NCBI RefSeq assembly: GCF_036588685.1
Contig: NC_086385.1
Location: 15,399,216 to 15,463,215 of the forward strand
Origin: Mytilus trossulus
Taxonomy: Eukaryota
DNA: 64,000 bases
Reading direction: 5' to 3'
Below, piece after piece: positions 1 to 64,000 of the stretch. Each line of letters starts with the position of its first letter. The first letter of the stretch is position 1. The notes beneath the pieces were generated by a model, which searched no databases, was not told the origin of the DNA, and worked only from the letters and a program-made list of their open reading frames with translations. The translations under genes and the position numbers were made by a program.

Positions 1-1599
1 AATAGTTATTGTTGTTATTTCTGTAATGATGTCATATATTGGCTTTATGAGAATAAAGATATCTTAATATTTTAATCACTGTATACAATAGACACACGAT
101 GTTTCAAATGAGTACTTTATTGCGTTAACGTTTTTGAAATACAAACCTGGTGTCTGCTCTATGGTCGGGTTGTTGTCGCTTTGACACAGTCCCCATTTCC
201 TTTCTCAATTTTAATTTCATTATATTTGTGATGTTTTATTTTGATGTCTGATTTAATTGATTTTTTTTAATTTGGCCATACATTAGGTCCCTTTATGGCC
301 AGTTTGAACAGCTCTTCAACAGTTGTATAGAATATATTTTTTCAAATATTTTGGCCTCGATTCTCACTTATTGACATTAACAGTCAAAAAGAGTATCTGG
401 TACAGTAAAACTGGTATCGTTAATATTATTGTATGTTTTATAAAAAAGAAGATGAGGTATGATTGCCAATGAGACAACTGTCCAGAAGATACCAAAATGA
501 CACAGACATTAACAACTATAGGTCACCGTATGTTCTTCCTGGACTGAATTTCAAGCCATTAAATTCTAAAGAAAAAATTGAAATACTCTTGCACGATTTC
601 GCAAATGCTTGTACCAGGTCAGATTTATTTTCGCATTTTTTGTTTATGATTTCGTGATTTTTATAACACAAAACCAAATTTTCAATATTTTTGATTTGTT
701 TTTATCAAAGAATTACATGTAGATGTCTGGTTAACTGTAAGTTGTATTTTTTGTTTGTTCTGGCATTTACGTTCTAGTATGAGTTTGTAGACAATACATT
801 TCAAAAGACATTAAAAATATTTTCAGACTGGTACAATGTATAGCATCTGGTATATTCTCTATTTTTGTTAAATTCGTAATATTTCGAACACAAAACAAAA
901 TGTTCATTATCTTTTATGAAATCAAATATCACAGACTCTTTACAATTTTACTAGACGTAACCATGGTAACACGGTTGTAAACATGAAAAATATAAATTAT
1001 CAGGAAAATATTCTGTCGTCTTTAAAAAAAATATAATTTGGCTATTCTACACGAAAAGAATTTTAGAAATTCTAGATAAATGTGCTTCGAAAACTGCAAT
1101 AAAAGTATTTTTAAAAATCTAAATAAATGTACTCAAAAGGCTGCTATAAAAGAATTTTTGAAAATCTAATCAAATGTTCACGGCTTCAAAGTCTATACAA
1201 AAACAATAATATCCATAAAAAAATGATCATTTACCACAGATTTCATATGAATGTCAACGTCACCAACAAAAAAGATAAATCTTTTAATTTAAAAGCTAAA
1301 AGAAAATAAGGATTTGATTTGAAATTATGCTTTCAGGTCAAGGAGTAAGTGGTATTGAATCCTTTCATCATTATATATAAGATGATAAATTAAAAAAGTT
1401 TTTTTATATCCAGCCGTGAAAAAATGTTGTGCTATGCACTTATTTTCTACGTGAAGCTCCAACATGCAAACAAAAAAAGAAAATGGTCAATATTTACACA
1501 TTCCGACTGGCAGTCTTTAACCTCTTAAAATTCAAAAAGAGAAAAAAAACACCATTAAAATGGATAAACTTAAGTTTCATAATTAAAGCACTTTAAAAT

Positions 1600-3615
1600 T
1601 TACATTTCTGCATCTAGGGAGAAAAATCGAATGATTCGTCTCGCATCCGTGGCTAGCGTGTTTTTATGTTGTGATAGTAAAAGTTTGTTGTGTCTCGCTG
1701 TAACTGAAAGTTTCCATGGAAACTGGATACCTCGTTGTATTCCAGTCCCTTCATAGGAACCGTTATATGCTACTCGGAGTACAGTTGCCCTATCCCATGA
1801 TGCAACATAAATATGACCACTACATAATGCGACTCCGGATGGAAATCCTAGATCCGGATGCATAAACCGCCAACGGATGTCTCCATCGTAAGTTAGACAG
1901 AGAAGTTCCGGTTCCGGATATTTTTGGTCGGTAATGAATATTCGCTCCTTTACGCCGTCGATTGCAACATATGTGAATTTAGTGCGATCAAATGAATGTT
2001 CATCGTGCTTTCGCCATCGTCCATTGTGTTTGACGTAAATTTGGAGTTTTGTGCTGCTGCAAACGGCTAGATGACTATTGTCATGGCTGATTGATTTGGC
2101 TTTTAGACCTGTTTGGAACGAGGCTCCGTATTTTAATTCTCCTTGTCCATACACGTTTATGGCTAGAAGAGTGTCGATATCCGGCCGTGTGACAAGTAAC
2201 TCGGTATTTGAGATAGTCGTCGTGTCGTAAGGTGCCGGTGTCACAACAATTTCTGAAACTTTGACATAAGTGGTATCATAAAGTGAAACTGTTTCGTTGG
2301 CATGATCAACCACTACCACATTGCCGTTATCTAATATGGCTATTCCAGTAATCCAAGATGGCTGTTTACTGTGTTGCGATACCTCAATGTGTGCCCCCTC
2401 ATTTATATAAAAACCGCTATTCCCACGTGCCTCAGCATAATCAACGGACGAGGCAGACCGAATGCGTTGGGATTGCACCGTACGGGGGCGGTCATCCCGA
2501 TCGCCTCCAACGCCAAAAGATGGACAAGATGAATTTGGTGAAAAATCTCGTCGTCTGCTTGTTGCCGACTTGGACGGTCTTGGACAACGTTGGCTTGGTG
2601 TTGGCAGAGAAGCAGAGCCTGATGACGTAGAACATGGTGTTTGTGGTATGCCATCGTCTCGGATAAAGTCAACACTCCCAAAGGACTGGAAATCAGTAAT
2701 GAAATTTTCGATTGACGAATTCATTTGGAAGTCAATCGTGCTTCTAAACGATTTCCTGGAGAGTTCTCGGATTTTTCTGCTGTTAGCTTCGTATTCTTTT
2801 TTCACGTTTTCCAAAGTATTTGTCATATCTTCCGCGTCTTCTTTATCTCTCGCTTCCTGCAGACTTTGAAGTGATCTTTTACATTTTTCATTGGCTTTTT
2901 GGCATTTGCGAATATCAGATTCAATTTTGTGCACCTCCTTTGATTTAAGTTTCGAAAGCTGGCTGATAACTTTTTCTTCTTGTGATTTTATGAGATCGGT
3001 TGCCTTGCGACTTGTTGTAGTTATTCGACTCTTAATTTCCTCCTCCGATTGGTCAATTCGGCTTAAAATTCCCTTTCTACTGTCCATTAGATGTTCTATG
3101 TCGTTGCACTGATCAAATAAGAAGGATATATAACGCTCCTCGGTGCTATCTGTTGAAGGAGTTACTTTGCGTGGAAGATCTTCCGCTTCTTCACGTGATA
3201 GAACTTCGTCACATTTCCGGTGCTGCAACGAGCATAACGAGCATATGTAAAGTTCATGATCAACGCAGTAAAATTCAAGTTCTTTGTTCGGATGGACGGC
3301 GCATGGGTTTAGGTAATAAGGCCTCGGTGTAGTATATGCAGAAATCATTGATACAATGTTGTGATTATTTGGTAAACTTTCAACCCATAGATGTGGAGAA
3401 AATTCCTTCCCTGTTGGAGCGAGTACAAATCCTCTGCAAACTGGACAATGATATCCCATCCTCCGCGCAAACTCAGAGTGGTGAAGAATATGATCACCGA
3501 TACATTTCTTGCAAAACGTGTGTAGGCATGGCAAAGATTTCGGTTCGTGAAAAATGTCGAAGCAAATTGTGCATGTGATTTGTTGTTCTGCTGTTTGTAT
3601 TACCGGGTCCGCCAT
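1600..3615 (-). CDS. TRIM-family E3 ubiquitin ligase (RING + B-box + coiled coil + Ser/Pro/Arg-rich linker + NHL-like beta-propeller), TRIM2/3/56-like architecture, 671 aa, single coding exon
   Basis: C3HC4 RING CTIC...PCLHTFCKKC...CPVC; B-box2 CAVH...FYCVDH..ICSLCSLQH; heptad-rich middle region; propeller repeats (ITGIAILDNGNVVVVD, FPSGVA, FPWKLSV). Polypyrimidine tract + CAG acceptor at 3637-3639 (minus strand) just upstream of the ATG; candidate 5'UTR donor at ~5182. Confidence 0.92.
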   Translation of the reverse strand: MADPVIQTAEQQITCTICFDIFHEPKSLPCLHTFCKKCIGDHILHHSEFARRMGYHCPVCRGFVLAPTGKEFSPHLWVESLPNNHNIVSMISAYTTPRPYYLNPCAVHPNKELEFYCVDHELYICSLCSLQHRKCDEVLSREEAEDLPRKVTPSTDSTEERYISFLFDQCNDIEHLMDSRKGILSRIDQSEEEIKSRITTTSRKATDLIKSQEEKVISQLSKLKSKEVHKIESDIRKCQKANEKCKRSLQSLQEARDKEDAEDMTNTLENVKKEYEANSRKIRELSRKSFRSTIDFQMNSSIENFITDFQSFGSVDFIRDDGIPQTPCSTSSGSASLPTPSQRCPRPSKSATSRRRDFSPNSSCPSFGVGGDRDDRPRTVQSQRIRSASSVDYAEARGNSGFYINEGAHIEVSQHSKQPSWITGIAILDNGNVVVVDHANETVSLYDTTYVKVSEIVVTPAPYDTTTISNTELLVTRPDIDTLLAINVYGQGELKYGASFQTGLKAKSISHDNSHLAVCSSTKLQIYVKHNGRWRKHDEHSFDRTKFTYVAIDGVKERIFITDQKYPEPELLCLTYDGDIRWRFMHPDLGFPSGVALCSGHIYVASWDRATVLRVAYNGSYEGTGIQRGIQFPWKLSVTARHNKLLLSQHKNTLATDARRIIRFFSLDAEM

Positions 3616-3964
3616 TATGATTGTCTTTGGAATCAGCTGAAAATAGAAAGAAGAAAAAAAAACTATAATAATTCAAAATGGTTTACCTTTGCATTGAGCA
3701 TATTTGTAGACTATATCACATCTATTCGTTGTGGTCTTAATACAACTTTCACATTAGCTAACCCACATGATGTATAGTATTTTGCTCACATAATACTATG
3801 ACAGCTAAATGAACGTTGAGCAGAAGGAATTATTTGCGAATTATTCTGGGATAGCCATTGTAACGAATTATATTTTCTGGCTGGGGTTCACGGAATAGAG
3901 AATAATAAGCAAACAGTTAACAGTTTTACTTGTTCTATTTGTATCCATCTGATAAGTTAAGCCT

Positions 3965-4662
3965 TTTTCAACTGATTATTATAACTGTGCGTTCTTATGT
4001 TGTACTGTTACAATATTGTTCCAGCTTAAAAGGGGAGGTGAGAGCCCGCTAATGTTTAACCATTATGCCTGTCCCATGTCAGGAGCCTTTAATTCAGTGG
4101 TCGTCTTTTGTTGATGCATGTTTTTATCATAAATTAGGCCGTTAGTTTTTGCGTTTGAATTATAAATTAACATTCGTTATTTCGGGACCTTTTATAGCTG
4201 AATATGCGATATGGGCTTTGCTCATTGTTGTAGGCCGTAGTCATTAATTTTGGTCTCTTGTGGAGAGTTGTCTTATTGGCAATCATACCACGTTTTATAT
4301 AGCATAGTACAAAATACAAAAGTTCTTATTCCATATCTTAAGCTTATTCAACTTATTATTATAACTGCGATCTAATGTTGAACTGTTACAATATTGTCCC
4401 AGCTTAAAAGGGGGGGATGAAAGCCCGCTAATGTTTAACCATTATGCCTGTCCCCTGTCAGGAGCCTTTAATTCAGTGGTCGTCTTTTGTTGATGAATTA
4501 CATATTTGTTTTTCGGGCCTCTTATAGCTGACTATGCGGTATGGGTTTTGCTCATTGTTGTAGGCCGTAGTCATTTGGTCTCTTGTGGAGAGTTGTCTTA
4601 TTGGCAATCATACCACGTTTTATATAGCATAGTACAAAATACAAAAGTTCTTATTCCATATC
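3965..4662 (+). repeat. ~380-bp tandem duplication of a dispersed-repeat segment
   Basis: ...CTGTTACAATATTGT.CCAGCTTAAAAGGGG...GTTCTTATTCCATATCTT occurs twice; the second copy has internal deletions. Confidence 0.8.
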
Positions 4663-7249
4663 TTGTGCCGAGGCTGGTTTTAGGAAGATAGCAGGCGAGG
4701 ACCCCTTTTTGAGCTACATATATATGGTTAATAGATATAAGAAGATGTGTTATGAGTGCCAATGAGACAACTATCTCATCAGTCATTATTTTTTAAAAAG
4801 GTAACCATTATAGCCCCCATTAATGCATATATAGTTTAATGTTTTTAATTCCTCCTCTTTTGTCAAAATATGGGTCTGTATAAAATGTTGTTGTGGTCTA
4901 GTAATAAAAAGATGAGGTATGATTGCAAATTAGTCAAATCTTTCTTTACCAGTGGTCGAATAACTAAAAAAATTAATATCAAAATACTACAAAATATTCT
5001 AAAAATTATTTAAGTAAAACTATGAAATCCCAATGTGTTATCGTTACTGCTGCATTTTAATCTGTCAATTTAACTTCAGCTTTTCAAATAAATTGTCATT
5101 TCATTTTCAACGTCGTTTCTAAACTTTTCGATGAAATACTTTTAAATCGAATCCATTATTACGGAATATGACACGAACTTACCTGTCCAATAAGTTGTGT
5201 ATTTAAAATTAAATATATTTGTAAATATATATATTTTTTTTCGTTCCTCATGTTTAATTTCCAATTACAAAAAACATCGTCTTTTGCTTATTTATCGACT
5301 TGTGTGTGTATTTATTTTTGAATGATTGCATTACTCTGAGTCTATCAGGACACCATGATTGCAGTGGCAGATCCAAAAGGGGGTCCGGGGTTGAAACCCC
5401 CTTCTTTTAACGATCCACCCACCCACTTTATCCTGGGTTAGGAACCCTCTTTTATAAATGGCTGGATACGCCCCTAGATTGAAATATGTCTTTTCATACA
5501 CATTTTATTCTTCGACATGATATATAATGCTTGGTCGACATGTTCCAAGCCTCTCAATCATCTTTGTTGTTGTTTACATTTCCGGTTCCCTGAGAATTCT
5601 TCATATATTAAAAAAAATCAAACTAAGAAGTAAGTAATACCAAAAAGAGTAATAAAACATAAACATACCTGATCATCAGGAATTGGCTTCCATTTTAATT
5701 TTCAATTTAAAAACAACTTCTGTGTATTGATCGAATAGCCGTTTACATTTAAATTCTAAAGGTGTATTGATTAAGAAATCGATAATATTGACAGTTTAAA
5801 TAAAGGTTCACGATTTTGTATACTATCTGTTTTCTTCAAATTGTATAACCTTTTACACGTTACATGCATTAGGATTTAAACAATTTAAAAGATATGAATC
5901 TGTAACGGCTTTGGTCTCGTACAAAAATATTATTCTAGTTTGTACACTGTCGATATGATATATCAAAGTTTATATTGGGTTGCATTGTTTGCAATAATTT
6001 TTCCCAATAAACTGTGACTTCCGTTTTCACTGAACTAGTACACATTTTTGTTTAAGGGCCAGCTGAAGCCCTTCTCCTGTTGGCGGATTTTCTCGCTGTG
6101 TTGAAGACCCATTGGTGGCCTTGTGTTGTTTTCTGCTCTTTGGTCGGGTTGTTGTCTCTTTTTCCCATTTCCATTCCCAATTTTTTTATTATATATTTTA
6201 CGGGCAGTTTGGCAGTTTTATTTTGGACTGGAGAGCAGGTTTAATAATATAAATTTTTTTTATCTTTAATTTCCCATAGTATAACAAATCACCGTAAATG
6301 TTATAATCTGATATAATGTACAATTTTCATAATTGATGTATTCTTTAGTTGTCCGACCTCCTCATTTCTCAGTTATTCATTGATCAACATGGAGTGAAAA
6401 CGTCAGTGGTTCTTGCGATGAAAGGTGACCATGCAGAATGATGACAAGAAGTATTTCGTTTGTCTGCTTATCATTTATAAATCAGGGAAACAGATCCCCA
6501 CCAAATATCTTGCACTACGATGTTTCTAATCTTTCGACAGTAAAAATAAATGTTAAAAAAAAAAACACTCGACAAGCCTCGCGTTAAAAAATGAATATCC
6601 AACAGTCTCGACTGGAAATATCATATCCCACTCGATACATTGGCAGAATCTATATATAGACGAACAAAAGGAGAATATGTATGACGTCAATGAGACAACA
6701 ATTAACACAATGACACAAATAAACAAAAGACATCGTATGTGTCAACACAACATGTCAAACCTCCGCATTTATGTTAATAACAGTTCTACAACATTCATTG
6801 TCATTTATATTTTGTAAAAATGCTTGCTAGATTTAGGCATTATATATCTTGACTATTTTTGTCAGACATTTTTACATCAAGGATGACTAGAAAACGCATT
6901 TTATTAGTGCCCGTATTATTTAATGGAATGCAATTTACACACAAGCTGAGCTAATGAAAGAAGAGAACATAACCAGTTAGATCTATGATAATTACTGCAT
7001 TTTAACACTTGTATTTACAGAGATTAAATTATTTAAAATAAATCAAAATTAAATTACTGAACTTAACATTTTTGTTTTTGTTATTTCATATATATAACAA
7101 AATGGGTGTATTTTGACCTCCCTGCGATGGTATATTGAAATATACGACTCCAATCCAAAAGTATAGCTATTTTTGACTCTTTTATATAGTAAAACAATAG
7201 TATCCTTTAACTTTACTTTCTGCTATAAAACCCAGACCCAGTGAAGTCT

Positions 7250-7430
7250 ACCTATCTTGAAGTTATCTAGAAATTGAAAATGAGCCGGGGTCGTTTGAAA
7301 ACACAACTTTACGACAAAAGGGAATAGTGAACTTTCCATTTATATGTGTAAACGTTCCAGCAGCGCCTACTTGCTGCATGCGCATTCCAACGGAGTATAT
7401 ATTTTCCAGTTGATACAATATTCCAGGCTG
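7250..7430 (+). mobile_element. Penelope-like retroelement RT C-terminal remnant
   Basis: Frameshifted match to the recalled motif series LKTxLYDKR...VNFPFIC.NxPAAP..GVYIxQLIxYSR. Confidence 0.65.
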
Positions 7431-8013
7431 GGCTTGGTGTATCTTTGTTTCAAAAATCGTAGCGGAAAAGTTCCTTTTGTCGTAACTACAAGTATGTTCC
7501 CTTTTCTCGAAAATGACCTACTGAATAAGACTTATTACCATGTACATCACGGTATGCGTAGTCTTTAGTTTTCCATCCCAGGGGCGGATCCAGCCATTTA
7601 AAAAAGGGGGGTCCTAACCCAGGACAAAAGGGGGGTGTTCCAACTACACGTCCGCATTCAAATGCATTGGTCCTTCAAAAAAGGGGGTTCCAACCCCATG
7701 AACCTCCCTCTTGGTCCGCACCTGCATCCTGTGTCTAGTTTACTATACTTATTTGTCTTTTGGTCTTTTGTTTTTTAGCCATGGCGTTGTCAGTTTCTTT
7801 TTCGACTTATGAGTTTCAATTTCCATCTGGTATCTTACACCTCTATTTTACACAGTTATGTTATATATATAAATATCAACTATAGTTGATACAAAATGTA
7901 TCGAAATTGATTATTGTTTTGAACATTTTACTTAGCAATGGTATTTTCACTCTCTGTCATGGTTAATTGAACCCTTCCTATACACTCCTTACTTTTATAA
8001 ATTTAACTAATCA

Positions 8014-8600
8014 TATATATCTTTATTCTCATCACCAAATACATAGGTACAGAGAAGACATGCAGTACAATACATTTTAAAACACATAAACATAAATATA
8101 GAATATATACAACAACAACAAAACAAATAGAATGTATGCAGGAGGACACACTCGCTTGTTTATAATTCGTATAAACTTACATAAATTTATGAGATCTGCC
8201 CTATTTGCAGACGACATAATTAATTTCACTAAATAGTATACTATTTGGTCTTCTACTAAAATTTCGATTAATTTATGAATTTATTTCTCTTTTCTCAGTA
8301 TAAAATGTGAGCAATTTATAATCATGATAATGTAATGAAATTCGTCTCCAATATCTATATTACACAAATTACACTTTTTTTCCCTCTCTATATTGTATCA
8401 TCTTCCAAGTTCGACTGGAAGTTTATGGTTACATATTCTAAATTTACATAATGTCAAAAAATGATTTTCATAGTTTTACATGTTTTAATACTGTAATCAG
8501 TAGTTTAGTATATGCATGGTATATTATATATATTAAACTATATTCTTTGTATTTTATAGCCCTTCGATCATTTATATTCTCTTACATTTTTTTGGCACTT
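8014..8600 (-). mobile_element. Degenerate LINE 3' remnant
   Basis: Minus strand reads CKFRICNHKLPVELGR*YNIEREKKCNLCNIDIGDEFHY, a typical LINE ORF2 C-terminus with one stop; 3' end GAATAAAGATATATAT. The same 3' tip recurs at ~29340-29392. Confidence 0.8.
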
Positions 8601-8667
8601 TTCGGCACGTTTTATCAACTATTCTCTATTCTATACCCCCCTATCCAGACCCTCGTACTAACATCAT

Positions 8668-9525
8668 TGCACACGTGAAAATGTTTGGCTGAAAACTAAA
8701 AGGGACATAAGGCAGCAACCATTTAATTTTCGGGGGGGGGGGGGGGGGGGGGAGCTATGTTTTTTTTGGGAAAAAAAGTTTGTTTCCAGTTTTTGGTGAA
8801 AAAAAATAATTTGTTTTGGACCCTGAGAACAAAAAAATTGTTTGTTTCACCCTGAGCTGCCACTATATGTAATTAATGCTAAAATTGAAAGGAAAAAAAT
8901 GTTTTCGGTTTGACGCTAAAAAAATAGATTATTTTTCGCCGAAGGCGAAAAAAAAACACCATAGCCCCCCCCCCCCCCCCCCCCCCCCATCCCCCCCCCT
9001 CAGAAAATCAAATGGTTGCTGCCTAACCACAACCTATATTTATTTTACAAACAATCATCATGACGTGGATTTTATACCGGCTACATTGAAATACAAAGAC
9101 AAGGACGAAAAAGAATCAGGTAGATACTAGCTCCTCGTGAAACTAAGTTATTCACATTTTTACTTTATCAGTGGCATAATTTATTTTTTCAGTCAAAATT
9201 AATATTTATTCAATATTACAGCTACTCCCCATGTCCTACATCATATATATCAATGCACAATATATCAATGCACACGTAAAAATGTTTGGCTGAAAACTGA
9301 AAGGGACATAACCACTACCCATATTTACTTTACAAACAAACATCATGACGTGGATTTTATACCGATTACATTGATTTACAAAGACAAGGACGAAGAGGAA
9401 TCAGGTAGATATTAGCTCCTCGTGAAATCAACTTATTCACCTATTTACTTTATCAGTGGCATAATTTATTCCTTCAGTTAAAATAAATATTTATTCAATA
9501 TTACAGTTACTCCTCATGTCCTACA
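8668..9525 (+). repeat. ~260-bp tandem duplication; the first copy carries the Harbinger MITE
   Basis: TGCACACGT...CATGTCCTACA occurs at ~8668-9240 and ~9269-9525. Confidence 0.85.
8711..9023. mobile_element. PIF/Harbinger-type MITE
   Basis: TIR GGCAGCAACCATTT...AAATGGTTGCTGCC with poly-G/poly-C subterminal runs; TAA TSD; empty site GGGACATAACCAC in the adjacent duplicate at ~9303-9315. Confidence 0.88.
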
Positions 9526-10009
9526 TGTCCTATGATCTCCTATGTAAGATCATATAACATGTCGTCCGACGCGACTGGACCAAGAAAGACAAACATGATA
9601 GTTTAACATCATCATGCATTAAACAACTTTTTTTTACAAAGTATATGGATAAACGAATTAACTTTTGACAATGCTAAAAGAGAGAGAGCTATATTCAACA
9701 ACAGTTGGGGGTATTTTTAGATTTATTGTTATCTATATCGTCGTTCATGTTTGTCGTTTATTTACTTCCTGGTTTAGATAAAATCATATTCATGGACGCT
9801 CAATCAAGCGGCGGTTTTAGGGGGAGGGAGCTCGCTTCTTTAGGCTTACTTTTGTGCTGAAAATTTGGTTAATTATGACAATTATGTAGGCCAAAGGAAA
9901 ATCAATGAAGCATGACTTGTGCGGCCCCTCTTAGGCAGCAAGTTGGTCCGGCCTCTCTTATAAAATGTTCTGGATCCTCCACTGCTGAATCTATGATAAA
10001 CTTAAAGTT

Positions 10010-10370
10010 GGTGTCACCCGCGGCCGAGTATCTTTTTTTGTATGAATTAAAAAACTATCATTGTCTATAGGCACAAGTAAACGGCGGATATGTCGGCCAG
10101 GAGAGGGTCACAGCCAGGTTACGGCAACTTTCCTAAGAGAAGAAAACTCTTAACATCAAAATCAACGGGTACTAGTATATCAGACTCGTAAGCCAAGGAA
10201 GGCATCTATCTATTGGAAGGAAAACCATAAACAAATAACCCTGGTCCACCAGGTTGAAGGTTGAGCTAGTAGGGTAATCTCCCCTACTCATAAAACAGCA
10301 TCTGATTATGGAAACAAGGATAAGAACTTGACCAATGAGCCTCCGGGCATTTAAGGACTAAGTAGGTAGA
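10010..10370 (+). mobile_element. Probable short non-autonomous RTE-clade derivative (5'UTR fused to 3' tail)
   Basis: Two related motifs GGCAACTTTCCTAAGAGAAGAAAACTC and GGCATCTATCTATTGGAAGGAAAACC resemble RTE 5'UTRs; ends CCGGGCATTTAAGGACTAAGTAGGTAG, like RTE (TAAG)n tails. Confidence 0.5.
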
Positions 10371-11020
10371 AAAAAAAACACGGGGGATATAAAAAAAATA
10401 TAAGAAGATGTGGTATGATTGCAACTACTCATATGAGACCAAATGAAACAAAAATTAACAACAATAGATCACTATATAGGTCTCCAAACGGCATTTGATA
10501 ATGATCAAAACCAATACAGCATCGTCAGCTACATATATATAAAAGGCACCAAAATGACAAATGTAAAACAATTAAAATCGAGAAAACTACCGACCTAATA
10601 TTTGTAAAAAATAATGAAAGAAAAACAAATATGTATCACAGCAACACATACTAAATTACATGGCGTTGTCAGTTTATTATCGATCTATGCGTTTGAATGT
10701 ACCTCTAGTATCTTTCGCCTCTCTTTTACAGGCTCTTGACTTAGGACAGACACATACATTTAGAGAATGTGACAGGAATAAACATATTATTAATGGGATC
10801 CCAACCCTCCCCTAACCTGTGACAGTAGTGAAGAGTTGTCCCATTGGCAATCATACCATATCTTCTTTTTTATATTAACAATATATGTTCTTGCCCAACA
10901 ATATTTATTTATAAAATAGGGGAGAGATGACTCAGTGCACGCAGGAATTGAAGTGAATGACTGGGTGAGGTGAAACGACGTATTTTAATGTATAATTCTT
11001 TTATCATTGTAGTGGGTAAA

Positions 11021-12760
11021 ATGACAACAGAAACACAAGAAATCATATGTGGACCATGCGACTTTCGAGAAATTGCAATGCCAGCAGTCGTATGGTGTCC
11101 GACATGTGATGAAGGACTGTGCGACGAATGTAGCGGCCATCATAGCGCAGCGAAGGCCACGAGAGGTCATAAACTTATAAACAGCGACCACTATAAGGAA
11201 ATGCCGAGAAAAATGATTGAAGAGTTAAACAAATGTACTAAACATGACGAAAGGTACGAACTCTTTTGTCCAAACCATGAAATTCATTGTTGTGTACAGT
11301 GCGTGAAAGAAAAACATGCAAACTGTACCGGGGTAACGCTACTCAATAAAGTCATTGAAAACATTAAGTCGTCCGCCATGGTTTCAACAATTACGCAAAA
11401 GTTGGATAAAAGGCTAGATGGACTTATGAAACTTAAGAAAAATCGGACGGAGAATATCGATCGCCTTGATAAACAGTCGTCAGAGCTGTGCGCTGATTTT
11501 AGGCGCATGCGTAAGGAAATGGATCTCGTTCTAGATGAATTTGAGAATACTTTGAATGAGCAAGCAACGTCAGTCAGGAAGACACAATCCATTATTGTAA
11601 ACAACTCCATTACTCAAATTTGTACACATGAGTCTATTTATAAAGAAATGCATTCTGGTCTGCAGACGGTTCTAGCATACGGAAGTGACTTTCAAGTATA
11701 CTCAGCGATTAAAAAGATCGAAGAAAATATCATGAATGAAGATAAAAAAACTGAATTGTTTTTAAAAAACAACAATGGTTTACAAGAAATAAATGTTGCT
11801 CTCGAATGCAGCCAACAGTTGTCTGCTCTGCTGTCTAAAGACATTTCGCTTGCAACGGTCAGGACATCTAATTCCACTTTAGCATGCGATTTGAACATAT
11901 TTGACAATTTAGAAGCACAAAAACTGTCAACAACTAATAGGACCGCCGTGTCAGAATTGAAATTAAAGCAGTTTTTCCAAGCAACTTCACGTTGCTGGTC
12001 AACCAATTCCGTACCTCCCGATTTTATAAACATTACAAGCATTGTCCCTTTGCCTTCTGGACAGACTGTCATGACCGATTATGGAGGTAAGCTAGGTATC
12101 CTGCTTTTCAATAGTAATGGTGGTTTAGACATCAGGTATGACAACCTAGGTACACCGCATGGTTCATGCCTGATTAGTGATTCTGTTATTGCAGTGTCGT
12201 TTCCTTTGAACAATAATATTAAATTATTACAAGTTTACGGTTTGTCTTGTACAATAAAGAACACTTTTAAATTCGATCAAATGTGTTTTGGTTTGTGTGT
12301 GAATTCGGACGGAAACATTGTAGCTGCTACAAGAAAACCTGATGACGGTTTACTTTTAATAAATTTAAATGGAGAAATTTTGAAGCGTATTGGTTTAGGA
12401 CTGCCATTGATCAATTATGTGCAATGCTGCAAAAACAAAATAATTGTAGCCGAACTCGAATCAAAAGAAATTACTATGTATGACCACGAAGGAAATAAAA
12501 TACAAACATTTACTTTCGAAGGCGAACACGATACCAGAAACATCTGCTTTGATAAACACGGTAATATATTTGTAAGTGCATTGCAGACAGCAAAAGTTAC
12601 CGTAATTTCAGAGAAAGATGACCATAGGCAAGATATTTTGGGAATTACGGATAGGTTTCGTGGTCCAAAGGCAATTGTTTATGATCAGAAAAATAACACA
12701 ATTATAGTTGCAAATAAAGACGGGCAGCATTCTGCTATTTATGACATTGTTTACAAGTAA
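11021..12760 (+). CDS. RING-less TRIM-like protein (B-box1 + B-box2 + coiled coil + NHL-like beta-propeller), 579 aa, single coding exon
   Basis: B-box1 CGPC...WCPTCDEGLCDECSGHH...H; B-box2 CTKH...FCPNH..CCVQCVKEKH; coiled coil; propeller (NICFDKHGNIFVS, GPKAIVYDQKNN). Start set to ATG 11021, after the acceptor TTGTAG at 11012; the ORF track's GTG start at 10970 is probably intronic. Confidence 0.9.
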   Translation: MTTETQEIICGPCDFREIAMPAVVWCPTCDEGLCDECSGHHSAAKATRGHKLINSDHYKEMPRKMIEELNKCTKHDERYELFCPNHEIHCCVQCVKEKHANCTGVTLLNKVIENIKSSAMVSTITQKLDKRLDGLMKLKKNRTENIDRLDKQSSELCADFRRMRKEMDLVLDEFENTLNEQATSVRKTQSIIVNNSITQICTHESIYKEMHSGLQTVLAYGSDFQVYSAIKKIEENIMNEDKKTELFLKNNNGLQEINVALECSQQLSALLSKDISLATVRTSNSTLACDLNIFDNLEAQKLSTTNRTAVSELKLKQFFQATSRCWSTNSVPPDFINITSIVPLPSGQTVMTDYGGKLGILLFNSNGGLDIRYDNLGTPHGSCLISDSVIAVSFPLNNNIKLLQVYGLSCTIKNTFKFDQMCFGLCVNSDGNIVAATRKPDDGLLLINLNGEILKRIGLGLPLINYVQCCKNKIIVAELESKEITMYDHEGNKIQTFTFEGEHDTRNICFDKHGNIFVSALQTAKVTVISEKDDHRQDILGITDRFRGPKAIVYDQKNNTIIVANKDGQHSAIYDIVYK

Positions 12761-15757
12761 CACTTTTACAAACAACAAACGCTAATTATCTCATTGGAGA
12801 GACAACATACCAGGTTTATTGTTTCTTGTTAACGCCGAAGAGGACCCTTATACTTTCGACAATACGGATGAACAGATGTCGTTTCTAAAATTAAAAATAT
12901 TTGAAACAAAGGTATCTATAAACATGAAAAGAATAGATGATCTTCTCTATTGAAATAAAAATAAAACTTATTAAATATTTTTGTAGTTTTGTAGTTTTGT
13001 ATGATTGATTGATAAGTTAAATGTTTGCTCAATGTCATTTGTAGTTTTGATCTTAACGAACAAACAGCTTCCTCATTTATATAATTAATAAATAAAATTT
13101 GTAAAGACAAAAAACAAATAAAAAACAAATGAAAGAAACTAAAAGAAATTTCAAAACAAATAAAAATGAATGGATAATGTGTTCATTGGACACAGATGAT
13201 GCCCTCTCTTGCGTCTAACGTTATAAAAGGTCATTACTAGAGAATTGTAAAAGTGACGCACCCCAAATTCGAAAAGAGCCTAACTTAATTATCTTACTGA
13301 CTTATAACAAAGAAGATGTGGTATGATTTCCAGTGAGACAACTCTCCACAAAAGTCCAAATGACACAGCAATTAACGACTATAGGTCACTGTACAGCCTT
13401 CAACAATGAGCAAAGCCCATATCGCATAATCAGCTATAAAAGGCCCGGAAATGACGATATGAAACAATTCAAACGAGAAAACTAGTACATGATCGTACAT
13501 GTATATTCCAACAGATTGAATGAGTTTGACTCTACACCTATATCAAAATTATGTTTTTTTGGAAAATATCTGGTAACACGTGAAATTGTTCTTAGATATA
13601 GGAAGATGTGGTGTGAGTGCAAATAAGACAACTCGCCATCCAAATAACAATTTATAAACAGTAAACCATTATAGGTCAATGTACGGCCTTCAACACGGAG
13701 CCTTGGCTCACACCGAACAACAAGCTATAAAAGGCCCATAAATAACTAGTGTAGAACCATTCAAACGGGAAAACCAATGATCTTATCTATATAAAAAAAC
13801 GAGAAACGCATATACATTACATAAACAAACGGAAACTACTGTACATCAGATTCCTGACGTAGGACAGGTGCAAACATTTGCAGGGGGATTAAACGTTTTT
13901 ATTAATGGATGCATGACCAAACTTTTTGTTGTTAAAAAAAACCCCTAAAAATTACTAAAACACCGAACTCCGAGGAAAATTCCAAACGGAAAGTCCACCT
14001 CTAAATGGCAAAATCAAAAGTCCAAACACATACCTGGCTACAAATAGACTTGGAATTGGTCTGACAAAGCTGCATACAAATGTAGTTACAAAATTATTTC
14101 CATACATAGATTTTCAAATGCTCTCGAAATCTTCTAAAATAAACAAAACATGTATATCATGTCATGGACTATACACATAAATGTGATAGCCAATTTGACA
14201 ACTATCCACTAGAGACCAAATGGTGTCGAGTAGAAAAAAAACAACGGATTTATATTGGGTATCCATAATTATTAATGACACAAAATTAGTGTATACATCT
14301 TGCGGATTATCACCATATCGGGTTAGTAAATGTGGGAGAGATCCGTTTGCGCCGAAAATGCGTCCTTTTGCGCCACTACTTTTTTCTCCAATGCTACGTT
14401 TTCGCCACATGTTTTAAAATTAAATGGTTTCATTTGCGTCAAAAATAAAACATACTATTGCACCAGTTAAAAGAAAATTACTCCCTTACTCCTTTATTCG
14501 GACTTGGAACCGGCAGTGTAACACGGCACATCTGTCCTTTTCTGAAACATATGTTTTTATTGCTGCTGCTGCATGGGTACTTCCCAATTTAATGTATGTA
14601 GTAGCTTTTAACTTCTTTTTATTGTCCAAAAACACAAACATTGAAGGATGAAATCCATAAAATAGTTAACAATAGTTCATAATAACAACAAAGCCCATAC
14701 GCATGGTGGGAACAAAGCTGTGTCATCAACATTTGTGGACAAAACATAAAGAGCAAAAAACTTCTATTTTCTATATTAGCATATCTTTGTTAAGTAAAGC
14801 ATTTAAGTTTTATTCTCTCTCTGTACATTGACTGTCTAATGCTGCTTAATATCTCCTAACATTGGATACCTTTTTGGGCACAAATAAGAATACATATATA
14901 GTAATCATTATTATTTATGATAGATATATGTACAGGTAAATTGGCGCAAATGAGTTCCGAATATTGGCGCAATTGATACATTTTGAAAATAAAATTTGGC
15001 GCAAATGATACCCCTTAAAAACACTAAATGGCGCAAAAGGACTGCTGCCGTAAATGTCGGCGTTTGATACCCTGGTTTTAAAATGCCCATGCAGTATACG
15101 GTATGGGTTTTTCTCCGTGATTGTTGAAGGCCGTACGCGTGTCTATAATTGATAACTTTCATCAATTGAACTTTGTTGGATTTTTTTCTCATTTGTAATA
15201 CTCGTAGTTTGATATCTTTGCTTGATAAGTCGAAAATTTACTTGGAATACTACTACCAAATTTTAATACGGGTATCTATGATGAGTTTATATACTTGGAT
15301 CTATAAAATCCTTGATCTTTTTTCAATTTAATTGTTCGCTATCTTTGAACCTGACTTTATAAGTACGGTTATATTTCTCATTATATGTACGAGATAAATA
15401 AAAAAAAAAAAACAAAAAAAACCCCAATTTACAAATTAAACTTTTCAGATTTTTGCATGGAGCAAGTAAACGAAGAAATAGAGATGAGTGATATGTCAAA
15501 ATAACAACAACAAAAATACGTCTTTAGGGAAGACACAATATTCATGGCCGGGACTTTTTATTTAAATGTTTGAACATAAAAATTTTGGACACCTTCATTG
15601 ATACATATTTGTATACACATATTTGTTAATTTGTATGAAAATAATAATCGTTTAGTCATTTTTGATCTACAATTATCGTTTCTATAGGATAATTTTGGTT
15701 GTCTATGTCTTTTTGTTATCACCGTATCGTGCCGGATTCGTGTTCTCCTCTGGTGCG

Positions 15758-16418
15758 CACGAGAATAATTCTGTCGCTAGGATAGGACCAGAAATCCCAC
15801 CGAGGATATTAGGACCAGAAATCCCACCGAGGATATTAGGACCAGAAATCCCACTGATATATAGCATATTAATACCGTTTACCTACGCGAAAAAAAAATA
15901 GTCCAAGAAGTGAAAGTAGGGGTCAGGAAATGTGACAATCCCTTGAATATCATGGAATGCACTACATGAAAGCACGAAACATATTAAATGTATATGTCAA
16001 CAGTGTCATTTACATGAAACATATATGAATCATATTTTGTTAGTTAAAGTTAACCACGGTATATAAATAGAAAATTGCTTTATTAAATAAGTTTGGTTAT
16101 CCAAGATCCCAGTAGATAGTGTGCTTTTGCTCCATTTTGAAGGTCTTAATGTGACTGAGATGAAGAAAAGCAATTAAAGACCTGTTTATAGTTAAATGAA
16201 ATTACCTCTGCTCCTATCTGGGGCTCCTATATATTAAAACACACATACAGTCAATCCTAGACATTGGGTTACCCCTGGTCCCCCATATAAACTTACATAC
16301 AGCAATATCATTGGGTTACCCCTGGTCCCCCATATAAACATGAATGATTACTACGCATTTGCCGGTACTATTTCTGCGGGATTTCTGGTCCTATCCTAGC
16401 GACAGAATTATCCTCGTG
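15758..16418. mobile_element. CAC...GTG-ended TIR element inserted into the head of a tRNA-derived SINE
   Basis: ~40-bp TIR CACGAG.ATAATTCTGTCGCTAGGATAGGACCAGAAATCCC; 27-bp subterminal repeat x3; right flank continues as GTTCGAAC...GGTCAAACCAAAGAC...GCTAAGCACGC (SINE body). Confidence 0.72.
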
Positions 16419-18308
16419 CCTCGTGCAGAAGGTCGCGTGTTCGAACACCGGTCCGGTCAAACCAAAGACTTTAAATTGGTATTTGCTGCTTCTCTGCTAA
16501 GCACGCGGCATTAAGACAGAAGCCATAGCAATTATTAGTCCACTCGGAATCCCAATCCATGTATAGTAACGTGTCTTCATATGGCTCACCTTGTGAACTA
16601 GTACGTTATATTCCGGCTAAGCATGTCGGTCTAGTTCAAACAGGGTTAATATATCTATTTAAAAAAAAGATGATGTGGTATAATTGCAAATGAAACAGCT
16701 CTCCACAAGAGACCAACATGACACACAAATTAACAACTATATATAGATAGGTCACCGTACGGTCTTCAACAATGATCAAAGCCAATACCGCATAGTCAAC
16801 CATAAAATGCCCCGAAATGATATTGCATAAACATATTCTTGTTCTGAATATTCATTTAATTCGCCGCTAAAATATTTCCAGCAATCCATCATCATAGTTT
16901 TTTGGGATATGTTTTCTCATTAATTTATACCCCACGCCTCCTTTTGTTCATATGAAATACTAATTATATTTAGCATAAAACTATCTAATAGAAAGCATTC
17001 TTGTTTCCTGACCTTATTTGATTAGTATCTAATACATAATTCTGTATTGACGAAACCATTCAATTTTGTATGCTTTAAAAGTTCAGTACTAAAATAAAAA
17101 ATGCCTACAAAAATCTAATCGCATTTGAAACCCTCCCCTTTATACTCGAACCTTTAAATTTGAAATGTTTAAGAAATGAATCGACTAGTTATGTTTTTGT
17201 TGGATACACATTTTGTGTATTCGGTTGTGACAACATTTCTCTGGTATCTTATTTCAAGTTGTGAGAGCTTCACATTTTTGTTTATTGTTTAAAATTTATT
17301 GGTGCATTGATTTAATTCAAATAAACAACTATCGATTTGTTTTAAAAAATGTGGGTTTAAACAAGTTTATAACTTTTAAAACATTAAAACAAATATAACT
17401 TTGACTTAAAAGTTCGAAGATTTTGTGAAACGGCATTTGTGAGGTTCGTATATTACTTAATTTTTATTTGTTTATTGAACTTATTTCGTAGTTTAATATA
17501 CATAATCTTATCTGTATTATTTTTTATTAAGGACTATTTTCTAAAGATTTGCTCTCAGCTTTTTTGGCTTGCGTTTTGGGCATGAGCTCTCTTTTCGCCT
17601 TTTCTTTCTTGGGGTTACGACCCATGCTAATTAAAAGAATTCTTTATTAGTGTATTCCCATTAAAGAAAATTTAAGAAATATTCTAAATTACACAATAGA
17701 AACAACAGAAAAGAGCGGTGATTTAATTTTTCGAAATTTAATGTACAAGTTTATTTTGTTGATTTGACATTCAATACTGGTGGGGAAAAACAAATCAACT
17801 GTTTGCTCAGTGTAGAAGGCCGTACGGTGACCTATATAGTTGTTAATGTCTGTGTCATTTTGGTCTTTTGTGGATAGTAGTCTCATTGGCAATCATACCA
17901 CATCCCCTTTTTTATATTATGTAACCTTAACATAAAATTTTAAAACAATTGTTATAAAAATATTTTACAAACGATTAGTAAACGCAGACTTGCTGTTGAT
18001 TTTAACGGGATAACTACTTGATTCTTATTCGTCAGATCACAGGCCACTATATGCTACTAAGTTTTGTATCTTTTTTTGCTCTTTCTCGAAATAGCCTATG
18101 CAGGTTAGTTTAAATATACATGTTGTTCCTTCACATTTCTAATTTCACACTTGAAAATAATTTATGCAGATTTAAAAATATATACTGTCTATTGAGTAAG
18201 AGAATCGATGATGACTATTTCAACTAATTTTGTATAAAAGAGAATTCATTTATTGTATAACATTGAAATGCTCAATTTTGTTTTTATTTCAGAACTTGAT
18301 ATTTCAAA

Positions 18309-20390
18309 ATGGCTGCTGTTTTGAAAGCAGCGAAAGAACAATTGATATGTCATCTTTGTAAACAGATATTGGTCGAACCAAAAACTTTGAACTGCATGCA
18401 CTCGTTTTGTAAAAAATGCATTCAACAATATATGGAACATACAACAAAGGGTCAGAAAAGCCCTGCTGGATTTCTCTGTCCAGACTGCAACAATGTTATG
18501 CCACTCGGACAGCTTTCAGGTAGTACACCCGAGGCGTGGGCGAGTGAACTCCAAACGAATGAAGCGTTATCTAGTATTCTCAAAGCATTTGAAAATTCAG
18601 GTGAAGAAATTGCAATGAAATGTGCTTTTCACGCCGAGAAAGAAGTTGAATTTTACTGTGAGGATCATGAAATGCTTCTTTGCTCTTTGTGTGCTACGTT
18701 AACACACAAGCCGTGTACTGACGTTGTCACTATTCCTGTAGCGGCTGCTCGACGAAAAGCAGATGGCGGGAAATTTATTAATTTCCTTTCAGAACAAATT
18801 ACAATGACCGAGAAAATTTTAAGTGATAGAAAAGAACAATTGAGTACTCTTGACAAATCTGAAACTGAAATAAAAAATCAATTGACTCAGATAAAGAAAC
18901 GTATGATCGATTATCTTGAATCAATGGAGAGTAAAGTTATACAGGAAATGACGCAGCGGAAGATGAAAGAAATGCATGCGTTAAAATCTGACCTTGACAT
19001 TTATAATGGAATACTTGTCGATGCTACGTCTTCCCTAAAAACCATACAACAATCGATTGATAAGGACACACCAGCTGGCTTTATCATTCGATTTAAAGAT
19101 CAAGTGCAAATGTTTGACGAGAGACAAACAAGATTAGTAAGACACGTTCAAACGCTTAAGAACGTGAAGCTTACATTCCTCCCTAATCGACCGCTCGAAC
19201 AAGCTGTGGTCCAAGGAAAACATATTGGTAGTTTGAATACAGAAAGTTTTCCAAGCCGTTTAGCTCAGGTTTATGCGAAAGCCGCTCCCATTGAAACACA
19301 ACGTCCTACACTTACTAGACAGGGGACGAGCAAGGCACGACCATATTCTGGTGTGTCCACTGCAGCCCCTACACCTCGCTCGGTCCGGAGTACTACAGAC
19401 ATGCCGTCTTTCAGGAAACCAAATGTTCCACGTCAAATCCGTTCTCGAGGACCTAGGGAATATTCTAAACAAGAAAATGAAACAAAGTCGGTCATTTCTG
19501 ATGTCTCTTCGCGAATTTCCGAGAAACCAGCTAGCGACCTGACGCAGTCAAAAGCAATGGAACTCTCCTCTGTAGAGGGAAAAACAATTACGGCTAAATT
19601 TAAGAGTGACTTCATCGCTTCTGTACCTGATCAAAAGGAATGTTCATTAGAAGGAGCAGCCATTTTGAAATCGGGTCACGTGGTTTTGTCCGATTCGTAT
19701 CACAGTTCTCTTAAGCTGTTCGATCCCAAATTTGCATATATTGGATTGATAAAGTTTGCCACATCACCAGGCGATGTATGCGCAGTCGGTGACAGCGAAG
19801 TGATCGTCTGCTTACCAGACACGATGCGTCTGAAGCATGAAAAAATTGAGAACAATAAAATAGTACCAGGTGAAGTTCTAACGGTTGGCGATAAGTGTCA
19901 TTCAGTAGGCTATAATAACGGAACACTTGCTTGCTGTTCCGGTCGTACCATTCACGTTTTTGCCCGTGACAGCCATTCATGGCTCCGAGTATCTACAACG
20001 CCAATGGACGCAGATAATCTGATGTATATTGCTGTCGATCCGAATGGCGAAAGAATTGTGGTAACTAGAAACGGATATCCGAACCGTCCTGTCGTCTGTC
20101 TTACGAAAAATGGCCAAAAAGTATGGAGTTACACTCACGAGGAACTTCGTCTGCCACGAGGTGTCGCTTTCCTCGGACAGAACGTACTAATCGTTTCGTG
20201 GGACCAGCAGAAGGTAATCCAGCTCAATAGAGAAGGGCATCTCGAGGGAGTCGTTCTTCAGCAAGGCGTTCAGTGGCCATGGAAACTAGCAATTAGTCCA
20301 AAGGGAGATAAACTGATGCTCACACAATGCTATTATAGACTTCCGTTCAAGGACAAAAACTGCGTAAAGGTCTACAAGGTTAATCTGTGA
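18309..20390 (+). CDS. TRIM-family E3 ubiquitin ligase (RING + B-box + coiled coil + disordered linker + NHL-like beta-propeller), 693 aa; paralog of the 1600-3615 gene
   Basis: RING CHLC...NCMHSFCKKC...CPDC; B-box CAFH...FYCEDH..LCSLC; C-terminal motifs shared with the first gene (WSYTHEELRLPRGVA, VSWD, WPWKLAI). Acceptor TTTCAG at 18292; AATAAA at ~20495. Confidence 0.92.
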   Translation: MAAVLKAAKEQLICHLCKQILVEPKTLNCMHSFCKKCIQQYMEHTTKGQKSPAGFLCPDCNNVMPLGQLSGSTPEAWASELQTNEALSSILKAFENSGEEIAMKCAFHAEKEVEFYCEDHEMLLCSLCATLTHKPCTDVVTIPVAAARRKADGGKFINFLSEQITMTEKILSDRKEQLSTLDKSETEIKNQLTQIKKRMIDYLESMESKVIQEMTQRKMKEMHALKSDLDIYNGILVDATSSLKTIQQSIDKDTPAGFIIRFKDQVQMFDERQTRLVRHVQTLKNVKLTFLPNRPLEQAVVQGKHIGSLNTESFPSRLAQVYAKAAPIETQRPTLTRQGTSKARPYSGVSTAAPTPRSVRSTTDMPSFRKPNVPRQIRSRGPREYSKQENETKSVISDVSSRISEKPASDLTQSKAMELSSVEGKTITAKFKSDFIASVPDQKECSLEGAAILKSGHVVLSDSYHSSLKLFDPKFAYIGLIKFATSPGDVCAVGDSEVIVCLPDTMRLKHEKIENNKIVPGEVLTVGDKCHSVGYNNGTLACCSGRTIHVFARDSHSWLRVSTTPMDADNLMYIAVDPNGERIVVTRNGYPNRPVVCLTKNGQKVWSYTHEELRLPRGVAFLGQNVLIVSWDQQKVIQLNREGHLEGVVLQQGVQWPWKLAISPKGDKLMLTQCYYRLPFKDKNCVKVYKVNL

Positions 20391-21134
20391 GAATTCAGGG
20401 GGAACACACTGTCTTCTAGAAAAAAACGTAAAGTGTTTGCATTGGTTGTTTGGATAAAAAAAAGTCAAAAGCCTTTTAATTTATATGTTAAGTGAATAAA
20501 ATATGCAAGAATGTATGGTTGAACTATTTTTATACCTAAATATAATTCAATGATTAACAAACTAGTTCACAATTTTAACACGCATATTCTGATGTGTGTG
20601 TGTGTCGATGTGCTTTATTGAAATAAGATTGACAACCACACTTGAATCTAGTTGTATTTCAATCTTTTAATGACAAAAGTACAAACCATCTGTATCTCTG
20701 CCAGTACGAAAATTGAAGCATTGGTTCAGCAAAACATTATAAGTTTCTGAATAAGAATACTTCTCATAACTCATGACGTTTTACACTAAGGTGTATTAAC
20801 ACAAGGCATATATTTCCTTAATCGTACTAACACAACAATCGAGCACAACTGATGATTGGTTGATTCAGTGTAAGTTGCTTAACGTCCAGTGGCAAATATT
20901 TCCTGCTTATTCAAGACGAAAAAAAATATTCCGATGTAGACGAAAAGTACGTCTGGGTCGGGTTAGCAAACAGAGTGATATTAGGCAAAACAATAATAAA
21001 AAAGAAGTAGAACTCGCTTCTAAATTATTAAAAAGAGAAAAGACCAGACAAAGAAATTGATCTTGAAAAAGATATAAAAAAAAGGAACGGATACCCTCTA
21101 ACCCACACCATCATAATTTAAAAACAAAAAGATC

Positions 21135-22235
21135 TATATATATATATATATACAACTCGTCTAAACATCGACCCAACAATGTTAGATCTGTAAATTTGCT
21201 TTCGCAAATTTTTGGTTCTTCCCTCGCCGGGATTCGAACCCATGGCATGCTACTGTGATATCGTGACACCAAATCGCCTGCACTGCAGCCGTCCCGCTAG
21301 ACCACACGACCACCTGGGCTCTCAAAAAAAGAGCTTTCTGTGGCCATATGTTACCTTTCCACGTCAGTTTTAATCTAGCAGCGAACTACAGTACATGATA
21401 TATAAGGCATGAAGATGTTATTGTTACAGATCAGCTAAATTATCTATAGTAAAGGATCCTACAAATTAATGTAAGATACAGTCACAGAAAATAGTTATAT
21501 TCATAAGTACGTCTGAGTCAGTGACAACCCTACAACAGATGTATCCATCGGATCGCTATCAATGATGGTGACACATGGCGGTGTACATAATGTATATACA
21601 ACTCGTCTAAACATCAACCCAACAATGTTAGATCTGTAAATTTGCTTTCGCAAATTTTTGGTTCTTCCCTCGCCGGGATTCGAACCCATGCTGCTGTGAT
21701 ATCGTGACACCAAATCGCCTGCAATGGATACATCTGTTGTAGGGTTGTCACTGACTCAGACGTACTTATGAATATAATTATTTTCTGTGACTGTATCTTA
21801 CATTAATTTGAAGGATCCTTTACTATAGATAATTTAGCTGATCTGTAACAATAACATCTTCATGCCTTATAAATCATGTACTGTAGTACGCCGCTAGATT
21901 AAAACTGACGTGGAAAGGTAACACATGCCCACCGAAAGCTCTTTTTTTGAGAGTCCAGGTGGTCGTGTGGTCTAGCGGGACGGCTGCAGTGCAGGCGATT
22001 TGGTGTCACGATATCACAGTAGCATGGGTTCGAATCCCGGCGAGGGGAGAACCAAAAATTTGCGAAAGCAAATTTAAAGATCTAACATTGTTGGGTTGAT
22101 GTTTAGACGAGTTGTATATACATAATGTACACAGCCATGTATCACCATCATTGATGGCGATCCGATGGATACATCTGTTGTAGGGTTGTCACTGACTCAG
22201 ACGTACTTATGAATATTTATATATATATATATATA
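21135..22235. mobile_element. (TA)n-flanked composite of a ~441-446-bp unit containing a tRNA-like (Leu/Ser-type) segment, arranged tandemly then inverted
   Basis: Unit starts at 21153 and 21599; orientation switch at 21723/21724; inverted unit repeats at 21724 and 22165; A-box-like GGTCGTGTGG and B-box GGTTCGAATCC (22027-22037); TA microsatellites on both sides. Confidence 0.82.
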
Positions 22236-25077
22236 CATGTATATATAAAATGATTGTAGTCCTGATGCTGCGGAAAGTTAAACGCGTCTTGTAAAATTAG
22301 TCGGATGTTTTATGGTTTATTAAAAAGAAACTTCATATGAGACCAATTCAAAGCCTTTCATACAAAGGCACAGCAATTTTCAGTCTATTTTTAAGGCAAA
22401 GTTTAACCTCAAAACGAGGTTTCTATAGAATTTCAAAACGTGATTAAAGATAGTTTGATATTGGAGATGCGTTTATGTTCCTTTTTCCTGTTGATTTAGT
22501 TAATATAGAATTAATCCGCAGCAACATGACACGTTTTAATGATCATTATCTATAGTAATCAAAAGATGGACTTGTCTTCATACAAATTATTACAGCTACA
22601 ATCAAACAAAAGGTTTCCGACTGAGTTTAAACTTAGCTTTATGGTAAAGGAGTGAATGAACTCTAAAACACAGCAAACATTAAAAAAATGGTATTAATTT
22701 AGTATGTCCTTAAGTTTCATACTTCAACGTGACATAGAGAGTCATGGGAAAAAGTAATCTGTTCAACTTGGACTTTTTTCTGTTTAATTTTAAAACATGT
22801 TAATAGATTTCGTGTTGACAGGTAAGTGAGTAATTGCATAGTTCTTCAAGAAGGTTTTACGGGAACCTACCAGATATGAGGCGGACGAGAGGATATCTTT
22901 TATGTTAAGGTATTTTATGTGATTTTGTACGTTTATTTCAAAATATAAGAGCTGTTTACAGTGTTTGACTAATTATCTGTTAACTGCTGTTTACAGTTTT
23001 TGACAAATTATCTGTTAACTTTAACTTAACATTAATGTTAACTGTTATACTATTGTGAAAAGAATGAATCTCGTTGAATGATTTAATCAAATTTTCAATT
23101 TATTTTTTCTGTTTTCGCATTTAAGATAAATTGAATTTCAGTTAACAGTATCTTAAGTGTATGAACCCCTTTTTGCCGCCACCTTATTGGATGCAGACGC
23201 GATTACGACATGTTTAACTACAAGAAATCGTAATGTGATTTAACAAAACTATTTCCCAAATATTGGCATTTAGTCTAAACAATTTCTGTTTTGTTTTAAA
23301 GATTAATCAAAACAGAACATGAAAATAATTCTCATTCGGGTCACACTTAAAAATATTTTGGTTTGCCCAATCCCTACCCTAAGGTTGAGACATTGGGTAG
23401 GTAGGTAGGCATTTTTTTTTTCAGATGTTTGTAAGTCTTCATGCCTATTTGATTAAAAACCCCTCTTCATATCAGGACAATAAAATAATTTGAGTAGGCA
23501 GCTTTTTCCTGGGTAGGTAGCGTTTGGGCAAACAAACCTATTATTTATTATGGCCTCGGTAGACAGTTTGTTTCACTTTTATGAAAATAAACTATAACGC
23601 TGATATAATGTCAAAATTGAAAACAATAGAGCCACCAGTAAGAACCATTTTACCGACAAATTGGGTAAATATAAAAATTATTGTGTTTTTGCAGGGTCAT
23701 GCAAACTATCATAGCAGCTACGTAGCTGCTATCAAAATCTATCTAGAAACTATAGGCTAGCTACACGTTCCATAGACAAAAATCTACGTAGCACTACTAG
23801 TGCTAGGTAGATTTTGACTATTGTTTGTGTAGCTATAGCTACGTAGCTGCTACGATATTGAACCCAACCCAGGCGCAGGTAAAAAGTAAAATTACAAAAG
23901 TACTGATTTCAAAGTCATAAGAAACCTCAAATTAAAAAAAATATGCATATGTTTTTTATAACTAAATGGATAGTTTTCATTATACAACTTATGTCCATAT
24001 ACTTTTTTCTGAGGATTTTTTTTTAATTTGTCCACATTTAGAAGAAGTTTACTTGTTTTGAATTGCTTGCTTCCAGGAAGCAATTCGCCGACATATTTTC
24101 CGTATGCATAGTGACCCGAGCATAACCCTCCTCGTAAAAATCCGGTGAACACAATACGCATGTATCTGTCATTGAAATAAACAAATATCTGATTAAACAT
24201 GTTAAACACGTAAACCACTCGCTCGTTTCATATGACTTTAACATATTTTTTTTTATATATGACAAGATATCAAATATATATAGTCTTAGAGAAACGTCAT
24301 TATATACTATGATATATTGGATAAGCTTGTGTGACTATTTATATCTATAATTATATTTGCGCTGTAAGAGTGACGTCACTTGACGATCGGTAGTTTTCGG
24401 ATGCAATTTCGGTGCTGTAGTTGTCTGTCTTAAAATATACACAAAATCTTGATATTTTTATAACCATTTGTATGAAATGTTTAACTGCTTCTAAATGAAT
24501 TGTGCATATTGGCTCAAATGTCCAAGTATGGTATGTTCGACTGTGAACCCTTCACTCAGCTCAAATGTCCAAATATGGTATGTTCGGCTGTGAACCCTTC
24601 ACTCAATGTCTAAAACAACCGCGAGTTATAGAGACAGTCAACTGTGGCAAATGGTCATCAACCCAAAATATTTTAAAGAACAAATCACATTAAGACTCGA
24701 CTGTTCGGGGACATCTTGATTTACCTCCATGAGGACGACTCAAAGCCGAAAGCCAAGGATATATAAGACTCGAAACAGTTGAAGAGCTAGCTATATGACA
24801 AAAAAAGTTCTTAAAAGTGGATTATGATTTGTTAAATTTGTTTGCTGTTCATGAGGACCTGTATCGAATAAGGTAAAAGGTAGTTTGAGAATATGGTAAA
24901 CAATTCAATTATTGTAGTTATTTCTATTTGTTAGACTACGTTGACCGAAAAAAATGAATCATCAAACAAATATTTTTCTTTTGTTGAAACATTAATTAAA
25001 TAAGAGAAAATGATCATACATTAGCTCAGATGGAAAAACTTTCGATAGATCAGATAAATCCAGTAAAAAGTAAAAAC

Positions 25078-26290
25078 AGAAAATTCACTCACTATATACT
25101 GTTGGTGTTAATCCACGAGGGATGAGTGCCTTAACTAATAACTTGATATGGAAAAGAGTTATTCTTACAACTGCACTTTATGGATGTGAAACTTGGGGTC
25201 AGCTACCCTACCGTGAAACTGAAATGTTGGAAATAACTCAAAGATATTTCGTCAGATTTATACTAATGATGGATAAACGTAGTCCGACTGACTCTTGTAT
25301 TAGTAATGTTGGTTTGTGGTCTGTCGAAGGATATACTGATAAAATGAAACTTTTGTTTTTTGGGAGACTGTGTCGTGCAAAATCGACAACAATACATAAA
25401 CGGATGTTTAATTTTCGTATGGGACAAATATTAACTGGTGAGGCCAGTCAAATTTCATTGACTTACGATTATATCAAAATTTTGATAAAATATGATTTTG
25501 ATTCTTTTGTTGAAAACTTTGTGGCTGAAATTTTTTTTCCAGACAAGCTACTGTGGAGCAAAATTGTAAAACAGACTTTAGACATATACGAAGAAAACAA
25601 ATGGAAACACTCAGTTGAACGGCGACCAGAACTTAAGCGGTACCATAAAATACATACTTGTTTGACGGAGCATCGTTTGTTACGACTAGCGGTAACTTAT
25701 CCATCACTAAATTCAAAATTTATGACGCTTGTGAAATTAGGAGCCATAGCTATTCAAACAGGCAAATGCTCCTTGTGTAACTTATATAATACGGATATAC
25801 TTATGCATTATATACTTTGCTGTACATCTCTTTTACAAATTCGGACAGAAATGTTCTACAAAATTGTTGATATTCTTGACGTAGAGGATTCCGTTCGTTT
25901 CTTTAATCAAGATAATGACGAAATTGTCGAGTCGTTACTTGGAAGTATGAATCATACCATGCAAACTATAAATAGTGATGTATGGAGCCTCTTGATGTGC
26001 CACATAGCAGATTATATGTATAAACTATATCAGGTCTTCAATTATGATCTTTATAGTCACATATTTGATCTTAACTTATGTTGTTCTTGTATGAAGTTGG
26101 TGCATTATAGACGTTTTGTTTTTGACTCTATTTCCTATGTAATTATGTAACTACCTATAGACTTTTTTTATTGCTGTTTGTATACTTTGATGTTGTTTAG
26201 AATATGTAAATATGTTAGTGTTATGTTCTTGATTCTGTTCTTATAATATAAATTGTAAAATCTTCATATTATGGAGGAAATAAAGATAAT
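25078..26290 (+). mobile_element. 5'-truncated non-LTR retrotransposon (LINE): C-terminal, post-RT part of ORF2 (ORF 25122-26150) plus 3'UTR
   Basis: LYGCETW motif, KLLFFGRL, C-terminal CSLC...H.ILCC zinc finger; no RT catalytic motifs; frame open upstream to ~25077; ends with AATAAA. Confidence 0.82.
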
Positions 26291-26816
26291 AAATCATATT
26301 TATCAAGTATTAATATATTGTTCTAATGTCTTTCTTTCTTTGAAAACAAAACGAGGCAAACCGGAAACACGAAGTCACATGACGTAGTATGAACGGACGT
26401 AGACCCCATATACACAACACTAATGACTACTATATATCTTAAGTCGAAGTCCGTCGGAAATATCTCGAATTTATAGGTTTAAGAATTATTCGAAAATTAT
26501 AATGGATAAAGTGATTATTGATGATAAACGAATCTCCCAAGCTAATGCCCATCTTGTAAGTGAATAATGGCGATCATAAATAATAATAACTTGTATCATT
26601 ACCCCGATAATTCCATATACACATGCGATGTTGTTTATTAATGATATACCAATCTGATTTTAAACTCTAAAGATCATATTACTGGGAGATCAAACTTAGC
26701 AGTTTAAGGATTCACACCAGGTAGGCATTTTGTGTATGTTTTTGTAAACATCCAGTGAGAGGTATTTCACTGAACAAGTCATATAATCATACTATTGTAT
26801 TTGGTAATGTCACAAA

Positions 26817-27080
26817 ATCACCAAACGCACGTGTAAAAACCCAAACAGTCATTTTTTGCGTTTGATTAAGAATTTACTTATCAGCATCACCGAACGCACA
26901 AGTAAAAACCCTTACAGTATTTTTATTGCGTTTGATTTAGAATTTACTTTTCAGAATCACACAACGCACATGTAAAAACCTGAACAGTACATTTTTTGCG
27001 TTTGATTTAGAATATACTGAAGTATCACCGCACTCACATTTAAAAACATTAAGACCGTATTTTTTTTCGTTTAATTTAAA
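26817..27080 (+). repeat. ~69-bp diverged tandem repeat, ~4 copies
   Basis: ATCACC.AACGCAC..GTAAAAACC...CAGTA.TTTTTTGCGTTTGATTTAGAAT recurring. Confidence 0.8.
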
Positions 27081-27829
27081 ATTAACCTATGAGCAAATTG
27101 GAATTCAAGTGACTCGGAGGGACGGAGCGCTTTTTCGAGTTTGCGGAAATCTCATATGGTACATGTATCACAAAAAATCAATCCAAAAGTACATGTGGAA
27201 ATGTCTTAACTTCAAAATAAGCCATTAGAAAAACCCAAGTTAACGATAAAGACAATTAAATTGAAGAAATTTTCACAATATAAATAAACTGCCTTCGATA
27301 AATTGATTTAGCATGTTGACTCAAATGTCTATTACTCTATTTCAGCCTCTGACCTTCTTCTCTTGGTCTTCACTGGTCTAAAACAATCGCGAAAGAATTT
27401 AAACAGAGACCATCATATAAATGTCATTAACCTAAAGTTCAATAAAGACCTAATCACATCAATATTCTACCGAGGACTTCATTGACGAAGTCCTAATTCG
27501 CAGTCAATACGGATGGGGGCGTTAAACACGAAATCTCGCGAATATCACGCTTCTTAAAGTATATCTAAATTGATACTTATCAAATTACATGAAAGAGGTG
27601 ATGTATCCAAATCATTTTTCCCACGACTTAATTCTCATAAAATAAACCAGTAATCCCTTGGAACTAAGTCTTTATTAGATGCATGATTTTTTGTAGTAGT
27701 TGTCAGTAACTGCGAATACTCTCAGGTCAGTACTATATTGTAATTTTGTTGTTCGGATATACAATTACCCGGGCGCGTCCCCTCTGTGTTATTTCTAGGC
27801 GTGTAACCTAGAAATGCATGGGTTACACT

Positions 27830-28140
27830 CCATAATTCCGACAGCCATTAGTCCGACAGCCATTTGTTTCGACAACCCCTTAGTCCGACAACCCATTAGT
27901 CCAACAACCATTTAGTCGAAAACTCATTAGTCCGACAATCCATTTGTCCGCAAACCCATTAGTCCGACAACCCATTAGTCAACAACCCATTAGTCGAAAA
28001 CCCATTAGTCCGACAATCCATTAGTCCGACAACCCAATATTCCGACAATCCATTGCTCTGATATCCCATTAGTCCAACAACTCATATATCGACAACCCAT
28101 TGCTCCGACAGCCCAATATTCCGACAACCCGTTAGTCACG
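27830..28140 (+). repeat. ~17-bp tandem repeat (CCCATTAGTCCGACAA)n, probably the subterminal array of a DNA transposon
   Basis: About 18 diverged copies; one inverted copy (GTCGGACTAACGG) at ~32408. Confidence 0.85.
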
Positions 28141-29741
28141 ATAACCAACATTTAGTGCAACTGTTCTTTCTTGGGTACACAAAGCGTGTTTTTATAAAAT
28201 AATCGGATAGACATGCATAGCGCCTTTTGTGTTTTTTATAAAGTACTGCATATTTTCTTTATCTTATTGCACAGTAATGTTGAGGTAGTTGAATCATTTT
28301 GACAGACATCTTTTTTTGTTCGGATTTTTTCCGCGTTTTGAAAATTCAGCGATTTTTTTCACAAATTCTAAGGTAGAATTTACATTTAATTACATTCACG
28401 ATCCGGTACCAGAGCTTTCAAATTAGTCTCGCAATACTTGACCACCGTTAGATATTTTTCACGATCATTTCACTCGATAAACCGAATGACACCCGTGGAT
28501 GTTGACCATGCAAGAGGGTGGAAATAACTAAGAGGATGTCACGGGTTGTACTGTACCATGGTTAAAACTGCACACTGACAGGGGTAAAAACATTTATAAC
28601 CCTTTTAACTCAAACCACAATATGAAACTGTTTTAACTTCAAGTGATCATTATAAACTCTTATAACATCAAAAAACAAGTATGTTTAGATAACAATTAAC
28701 TTTATTATTATTCATAATTTTATAATACACAGAATGTTTATTACACCTGGTATAATGATATTTATCGAGGCCTTATATTAAATAGAAAGGTGTTTGTTTG
28801 GCGGATGGTAAATTTCTTTTCAAAAGGAATGATTATATATGAGCTTAGCCAGATAAAATTGATCTTATTCATAAATAATTTCATTTTGGAAATTTCATCT
28901 TCTGATTGACTAAAGTAACTGGTTGTTTTGTTTATCAGCTCATAGACATAATTTGGTCATATGACTGTGACTTCATCAACATTTTTTCATGGTTTATTCC
29001 GGTTAATAATGGAATTTAAATCAGAATTAAATTAAGAAATGACTATAATATTTTTTTCTGTATGTTCGACATAACATAAAAAATGTGGTGCACACTTGAC
29101 GTGGGTTATTCAGTGTGCACCACATTTTTTATATATTTCGAATAGACAGAAAAAATATTATAGTCATTCATTAAATAAATGAATATCAATCCATCTGAGT
29201 TAACCAATTGCAGGTGGAAAAAATTTCTAGTGTAACTGTTTGAAAATGGAGTTGATATAAGAAAACTACAAACCAGTCAAACATTCATCTTTTATTTGGT
29301 AATTGTATGTTCCAAAATGAATTATCAGTCTAGGACATGTATATATATCTTTATTCTCATCACCAAATACAGAGGTAGAGAGAAGACATGCATGCATGTT
29401 TTTATATCGGTGAACGTTTCACGGTGTTCCGGTATTTGAAAGCCCCTTTTGGTGTCAGACCACCAATTACTCCCTCAGATTTAGACCTTAAAAGTAGCCC
29501 TACTCTGACACAAAATAGTGCTTTGAATGTCCTTGTTTACTTTACTTCAACTTACCAACAAATTTGCAGAAATGAAACTTTTGGAGTAAGAGAAACTCGA
29601 TCATTTAGACCATTTTGAGCCATCATTTACTTGTCTATGAGTTTGTCATGAATTAAAAATTGAGGATTAATGCATTTTACTTTGGACTTTTTGAGGAGTA
29701 ATGCGCTTTGTTTAGCCTTTTTATAACAATTATTGATTCGA

Positions 29742-29785
29742 GCGTCACTGATGAGTCTTTTTCAGGAGAAACGCGCATCTGGCGT
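29742..29785 (+). ncRNA. Degenerate minimal hammerhead ribozyme motif
   Basis: gcgtca-CTGATGA-gtctttttcagga-GAAA-cgcgca-TC-tggcgt: stem I intact, stem II disrupted. Confidence 0.6.
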
Positions 29786-30220
29786 GAATTTTAAATTTTA
29801 ATCCTGGTATCTACATGCATGATGTGTTTATTTTCATAGTATACTAATTTTAGATTTCCAGAAAACCAGACGTTATTTCTGGAGTACCTCTTTTTGAAAG
29901 GTCAGTTTTTTTTCTTAGAAGGCTTTAAAGATATGTTGAAAATTGGCATGCAAAGAGATGATACATATACTAATTAGGATATACCTGGTTTTATGAAGTT
30001 AAACTCTTAAAAATTTTGAGAAATTTCTATGAAAATTGAAAAATTCGGTTGAACATGCAGGTATGGAAATTTTATTGGTGGACACCTTTTCGGAATAGCT
30101 ATAGATCCGCACAACTGCTACTTGTTAGATTTGTTTTGTTAACCTGTTTATGCATGATTCAGTGTTTGTCGTTTGTTGGTTGATGTTGTTCATAAATGTT
30201 TTTCGTTTCTCGTTTTTATT

Positions 30221-31432
30221 TATAAATAATTACATTAGATGTATGTTTCATTATATACATTTGTACGTTATTGTGATTGGCTAACTGCACATCACGTGTT
30301 ATTCCTTCAGCAATTGCATTACTCAATAAAACTTATCATTCATGATAAAACGAGTTCCCACAATAAAGTGCACAGGTGAATTAAAATAAAAAAACGACAA
30401 AGTTCGTGTTTTCATGGTTCTAGCTAAAAAATGTAATTATAAGTATTGAATGCTTCTTTTTGTAACTTTATAGGTTTGTAAAAGCGTTGACCGTGCGCAC
30501 ATTTTTAGAATGAAGCGCTTCCACGATTCATACAAAATGAACTTCGGTCAACGCTTTTACACCCAAATAAAGTTACAAAAAGAAGCTAGTATTGAAACAA
30601 AGAATAGGAACATCGCGAACAGTACGTCGATTGAGCATGCGCTAGACCGTATAAGACACGATATCAGTCTCCAAATTGTTATTTTTTTTAAAATTGGCGT
30701 TTTCTGTGGAAATAAGATAATTTGGAAGAAAAATAAATTAAGAGAGTTCATCACATTTATATGACAATGCTTTCCTAGCTTTTTGGGGGTATTTTTGTAT
30801 TGTTCACACAATTATTGTAATAATTGTAACTAAGGTTGATATGTTCAGAAAATTTTCAATAAGGTAGAAATTAAGTCTTTCGATAAAAAAAAAAGACAGC
30901 AAGCTCTTGTAACACTGAATTAATTTCAAATTGGTGTTTCAACGAATAGTTATCTCTTTTAAATAAATAAATAGTTAAAGTTGCTATGTAAAGTTGCGTC
31001 ATGGCTCAAGCATGTCAAGCATGTAATTTCGTTTTTCTGTAACAAACCGGGTGAAAATCATTTAAGAATTGAATGCTTCTTTTTGTAAATTTATTGGGGT
31101 GTAAAAGCGTTGACCGAAGTACATTTTGTATGAAGCGCGGAAGCGCTTCATACTAAAAATGTGCGCACGGTCAACGCTTTTACAACCCTATAAAGTTACA
31201 AAAAGAAGCATTCAATACTTATAATTACATTTTTTAACTATGATCCTGGAAACACGAATTTTATAAATTTTGTATTTTATTCACCTGTGCACTTTATTGT
31301 AGGACCACGTGCTATCATGAATATAAAGTTTTATTGAGTGATGCAATTGCTTACGGAATAAAAAGTGATGTACAGTTAGCCAATCAAAATAAAGTATTAT
31401 GATGAAAAATACATCTAATGTAATTATTTATA
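30221..31432. mobile_element. Element with ~370-bp inverted arms, each containing its own palindrome
   Basis: TATAAATAATTACATTAGATGTAT... versus ...ATACATCTAATGTAATTATTTATA; arms ~30221-30590 and ~31065-31432. Confidence 0.75.
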
Positions 31433-31514
31433 ATTAACTTTCCGTATTGACAGAATATAATAAAACGGATTTATTCTGCTTGAAATCCCACTTTCACCTC
31501 CTTGTTGGTGTTCA

Positions 31515-32392
31515 GGGCGTATGACATTTGCGCCGATTTTGAAAATGTTCATTCTTTCATTTGCAACGATTTCATTTTTTCATTTGCGCCGATTTTATAT
31601 TTTTCCTAATTGGATTTACAGGTAAGTTACAGGTAAGTTCATACTTTTACATTAGCCGAGCACAGAGTATACAGACAAATCAAGTGACATTGCAATTGGC
31701 AAATGGCTATCCCAATGTTTCGGGTTACCCTAAATGAAATCGATGACTGCTTGTCGTACATTCTTAAACAACATACAAGTACACATTCCATAACAGTCAA
31801 CCAATTTGTGATGGCGTCCATAAAATTAACGAAGGGATAAATTCAACTTCACCATTTGGAACTCTTGGTTTAATAGCTTACTTGTGAGAAAATGCGAGCT
31901 TACTTGTGAGAAAATGCGAGCCCCCACAAGAACGTATGCCAGACAAAGAAAAGATGACCTTCGTTATTGACAATAACGCCAAAATATAGAAAAGACGAAA
32001 TCATAAGAAAGGAATATATTAGATGTGTTGCCTATACATACTCGGTAAGAACAGATTTATGATTTGAATGTATTCCGTATTTATGGATTTGAATGCTGTA
32101 CATATATTTTTAATTCGTCATTTAAGTATAAACAAAGTAAGGAGGAGACAACAGTTATATACATGTTATGATTGACAATTCATAACATGTACAACTGGCT
32201 AACAGAGAAGGTCTTTAATGATAAATGAAAATAACATTACTGGGATGGAGAGTTGTCCCATTGGCACTCATACCACATCTTCTTTTATCATTTCACCTGT
32301 ATTTACCTGTTATTTACCTGTGAAAAAATCGGCGCAAATGAAAAAAAAAATCGGCGCAAATGAAATGCAGATCGGCGCAAATGCAAAACGCC
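31515..32392. mobile_element. MITE with subterminal (CATTTGCGCCGAT) repeats
   Basis: GGCGTATGACATTTGCGCCGAT on the left, ATCGGCGCAAATG x3 + AAAACGCC on the right. A similar degenerate element spans ~14335-15045. Confidence 0.65.
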
Positions 32393-32485
32393 GGAGTAGG
32401 GGGCTTAGTCGGACTAACGGAGAGAGTACTTGTACTTGTAAATAATTAAATAAATTAATAAATTATAAATAAGTATTATCACCTG

Positions 32486-32959
32486 TGTAGCGGGGTTGTT
32501 TCCCTCAGTACAGGTAGAACATATGAAGCCAGTCTTAATCAACTGAGCTAGGGAATCGATTCTTTGGCTTAGTTGGTTAACGCACTGACTGTCACGCAGA
32601 CGACCGGGGTTCGTATCCCGGTGGTGACGATATGAATTTGTAGAGTAGATACGTGCTCTCCGGTTACATTTGGCGCCCAACTAAAATATCCACGATGGTT
32701 ATCTGGTGTATAGCCAGGGTATGTGTTGTTAAGAGTCATAAATAAAGATATGATGACTCTTGTGGTGGGGAAATATGTAGCAGGGTTGCTTCCCCTCAGT
32801 ACAGGTAGAACATATAAAGCCAGTCTTAATCAGCTGAGCTAGGGAATCGATTCTTTGGCTCAGTGGGTTAACGCACTGACTGTCACTCAGACGACCGAGG
32901 TTCGTATCCCGGTGGTGACTATATGAATTTGTAGAGTAGATACGTGCTCTCCGGTTACA
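32486..32959 (+). mobile_element. Terminal-repeat retrotransposon in miniature (non-autonomous LTR element) with a tRNA-Asp-like sequence in each LTR (Helenus-like)
   Basis: LTRs 32486-32668 and 32776-32959, both TG...CA, about 95% identical. PBS TGGCGCCCAAC at 32671-32681; purine-rich tract GTGGTGGGGAAATA before the 3' LTR; 4-bp TSD CCTG at 32482-32485 and 32960-32963. Confidence 0.92.
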
Positions 32960-33793
32960 CCTGTATTTACCTGAGTTTACCTTTCAAATAAATGCACGCA
33001 AATGTGTCTCATAAGCCTTTCTAGGCTGGGTATTTGTCTTATTTTATTATTGTGCAATGTATATTATATAAACTGTATAAACAATCTGTAGACAAGTATG
33101 TGACACTTTAATAAAATAAATTATTATTAATTTATTGTAATCAAAAGCTGCGCGCAAATGTAATGGTAAAGCGCGCAAACGTAATGCACTGATTAATACA
33201 CCTACACCTTATATAATTAGCTAATTTATAATATGTAATATCAAATTGTGTGTAATTAAACCATGGTGTAATCTATATTGATGACAAAGGTGTGATAAAT
33301 AAAATGACAATATTCAATAATTACCGAGCCTAACTGTTAACACAGTTATGGTCCTTGTCATTCGTTTAGCACCTATATACTTATTCATTATACTTACTTT
33401 CTATTATCCGTAAAACCTGACAGTATATTTATTATACGTATGTCATTCATATAGTTCACGATGTATTATAGATCATAAAATGGTAAGTATAGTATACATA
33501 CACTTATTCTTTATTATCAATTTTGATAATTGTTTTTAAAAGTCAATTGCCTACGCTGTATCCACCAATATCTGGGAAAGTTGTTTAAATTTAATTTTGT
33601 TGGGATTGTTTTGTTTTCATTTTTATTTTTGACAGTACCGGTCACTTATGATAGTGGATCTTAATATGGTTTCAGTGGCAATCATACCACATCTTATTTT
33701 AGAGACCTTGGTGGTCGAATGTTATTAGTAGTTTTATTTGTGTAAGAGAAATTCATTCAATTTTAAACCTTTGATGGTAGTTACAATTATGAA

Positions 33794-34160
33794 AAAAGAA
33801 GATGTGGTATGATTGCCAATGAGACGACTCTTCACAAGAGACCAAAATGACACAGCAATTAACAACTATAGGTCACCGTACGGCCTTCAACAATGAGCAA
33901 AGTCCATACCGCATAGTCAGCTATAAAAGGCCCCGAAATGACAATGTCAAACAATTCAAACGAGAAAACTAACGGAATTATTTATAGATATAAGAAGATG
34001 TGGTGTGAGTGCCAATGAGACAACTCTCTATCCAAATAACAATTTTAAAAAAGTAAACCATTATAGGTCAATGTACGGCCTTCAACACGGAGCCTTGGCT
34101 CACACAGAACAACAAGCTATAAAGTGCCCCAAAATTACTAGTGTAAAACCATTCAAACGG
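33794..34160 (+). repeat. Representative copies of the most abundant dispersed repeat family (AAGAAGATGTGGTATGATTGCCAATGAGACAACTCTC...)
   Basis: More than 15 full or partial copies on both strands (e.g. ~447, 4740, 10402, 13310, 13600, 16668, 17810-, 35670-, 40970, 47360); the source of many spurious short ORFs. Confidence 0.85.
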
Positions 34161-36559
34161 GGAATTATGTATATTAACCTCAGTTCAAATAATTACTGCA
34201 CATCAGCAAAAAAAGGGGGTGCTTAAGGGGCCCGGACCCAGTTATGAAGCTACATTGATACTGAACATTGACTAGTTACCTGTTTTACTCCTAAATTAAA
34301 TGTTGTCTAGTTTGGGACCACGCCCCCTTTTTCAAAATCTCGAATTTACAACTGAATAATCCGATAACAAACTTTTTTTCAACAGCCTTTTCATTTTGTA
34401 TTCCGGTCCTGCATTAATGTATATGAATAATATATATTTTCGTGACTTGATGGAGGGAGAGAGTTCTTCATTCATGTGTTAATTTTTTCTCTTTCTTTAT
34501 TTTTGAAATCTCCCATTGTCATCTAAATTCGTTATATTTAAACCGCCCTTAACATTCCATTTTTTTTTTGGCACACTTACAATCTATCTCGAGTCTTATT
34601 TCTTAGCCAAGATTTCTCGAATTTTTTGGTCCATTATCTCAAACAGTGCCCCATTATTTTCTATTCTGTAAACCTCACCGAAAAAGGGAAAAAAATATTC
34701 CCTTGAATTTGACGCATTTTAATGCAGTAAATTATATCTGAGAATTTATCGGGTCAATAGAATTCATATTAGGTGAGGCGAAGCCAAATAATTCCGTATT
34801 GGGACAATTGAACACTGTGTAACGAATTTATCCTGATTTTGTTATATACCATATTATTACATTCAAATTCAATATTAGACAATATCAACCAATTCAATCT
34901 AAAACTGTGAAAAATTAAAAATATTAAAAGCAACTCAATTTTATTTTTTATTAGGGAAATGGTATAGGGGAGAAAATTCCAATTGATGTAATAATTAAGG
35001 GAGATACATCCAATTGACGTAATAAAAAAATGTACAAAAATTTATTAGGACAATATCAGCCAATCAAATTGCGAGAAATTATTACTCTAAATCAGGATAA
35101 TATCGAATTCTACCGAGGATTGCCGAATGATCTTCCTGGTTCTAGAACGTCTGTTGACGACGTATACTGAGTTGAAAGATTATCCTTCCGAGGACGATAT
35201 ACACATGTATTTACATTCCTTAATCAAAACATGACAAGTGTTTATTATATTATTTATTTGTCTGAAAATAAGTTGATTCGGATTAGATAGCCTGACGTCA
35301 TAAAACAAATTATTGTCATGATTTTATGATGGCAGGCTTGTTGATTACGAAGACATTTTTTCTCGTCATTATCAAAAAAAAGAAAAACAAGAAAAAACAT
35401 TGATACGTGTAACACCTGCCGGTTAAGGCTTTGTTCTTTTTCACAGTTTCACGTTTAACACCCTTTTATTTTGGGTAAAATATGAAACTGATGATAACCG
35501 GTATGCTCCTGAAGGCTTATGGGTATATTAAGTGCAGTAACCGTAAAAACTTTGCGGACATCTGATATTTGTAAGGAATTGTAACTATCATGTTTTGTTT
35601 TAGTGTTTTCAGGTACATTATACATGTATCATATGTCATATAGGGTATTATCGAGTACAAGTTTTTGACTATGCGGTATAGGCTTTGCTCATTGTTAAAG
35701 GCCGTACGGTGACCTATAGTTGTTAATGTTTGTGTCATTTTGGTCTTTTGTGGATAGTTGTCTCATTGGCAATCATACCACATCTTCTTTTTTATAATGT
35801 CTCCTTTCTGATTTTAACGGGGGAATGGACGACGGAAAACCCTATTTATTGACTCGATGTTGTCAATTTATTTTAGATAAAAAAAAAAATACTCATACTT
35901 TTTTCAAAATCGACCGTTCTATTATTGTATTCTGAATCCCTTCATAAAAATGAATCACAATTCTAAATCGCAAATAACCACACACAGCAAGTTTAGAAGT
36001 ACAACTGTTATTATTGATTTGTCAGACTTTTCATTCAAATGTCTCACATTGTTATAGCTTGTTAAAACTTGTTAAAAAAATATGATCCATATTGTTATAA
36101 TTGGTTAAAACTTGGTATAACACAGAAACTGTAATTGATCAAAAATTACAATATTGACTCCCGTGTTAGCGACTAGAATATCATTCCAAAATTGAATATA
36201 AAATTATTTGTAAGAAGTATAAAAAAAATAATTAATAAAGAAATATATGTAACGATGTATTTAGCAATTATTGTCCATTGTTAAGCTAATTAGTTAAAAA
36301 CTCTCTTTGACACGCAGATGCGAAGTCTATTATCGGATTAGTAGAACTATACATTTTAAACAAAAAGTAGTTCAATGGAAAAAATAATATATTATAGCTG
36401 ACAATTAAAAAATATAATTAGTAAAGTTCGAAAGATGATAAGTCAAATAGTTGACATGCTTTTCGTCCGTTCATAATTACAGCAAGTCGTATGTAGTTTT
36501 TCGTCTACTATACAGTGATTTTATCAAACTTTATTGGCAATCTGAGAGCCCATATAAAA

Positions 36560-36852
36560 TATTATTGTATAGCAATATAATATTTCCCACAGAAAGCAAC
36601 CAAAAGTTAGCGTGCAATAAATTCTAATATTGCACTAGTGCAATAAATCTTTGAAATTCATGACGTCATCAACATCAAAATCTTAGTTTAAACCGATTTT
36701 TTACTTTCAAATATTATATTGCTATACAATAAAAGGGTTATTGCATGAATATTGGGGAATATTGTCCCTCGTAGAACATATATTGCACTCGCAAGCTCGT
36801 GCAATATAAGATTCTACTCGGGACAATATTCCCCAATATTCATGCAATAACC
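36560..36852. repeat. Palindromic MITE-like repeat
   Basis: TTATTGCATGAATATTGGGGAATATTGTCCC...GGGACAATATTCCCCAATATTCATGCAATAA hairpin, plus outer TTATTGTATAGCAATATAATATTT / AAATATTATATTGCTATACAATAA. Confidence 0.7.
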
Positions 36853-39609
36853 CTATAATATTATCTTTGGAATAATGACACGTGAAAAATAAAAAAAGGT
36901 AAGACCAGAAAACAAAATATTCCTATAATATATATAATTTTATTTATAGGGCAACCTGATATAACAATTATTTTACATACATTATCTATGAACATATTTA
37001 AATTATAATTCCGAAACTAAAAGCAGAAGTTAACCGCCGTCACGTTCATGAATGATGACGAATTTCATTATGGAACGCGGGAAGCACATTAATAGATAAT
37101 CACAATTTATAGAAGATAATAATAGTGTATCGGTCGACCATTAAAGATGCACGATATCTCTGACAAATATCATGCATTTTAAGATATTATGTTAATGTGG
37201 TAATGATATGAACCCTGTTTTGTACTGGAAATGCACGCCGAGGCTTGCCGAGAAACCCATTTTATAGATCACAGAGTAACAATATTTATTCAAATAAATC
37301 AACATTAAACGATATTATACAAATGAAATAATACTAAGGATTCAGAAACAAGCAATTTGCTTTCACACTCTTTTCTTTTACAAATTGAACAATACATAAA
37401 TATAAATACTGGCATGCTCTGTCATAAATATAAAAAAAAGCTGAAAGAAGAAGAAAGAAAAAAAAATAATGAGAAAAAAAATATAAAATAAATAAACATG
37501 AATTATTGTAATGTATACAGTGTAAAATGCATTGGTTCCTATTGAGTGATGAAGCATCATACATCAAGGGTTAAAACGTTTAATTTTTATACTATATTTC
37601 TGCACCAAACTAAATAAAAGACTATCAGAGGGTAATTATATAAAAGATATTAAGCAAAATGGCTGATTTTAGTAAGCATTTAAAAAATGTGCAATCAGAT
37701 TATGATTTTAATTTGATTATTAGGCATTTCCAATTTTTTTGCGGTTATTGATTTTACACAAACCTATTGATTTTCTTCTAATTATGATGTTTTTTTTCTA
37801 GTTCTGGCTCTTTAAATTCTTGCGTGTAGTTTTGTTTTGCTTGTTATTTCATATCATCCGTAGTTGTTGTACCAAATAGCTTATTATAAGGATTTTTGTC
37901 TAATTTTGACCGAAGCGGTACGAAGACTACATATGAGAAAAATAATTTCCCCTTCTCTATTTGACATAAGTGATACATTAATGTATAGCATGAATGGTAA
38001 GTGATAGATAACTAAGGTATATTGGTTTGGGGTATTTGGTTCAATATAGAGAAATTTGGGTCAAGGTCAAAGGTCAAGGTCAGATCTCCTCTGTCACTTG
38101 TAAAGATATGTATAGAAGAACTAGCGCAAAATGTTTGCCTAATAGTGATGAAGATATGATACATTTGGTCTGAAACAATCCAAAAACATCTTATATTGTC
38201 CATGGAATGATTCAATTTGAGATTGATTGATGCAACTCATAGGAGAGGGCCCTCATGGGGTTTTTGATTATGTGATTACTTGGCCGTTTTTTTAATGATT
38301 ATTTGATTATTAAGCCAAATATTTTATGATTATTTGATTACCTAGGACTGTATTTTTAGTTTATGATTATTTGATTACTAAAGATAAGCAAATATTTAAT
38401 GATTATGTGATTATATTGGCAAAAAAATGGTGATTATGTGATTACTAGGACCCCCCCCCATGAGGGGTTTCATAGGACTACAGCGTCTTTTGCAAACTGT
38501 TAGTTTACATACGACCTTGACCAATAACAACCGGAAGTGATCTTGAGTAAATAGGAAGTAACCGTTTTTGCACTTTTTTATATAAAAAAACCCTAGAAAT
38601 TATATATTTCCTAAATAAGCATACACAAACCAATCATTTGAGGCCAGAGGTGACCTTCAATAAACCGAAAGTTTATAATAGCTGCCTTATGTATAACAGG
38701 CAAATGTATATTGAAACCATATATTTTTGGATCTGTGTGAATAAAGCTATCATCTGAGGCCGGAAGTGACTTTTAAAAACCGGAGGTACATGTATGTATA
38801 GAAACATACATTTATTAAATCTATATGAAGAAACCTGTTCTTGGACGCCAATAGTAAATTTGAGTAAACCGGAAGTAGCTTTTCATCAGTAATTAAAAAA
38901 AATGTTGTGGAGACACATTCAATTGTTCTTTGAACAATTGGTTATTACTTAAGAACGATTCTCTTCTAATGACGGCTTATTCAATCTGATTTATGATGAT
39001 AAAGCTAGTTCATCTGTGAAATTATCCACTCACTTACACCCCTCCAAACCAAAACAACACTCCGTACATTAAAATCACCTGGCTAAATCATAGACATGTT
39101 CAATTTAAAAATGAGATTAACTCTTTCATGTCTAAAGTATAAGAAGTGTATAACTAGCCTGTTAACGCTGAATCCCGCACATACATGTATCAGGTGCGGT
39201 GCTCTCGACTCAAATCTATTTTTGTTTTCATGTCAGGTTTGATTTTTTTTCTTTGTACTACGTCTTCTTCACCAATGTAAAAATGGCAGCCACAAAAAAA
39301 CCCACCAATAATGCTAAAAGATGTGTTAAACATCATTAATCAATCAATCAATCAATTTTAAGCGTAAGCTACAAGTTTTTTTTTTATGTCAATTCTAAAA
39401 GGAAAATTAGTCAGCTAATTCTTAATTTTGCCGTATTACAAATTGCAAAACATAAAAAAATTGTGCATGAAATCCAAAATGTCCACAAGATGCTATGTTT
39501 AACAGCTCCCATTTTCTTTCATGTAAGTTTTATTTGTTTATTTCCTATTTTTTTTAGAAATCAAACTGCACTGGAACAGTAAGAAGATTGAATCTTCTAT
39601 TCCGAAATA

Positions 39610-40257
39610 ATGAATGCGAGTTCTACAGAAACAGGAATAGATTTTTATAAAAAAGTTGCTGCGCAGACTCCAGCCTGGTTTCATTACGTAACTGGTATCA
39701 TATTACTTATAACAAACATAGGATCTGTAGTAACGAATGGATCCGTTCTTATTGTACTACTCGTAAAAAGCCGAAAGCTGTTGATCCGAACTAACCTATA
39801 TATCGCAGCCATATGCCTCAAGTCGTTCTTGATGTCAGCTTTTGGTGTTCCAATGGTGGTCGTGTCGTGTTTCAATAAATGGTGGTTTTTCGGTGAAGCC
39901 GGATGCAAGTTCTACGCTTTTCTGATGTCATATGGCGGATTAGCTAATATGTTACTTTTGTGTATGATTTCCGTCGAGAGATACATTTATGTGGTAAGAC
40001 ATGGACTTTCACAACATTCATCTTCGACGTTCAGTATCGTTTCCATTACTGTATCATGTGCTATTGCTTTTGGTTTTGCCGTTGGTCCAATCGCCGGATG
40101 GAACCAGTACACGTACGAAGGCGTGGGAACGTCATGCGCAATGGACTTAATCGGAGAAGAATACAATGGCCGATCGTTTATGATAGCATTACTAGTCATC
40201 TTTTTTGTCCTACCTGTTATTATAATGACATTTAACTACGGATCAGTGTATGCTAAG
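39610..40257 (+). CDS. Opsin A (xenopsin-like), coding exon 1 (TM1-TM5)
   Basis: Class A GPCR features: W..GEAGCKFY (C110, Y113), ERY, GWNQYTYEGVGTSC (E181 counterion position and C187). Ends ...YAK|GTAAGT (phase 0). Acceptor at 39557 upstream, with an in-frame stop before the ATG. Confidence 0.9.
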
Positions 40258-40274
40258 GTAAGTTTTAAAAGATT

Positions 40275-40485
40275 AGATTTTATTGACTTTTGGTGTTTTA
40301 ACGCCACTTTTAAGCACTGCATTAAGAAGGCCGGAGTACCCGGAGAAAACCACCGACCTTCGATCGGAAACTGACAATCCTAGTCAATTAAGATTGGAGT
40401 CGAGTGCACTCGCAAGAGCGAGGTTCTTACTCACAACGTCAGTGTTGACTGGTTAACTACTTAAACCACTCGGCCCCCGAGGCCC
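40275..40485 (-). mobile_element. tRNA-derived SINE (V-domain-like) at the start of opsin A intron
   Basis: Minus strand GGGCCTCGGGGGCCGAGTGGTTTAAG (A box)...GTGGTTTTCTCCGGGTACTCCGG...GTGGCGTTAAA. Confidence 0.7.
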
Positions 40486-41283
40486 TATGTTTCAAAACAA
40501 GCGCTGAAGTGTTCTGACTTTGATGAATAACATATTCGTCCGTTATTTTATGATAAGCTCTCCTTCTTTAAGACAAGTAGGGTCAGAGAGAAAAAAAAAC
40601 AGACAGAAGGTAGCAACTGTCGATACAAATTTCTTGTTAAAGGAAACACGACAATACAATTAAAAATAAATAGTGAGCACTTTGAAGAGCTATAAAACCA
40701 GGTTAAACTCACCGTTTTCTACATAAGGAAAATGCCTGTACCAAGTCAGGAATATGACAGTGAATAAGGGATATTTTCACTTCATTTGATGTGTTTGAGC
40801 TTTTGATTTTGCCATTAATACTCACGTTCTAAAATTTGTAGACCGAAAATTTACAGTTGTTTGTTTTATAGTGATTAAGATTGTACCACAATGTCATTAT
40901 GCTGACTACTGTATCTTAATTTTGAACATTGTTCCTGTTATGTCTTCATTTGCTCACATTGGTATAAGCAGATGTGGTGTGAGTGCCAATGAGACAACTC
41001 TCCATCCAAATAACAATTTATAAAAGTAAATCATTATCATCAGTGTACGGCCTACAACACAGTAGTTGTTTTCCCTTTTGATTGATGTGTTCGGCCTTTT
41101 ATGAATGGTTTTTCCATTTTTAATTGGAGTTCGGTACTTTTTCTATAATTTTACTTTTCATTGGTTGATGTAATAAATACCTGATGTAATAAATGTCATT
41201 TCATTGGTTGAAGTTAAAAATACCAATACAGAAAGTAAACCTAAGCAAAGATCCGAAACAGGATCGGTATTTTAAGCATGCTG

Positions 41284-41422
41284 TTTTTATGCCCCAACTA
41301 CGATAGTATAGGGGCATTATGTTTTCTGGTCTGTGCTTCCGTTCGTCTGTCAGTCTGTACGTCTGTACGTGCGTTCGTTCGTTCGTTCGTTCGTTCGTTC
41401 GTCCGTCTGTCCCGCTTCAGGT
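41284..41422 (+). mobile_element. Helentron-associated (HINE/DINE-like) element fragment
   Basis: TTTTTATGCCCC...GGGGCAT hairpin followed by a (GTCT/GTTC/GTCC)n microsatellite. Confidence 0.6.
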
Positions 41423-41464
41423 ACTTTGGACACATTCTTGTTCATAATAAACTTTTCTTTTTAG

Positions 41465-41579
41465 GTAATAAAAGAATCCAAACCTCATTTAAGATCCAGC
41501 AATAACCAACAATTAATGAAGAAAATAAAGAAGTTGACGATGGAAAAAGAATTGGCGATTACCGTTGTCATAATTATAG
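41465..41579 (+). CDS. Opsin A coding exon 2 (ICL3 and start of TM6), not in the ORF track
   Basis: TTTTCTTTTTAG acceptor; 115 nt translate to VIKESKPHLRSSNNQQLMKKIKKLTMEKELAITVVIII+G; donor GTTAGT. Phases 0/1 join exons 1 and 3 in frame. Confidence 0.88.
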
Positions 41580-41698
41580 GTTAGTTGATATCATTCGGAC
41601 ACAAGGGTGTCTGGGAAATAGAAATATGGTCAAATTGGTCTACTTTCGACGGACAGTAAAAAACCTCTCTGTTACCATTCCTACCTATTTTATTTATA

Positions 41699-41905
41699 CT
41701 GTGGATTCGTTTATTTTCGTGGGTACCAATTTTCGTAGATTTATGATTTTTTTTATTTTCGTGGATATCAAAACTCGTGGTTTAAGTAAAGTCTGCATAC
41801 ATTCCTTTAAAAAAAAGTGTAATTTGTTGAACATCAAAATTCGGTTCCCCTGTCCCCATGAAAGCCACGAAAATTGGAATCAAACGAAAAATAATGAATT
41901 CACAG
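41699..41905. mobile_element. Tc1/mariner-type MITE (TA TSD)
   Basis: TA|CTGTGGATTCGTTTATTTTCGT ... ACGAAAAATAATGAATTCACAG|TA. Confidence 0.7.
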
Positions 41906-42688
41906 TAGTTAATTTGATAATATAAGAACATGTAGGAAAAATTTGCTACTGAATGTTAAGCAAGTTAAAATTAATCTATTGGATTGGCGTGGCGTCGATA
42001 TTCTAGCGAAGTTTGATTTCAGGTTATCATGTTTTTTTTCCTGTATTTAAGAAGGAAATGGATCATCTGCAATTAAAAATATCTGAAATATATGTCTTTA
42101 TACATCAACAAAGTTATAACGAGGAATAAAATGATAAAACAAACCAACAACAATAGACAACACCTCATGAGGCAAACTCCCCGACAGGGTTCTCACTAAG
42201 GCGAGTACATCATTAATCACATCCTTTCACTATTTTGTCATAGGGACTGAAATAAAGAATTACATACCAACACAACAACATTTAATCTTCTCACTGTTGG
42301 ACTCGCCATAGCCAAGCATGATAATTCCCTCAAGTTTTGTAAACAAAAATGTCTACTGAAAATTTTCGAGGTTGACATTTTCAAAAAGCGGAAGATTTCA
42401 AATTTTAACGAGAGGGACGGAAGAGGGTCAGAAAAGCGGAAGATTTTGACTCCCGCCGGAAGAATCACATGTATGCCGAACTCACCTTCAAAAATCCTTA
42501 TTGAGATACCTGTCCGGCAGTTCTAGCTTCGATCTGCACACCGCTACATTGATATATTAAAGGAAAATAGTCCCGGATCGAGTTTATTGTAAATATAATC
42601 TGTCGTAATCTGAGAGTAAACACGTTGTTATTAGCTGACTGTTATTAGAAATCCTATCAACTCATGAGTTAAAAACAGTTTCCAAGGT

Positions 42689-45368
42689 ACCAGACAGAAG
42701 CTAGCGAACAATAGCTAGCGAACAATAAGGCGATATATCGAGAAACCAAAAAACAGAATAAGACAACAACGGCCGTTAAATAAAAAAATATTCAAAAAGG
42801 CAGAAAATCAGTTAAAATATAGCAATTTTAACTCAATTTTGGAATGTTTTTTATCCAATCTATTAATTTAACAAGTCGTATAACTTTTTAGGCTAATATT
42901 CAGTACCACAATAACTATGCATCTATCAACGGATTATTTGTAGGTGTAGGGCCACCTATGCACCCTCTTCAATTTAGAACGTAAAAGTAGTCCTACTCTG
43001 TAAAATATAGCACCTTTTTATGTCATTGCTTAATCTAGAGCTCAAAATTTGAAAAAAATGTCAAAAAATTAGGGGGTCGGCCTATTCCAGGGCTTCTAGA
43101 GAAGAATAATGAGGGGTGTCACGGGGAATGACTATATAGTTCTTGTAGAGGAGAAACAGGCGCTTCTATTGCACTAGGTATCGAAGGGCGCTATGTTCAA
43201 AAATCTGAAACGAGAGCTCAAAATTCGAAAAAAATGTCAAAAAATTAGGGGGGGTCGGCCTATTCTAGGACTTCTTGAGAAAAATAATGAGGGGTGTCAC
43301 GGGGTATGACTATATAGGTCTTGTAAAGAAGAAACAGGCGCTTCTATTGCACTAGGTATCGACGGGCGCTATGTTCAAAATCTGAAACTAGAGCTAAAAA
43401 TTCGAAAAAAATGTCAAAAAAATGGGGGTAGGGTCGGCCTATTCCAGGAGTTCTAGAGAAAAAAAATGAGGGGTGTCACGGGGTATGACTATATAGGTCC
43501 TGTAGAGGAGAAACAGTCGCTTCTATTGCACTAGGTATCGAAGGGCGCTATGTTCAAAAATCTGAAACTAAAGCTCATAATTCGAAAAATATGTCCAAAA
43601 AATGGAGGTAGGGTCGGCCTATTCCAGGAGTTCTAGAGAAAAAAAATGAGGGATGTCACGGGGTATGACTATATAGGTCTTGTAGAGGAGAAACAGGCGC
43701 TTCTTTTGCACTAGGTATCAAAGGGTGTTATGTTCAAAAATCTGAAACTAGAGCTCAAAATTCGAAAAAAATGTCAAAAAAATGGGGGTAGATTCGATAC
43801 CTAGTGCAATAGAAGCGCCTGTTTCTCCTCTACAAGACCTATATAGTCATACCCCGTGACACTCCTCATTATTTTTCTCTAGAAGTCCTAGAATAGGCCG
43901 ACCCCCCTAATTTTTTGACACTTTTTTCGAATTTTGAGCTCTAGTTTCAGATTTTTGAACATAGCGCCCTTCGATACCTAGCGCAAAAGAAGCGCCTGTT
44001 TCTCCTCTACAAGACCTATATAGTCATTCCCCGTGACACCCCTCATTATTTTTCTCTAGAACTCCTGGAATAGACCGGTCCTACCCCCATTTTTTGGAAA
44101 TTTTTTCGAATTTTGAGCTCTAGTTTCAGATTTTTGAACATAGCGCCCTTCGATACCTAGTGCAATAGAAGCGCCTGTTTCTCCTCTACAAGACCTATAT
44201 AGTCATACCCCGTGACACTCCTCATTATTTTTCTCTAGAAGTCCTAGAATAGGCCGACCCCCCTAATTTTTTGATATTTTTTTCGAATTTTGAGCTCTAG
44301 TTTCAGATTTTTGAACATAGCGCCCTTCGATACCTAGCGCAAAAGAAGTGCCTGTGTCTCCTCTACAAGACCTATATAGTCATACCCCGTGACACCCCTC
44401 ATTATTTTTCTCTAGAAGCCCTGGAATAGGCCGACCCCCCTAATTTTTTGACATTTTTTTCGAATTTTGAGCTCTAGTTTCAGATTTTTGAACATAGCGC
44501 CCTTCGATACCTAGCGTAAAAGAAGTGCCTGTGTCTCCTCTACAAGACCTATATAGTCATTCCCCGTGACACCCCTCATTACTTTTCTCTAGAACTCCTG
44601 GAATAGGCCGGCCCTACCCCCATTTTTTGGACATTTTTTTTCGAATTTTGAGCTCTAGTTTCAGATTTTTGAACATAGCGCCCTTCGATACCTAGTGCAA
44701 AAGAAGCGCCTGTTTCTCGTCTACAAGACCTATATAGTCATTCCCCGTGACACCCCTCATTATTTTTCTCTAGAAGTCCTAGAATAGGCCGACCCCCCTA
44801 ATTTTTTGACATTTTTTTCGAATTTTGAGCTCTAATTTCAGATTTTTTAACATAGCGCCCTTCGATACCTAGCGCAAAAGAAGTGCCTGTTTCTCCTCTA
44901 CAAGACCTATTTAGTCATTCCCCGTGACACCCCTCATTATTTTTCTCTAGAAGCCCTGGAATAGGCCGACCCCCCTAATTTTTTGACATTTTTTTCAAAT
45001 TTTGAGCTCTACATTAAACAATGACATAAAAGGTGCTATATTTTACAGAGTAGGACTACTTTTACGTTCTAAATTGAAGAGGGTGCATAGGTGGCCCTAC
45101 ACCTACAAATAATCCGTTGATAGATGCATAGTTATTGTGGTCCTGAATATTAGCCTAAAAAGTTATGCGACTTGTTAAATTAATAGATTGGATAAAAAAC
45201 ATTTCAAAATTGAGATAAAATTGCTATATTTTAACTGATTTCTGCCTTTTTGAATATTTTTTTATTTAACGGCCGTTGTTGTCTTATTCTGTTTTTTGGT
45301 TTCTCGATATATCGCCTTATTGTTCGCTGGCTTATTCGCTAGCAATTGTTCGCTAGCTTCTGCCTGGT
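42689..45368. mobile_element. Foldback/Mutator-like non-autonomous element with long TIRs and an internal ~178-bp satellite, in the last intron of opsin A
   Basis: Ends ACCAGACAGAAGCTAGCG / CGCTAGCTTCTGCCTGGT; ~340-bp unique arms in inverted orientation; ~4 forward and ~7 inverted ~176-181-bp units with the strand switch at ~43792; 9-bp TSD TTCCAAGGT at 42680-42688 and 45369-45377. Confidence 0.9.
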
Positions 45369-45923
45369 TTCCAAGGTTGTTGAGTCAGTGACACATAAAC
45401 TATTCACCAGAATAATTGATTTGGTAGAGGAGATTGGAATACCAAAAAAGCATGAAATTTGAAAAGATAGATCGAAAATGGTTCGTCGAATTCGAAAATC
45501 CACAAATTGAAAAATACACTCGCCTAACCTCAAAAGAATTATTTTGTTTTCTTGAAACTATCTTCTTTACATTTCAACCCGATTCCATTCATATCTATTG
45601 CGCATGTCTAAGTGAAATTGGCATAATTATGGTTTCAATTAAAAATTAAAATAATAATTAGATTGATTTTTGTAACTTCCTCTATTGTATATTAAATTTA
45701 GTATAAAAAAATGTGTTTTACTTGGTGTGTTAAATCAATGTTATAAATAGGATATAAAGTCTTTATTGCTTAGTATCTCTGGTGGAGAGCGGTCTCATTA
45801 ATTGACAATCCTACCACATCTTCTTTTTTTCTTTTCATTTTTGCATTATTGTGTATTGATAACACGTTATAAAAAGAAAAAAGAAATGAATTCTATCTCT
45901 CTTTTCATTGGCTGTATTTCCAG

Positions 45924-46402
45924 GTTTTTTCCTGTTGTGTTATTCACCCTACGCAATCTTGCTTCTGTGGAAACTAGCCGACAAAGACAGCGACATTGAT
46001 CCTATGTTAATGGCCGTTCCTGCCATGGTGACAAAAATCGGTGGAATGTTAACACCATTTGTTTATTTGGGACGTAATAAAACTATTCGGTCTAAAGTCT
46101 TAGATTTGTACGCATGCTGCAAATTAAGTTATACAGTTTCACCAGAGATTGATGACGAAGAACCACCTGAAAACCAAAAACTACAGTCAAAATCACGCAA
46201 ACTTAAAGCCATAATTAAAAATCTAACAAGTACAGAAATTAAATACAAGTCGGAAGAAAACACAGAAGGTCACCTAGTGTCAAAGGTTAATCCGAGTGGT
46301 AAATGTCAATCACTTGCAAGTATACAAAGCAATGAGGCACTAGAAGTGACGTCATCAAATAGACATTCAGAGTTTAATATAAAACAGTATACAACAGTAT
46401 AA
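45924..46402 (+). CDS. Opsin A coding exon 3 (TM6-TM7, helix 8, C-terminal tail); full protein 413 aa
   Basis: TTTCCAG acceptor; (G)FFLLCYSPYA TM6; PAMVTKIGGMLTPFVY TM7 with Lys at the K296 retinal-binding position; NKT at the helix-8 tripeptide; Ser/Thr-rich tail; TAA stop. Confidence 0.9.
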
Positions 46403-47650
46403 CCAGCCATAGAACTGAAACTTTAGCATAGACTGGAAGCTTGGCTAAAAATAGGATTATATAGAAATGGAGAATGTCGTCAAAGCGAGTTGAATACCAG
46501 TGTTTTTAGTATTTAGATGAATACCAATGTCTAATTCACAAATAATAGTAGATTGGCTTGCGTTATAGATTTTAAGTGCTGACGTATTATATCTTTTTAT
46601 TTACTTTGCAGGTATTCATTTATTAGTCTGTGTGCTATCATGTTCCCCCTTGGTCGTATGGAATTGTATTTTGATTTCGAATTTGATTCGGAAAATGTGC
46701 ATCCAGCCATTCGGATTTTAGCCTTGGGTGTTCCTGGTGATGCATGCGCAATTAGGACGGAAGATGTCTATTCAGTGTTGTTTTCATTGTGTTAACCCTT
46801 ATATTTATATTAAATTAACTTTTATTTATATAGCTTATACTTTTTATGAAAGTGTATACAAGAATGAAGTTTTTTTGACTGTTTGTACTATCAACTACCA
46901 TAATGTTAGTTTGCGTCTGTATCAGATTTTAAAACTATTAATAACTTTTTCGTTGGTGTCGTTGACATATTTATTTATTTATTTGTATGTATGTACTTTT
47001 GTTTGATTTGTTTAGTCAGTTATGTTGGATGTCTGTGATTGGTGCCAATTATTGATGTACTAAGTTTTTAATAAGTGAAGTCATAAAATAGATCAAACTT
47101 GAAGTCAGAAGAGCATTAGTTTAGAAACAACATAAGCTATAAATATTAAATGGTAATACAGCTTTTTTTTTTAGATAATTAGTTTGTTTTCAAATGGCGG
47201 GAAAAGGCCGACCGAAAAGCAGACAACATCCAAAGGTCACCAATAAGTCTTGAACGCAGCGACAATACACCACAACCGGAGGCGGGCCTCAGCCGGCCCC
47301 TAAATAAAATTGCACATTTGTTCAGATAGTCTTTAATACGGTATTGTTCATATGAAAAAAGACGTGGTATGATTGCCAATGAGAAAACTCTCAACAAAAG
47401 ACTAAAAAAACACAGAAATGGAAATCTATAGGTCATCGTACGGCCTTCAACAACGAGCAAAGCCCATACCGCATTGTTCATGTTTGTTTTTCTTGTAGTT
47501 ATTATAATTATTTATTAGCTGTTTTAGAATCTATTGCATTCTGGGAAATATTTTCAAAAGCATACACCAAAACTATTTGGTTGGCCTACATCGCCACAAA
47601 CCATTGAAGTTCAACTAATGAAGTGACCGTGTTTTCAATTTATTATGAAA

Positions 47651-48225
47651 AACGAAACTACCCATGATCGTTTAGATTCTGAAAGTCGAATAAGAAAGTA
47701 AAATGATATTCAACAACGAAACTACCCATGATCCTTTAGATTCTGAAAAGTCGAATTAGAAAGTAAAATGATATTCAACAACGAAACTACCCATGATCGT
47801 TTAGATTCTGAAAAGTCGAATTAGAAAGTAAAATGATATTCAACAACGAAACTACCCATGATCGTTTAGATTCTGAAAAGTCGAATTAGAAAGTAAAATG
47901 ATATTCAACAACGAAACTACCCATGATCCTTTAGATTCTGAAAAGTCGAATTAGAAAGTAAAATGATATTCAACAACGAAACTACCCATGATCGTTTAGA
48001 TTCTGAAAAGTCGAATTAGAAAGTAAAATGATATTCAACAACGAAACTACCCATGATCCTTTAGATTCTGAAAAGTCGAATTAGAAAGTAAAATGATATT
48101 CAATAACGAAACTACGCATGATCCTTTAGATTCTGAAAAGTCGAATTAGAAAGTAAAATGATATTCAACAACGAAACTACCCATGATCCTTTAGATTCTG
48201 AAAAGTCGAATTAGAAAGTAAAATG
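47651..48225 (+). repeat. 65-bp minisatellite, ~9 copies
   Basis: Unit AACGAAACTACCCATGATC(G/C)TTTAGATTCTGAAAAGTCGAATTAGAAAGTAAAATGATATTCAAC starting at 47651, 47715, 47780, 47845 ... 48170. Confidence 0.95.
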
Positions 48226-51200
48226 AGAAAAAATACCGTCCTCCAAGAAAATTTAAAACAGAAAGTCACTTAACCTGTTTTAGGTATATCACGTTTTCAT
48301 GAATTCACTAGAGATATAAAAGTATGTCCAAGAAATTTTTTCTTTTACTTATAGATTATTGTTGATCATCTCAACGAGATTGATTTTCTCGCTTGAGCTG
48401 GTACAGCGAAAGTGAGAAAAGCAATCGAGTTGAGATGAACAATGATAATCTATTTATCGCTATTTTACCTATGACGACGTTGTCAATTTCATCATGTTCA
48501 TGTCAATTTCGTTAGCAACGCCACGTGGCCTCCTTAGTTTCTAGTGATAATTATTCCATCTCAAGCGAGAAGAATGATATGAAAATTATCACAAAAAAAG
48601 ATCAAACGAAAAATGCACAAAATAGCGATAAAGCATATTACAATGAACAAGTGAACAGAAAATGAGTTTAACCTCCAACTTAAACCAGTGTGAAAAATCG
48701 AGGTCAAAACTGTTTTAGGTGTATCACGTTTTCATGAATTTCTGATGATATTCAAAACATGTTCCCATGCGCTTTCTCAGTATACACGTTTAGATTTTAT
48801 TAATTTTCGCAGGTGGTAACTACAGAGTCTATATTAATTAAAGGCAACAAAATATAAAAAAATGAAGTTTTATGAAGGGGATACTTAGAATTGATCGTAC
48901 AGTCTTAAGTCATGAACCTGATGGTTGTTGTTTGTTGATGTGGGTCATAAGTGTTTCCCGTTTCTCATTTTTTGTATAGACTAGACCGTCGGTTTTCCAA
49001 TTTTAATGGCTTTACACTACTAGTCATTTTTTGTACCCTTCATAGCTTGCTGTTCAGTGTTAGCCAAGGCTTTGTGTTGAAGATAGTTCATTGATCTATA
49101 GAAGATTACTTTTACAAATTGTGACTTGGAGGGAGAGCTGTCTCAGTATTACCATATCTTCTTTTTTTTTTATCTTTTTAAATCCAAAAATAAATTCTAT
49201 ATATATGAGGGTCTTCTAGAAGTTAACAAGGAGACCAACAGTTTCATCGATATAATTAAAGGGAAACGATAAACACGTTTGAACAACACAAATAAACGAC
49301 AACCACTAAACACCAGGTTCCTGGCAGAACACTGGGGAAAACAACGACAGTTGGTTTAAAAGTTTTAATATGAGCCAACCTTCAGCCTAACACGAAACAC
49401 TAGTGTAACATCCCAACATAGAAAGGCGCGATATGAAATAATAATTAAAATTGTTTAATTCAATCAAAAGACATGTTAATAAAAAAACAATTGAGCATAC
49501 ACTGTTATGTTCAATTCACTTTAAAGACATATATTTTGGTAATATCGCCATAACCGATACACCTGTTTCAATCATTGGTATCACAAACAGCAATATCCGG
49601 TGCACGGGGGTACACAGTCATTACGATATGATAATTCATCAGGTAAGGCACTTGTCAACTGTTGGGTCTTCTGTCATTTTAGTGTAGTCTTTGAACATGT
49701 GTTATGCATAGACTCCCAAGACTTGTTTGAAGATTATACAAAAAACAACTTTTAATCGTTTGACCTGCAAAGAACCAATCAACTTTACATAAAAATAAAT
49801 ATTGAGAAATCACTCAAGATAAATTGGGTTGAGTACAGAAATAGGATATTTTTCCTAAATAAGGAATGAAAATGAAGGACAAAATGTCGTTGGGGAAGAT
49901 TAACACCACTTATCTATTTTGATACCAAAAGTAACACTTCCTCTATTATTTGTGTTATCAACACGTTCATTCCGGAATTTTTAAATTTAAATTATCATTT
50001 TTTTTTTAAAAAAACAACTTTTTGGATGAAAGTATTACACAACTAACAGTAGAGATTTGTAAAATTATACAAAAAGTGTTGTTATTTTAATAAATATATA
50101 TATTTAATTTACAAAATAATTTTAAATCATTTTAGATTTCAACAATGTTACATATACTTCTTTGTCTGTAAATAGTTTTTGAGTCGCGTCCATTTCCATG
50201 GATATATACAGATAACTATAATTTGTACTTTGGATGCTTTATTCGGCAGCACAGGTCGTTAAAAAACCCGAAATAAACATATAGACAAATATTGCAGTTT
50301 ATCAACCTTTATAGTCTCCAGTGACTGTCTATGCTATGCAAACATTTATTTGTTTATTCACATCTTATGCTAACAATTATATACAGGAGATACTGTAGAA
50401 AGAATCCGCCTAATTAACTTAGGGGAGGGGAAGGGGGGGAATGTGTTATGTTTTTTTCAAAAAATAATTCTGATCACCAATTTGAATAAAACAAATATTC
50501 TTGCCAAACAGATGACAAAAAAACAAATTTACTGAATCAAGATTTTCTCCTTACCTTATAGTGTTAAATATTGAAATTAATTCGATTGATAGCGTTGAAA
50601 ACTAAATTACCCCCTCCCCTCCCCTTTTCCCCTAGAAATTAAATGGTTGCTTCTTTACAGTTCATTTGTACATGTGAAATGTCTATTACAAATCTAAAGA
50701 TAATGCATAGCTATAAACATGATGTACTAATCACAATTAGTGAATATGACCCGTCTAGTAATATCAGTGAAGGTGGTCGGTCCAGCTAACCACTTAGTAA
50801 AACATGCCATATTTGAAGTAGTTTGTGAAATGCATGGAAACATGAAAAAAATCTTGTCCACGAGTTAAATGAACAACCTCATGCAATCCGGTCCCTGTCT
50901 GAAAGAATAATACAGGAAAGTAGTGCATATTTACACAAGACAGTTCCTACACATCGCTATAACAATGTTGTTCGTTTGTTTTCCTCTAATAGATGATGAG
51001 TTTCCCTCGGTATTAGTTTGTAACCCGCATTTGTTTTCTGTCTATCGATTTATGACATTTGGACACTGTGTAGAACATGCGCTTATCTTTTATACATGTA
51101 CCTGCTCGTAATCGGATAAATATCAAATATTAAAATAAAAGTCGAAAAATATGACTGCATTATACACACAAAACATCATTATAAAGAAATAGTATATAAA

Positions 51201-51439
51201 ATGATTGACAATGATACAATATCCACAAGAGACCAATGGAAGTAAAAGTTTAGGTCACTATATATATGCCCTTCCACAATACGTAAAACAACACTGCACA
51301 GTAAGGTAAAATGACCACGAAAAGACAAATGTAAAACTATCAAATTGACATAAATAACGGCCAGATTTTTGTATAAAATTGAAATTAATAATAAAAAAAC
51401 TAAGATGACATACAACAAACGACAAACACTGAATGGCAG

Positions 51440-51594
51440 CATTGGCGGATCCAGGGGGGGGGGGGGGGGGGGGGTTGGGGTTGGAACACCCCTTTTTTTG
51501 GCCAATCCACGCATTTCAATGGGAGCATATAGTTGGACCCCCTTTTACTCTGGATTGGGAACCCTTTTTTTTCAAATGGCTGGATCCGCCCCTG
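51440..51594. mobile_element. Short GC-rich MITE with 5-bp TSD (related copies at 5362-5476, 7579-7724 and ~9806-9984)
   Basis: CAnnGGCGGATCC...GGATCCGCCCCTG ends; TSDs GGCAG, GATTG and CATCC at three copies. Confidence 0.78.
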
Positions 51595-51662
51595 GGCAGA
51601 CTCCTGACTTCGAAAAGATACTTTGCAAAATTAAACAAGTTGGTAGTTTTTTTTTAAGTTTA

Positions 51663-53300
51663 TTATTCATCGCAGATTATATCATAAAGATGGGCATCTC
51701 CCGATAAAGAATTACAGACAAGAAGTATCTCCTTATGGATATGTAACGCTGATGGCTTGTTTATACCATCATCAATGTCCAATAGAATCATATTATTTTG
51801 ACCATCTGGAGATAAAGCCATAACTGTGTCCGACCCGTGACATGTAACAAAGACAAATCGATTGTTGTCAATAGCAACTTGGTGAGGTTCCGATAAAAGT
51901 TCATGCTGGAATGTCCAAGATAGTTTTCCGAACTCTGTGCAACATATCACTTTGTTTTCGTTTCGATTTGAACAAAGAAACATATCATCATTCTGTACAA
52001 CATACGAATAGTTTTGTGTCGGAATTTGTATTTTCCGGGAAACATTTCCAAAAAAGTCCATAATATGAACTATCTTCGATTTTTCAAAGGACACTACTAT
52101 TTTATTGTTACTAAAATCGACACTATAGCAGTTTTCCTTCATTTGAATTTTTCTTATTTCTTTATCTTCACGCAGGTCAAGGACAACAAATAGGTTTAAC
52201 GACCACAAAGTAACTACTATTGTATAATCGTCAACAACGGCCATATCTGATGGTTGTCCGCTTAATTTTATGTTTCTACTATGAGTTCCATCCTTGTTAT
52301 GTATCACAAGTAGACTATTCTGAAAATCCGCAAAAACAATTTGCAATCCTGACAAAATAGCACACCCTGTTATCACCATATTGTGTTCACTTTTTATTTT
52401 TATATACTTGCGTCTTTTAAGCTTCAGTTGAGTTATCGTTCTTGGTTTCTTTTCTGTTGGTATTATGGAATTATTCGGCTTTAATTGGATAGAAATCGTG
52501 CCAAATGAATTTACTTCTTTAAGAATAGATAGTAACTTAGGTCCCATTGTCAATTCTAAGTCTACTTTACATAATTTGTAATCTTTTTGTAAAGACTGAA
52601 GTTCTGATTGGTCAATTTCTATTTGCTTCGACAATATTCTTACTCCTAAAAAGGCTTGTAGATCTGTAGCATTTTGGTTCACGAAAGAAAGATCCATATC
52701 AATCCGCTTCAACTCGGCGTTTTTATTACCCAATAAAGATAGTTGTTCATTCGTTTTTCTTTTGGCTTCACTGTGCTTGTAGTCTAAGTCTTCAACTATA
52801 TCTTTTTCCAAGTTATCAAAGTGTTTGTTTAAAGACCGTCGAACATGTTTAATTTCAAGCAATATGGATGATTTTCTATTGTATAAGTTTTCACAGTTTG
52901 TATTTGTATCTTTGATTAAATCTTCAAGTATATTGGACAGTTCTTGTACTTTTTGCATCAGATCTTTGAATGGAGTGGACTGTTTAAACTCCTTCACAAA
53001 TGATTTGAGAAAACTGATTCCTTTGCATAGTTTATGGTCATGTCTATAACATTTCATACAACACGGTGTATTATGCTCTTGACAAAACATTTCTAATTGC
53101 TGGCCATGAATTTCACACAAGTTATTCATCAATAAAGCACATTTGGGAAATTGAACATATTCCGATAGTCCCATGGACGGATGCTCTGTCATTGTTTTAT
53201 CATGTATTTGTCGACATTTCGTGCATAAAATCTTTTCGCATTCAATGCACCATATTATACCCAATCTATGTTCATGCGAAGAACAAAATATTTGTGACAT
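51663..53300 (-). CDS. RING-less TRIM-like protein (two B-boxes + coiled coil + NHL-like beta-propeller), 545 aa, single coding exon
   Basis: WCIECEKILCTKCRQIH and CEIH...FCQEH..CCMKCYRHDH B-boxes; coiled coil; propeller (EPHQVAIDNNRFVFVT, GINKPSALH). The ORF track's TTG start overlaps the TTGCAG acceptor, so the first ATG (53300) is used; candidate donor AG|GTAAGT at ~53996 (minus). Confidence 0.9.
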   Translation of the reverse strand: MSQIFCSSHEHRLGIIWCIECEKILCTKCRQIHDKTMTEHPSMGLSEYVQFPKCALLMNNLCEIHGQQLEMFCQEHNTPCCMKCYRHDHKLCKGISFLKSFVKEFKQSTPFKDLMQKVQELSNILEDLIKDTNTNCENLYNRKSSILLEIKHVRRSLNKHFDNLEKDIVEDLDYKHSEAKRKTNEQLSLLGNKNAELKRIDMDLSFVNQNATDLQAFLGVRILSKQIEIDQSELQSLQKDYKLCKVDLELTMGPKLLSILKEVNSFGTISIQLKPNNSIIPTEKKPRTITQLKLKRRKYIKIKSEHNMVITGCAILSGLQIVFADFQNSLLVIHNKDGTHSRNIKLSGQPSDMAVVDDYTIVVTLWSLNLFVVLDLREDKEIRKIQMKENCYSVDFSNNKIVVSFEKSKIVHIMDFFGNVSRKIQIPTQNYSYVVQNDDMFLCSNRNENKVICCTEFGKLSWTFQHELLSEPHQVAIDNNRFVFVTCHGSDTVMALSPDGQNNMILLDIDDGINKPSALHIHKEILLVCNSLSGDAHLYDIICDE

Positions 53301-53816
53301 GTCTTTTTCCGTTGCTTCAAGCTGCAATATATAAAATGGTTAAATATATTTCTTTATTTTTTCTTGCAATTTGATCTGTTTAGGAGAGTCGTCAATTTTT
53401 TTGCTCTATACATTTTTACCCTTTATTCTCTATTCTCTATCATCATTACCATGCACTTTAAAAATTCAAGGGCAGCGTTCCGACCAAAGTAGAGTAACTC
53501 ATTACATTAATAGTCATCAAAGGTACCAGGCTTATGATTTAAATAAAGGCAACAGTAGTATACTGCTGTTCAAAATTCATAAATCGATAGAGAAAAAACA
53601 ATCCAGGTTACAAACTAAAACTGAGGGAAACACTTCAAATATAAGAGAACTACGACACAACATTAAAATGTAACACACACAGAAACGAACTAGAATATAA
53701 CAATGTTCATTTCCCTGACTTGGTACAGGGCATTTTAAGATAAAACTGGTGGGTTGAACCTGGTTTTGTGGCTTGCCGAAACTCCCGCTTTAATGGTAAT
53801 GTTACTTACCATGAAA

Positions 53817-53859
53817 GCAGACGCGCGTTTCGTCTGCATAAGACTCATTAGTGAAGCTC
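53817..53859 (-). ncRNA. Degenerate minimal hammerhead ribozyme motif (core mutation)
   Basis: Reverse complement CTAATGA-gtct tatgc agac-GAAA-cgcgcg-TC; the G5 position is A. Confidence 0.6.
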
Positions 53860-54624
53860 TGACCAAAATAGGTATAAACCCAAACAAGTTCAAAGTTGAA
53901 GATCATTAAGGACCCAATTTAAATGTAATTGATTTGCCACTGCAAGTTCAACAGCCAAAAGCCATCATCTTAACTCAAATGACGAATAAAACTTACCTTT
54001 TTTCCCACTCATTTGACGTATATTATTCCAATGTTATATACTAATCAATAGTTCACTAGTCTACATTATTAACTAAATTCTATAAAGAACTCCTGACATC
54101 AACGATTTAATCGGATTATACTAATACGTCTTTTAATAAGTATTACACATACAAACATGTATATATTTGTCGGAGATTTTATCGGATTGCATTATATTAA
54201 TAAGTCATTTAAACAGGAATGATAAACATAGATTTGTATTTTAAAAACTATTGTATTATATTAAGAAGCAATTCAACCAGAATGAAACATATATTTTTGA
54301 ATTTTAAAAAATCTATGGCCTATATTCAATTATAATATAACATATTCCATGAAACCTCTTTCAAATTTAACTTTGACACTTAAATCATCTTTAGACATTT
54401 TGTACTCTGTTTGGAAATACTAAAATTTGTTTGTGAATATAGAATTTAGAATGGAAATGGGGAATATGTCAAAGAGATAACAACCCGACCGAAGAGCAGA
54501 AAACAGCCGAAGGACACCAATGGGTCTTCAACACAGTGAGAAAATCCTGCACCTAGAGGTTGGCCTCAGATGGCACCTACATATAATTGTAAAGTAGTTC
54601 AGTGAACTGAACGTCACACTAAAT

Positions 54625-55017
54625 TAGACCATTTTCGAGTTCATCCGTCACCGGCAAAAACTCGTCAATTATGCACGCCTTTATGACGTCATTTACCAGA
54701 TAGAGGGGCTCGCCTGTATCCCTGCACTATTTACGTTCATCAAGCGTCTTAGTGATCGTCTTTGTGCAGGATAAACTAGAAATAATGGTTGCTCTGTAGG
54801 TACTTACTGACAATTCCCTAATGACAGCAGTGTTGATTGTCAATTTTGAGAATTCAATTTGCCGAATAATTCATACAATATAGAATTATAGTTTTCCAAC
54901 CACTCGCTCAACATTGGAAGGGAAGTGACGACGCCCCTAAACGCACAAATGACGGTGAAAAAGGCGCGTATAATTGACGAGTTTTTTCCGGTGACGGATG
55001 AACTCGAAAGTGGTCTA
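54625..55017. mobile_element. MITE with ~57-bp TIRs
   Basis: TAGACCATTTTCGAGTTCATCCGTCACCGG... / ...CCGGTGACGGATGAACTCGAAAGTGGTCTA; TSD not resolved. Confidence 0.8.
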
Positions 55018-57503
55018 TTGAAAAACAAACATACAAGACTTACGAAGGCCAGAAGCTACTGACTTGGGACATGCGCAAACATGAGGTGAGGATGAACATG
55101 TTTCGTGAGATATCAACTTCCCCCCCCCCCCTATACCTCTAGGCAATTAGAACGAAGAAACATTTAGCAAAACGCAGAGTAAAATAAACTCTGTTTAAAA
55201 GAAGGCTGAGTCCAATGTAAGAATAGGTTATAAAAGAAAATTTGTCTTTTGTATTACAGAGGTCTGATTAGAATATTATGTAATCATAAATTTGATATGT
55301 GCATGCTATGACATTTTATTGATTAATATTCTATCTTAGGAGAATATGATTCAAGTTGGACTAACGTGTGTCTTACCCTATGGGTTATATTGTGCAAACT
55401 TATGTTTTAACAAAGGCCCAACAACATTTAAAAGGTAGACATTTGTTGCATCCAAAGCCCTCAACAAAAATACCAAGTCGTATACCAAAAACAACCAAAA
55501 GCCATGGATGCACAACCAATTACACACGTAAATAGAGAAACAAATATTGATAGAAATGAATGCCTCAATATTTTTGTTAATATGAAAATCAATAGAATGA
55601 TTGTGTTAAGTCTTTGCAAAAGATTCAAAGTAACTATCAAGGTGACTATGTATATAAATGTTGAGCTGTTTTGGTGTAGAACAGATAATGTTCAGAGAAA
55701 TTGTTGTTGTTGTGTTTGCAAACTAGTAAATTGCCGGATATTAACGTCTTTTTGGAATGGCCATTTATATATGTATTAGATTGTAAATACAGCATTTTAC
55801 GACAGGATAATTATCAAATATCAAAGAAGGATTATATGCAACGACTGAAATCAGAGCAGTCATTGTTGATCGTTGTCCTCATTTGTTCTGAAAGACTTCA
55901 TTTTTTTATATAATTTGTCTTATTATTCGTCTACATGCATATGCCCTTTTGTTTTTCTTTAATACATAATGACATGGCTTTTTTGTTTGATTTTTTTTTT
56001 TACACTATAAGCATATAGACAAGCGGCTAGAAGGACACGGTAAGGTTCGCTGCATTGAAGATCCAATCGGCTGTTGTCTGCTCTTTTGTCGGGTTGATGT
56101 CTCTTTGACATATTCCCAATTTCCGTTCTCTAGTTTATATTCTCCAGAGGATATGCATAAAAGAACTGTAGACTATATCATTTTCATACTCTTAACAACA
56201 TAACTATTGCATATCTCTACTTGTGTGTCGTTTACATTCTGACTTCAAACGCGCGATTTAATGTTAACCTAACCATTCGGTCCCAGTTCTTATATTCTTT
56301 CAATCCTGTATAGATGGATTTAATATACATGAATAACATTCAAAAATAAGAAAGCAATGACTATAGATGTTAAACTTGATATATGCCCTATTGTACTTCT
56401 TCGTTAAATATTTGTTTGTTTTATTGTGATTAAGATTATAACATTATATTGACTGCTATACCTCTATGTTTGACATTTTTTATCTATTATGTCTGTTTGT
56501 TTTGTTCACACATCGTTGTTTATATAATGGAATTTGATGCGACTTTCATACAAGTGAGAGGTTTAGCTAGCTTTAAAACAGGGTTCAATCCACCATTTTC
56601 AACATAAGCAAATGTCTGTACCAAGTCAGTATTGATTGATTGATTGTTGGTTGCTTTACGCCGCATTAGCACAAAAAGGCTATATCGCAGCGAGAGCTAA
56701 TTTGAAAATCTACTTTACAATTTAAAGCATATTTTAAAACAAGACAAAATGTCCTTCAATAAACTAAAATTCTAAACTAAGGCAAATAGATTTTTTACAA
56801 ATAAAAAAAAACAACAGTAAGATAACGTGATAAAAACTGAAATCGATTTCATTATAATTTTTTTTTTTTTATATTTTATAATAAATTCCAATTTCTTTTA
56901 AGAATGCAACAATATTTGTAAATGGAACACTGTTAAATAAATCATTGACATTGAAATGCTTCCTACGAACCAAGTCAGGAAGAAATTTGAAAGATATTAT
57001 ATGATGTGTTTGAGCTTTTGATTTTGCCATTTGATAAGAGACTTTCCGTTTTGAATTTCCTCGGAGTTCAGTATTCTTGTAATTTTATTTTTTTCTATAA
57101 TGTATAGGGTCGCCCATCATAATATCACATAACCCACATTTTCATGTTTTGATCTCCGTTTTTTTTTTATAATTTCCTCTTGTCACTAATTTTTACAAAG
57201 AATATATATCGAACATTGAAACAAAAACACAAAAAAATCGTTGTGACAAATATTTACTAAAGCTATGTAGATACGGAAAACCCATTATATTGTAGCTTGG
57301 AGTCAACACTTATGTTTTGACATGAATTATTATTGATATTGCCATTATTATAAATTGCCTGTTACCAACATTTTCACTTTTGAAATACTAAGGCTTTTCA
57401 TAAGATTACCGTAGCTGTATTTGACAAAACTTTCATGAATTTTTGGGTTTCAATGCTCTTCAACTTCATACTTTATTCAGCCTTTTAACTTCTTTATTTT
57501 CGG

Positions 57504-57547
57504 GCGTCACTGATGAGTCTTTTGTAGACGAAATGCGCATCTGGAAC
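57504..57547 (+). ncRNA. Minimal type I hammerhead ribozyme motif within a dispersed retrozyme/Penelope-associated repeat (~57295-57590)
   Basis: gcgtca-CTGATGA-gtct tttgt agac-GAAA-tgcgca-TC-tgg: intact core, 4-bp stem II, palindromic stem III; the 3' strand of stem I is partly degraded. Confidence 0.72.
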
Positions 57548-58122
57548 AAGTACAACATTTCAATCCGGGTATCCATGATAACTTTATATATATTACACAG
57601 GGAGTTACCACTGCAAAAAATCAGCTGAACGTTTTACTCACGTTCTATAATTTAGAAACTATTAAGCATATCAATGATCGAAACTACTCGTCGTTATACT
57701 TCTAGATATCCAATAATTTTATTTTGATAAAGTGCGTGGTTCCGGTTTTTGACAATTTTACATTTATATCAAAATGTTATGAAAGGTGAACGACCAGAAG
57801 ATTTTTAGTTAAGGTGTTTGGTACTTCCTTAATATTTTGAAGGTTTTTAACTTCTTATTAGATAAATAAAAATGTACAATAGGTGACAGACTAAAGTGAC
57901 GTCATTGTTTAAAATATATTTTAATAAGAAGGAAACATACAACCACATTAGGAACTTTATTTTTGCAGCTGCCCTCACAGAGTCGAAACTGGATAATTGA
58001 AACCAGAAGCGGCCATTACGCTTAATGTTACGTATACATGGCATCTGTTAAAGGCATGATGAACAAAAATGTATATAATAACTCGAAAGACATTCTATTT
58101 ATAATGGTTTTGAACCTTTTAT

Positions 58123-60517
58123 AGATATTTGTTTATTTGTCAACGTGTTAATTATTTGGTGTGAAATCTTCACACTCTGTTATACAACATTTATCTGCTG
58201 GATTTATCATCTTGAAACATGGATTTTGCAGATAAAATGTACATCTGTCACTTATATTTTGTCTAAGATCACTATCAATTCAATCACTTACAACAAGGTT
58301 TTATTATCTGTCAAACAAGAGGATTCTAACCTAAAAGGTATGTTAATTATCATATGTTAAGTATACAAAAAACTTAAATAATGACCTTTTTATCAATTGT
58401 TTTGCAACCGTAAACCGATAAGTCACATCTCAAACTCCGTAACATTGGGAAAAAATAATTTTATTTAAATCAACTCATACGAGGAGAAAGTAGAAATATT
58501 TTTTAATAATAGAGACGACCTTCAAGCTATCCTTTATTAGATAACAATTTTTGAGAATATTTATATTAAAAAAATACCATTTTAACCGACCATTAAGCTT
58601 AATACGTTCATAACCTGAAAACCAGTCTTTTGTTTAAATAATATATTTATCGACACTGTCTATAATTGTACTTAAGGATGTACTTAAGTGATATTAAAAA
58701 AAAATGCTGAGTTTGAAATTGAGATATTTGTTTATTTGTCAACGTGTTGAGTGTTTGGTGTGAAATCTTCACACTCTGTTATACAAAATTTATCAATATT
58801 GGATGATGGGTTTATCATCTTGAAACATGGATTTTGCAGATAAAATGTACATCTGTCACTTATATTTTGTCTAAGATCACTATCAATCCAATCACCTACA
58901 ACAAGGTTCTATTATCTGCCAAACAAGAGGACTCTAACCTAAAAGGTATGTTAATTATCATATGTTAAGTATACAAAAAACTTAAATAATGACCTTTTTA
59001 TCAATTGTTTTATAACCGTAAACCGATAAGTCACATCTCAAACTCAGTAACATTGGGAAAAAATAATTTTATCCAAATCAACTTATACGAGGAGAAAGTA
59101 GAAATATTTTTTAATAATAGAGACGACCTTCAAGTTACGGGGCGCCGAATGGGACTCTTGTGGTTTTGTACTCAAAATTCAATTTTGTACGGACAAAAGT
59201 GACTTTTGTTCAACAAAAATGAGTTCAGTTTAACAAAATTTGTATCATACTACAAATTTAAAATTTTGTCATTCAAAATTATCTATCAGCGGACAAAAGT
59301 CACTTTTGTCAAGACAAAATTCATTTTTGTTACACAGACTTGACTTTTGTTACCTAATTTGAAAATTGGGCGACCAAAGTGAATTTTGTATTCAAATTAG
59401 TTTAGTTTGGTTTCTGTGAACTAATTTGCATACAAAATCGACTTTTGTGACACAAAATTGATTTTTGTGACACAAAATTGACTTTTGTGAGACAAAATTG
59501 ACTTTTGGCTCAACAAAATTGACAAAATTGACTTTTGTCTCAACAAAATTGACAAAATTGACAAAATTGAATTTTGTCTCAACAAAATTGACAAAATTGA
59601 ATTTTGTCTCAACAAAATTGACAAAATTGAATTTTGTCTCAACAAAATTGATTTTTGTCTCATGAAAGTCAATTTTGTCTCACGAAAGTCAATTTTGTCT
59701 CATAAAAATCAATTTTGTCTCATAAAAATCAATTTTGTTGTTACAAAATTGAATTTTGTTGTTACAAAATTGAATTTTGTCGTCACAAAATTGACTTTTG
59801 TCTCAACAAAATTGACAAAATTGACTTTTGTCTCAACAAAATTGACAAAATTGATTTTTGTCTCAACAAAATTGACAAAATTGACTTTTGTCTCAACAAA
59901 ATTAACAAAATTGACTTTTGTCTCAACAAAATTAACAAAAGTGACAAAATTGAATTTTGTCTCACAAAAGTCAATTTTGTCTCACAAAAGTTAATTTTGT
60001 CTCACAAAATTGAATCTTACCTCACACAATTGACTTTTGTGATTTAATTTCCATATCAGGTAACAAAAATCAATTTTGTATGTAAATATGTTTATATTTG
60101 CATACCTTTTAGACAAAATTGACTTTTGTCATGACAAATATGAATTTTGTCTACAAAAATGAATTTTTCATGACAAAAATGAATTTTGTCATCACAAAAT
60201 TGAAGTTCTCACAAAACAAGTCTGTAGCACATAGTTTTGTAAGACAAAAATGATTTTGTCATGACAGAATTGAATTTTGTACAAAACCACAAGAGTCCCA
60301 TTCGGCGCCCCGTACAAGTTATCCTTTTTTAGATAACAATTTTTGAGAATATATATTAAAAAAAAACATTTTAACCGACCATACAGCTTAATACGTTCAT
60401 AACCTGAAAACCAGTCTTTTGTTTAAATAATGTATTTATCGACACTGTCTATAATTGTACTTAAGGATGTACTTAAGTGATATTAAAAAAAAATGCTGAG
60501 TTTGACATTGAGATATT
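58123..60517 (+). repeat. ~600-bp local tandem duplication; the second copy is interrupted by the 59136-60314 element
   Basis: Copy 1 58123-58721; copy 2 58722-60510; AGATATT at all three junctions. Confidence 0.9.
59136..60314. mobile_element. Non-autonomous TIR element with an internal CAAAATTGAnTTTTG minisatellite and a 5-bp TSD
   Basis: Perfect ~36-bp TIR TACGGGGCGCCGAATGGGACTCTTGTGGTTTTGTAC; TSD CAAGT at 59131-59135 and 60315-60319; empty site (CTTCAAGCTATCC) in the upstream duplicate at ~58520-58532. Confidence 0.9.
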
Positions 60518-60697
60518 AATATATAAAATTTAGCGGCAGCCTTGAATTCCGAGTGAAAATAGGGGTAATACAGAACATGAAGAATGTAGGTACAAGTATA
60601 GTTTGTTAGTAGCTTGTGACATATAAATGTAGAAAATATTCAATACACAGCCCTATATTGTGACCTTCGAAAAATGTAGAAGTGCATACGAACTTTC

Positions 60698-60733
<36 letters not shown>

Positions 60734-63006
60734 TAAATTTTTCGAAACTTCATAGTGCATGAATTAAAAGGGGTACAGTTTAAACTGTAAAAGGAGTTCC
60801 AATGGGAAATTGCGTACTAGTCTATATTTGCAGAAATCCAACTTTTTTGATATTTCCACTTTTTTTCGAAATAATGAATCGTTTGTTTGTACATTTGTAT
60901 TGTAAATTTTTCATCAATTAACACTGAACATATTCAGACTATTTGAACTTCATAATAAATCAGTACATTTGGTAAATAAGGACGAAGCGTTTAATAAAAA
61001 ATAGGCAATATTCATTCAAAATGCATACAAAATGTTCTCCACATAAGTATAAAGTGCCAAATTTTCTTTAATTATTCAAAGTTTCGTCACTGAAGATGAA
61101 TATGAGATGTGTTGGCGTTTGTTTTGGTTGCACTTCGATGTTCCTGTTGTTCATTTGTTTCCTCCTAAAAATGAAGAATTTCACTCAGCTATTGTTTTTA
61201 GCTGGGATTTTTGTCTTTCACAATCGATTTATGACTTTTGAACACCGTTATACCACTGTTTTTTTTATTCAATCGTAAATAAATGAAACAATTGCCATAA
61301 CACAAAAACAGCATACCAGAATTACGAAATGTGTGTCACACGAATGTATTTATGCCACAAGCAGTGACGTCACATGTGAATTTCCCAAAAAAGTAGATAA
61401 AGTCGAGATACAGCATGTACTATTGATATTTGATGTCTTTCACTACAATTACAAGAATATTGATATAAAATTATGTAAGCTTTTGTGCAACAATCTGTAA
61501 TATCTAAACTATGTCGGCCTTTCTTCAAAATCTAACTGTGCAAAAGCAAATAAATCCTGTGCACATAGTTGCTTTAAACAAAAATCATACAAAAAAAACT
61601 GGGTGATTAATTATCTCAACTTTGACATACGAATAGAAAAAAAAATCCAAGAACTACAACTCAGAGTCACAGTGTAAATATAGTTAACAATTCTTAGTAT
61701 AATGCTGTCCCAAAAAATAGAACAATAGGATTATCATTTATCATGTTTATATTATCAAAAGTTATGTGGGATAAGCTTAAGAGAGGCAAACGATAACTCA
61801 AGGACATTAAAAAAAAAACGACCCAACAACGTCTTGGCTAAAAAAATAAAATAAAAACAGACCCAACAGACAAACATAGTATAGAAACATAGAAACTAAG
61901 CAACACGGATCCCATCAAAAACTTGGGGTGATCTCAGGTGCTCCAGGGTCCGAAAGGGGAAATCATGGTCCACAAGCGGCTTCCATCGTGTGACTTATGA
62001 TAGTACCACCCCGGTAGTAAGTCTTATTCTGTAGTTCACATTAGTGAAAAGGGGACGGGATTGTAGTACCGACATGAATAACTTATTAAAGTGTTTACAT
62101 GACAATTTGTTAAACACAGAATTGTCTCTAAGTCTGTTCACGAGCTGAACCGGTTTTAGGACCGGTCTAAAGCAAATCTGTCCACTGGTCTGATCTGGTA
62201 TCAAGCAGACCTATCCCCATGACTGGTTTAATCCAGACCTGTTCAAGGTCTTGAACGGAGCAGACTGGTCAATGGGTATGCATCAGTCTGCAAAAACAGA
62301 GCTTGTTCTGTTATACCACCGATGATTTAACTTCGTTGCGTGTTTAATTTTCTTAAATTAATTTGGAAAGCAGTTTAAAAAAGCCTGCTCTTTATCAAAG
62401 TTTTGTACACGTTGGAATACCACACAACTTTTAACAAACGGAACGTCATCTTCAAACAGACAACTCAGAACAGAATTAGCTCATCTCATTTTTATAATCA
62501 ATTTACTAAATTCATAGTGAAATGGGACTAAAAGAAAAGAATATGATAAAAAATGTTTTAAACGTCGAAATATAAGAGTTTGGAACCCACTTTCTTTATC
62601 AACCATATCAAATATCGGATTGTTGCATTTAGCACATTTAACCAGTACCATAGAGTTTGCAATAAAATAATAAAACTATCATTTATCTTCAATTCAATTT
62701 GTCAAGGTTCTGTTTTATACCTGACGACATGATTTAAGCTTCAAAAGGTAAGATATTTGATGGAAAAATTAGCTATTACCAATCAAGATGTTCTTGAAAG
62801 GAAAGACTAATTACAAGTAAGGTAATCATACTATTATAAACAATTCGGTAGGTTGTATTCGCGAAAGAAGGACGAGATTGTAGTAAAGAGTTATATACCT
62901 GGAGTACAAAGTCTTCCTTTCTTAAATCTTTGTTTTTTTCTATTTTTACATATCATTTGTTGTTTTTATTTTTAGGGTAAATACTGGTTCAATCTTAACA
63001 GATGAC

Positions 63007-63645
63007 ATGACACTAAAAAGTATTAATAACCATCATGAATTGATAGCAGCACAGACACCTTCCTGGTTTCATTTCACTTCCGGTGTTGTTCTTCTAACAA
63101 CAACCCTTATATCTTTGATTTCAAACGGGTCCGTTGTTTTTGCCTTATTGATAAAAAACAGGACGTTGCTGACTAGGATTACGACCTATATTATAACAAT
63201 ATGTTGTTTGAACTTATTAATGGCAGCTTTTGGCACACCAATGGTGGTTATGTCCTGTTTTAACAAAGTATGGTTGTTTGGAGAATTAGGCTGTACTTAC
63301 TATGCCTTTTTGATGACATTTGGTGGTTTGACCTCTATGCTTCTTTTGACCTTGATTTCTGTCGATCGGTACATATATGTTGTAAGGCACAATTTATCCA
63401 AACATCTGTCAACCATGACAGTCATCATATCCATAACTGTATCCTGTCTCATTACGCTAGGCTTGACCATTAGTCCTTTTTTTGGATGGAACCAGTATAC
63501 ATATGAAGGAGTTGGTACCTCTTGCGCAATAGATCTTGTTGGAGAAAACAATAACGGCCAATCCTTCGTACTAACCATCTGTGCTATATATTTTGCTGTA
63601 CCAGTATTTTCGATGTTATTTGCATACGGATCAATTTATGCAAAG
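63007..63645 (+). CDS. Opsin B (xenopsin-like tandem paralog), coding exon 1; the gene continues beyond the window
   Basis: Colinear with opsin A exon 1 (AAQTP.WFH, PMVV.SCFNK.W.FGE.GC, DRY, GWNQYTYEGVGTSCA.DL). Same phase-0 intron position ...YAK|GTAGGT. Acceptor at 62975; the frame is open back to it, so an upstream coding exon is possible. TM7 lysine not visible. Confidence 0.87.
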
Positions 63646-63672
63646 GTAGGTACAACTATTCAATTATATATA

Positions 63673-63905
63673 TGTAACACTCAAACGTGTCAGATTCTCC
63701 TAAACGTGTCAGATTCTCCCAAACGTGTCAGATTCTCCCAAACGTGTCAGATTCTCCAAAACGTGTACGATTCCCCCTAACGTGTCCACATTGACATCAT
63801 TGAGCTGCAAAACATGTCTATTTATAAAAGGGCTCCAAAGCTTGTCATTTGTATAAACGCTCAAACGTGTCCATTTTTAATAAACATAAAAACGTGTCCA
63901 ATGCC
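63673..63905 (+). repeat. ~19-bp AAACGTGTCAGATTCTCC repeats at the start of opsin B intron (probable transposon end)
   Basis: Five to six tandem copies, then scattered AAACGTGTCCA. Confidence 0.75.
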
Positions 63906-64000
63906 ACAATCGTGTCTATATAAAGCTGAATTTGTTATTTTATTTATAGTGTATTGGGAAACAAGATTCGCAACTCCCTTTTCACTTTGCGAGGCGATTG

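Follow-up and report, generated by a model that had tools for sequence, protein, structure and literature searches.

The closest described relative of the element analysed here is Helenus-3_MyGa, a family from Mytilus galloprovincialis with a 184-bp LTR, a 108-bp interior, a full length of 476 bp and a 4-bp TSD (Kojima 2024, Biology 13:119, PMC10886601). Its PBS is grouped under tRNA-Lys-CTT together with that of Gypsy-125_CGi (Fig. S2C, PMC10886601). The family is not one of the seven bivalve families drawn in the same paper as intact tRNA (Fig. S1), and the paper gives the Pol III function of Helenus as unvalidated. The published consensus sequences of several sister families (Helenus-1/1B/2_MyGa, -1_MyCo, -1_MoPh, -1_BaPl and -1_LimFor; PMC10886601) share with the element here the same LTR framework and an inverted repeat at tRNA position +1, called the foldback below. 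The mytilid sister families mostly also have the same LTR end, the Lys PBS and the same PPT-proximal motif; they differ from the element here in their palindromic centres and anticodon-loop remnants, and Helenus-2_MyGa has a tRNA-Ser PBS, unlike the tRNA-Lys PBS of the element here.

Other small LTR elements are comparable in part. Ajax, the 5S-type TRIMp3 of nemerteans (PMC10886601), is like the element here a TRIM with a Pol III promoter remnant, and in both of its consensus LTRs a foldback of 12-13 bp can be made out by eye before an A-box-like motif; it differs by its 5S boxes, tRNA-Leu PBS and 5-bp TSDs. The plant TRIM Cassandra (PMC7215508) also has a Pol III promoter inside each LTR, and its LTRs have been predicted to be self-complementary, so that the sense strand of the complete element would form a super-hairpin, which is a precedent for the foldback; it differs in being 5S-derived, in its plant host and in having another PBS, and the relevant passages of PMC7215508 make no connection between the pairing and the start site. 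Transcription by Pol III is reported for Cassandra but not for Helenus, and we found no experimental work on Helenus in the openly searchable literature. Biv-TRIM (Satovic et al. 2019, PMC6934838) is a further short bivalve LTR element without coding sequence, found in M. galloprovincialis among others and described with 202-218-bp terminal repeats, no canonical PBS and inverted repeats in the interior, a combination that the element here does not have. A working model for the foldback comes from the CYC5/CYC3 sequences of Ty1, whose long-range pairing of the 5' and 3' ends of the RNA is needed for reverse transcription and transposition (PMC3592414). However, Ty1 is an autonomous Pol II Copia element with CYC5 beside the PBS, whereas the arms of the element here meet at the predicted start site and their role is putative.

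The element that we report lies in a 64-kb stretch of mussel DNA, referred to below as the window. It is very probably a complete but decayed copy of Helenus-3_MyGa, i.e., of a multi-copy, gene-less mussel LTR retrotransposon. Active members of the family are probably transcribed by Pol III from the tRNA-derived boxes, and a Gypsy element that uses tRNA-Lys as primer probably copies them in trans.

Anatomy and family of the element

The features of the element are as follows; all are on the plus strand.

32482-32485, +: left TSD CCTG, matched by the right TSD, with the empty-site 17-mer found elsewhere in the window
32486-32668, +: 5' LTR, 183 bp, TG..CA; differs by eye from the Helenus-3_MyGa LTR consensus at 7 positions
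32520-32528, +: TATA-like stretch of the 5' LTR, 38 nt before the predicted +1, a candidate promoter element; 32525 is a private change of the 5' LTR
32535-32557, +: left arm of the foldback in the 5' LTR, at the end of the predicted U3; antisense to nt 1-23 of the tRNA-like unit, with pairing predicted out to ~32530
32558-32580, +: right arm of the foldback in the 5' LTR, tRNA positions 1-23, beginning at +1 (32558), where Pol III is predicted to start
32565-32576, +: A-box-like motif of the 5' LTR, within the right arm of the foldback
32589-32618, +: tRNA-Asp(GTC)-like anticodon loop, variable region and T-loop, with the B-box at 32608-32618; A58 changed to T at 32614
32669-32775, +: interior, 107 bp; 8 substitutions and 1 gap relative to the 108-bp consensus (by eye)
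32671-32681, +: PBS TGGCGCCCAAC, 11 nt, tRNA-Lys-CTT
32696-32716, +: first interior stem-loop, 7-8 bp, predicted; similar stems seen by eye in sister families
32731-32761, +: second interior stem-loop, just 5' of the PPT; arms AAGAGTCAT (32731-32739) and ATGACTCTT (32753-32761)
32762-32775, +: polypurine tract (PPT), decayed; 2 substitutions and 1 missing base relative to the consensus (by eye)
32776-32959, +: 3' LTR, 184 bp, TG..CA; 7 differences from the consensus (by eye)
32811, 32856 and 32899, +: TATA-like stretch, A-box and B-box of the 3' LTR (A58T at 32905)
32826-32871, +: foldback of the 3' LTR, axis between 32848 and 32849, 22/23 pairs
32960-32963, +: right TSD CCTG

The element thus forms a complete, gene-less LTR element of 474 bp between two copies of CCTG. 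Its LTRs differ by 9 substitutions (6 transitions and 3 transversions) and 1 indel, a divergence of ~5% (K2P 0.051, BLAST E 7e-79). The interior is non-coding, and no ORF of at least 100 aa overlaps the element. A length below 1000 bp, two LTRs, a non-coding interior and a PBS and PPT at the interior ends (the PPT decayed) are the features of a TRIM. The GC content is 46%, compared to 31-35% in the flanks.

All of the main parts that the earlier note had read from this DNA are borne out: the sizes of the LTRs, interior and whole element, the differences between the LTRs, the flanking CCTG, a PBS complementary to tRNA-Lys-CTT over 11 nt, a purine-rich tract (though decayed), A-box-like and B-box-like motifs in each LTR, a TATA-like stretch ~40 bp upstream, and the stem formed by AAGAGTCAT and ATGACTCTT in the interior. 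Of its sequence details one needs correction, the structure being right: the 3' LTR reads GACCGAGG, not GACCGGGG. The anticodon-loop remnant CTGTCAC is found at 32589-32595, and the 3' LTR is altered one base later, at 32887. Private changes aside, the A-box-like motif fits the published description of the Helenus A-box, TRGCY..YGG.

Joining the flanks with a single CCTG reconstructs an empty site whose 17-mer occurs as an exact copy in the window at 32293-32309, which supports the TSD and would be expected had the element inserted into a local repeat and duplicated 4 bp. An allele without the element was not seen, i.e., no joint that skips it appears among the 15 joints listed in read contigs, and the 64-kb window holds no second copy. 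Its surroundings are rich in repeats. A RING/B-box gene (18300-20390) lies on one side and a 7tm_1 exon (39592-40374) on the other, and we found no link between the element and any gene.

Compared by eye with the Helenus-3_MyGa consensus, the element is identical at 453/476 positions (~95%), with 177/184 in each LTR and 99/108 in the interior, and is in this comparison full-length in the sense used by Kojima (>90% identity over >90% of the consensus; PMC10886601). TSD length and the tRNA-Lys-CTT PBS are the same, while the length of 474 bp, A58T in the B-box of both LTRs and the damaged PPT set this copy apart from the consensus. Judged by this match, the element is a copy of the catalogued family, so that the family is not new as the earlier note had thought it might be. 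As in Helenus generally, both LTRs contain tRNA-like sequence with A- and B-box motifs and a 4-bp TSD stands on both sides, which supports the placement in this group of a non-autonomous LTR element with a tRNA-derived module. Membership in biv-TRIM, as that group is described, is ruled out by the 183/184-bp LTRs and the canonical PBS, and membership in Cassandra or Ajax by a module that is tRNA-like and has no 5S match in Rfam at E up to 10.

The family is present in many copies. In three DNA runs, each from a different study, 44, 69 and 43 distinct contigs cover position 32614 (contig depth is not copy number), and dozens of contigs per position were found in all three. The read evidence was drawn from 4 of 24 runs, these three and one RNA run. 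Among the rows listed in the read tables, other copies carry the consensus letter at at least 18 of the 23 positions where this copy differs. A metagenome scan for the LTR-PBS junction gave a single locus, L001, a decayed copy of a sister family that resembles Helenus-1_BaPl (by eye, against the published consensus) and has its own 4-bp TSD, CATT.

Folding of the interior is only marginally better than that of shuffles on the plus strand (z -1.83; minus strand -2.63). In the second stem the right arm is conserved in sequence and lies inside a 14-nt block identical in L001, and the left arm varies, being rearranged in L001. Neither result lends support to the packaging signal that the earlier note had considered for the interior hairpin.

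The tRNA-like module and the state of this copy

The tRNA-Asp origin proposed in the earlier note for the promoter module stands for its 3' part. When genome contigs were searched with the motif that runs from the anticodon loop to the T-loop, 23/23 loci were tRNA-Asp(GTC) genes; the same motif had 0 loci in viral contigs. It does not stand for the whole unit. Over its 5' 31 nt the module matches 20 eukaryote-type tRNA-Asp genes at no more than 11-14 of 31 positions, and other anticodon loops are seen, by eye, in the published consensus sequences of sister families that share its LTR framework. Given these two observations, comparison with tRNA genes and sister families indicates a module that is Asp-like in its 3' part and as a whole not simply a copy of tRNA-Asp. 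Position +1 of the tRNA was set at 32558 by the offset of the motif in the eukaryote-type genes, which is 31 nt; a count of 7 nt back from the A-box gives the same position.

No whole tRNA was recognized: ARAGORN found 0 genes in the window, and Rfam at E up to 10 returned neither tRNA nor 5S, with no match for the 101-nt core either. The tRNA covariance-model match to the LTR that the earlier note had proposed as a check was therefore not obtained; the Helenus definition does not require a match to a whole tRNA. Over the foldback, Rfam gave only two non-significant matches to miRNA hairpins (E 1.4 and 5.6), and on L001 one non-significant match to the minus strand (E 0.1). A functional tRNA-Asp gene is ruled out by the missing acceptor stem, the empty ARAGORN and Rfam results and the poor match of the 5' part.

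Two differences from the consensus are common to both LTRs. The one at 32526/32817 is a common family variant, the consensus T accounting for only 8-45% of depth. The other is the B-box change A58T at 32614/32905, where other copies have A: it makes up 100% of depth at 32614 in 4/4 runs and 94-100% at 32905 in 3 DNA runs. In two runs the non-A depth at 32905 is close to the depth of the unique flank (6.5 vs 7.6 and 37.7 vs 37.9), which hints that the non-A remainder is this single locus. As A58T is found in both LTRs but is absent from the family, it looks like the product of one error, made either during one round of replication or in the parent copy.

A58 is a core position of the B-box. Because both B-boxes lack it, the promoter of this copy was probably weak or dead from the start, and the copy was likely dead on arrival. 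It has gathered 5 private changes per LTR and its PPT is damaged; it is likely old and inactive. A58T cannot be a family-wide signature of the reverse transcriptase misreading m1A58, given the A of other copies at 32614/32905; a one-off misreading of m1A58 in this copy is possible.

A foldback centred on the predicted start site

Each LTR contains an inverted repeat without a spacer. In the 5' LTR, 32535-32557 pairs with 32558-32580 at 23/23 positions (5 of them G-U), and in the 3' LTR 32826-32848 pairs with 32849-32871 at 22/23. The axis coincides exactly with tRNA +1, a register that was set independently from the tRNA-Asp genes; moving the axis by 1-3 nt reduces the pairing score to 4-13. 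Only two plus-strand positions in the 64-kb window score above 19/23, and these are the foldbacks of the two LTRs. The earlier note had missed this 46-nt structure.

In predicted RNA folds the pairing is specific to the plus strand. Folding z-scores are -5.42 for the plus and -1.70 for the minus strand of the window foldback, and -4.80 and -1.44 for L001, whose intact LTR is paired at 19/23 positions in the same register. Neither window LTR nor the intact L001 LTR contains an A-C pair, and G-U pairs occur on the plus strand instead. Between the window and L001 there are 4 double-sided changes, and 94% of cells are paired, compared to 26-52% when the alignment is slid; this level of covariation was reached by 8 of 500 shuffles, in a comparison of two families with the structure drawn from the window sequence. 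The comparison is confined to two families because the scan for the LTR-PBS junction gave one locus. The 5' LTR of L001 has lost most of its left arm (12/23 paired) and was omitted from the alignment (A1). Three private changes fall within the arms of this copy, and all of them keep or improve the pairing, though the numbers are small.

The published consensus sequences (PMC10886601) extend the observation to other families. By eye, 33 of 51 bivalve Helenus LTRs have the foldback, with the axis exactly at +1 in 22, a 1-nt spacer in 10 and a shift of 1 nt in 1; the families are related, so these counts are not independent. The centre varies by family and includes ATCGAT, AGATCT, AGTACT, GAATTC, GTTAAC and AATATT, among others. 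The 18 bivalve families without a foldback mostly keep the acceptor-stem pairing and include all 7 that are drawn as intact tRNA, from which it follows that the foldback is not required for Helenus mobility in general. Outside bivalves the foldback was seen in 3/3 nemertean and 2/2 coelacanth Helenus, in 0/3 from brachiopods and in 2/2 LTRs of the 5S-type Ajax (by eye, same source). The LTRs of cyprinid fish and several wasps that were seen have a different hairpin, wholly upstream of the A-box, and stand outside this tally, as do sturgeons and fungi.

We conclude that the start-centred foldback is a real, conserved feature. A word search of the main text of PMC10886601 found no mention of palindrome, hairpin, inverted repeat or TATA, and we found no description of the foldback in Helenus in the openly searchable literature, a scope that does not extend to Repbase reports, subscription journals and the figure images of PMC10886601. 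The foldback, apparently undescribed, is the novel contribution of this analysis; the element itself is one worn copy of a family published in 2024.

Transcription, replication and the role of the foldback

In the mechanism that we propose, Pol III would start at tRNA +1 (32558) in the 5' LTR and read through the element. Such read-through is possible because the 474 nt contain no T4 run. A T4 run is also absent from 3.3% of window segments of equal length and from 10.7% of composition-matched shuffles, the latter figure making the absence weak evidence once composition is matched, and many sister LTRs do have T4 in U5 (by eye in the published consensus sequences). The lack of T4 also leaves the 3' end of the RNA undefined; the first T4 downstream is at 33042.

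With a start at +1 the left arm would be transcribed only in the 3' LTR. There the first ~23-30 nt of the RNA are predicted to pair with the end of U3, so that the 291-nt unit would close as a panhandle and place the RNA 5' end at the U3/R junction, the landing site of minus-strand strong-stop DNA. This pairing of the 5' end with the U3 end recurs in the folds predicted for each of three unit RNAs (291, 299 and 314 nt). The end-to-end duplex (-29.7 kcal/mol) has nearly the same energy as the local hairpin (-28.0 kcal/mol), hence energy does not pick the panhandle. tRNA-Lys(CTT) would prime at the PBS and the PPT would prime the plus strand, and integration left the 4-bp duplication. Following the argument of PMC10886601 from the PBS shared with Gypsy-125_CGi and from the 4-bp TSD, the likely helper in trans is a Gypsy element. 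Reads from RNA give one contig of depth 3.8 over the LTR and none over the interior (1 of 6 RNA sets, contigs only).

By analogy with the end-to-end pairing of Ty1, the foldback may assist the first strand transfer by bringing the RNA ends together, a role that we put forward tentatively as the most probable of those considered. With similar reserve, we suggest that the Pol III-driven TRIMs of animals could share an undescribed replication element, i.e., an antisense copy at the U3 end of the first ~23-30 nt of the RNA, adjoining the start site, by which the transcript would close as a panhandle and pass reverse transcriptase from the 5' end to the U3/R junction. Compensatory and G-U changes would maintain it in bivalves, nemerteans and the coelacanth alike; it would survive exchange of the promoter (Asp-like, other tRNA 3' parts, 5S in Ajax) and would serve as an alternative to the intact cloverleaf.

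Other readings accept the same element and give the foldback another role. It could act as a local hairpin, formed only upon transcription of the 3' LTR, and so mark the 3' end of the RNA, either by Pol III release or by a cut from a double-strand RNase. Such a hairpin would solve how one LTR sequence can start the RNA at the left and end it at the right; it is in keeping with a left arm transcribed only in the 3' LTR (if the start is at +1) and with the want of a T4 terminator in the Helenus-3_MyGa element here, and it would be stable (-31.9 kcal/mol, z -5.42). However, the left arm pairs about equally well with the RNA 5' end, and several foldback families in the published set also have a T4 run in U5; we regard this role as unlikely, though a serious candidate. 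Alternatively the palindromic centre may let two RNA genomes kiss and dimerise for packaging, in the manner of the retroviral DIS or the PAL of Ty1 (PMC3592414). In 22 of the 51 bivalve LTRs the arms meet exactly at +1, mostly in a self-complementary centre of 4-6 nt whose letters differ by family (by eye), and in the fold of the whole element both LTRs pair as a 46-bp duplex. Dimerisation is nevertheless an improbable explanation, since 11 of the 33 foldback families in the published consensus set have a spacer or a shifted axis and a 23-bp stem would conceal most of the centre. The panhandle, the 3'-end hairpin and dimerisation can coexist.

Two further readings question the promoter or the function. 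Genomic RNA might be made by Pol II from the TATA-like site, with the A and B boxes being remnants of a SINE or tRNA that had inserted, or being kept for RNA structure and not as a promoter. Both LTRs have a TATA-like stretch, and the conservation of the A-box could be structural because it lies within a paired arm of the foldback; Pol III would be halted within the 5' LTR by the T4 runs that many published families have in U5, and Pol III activity of Helenus is the point given as unvalidated in PMC10886601. We nevertheless consider transcription by Pol II quite improbable: although it is not part of the foldback, the B-box retains A58 in all other copies examined at 32614 and across the published families, the foldback axis follows tRNA +1, and the TATA-like stretch is missing, by eye, from some sister families. 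A TATA-like stretch at about -30 is, moreover, also usual for Pol III tRNA genes. Still less probable is that the foldback has no function and has simply been inherited from an old fold-back copying error. The foldback families look related around the A-box (by eye), and 18 of the 51 bivalve families in the published set do without it, but a copying error gives a perfect palindrome that decays equally on both strands, whereas here there are plus-strand G-U pairs and no A-C pairs, and the pairing is also maintained by double-sided changes. That the whole repeat is a chance local duplication or a pair of functional tRNA-Asp genes can be regarded as already refuted: the anticodon loop and T-loop do match tRNA-Asp genes, but against this stand the TSD, PBS, PPT, multi-copy reads and catalogued consensus, together with the missing acceptor stem, the lack of any tRNA call and the absence of the family from those drawn as intact tRNA in Fig. 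S1.

Coming back to the start-centred foldback as a replication element, a covarying structure centred on the start site is a precise target for mutate-and-rescue experiments. It bears on how LTR elements driven by Pol III start in one LTR, end in the other and make the strand jump. If our suggestion is true, a shared replication element would link Helenus and Ajax and would parallel the self-complementary LTRs of Cassandra, and the presence of the foldback in both Helenus and Ajax would question a wholly independent origin of these groups.

Genes and the host repeat around the element

The copy of Helenus-3_MyGa, a small non-coding LTR retrotransposon, is embedded in a high-copy repeat that occupies window positions 31516-31602, 32291-32392 and 32960-33200. 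The host repeat contains 21-23-nt tandem units, which are present in inverted orientation ~750-800 bp apart, and it is possibly a MITE-like element; the target motif of the retrotransposon insertion is found again at 32293-32309. Elsewhere in the window there are opsin-like seven-transmembrane (7TM) exons, which belong to at least two genes, and four long single-ORF genes with a RING/B-box TRIM-type appearance, for only one of which (18300-20390) Pfam confirmed both domains.

Genes and open frames in the window
1600-3672, -, long single-ORF gene with a RING/B-box TRIM-type appearance
10961-12760, +, long single-ORF gene with a RING/B-box TRIM-type appearance
18300-20390, +, long single-ORF gene with a RING/B-box TRIM-type appearance, RING and B-box confirmed by Pfam
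25074-26150, +, 358-aa open frame, no Pfam match; presumably akin to the C-terminal region of an ORF from non-LTR retrotransposons
39592-40374, +, opsin-like 7TM exon, Pfam 7tm_1 (E 9.6e-26)
45890-46402, +, opsin-like 7TM exon, no Pfam match
51663-53339, -, long single-ORF gene with a RING/B-box TRIM-type appearance
62926-63780, +, opsin-like 7TM exon (the Pfam scan covered the other two exons only)

Primer binding site and RNA-run signal

Within the primer binding site (PBS), position 32679 carries G instead of A in 40-55% of the family depth across the three DNA runs, a variant that might either pair with tRNA-Lys(CTT) through a G-U wobble or mark a subfamily or sister family with a different Lys primer. 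In the RNA run X17, a contig spanning the LTR end and the PBS (32654-32695) reaches a depth of ~226, compared to 3.8 for Helenus-3_MyGa, and its loose end matches, by eye, the sister family Helenus-1/1B_MyGa. It hints weakly at transcription of Helenus-1/1B_MyGa; the same depth might also stem from carry-over of DNA or from read-through.

Related copies and exchange of parts

A decayed Helenus-1_BaPl-like copy with the 4-bp TSD CATT lies at 571-1016 of a metagenome contig (L001), and through deletions its 5' LTR has lost most of the foldback's left arm together with the anticodon part. Among the tRNA-Asp genes from prokaryote genome bins (L002-L024), 20 of 23 look eukaryote-type, most of these on short contigs, and they probably represent eukaryotic contamination of those bins.

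In the portion of the published consensus sequences considered here (PMC10886601 Data S1), the LTR of Helenus-3_PiIm from pearl oyster has the Asp-like loop and foldback in common with Helenus-3_MyGa, and the PBS of this family is a different one. This points to an exchange of interiors and tRNA 3' parts between families. The same portion includes two 5S-type Ajax LTRs (Ajax-1_NGe and Ajax-1_LiLo), both of which, by eye, have a 12-13-bp foldback upstream of a tRNA A-box-like motif; the core is similar to that of nemertean Helenus. Judged from these sequences, Ajax may be a Helenus-type LTR in which the downstream promoter was replaced by 5S.
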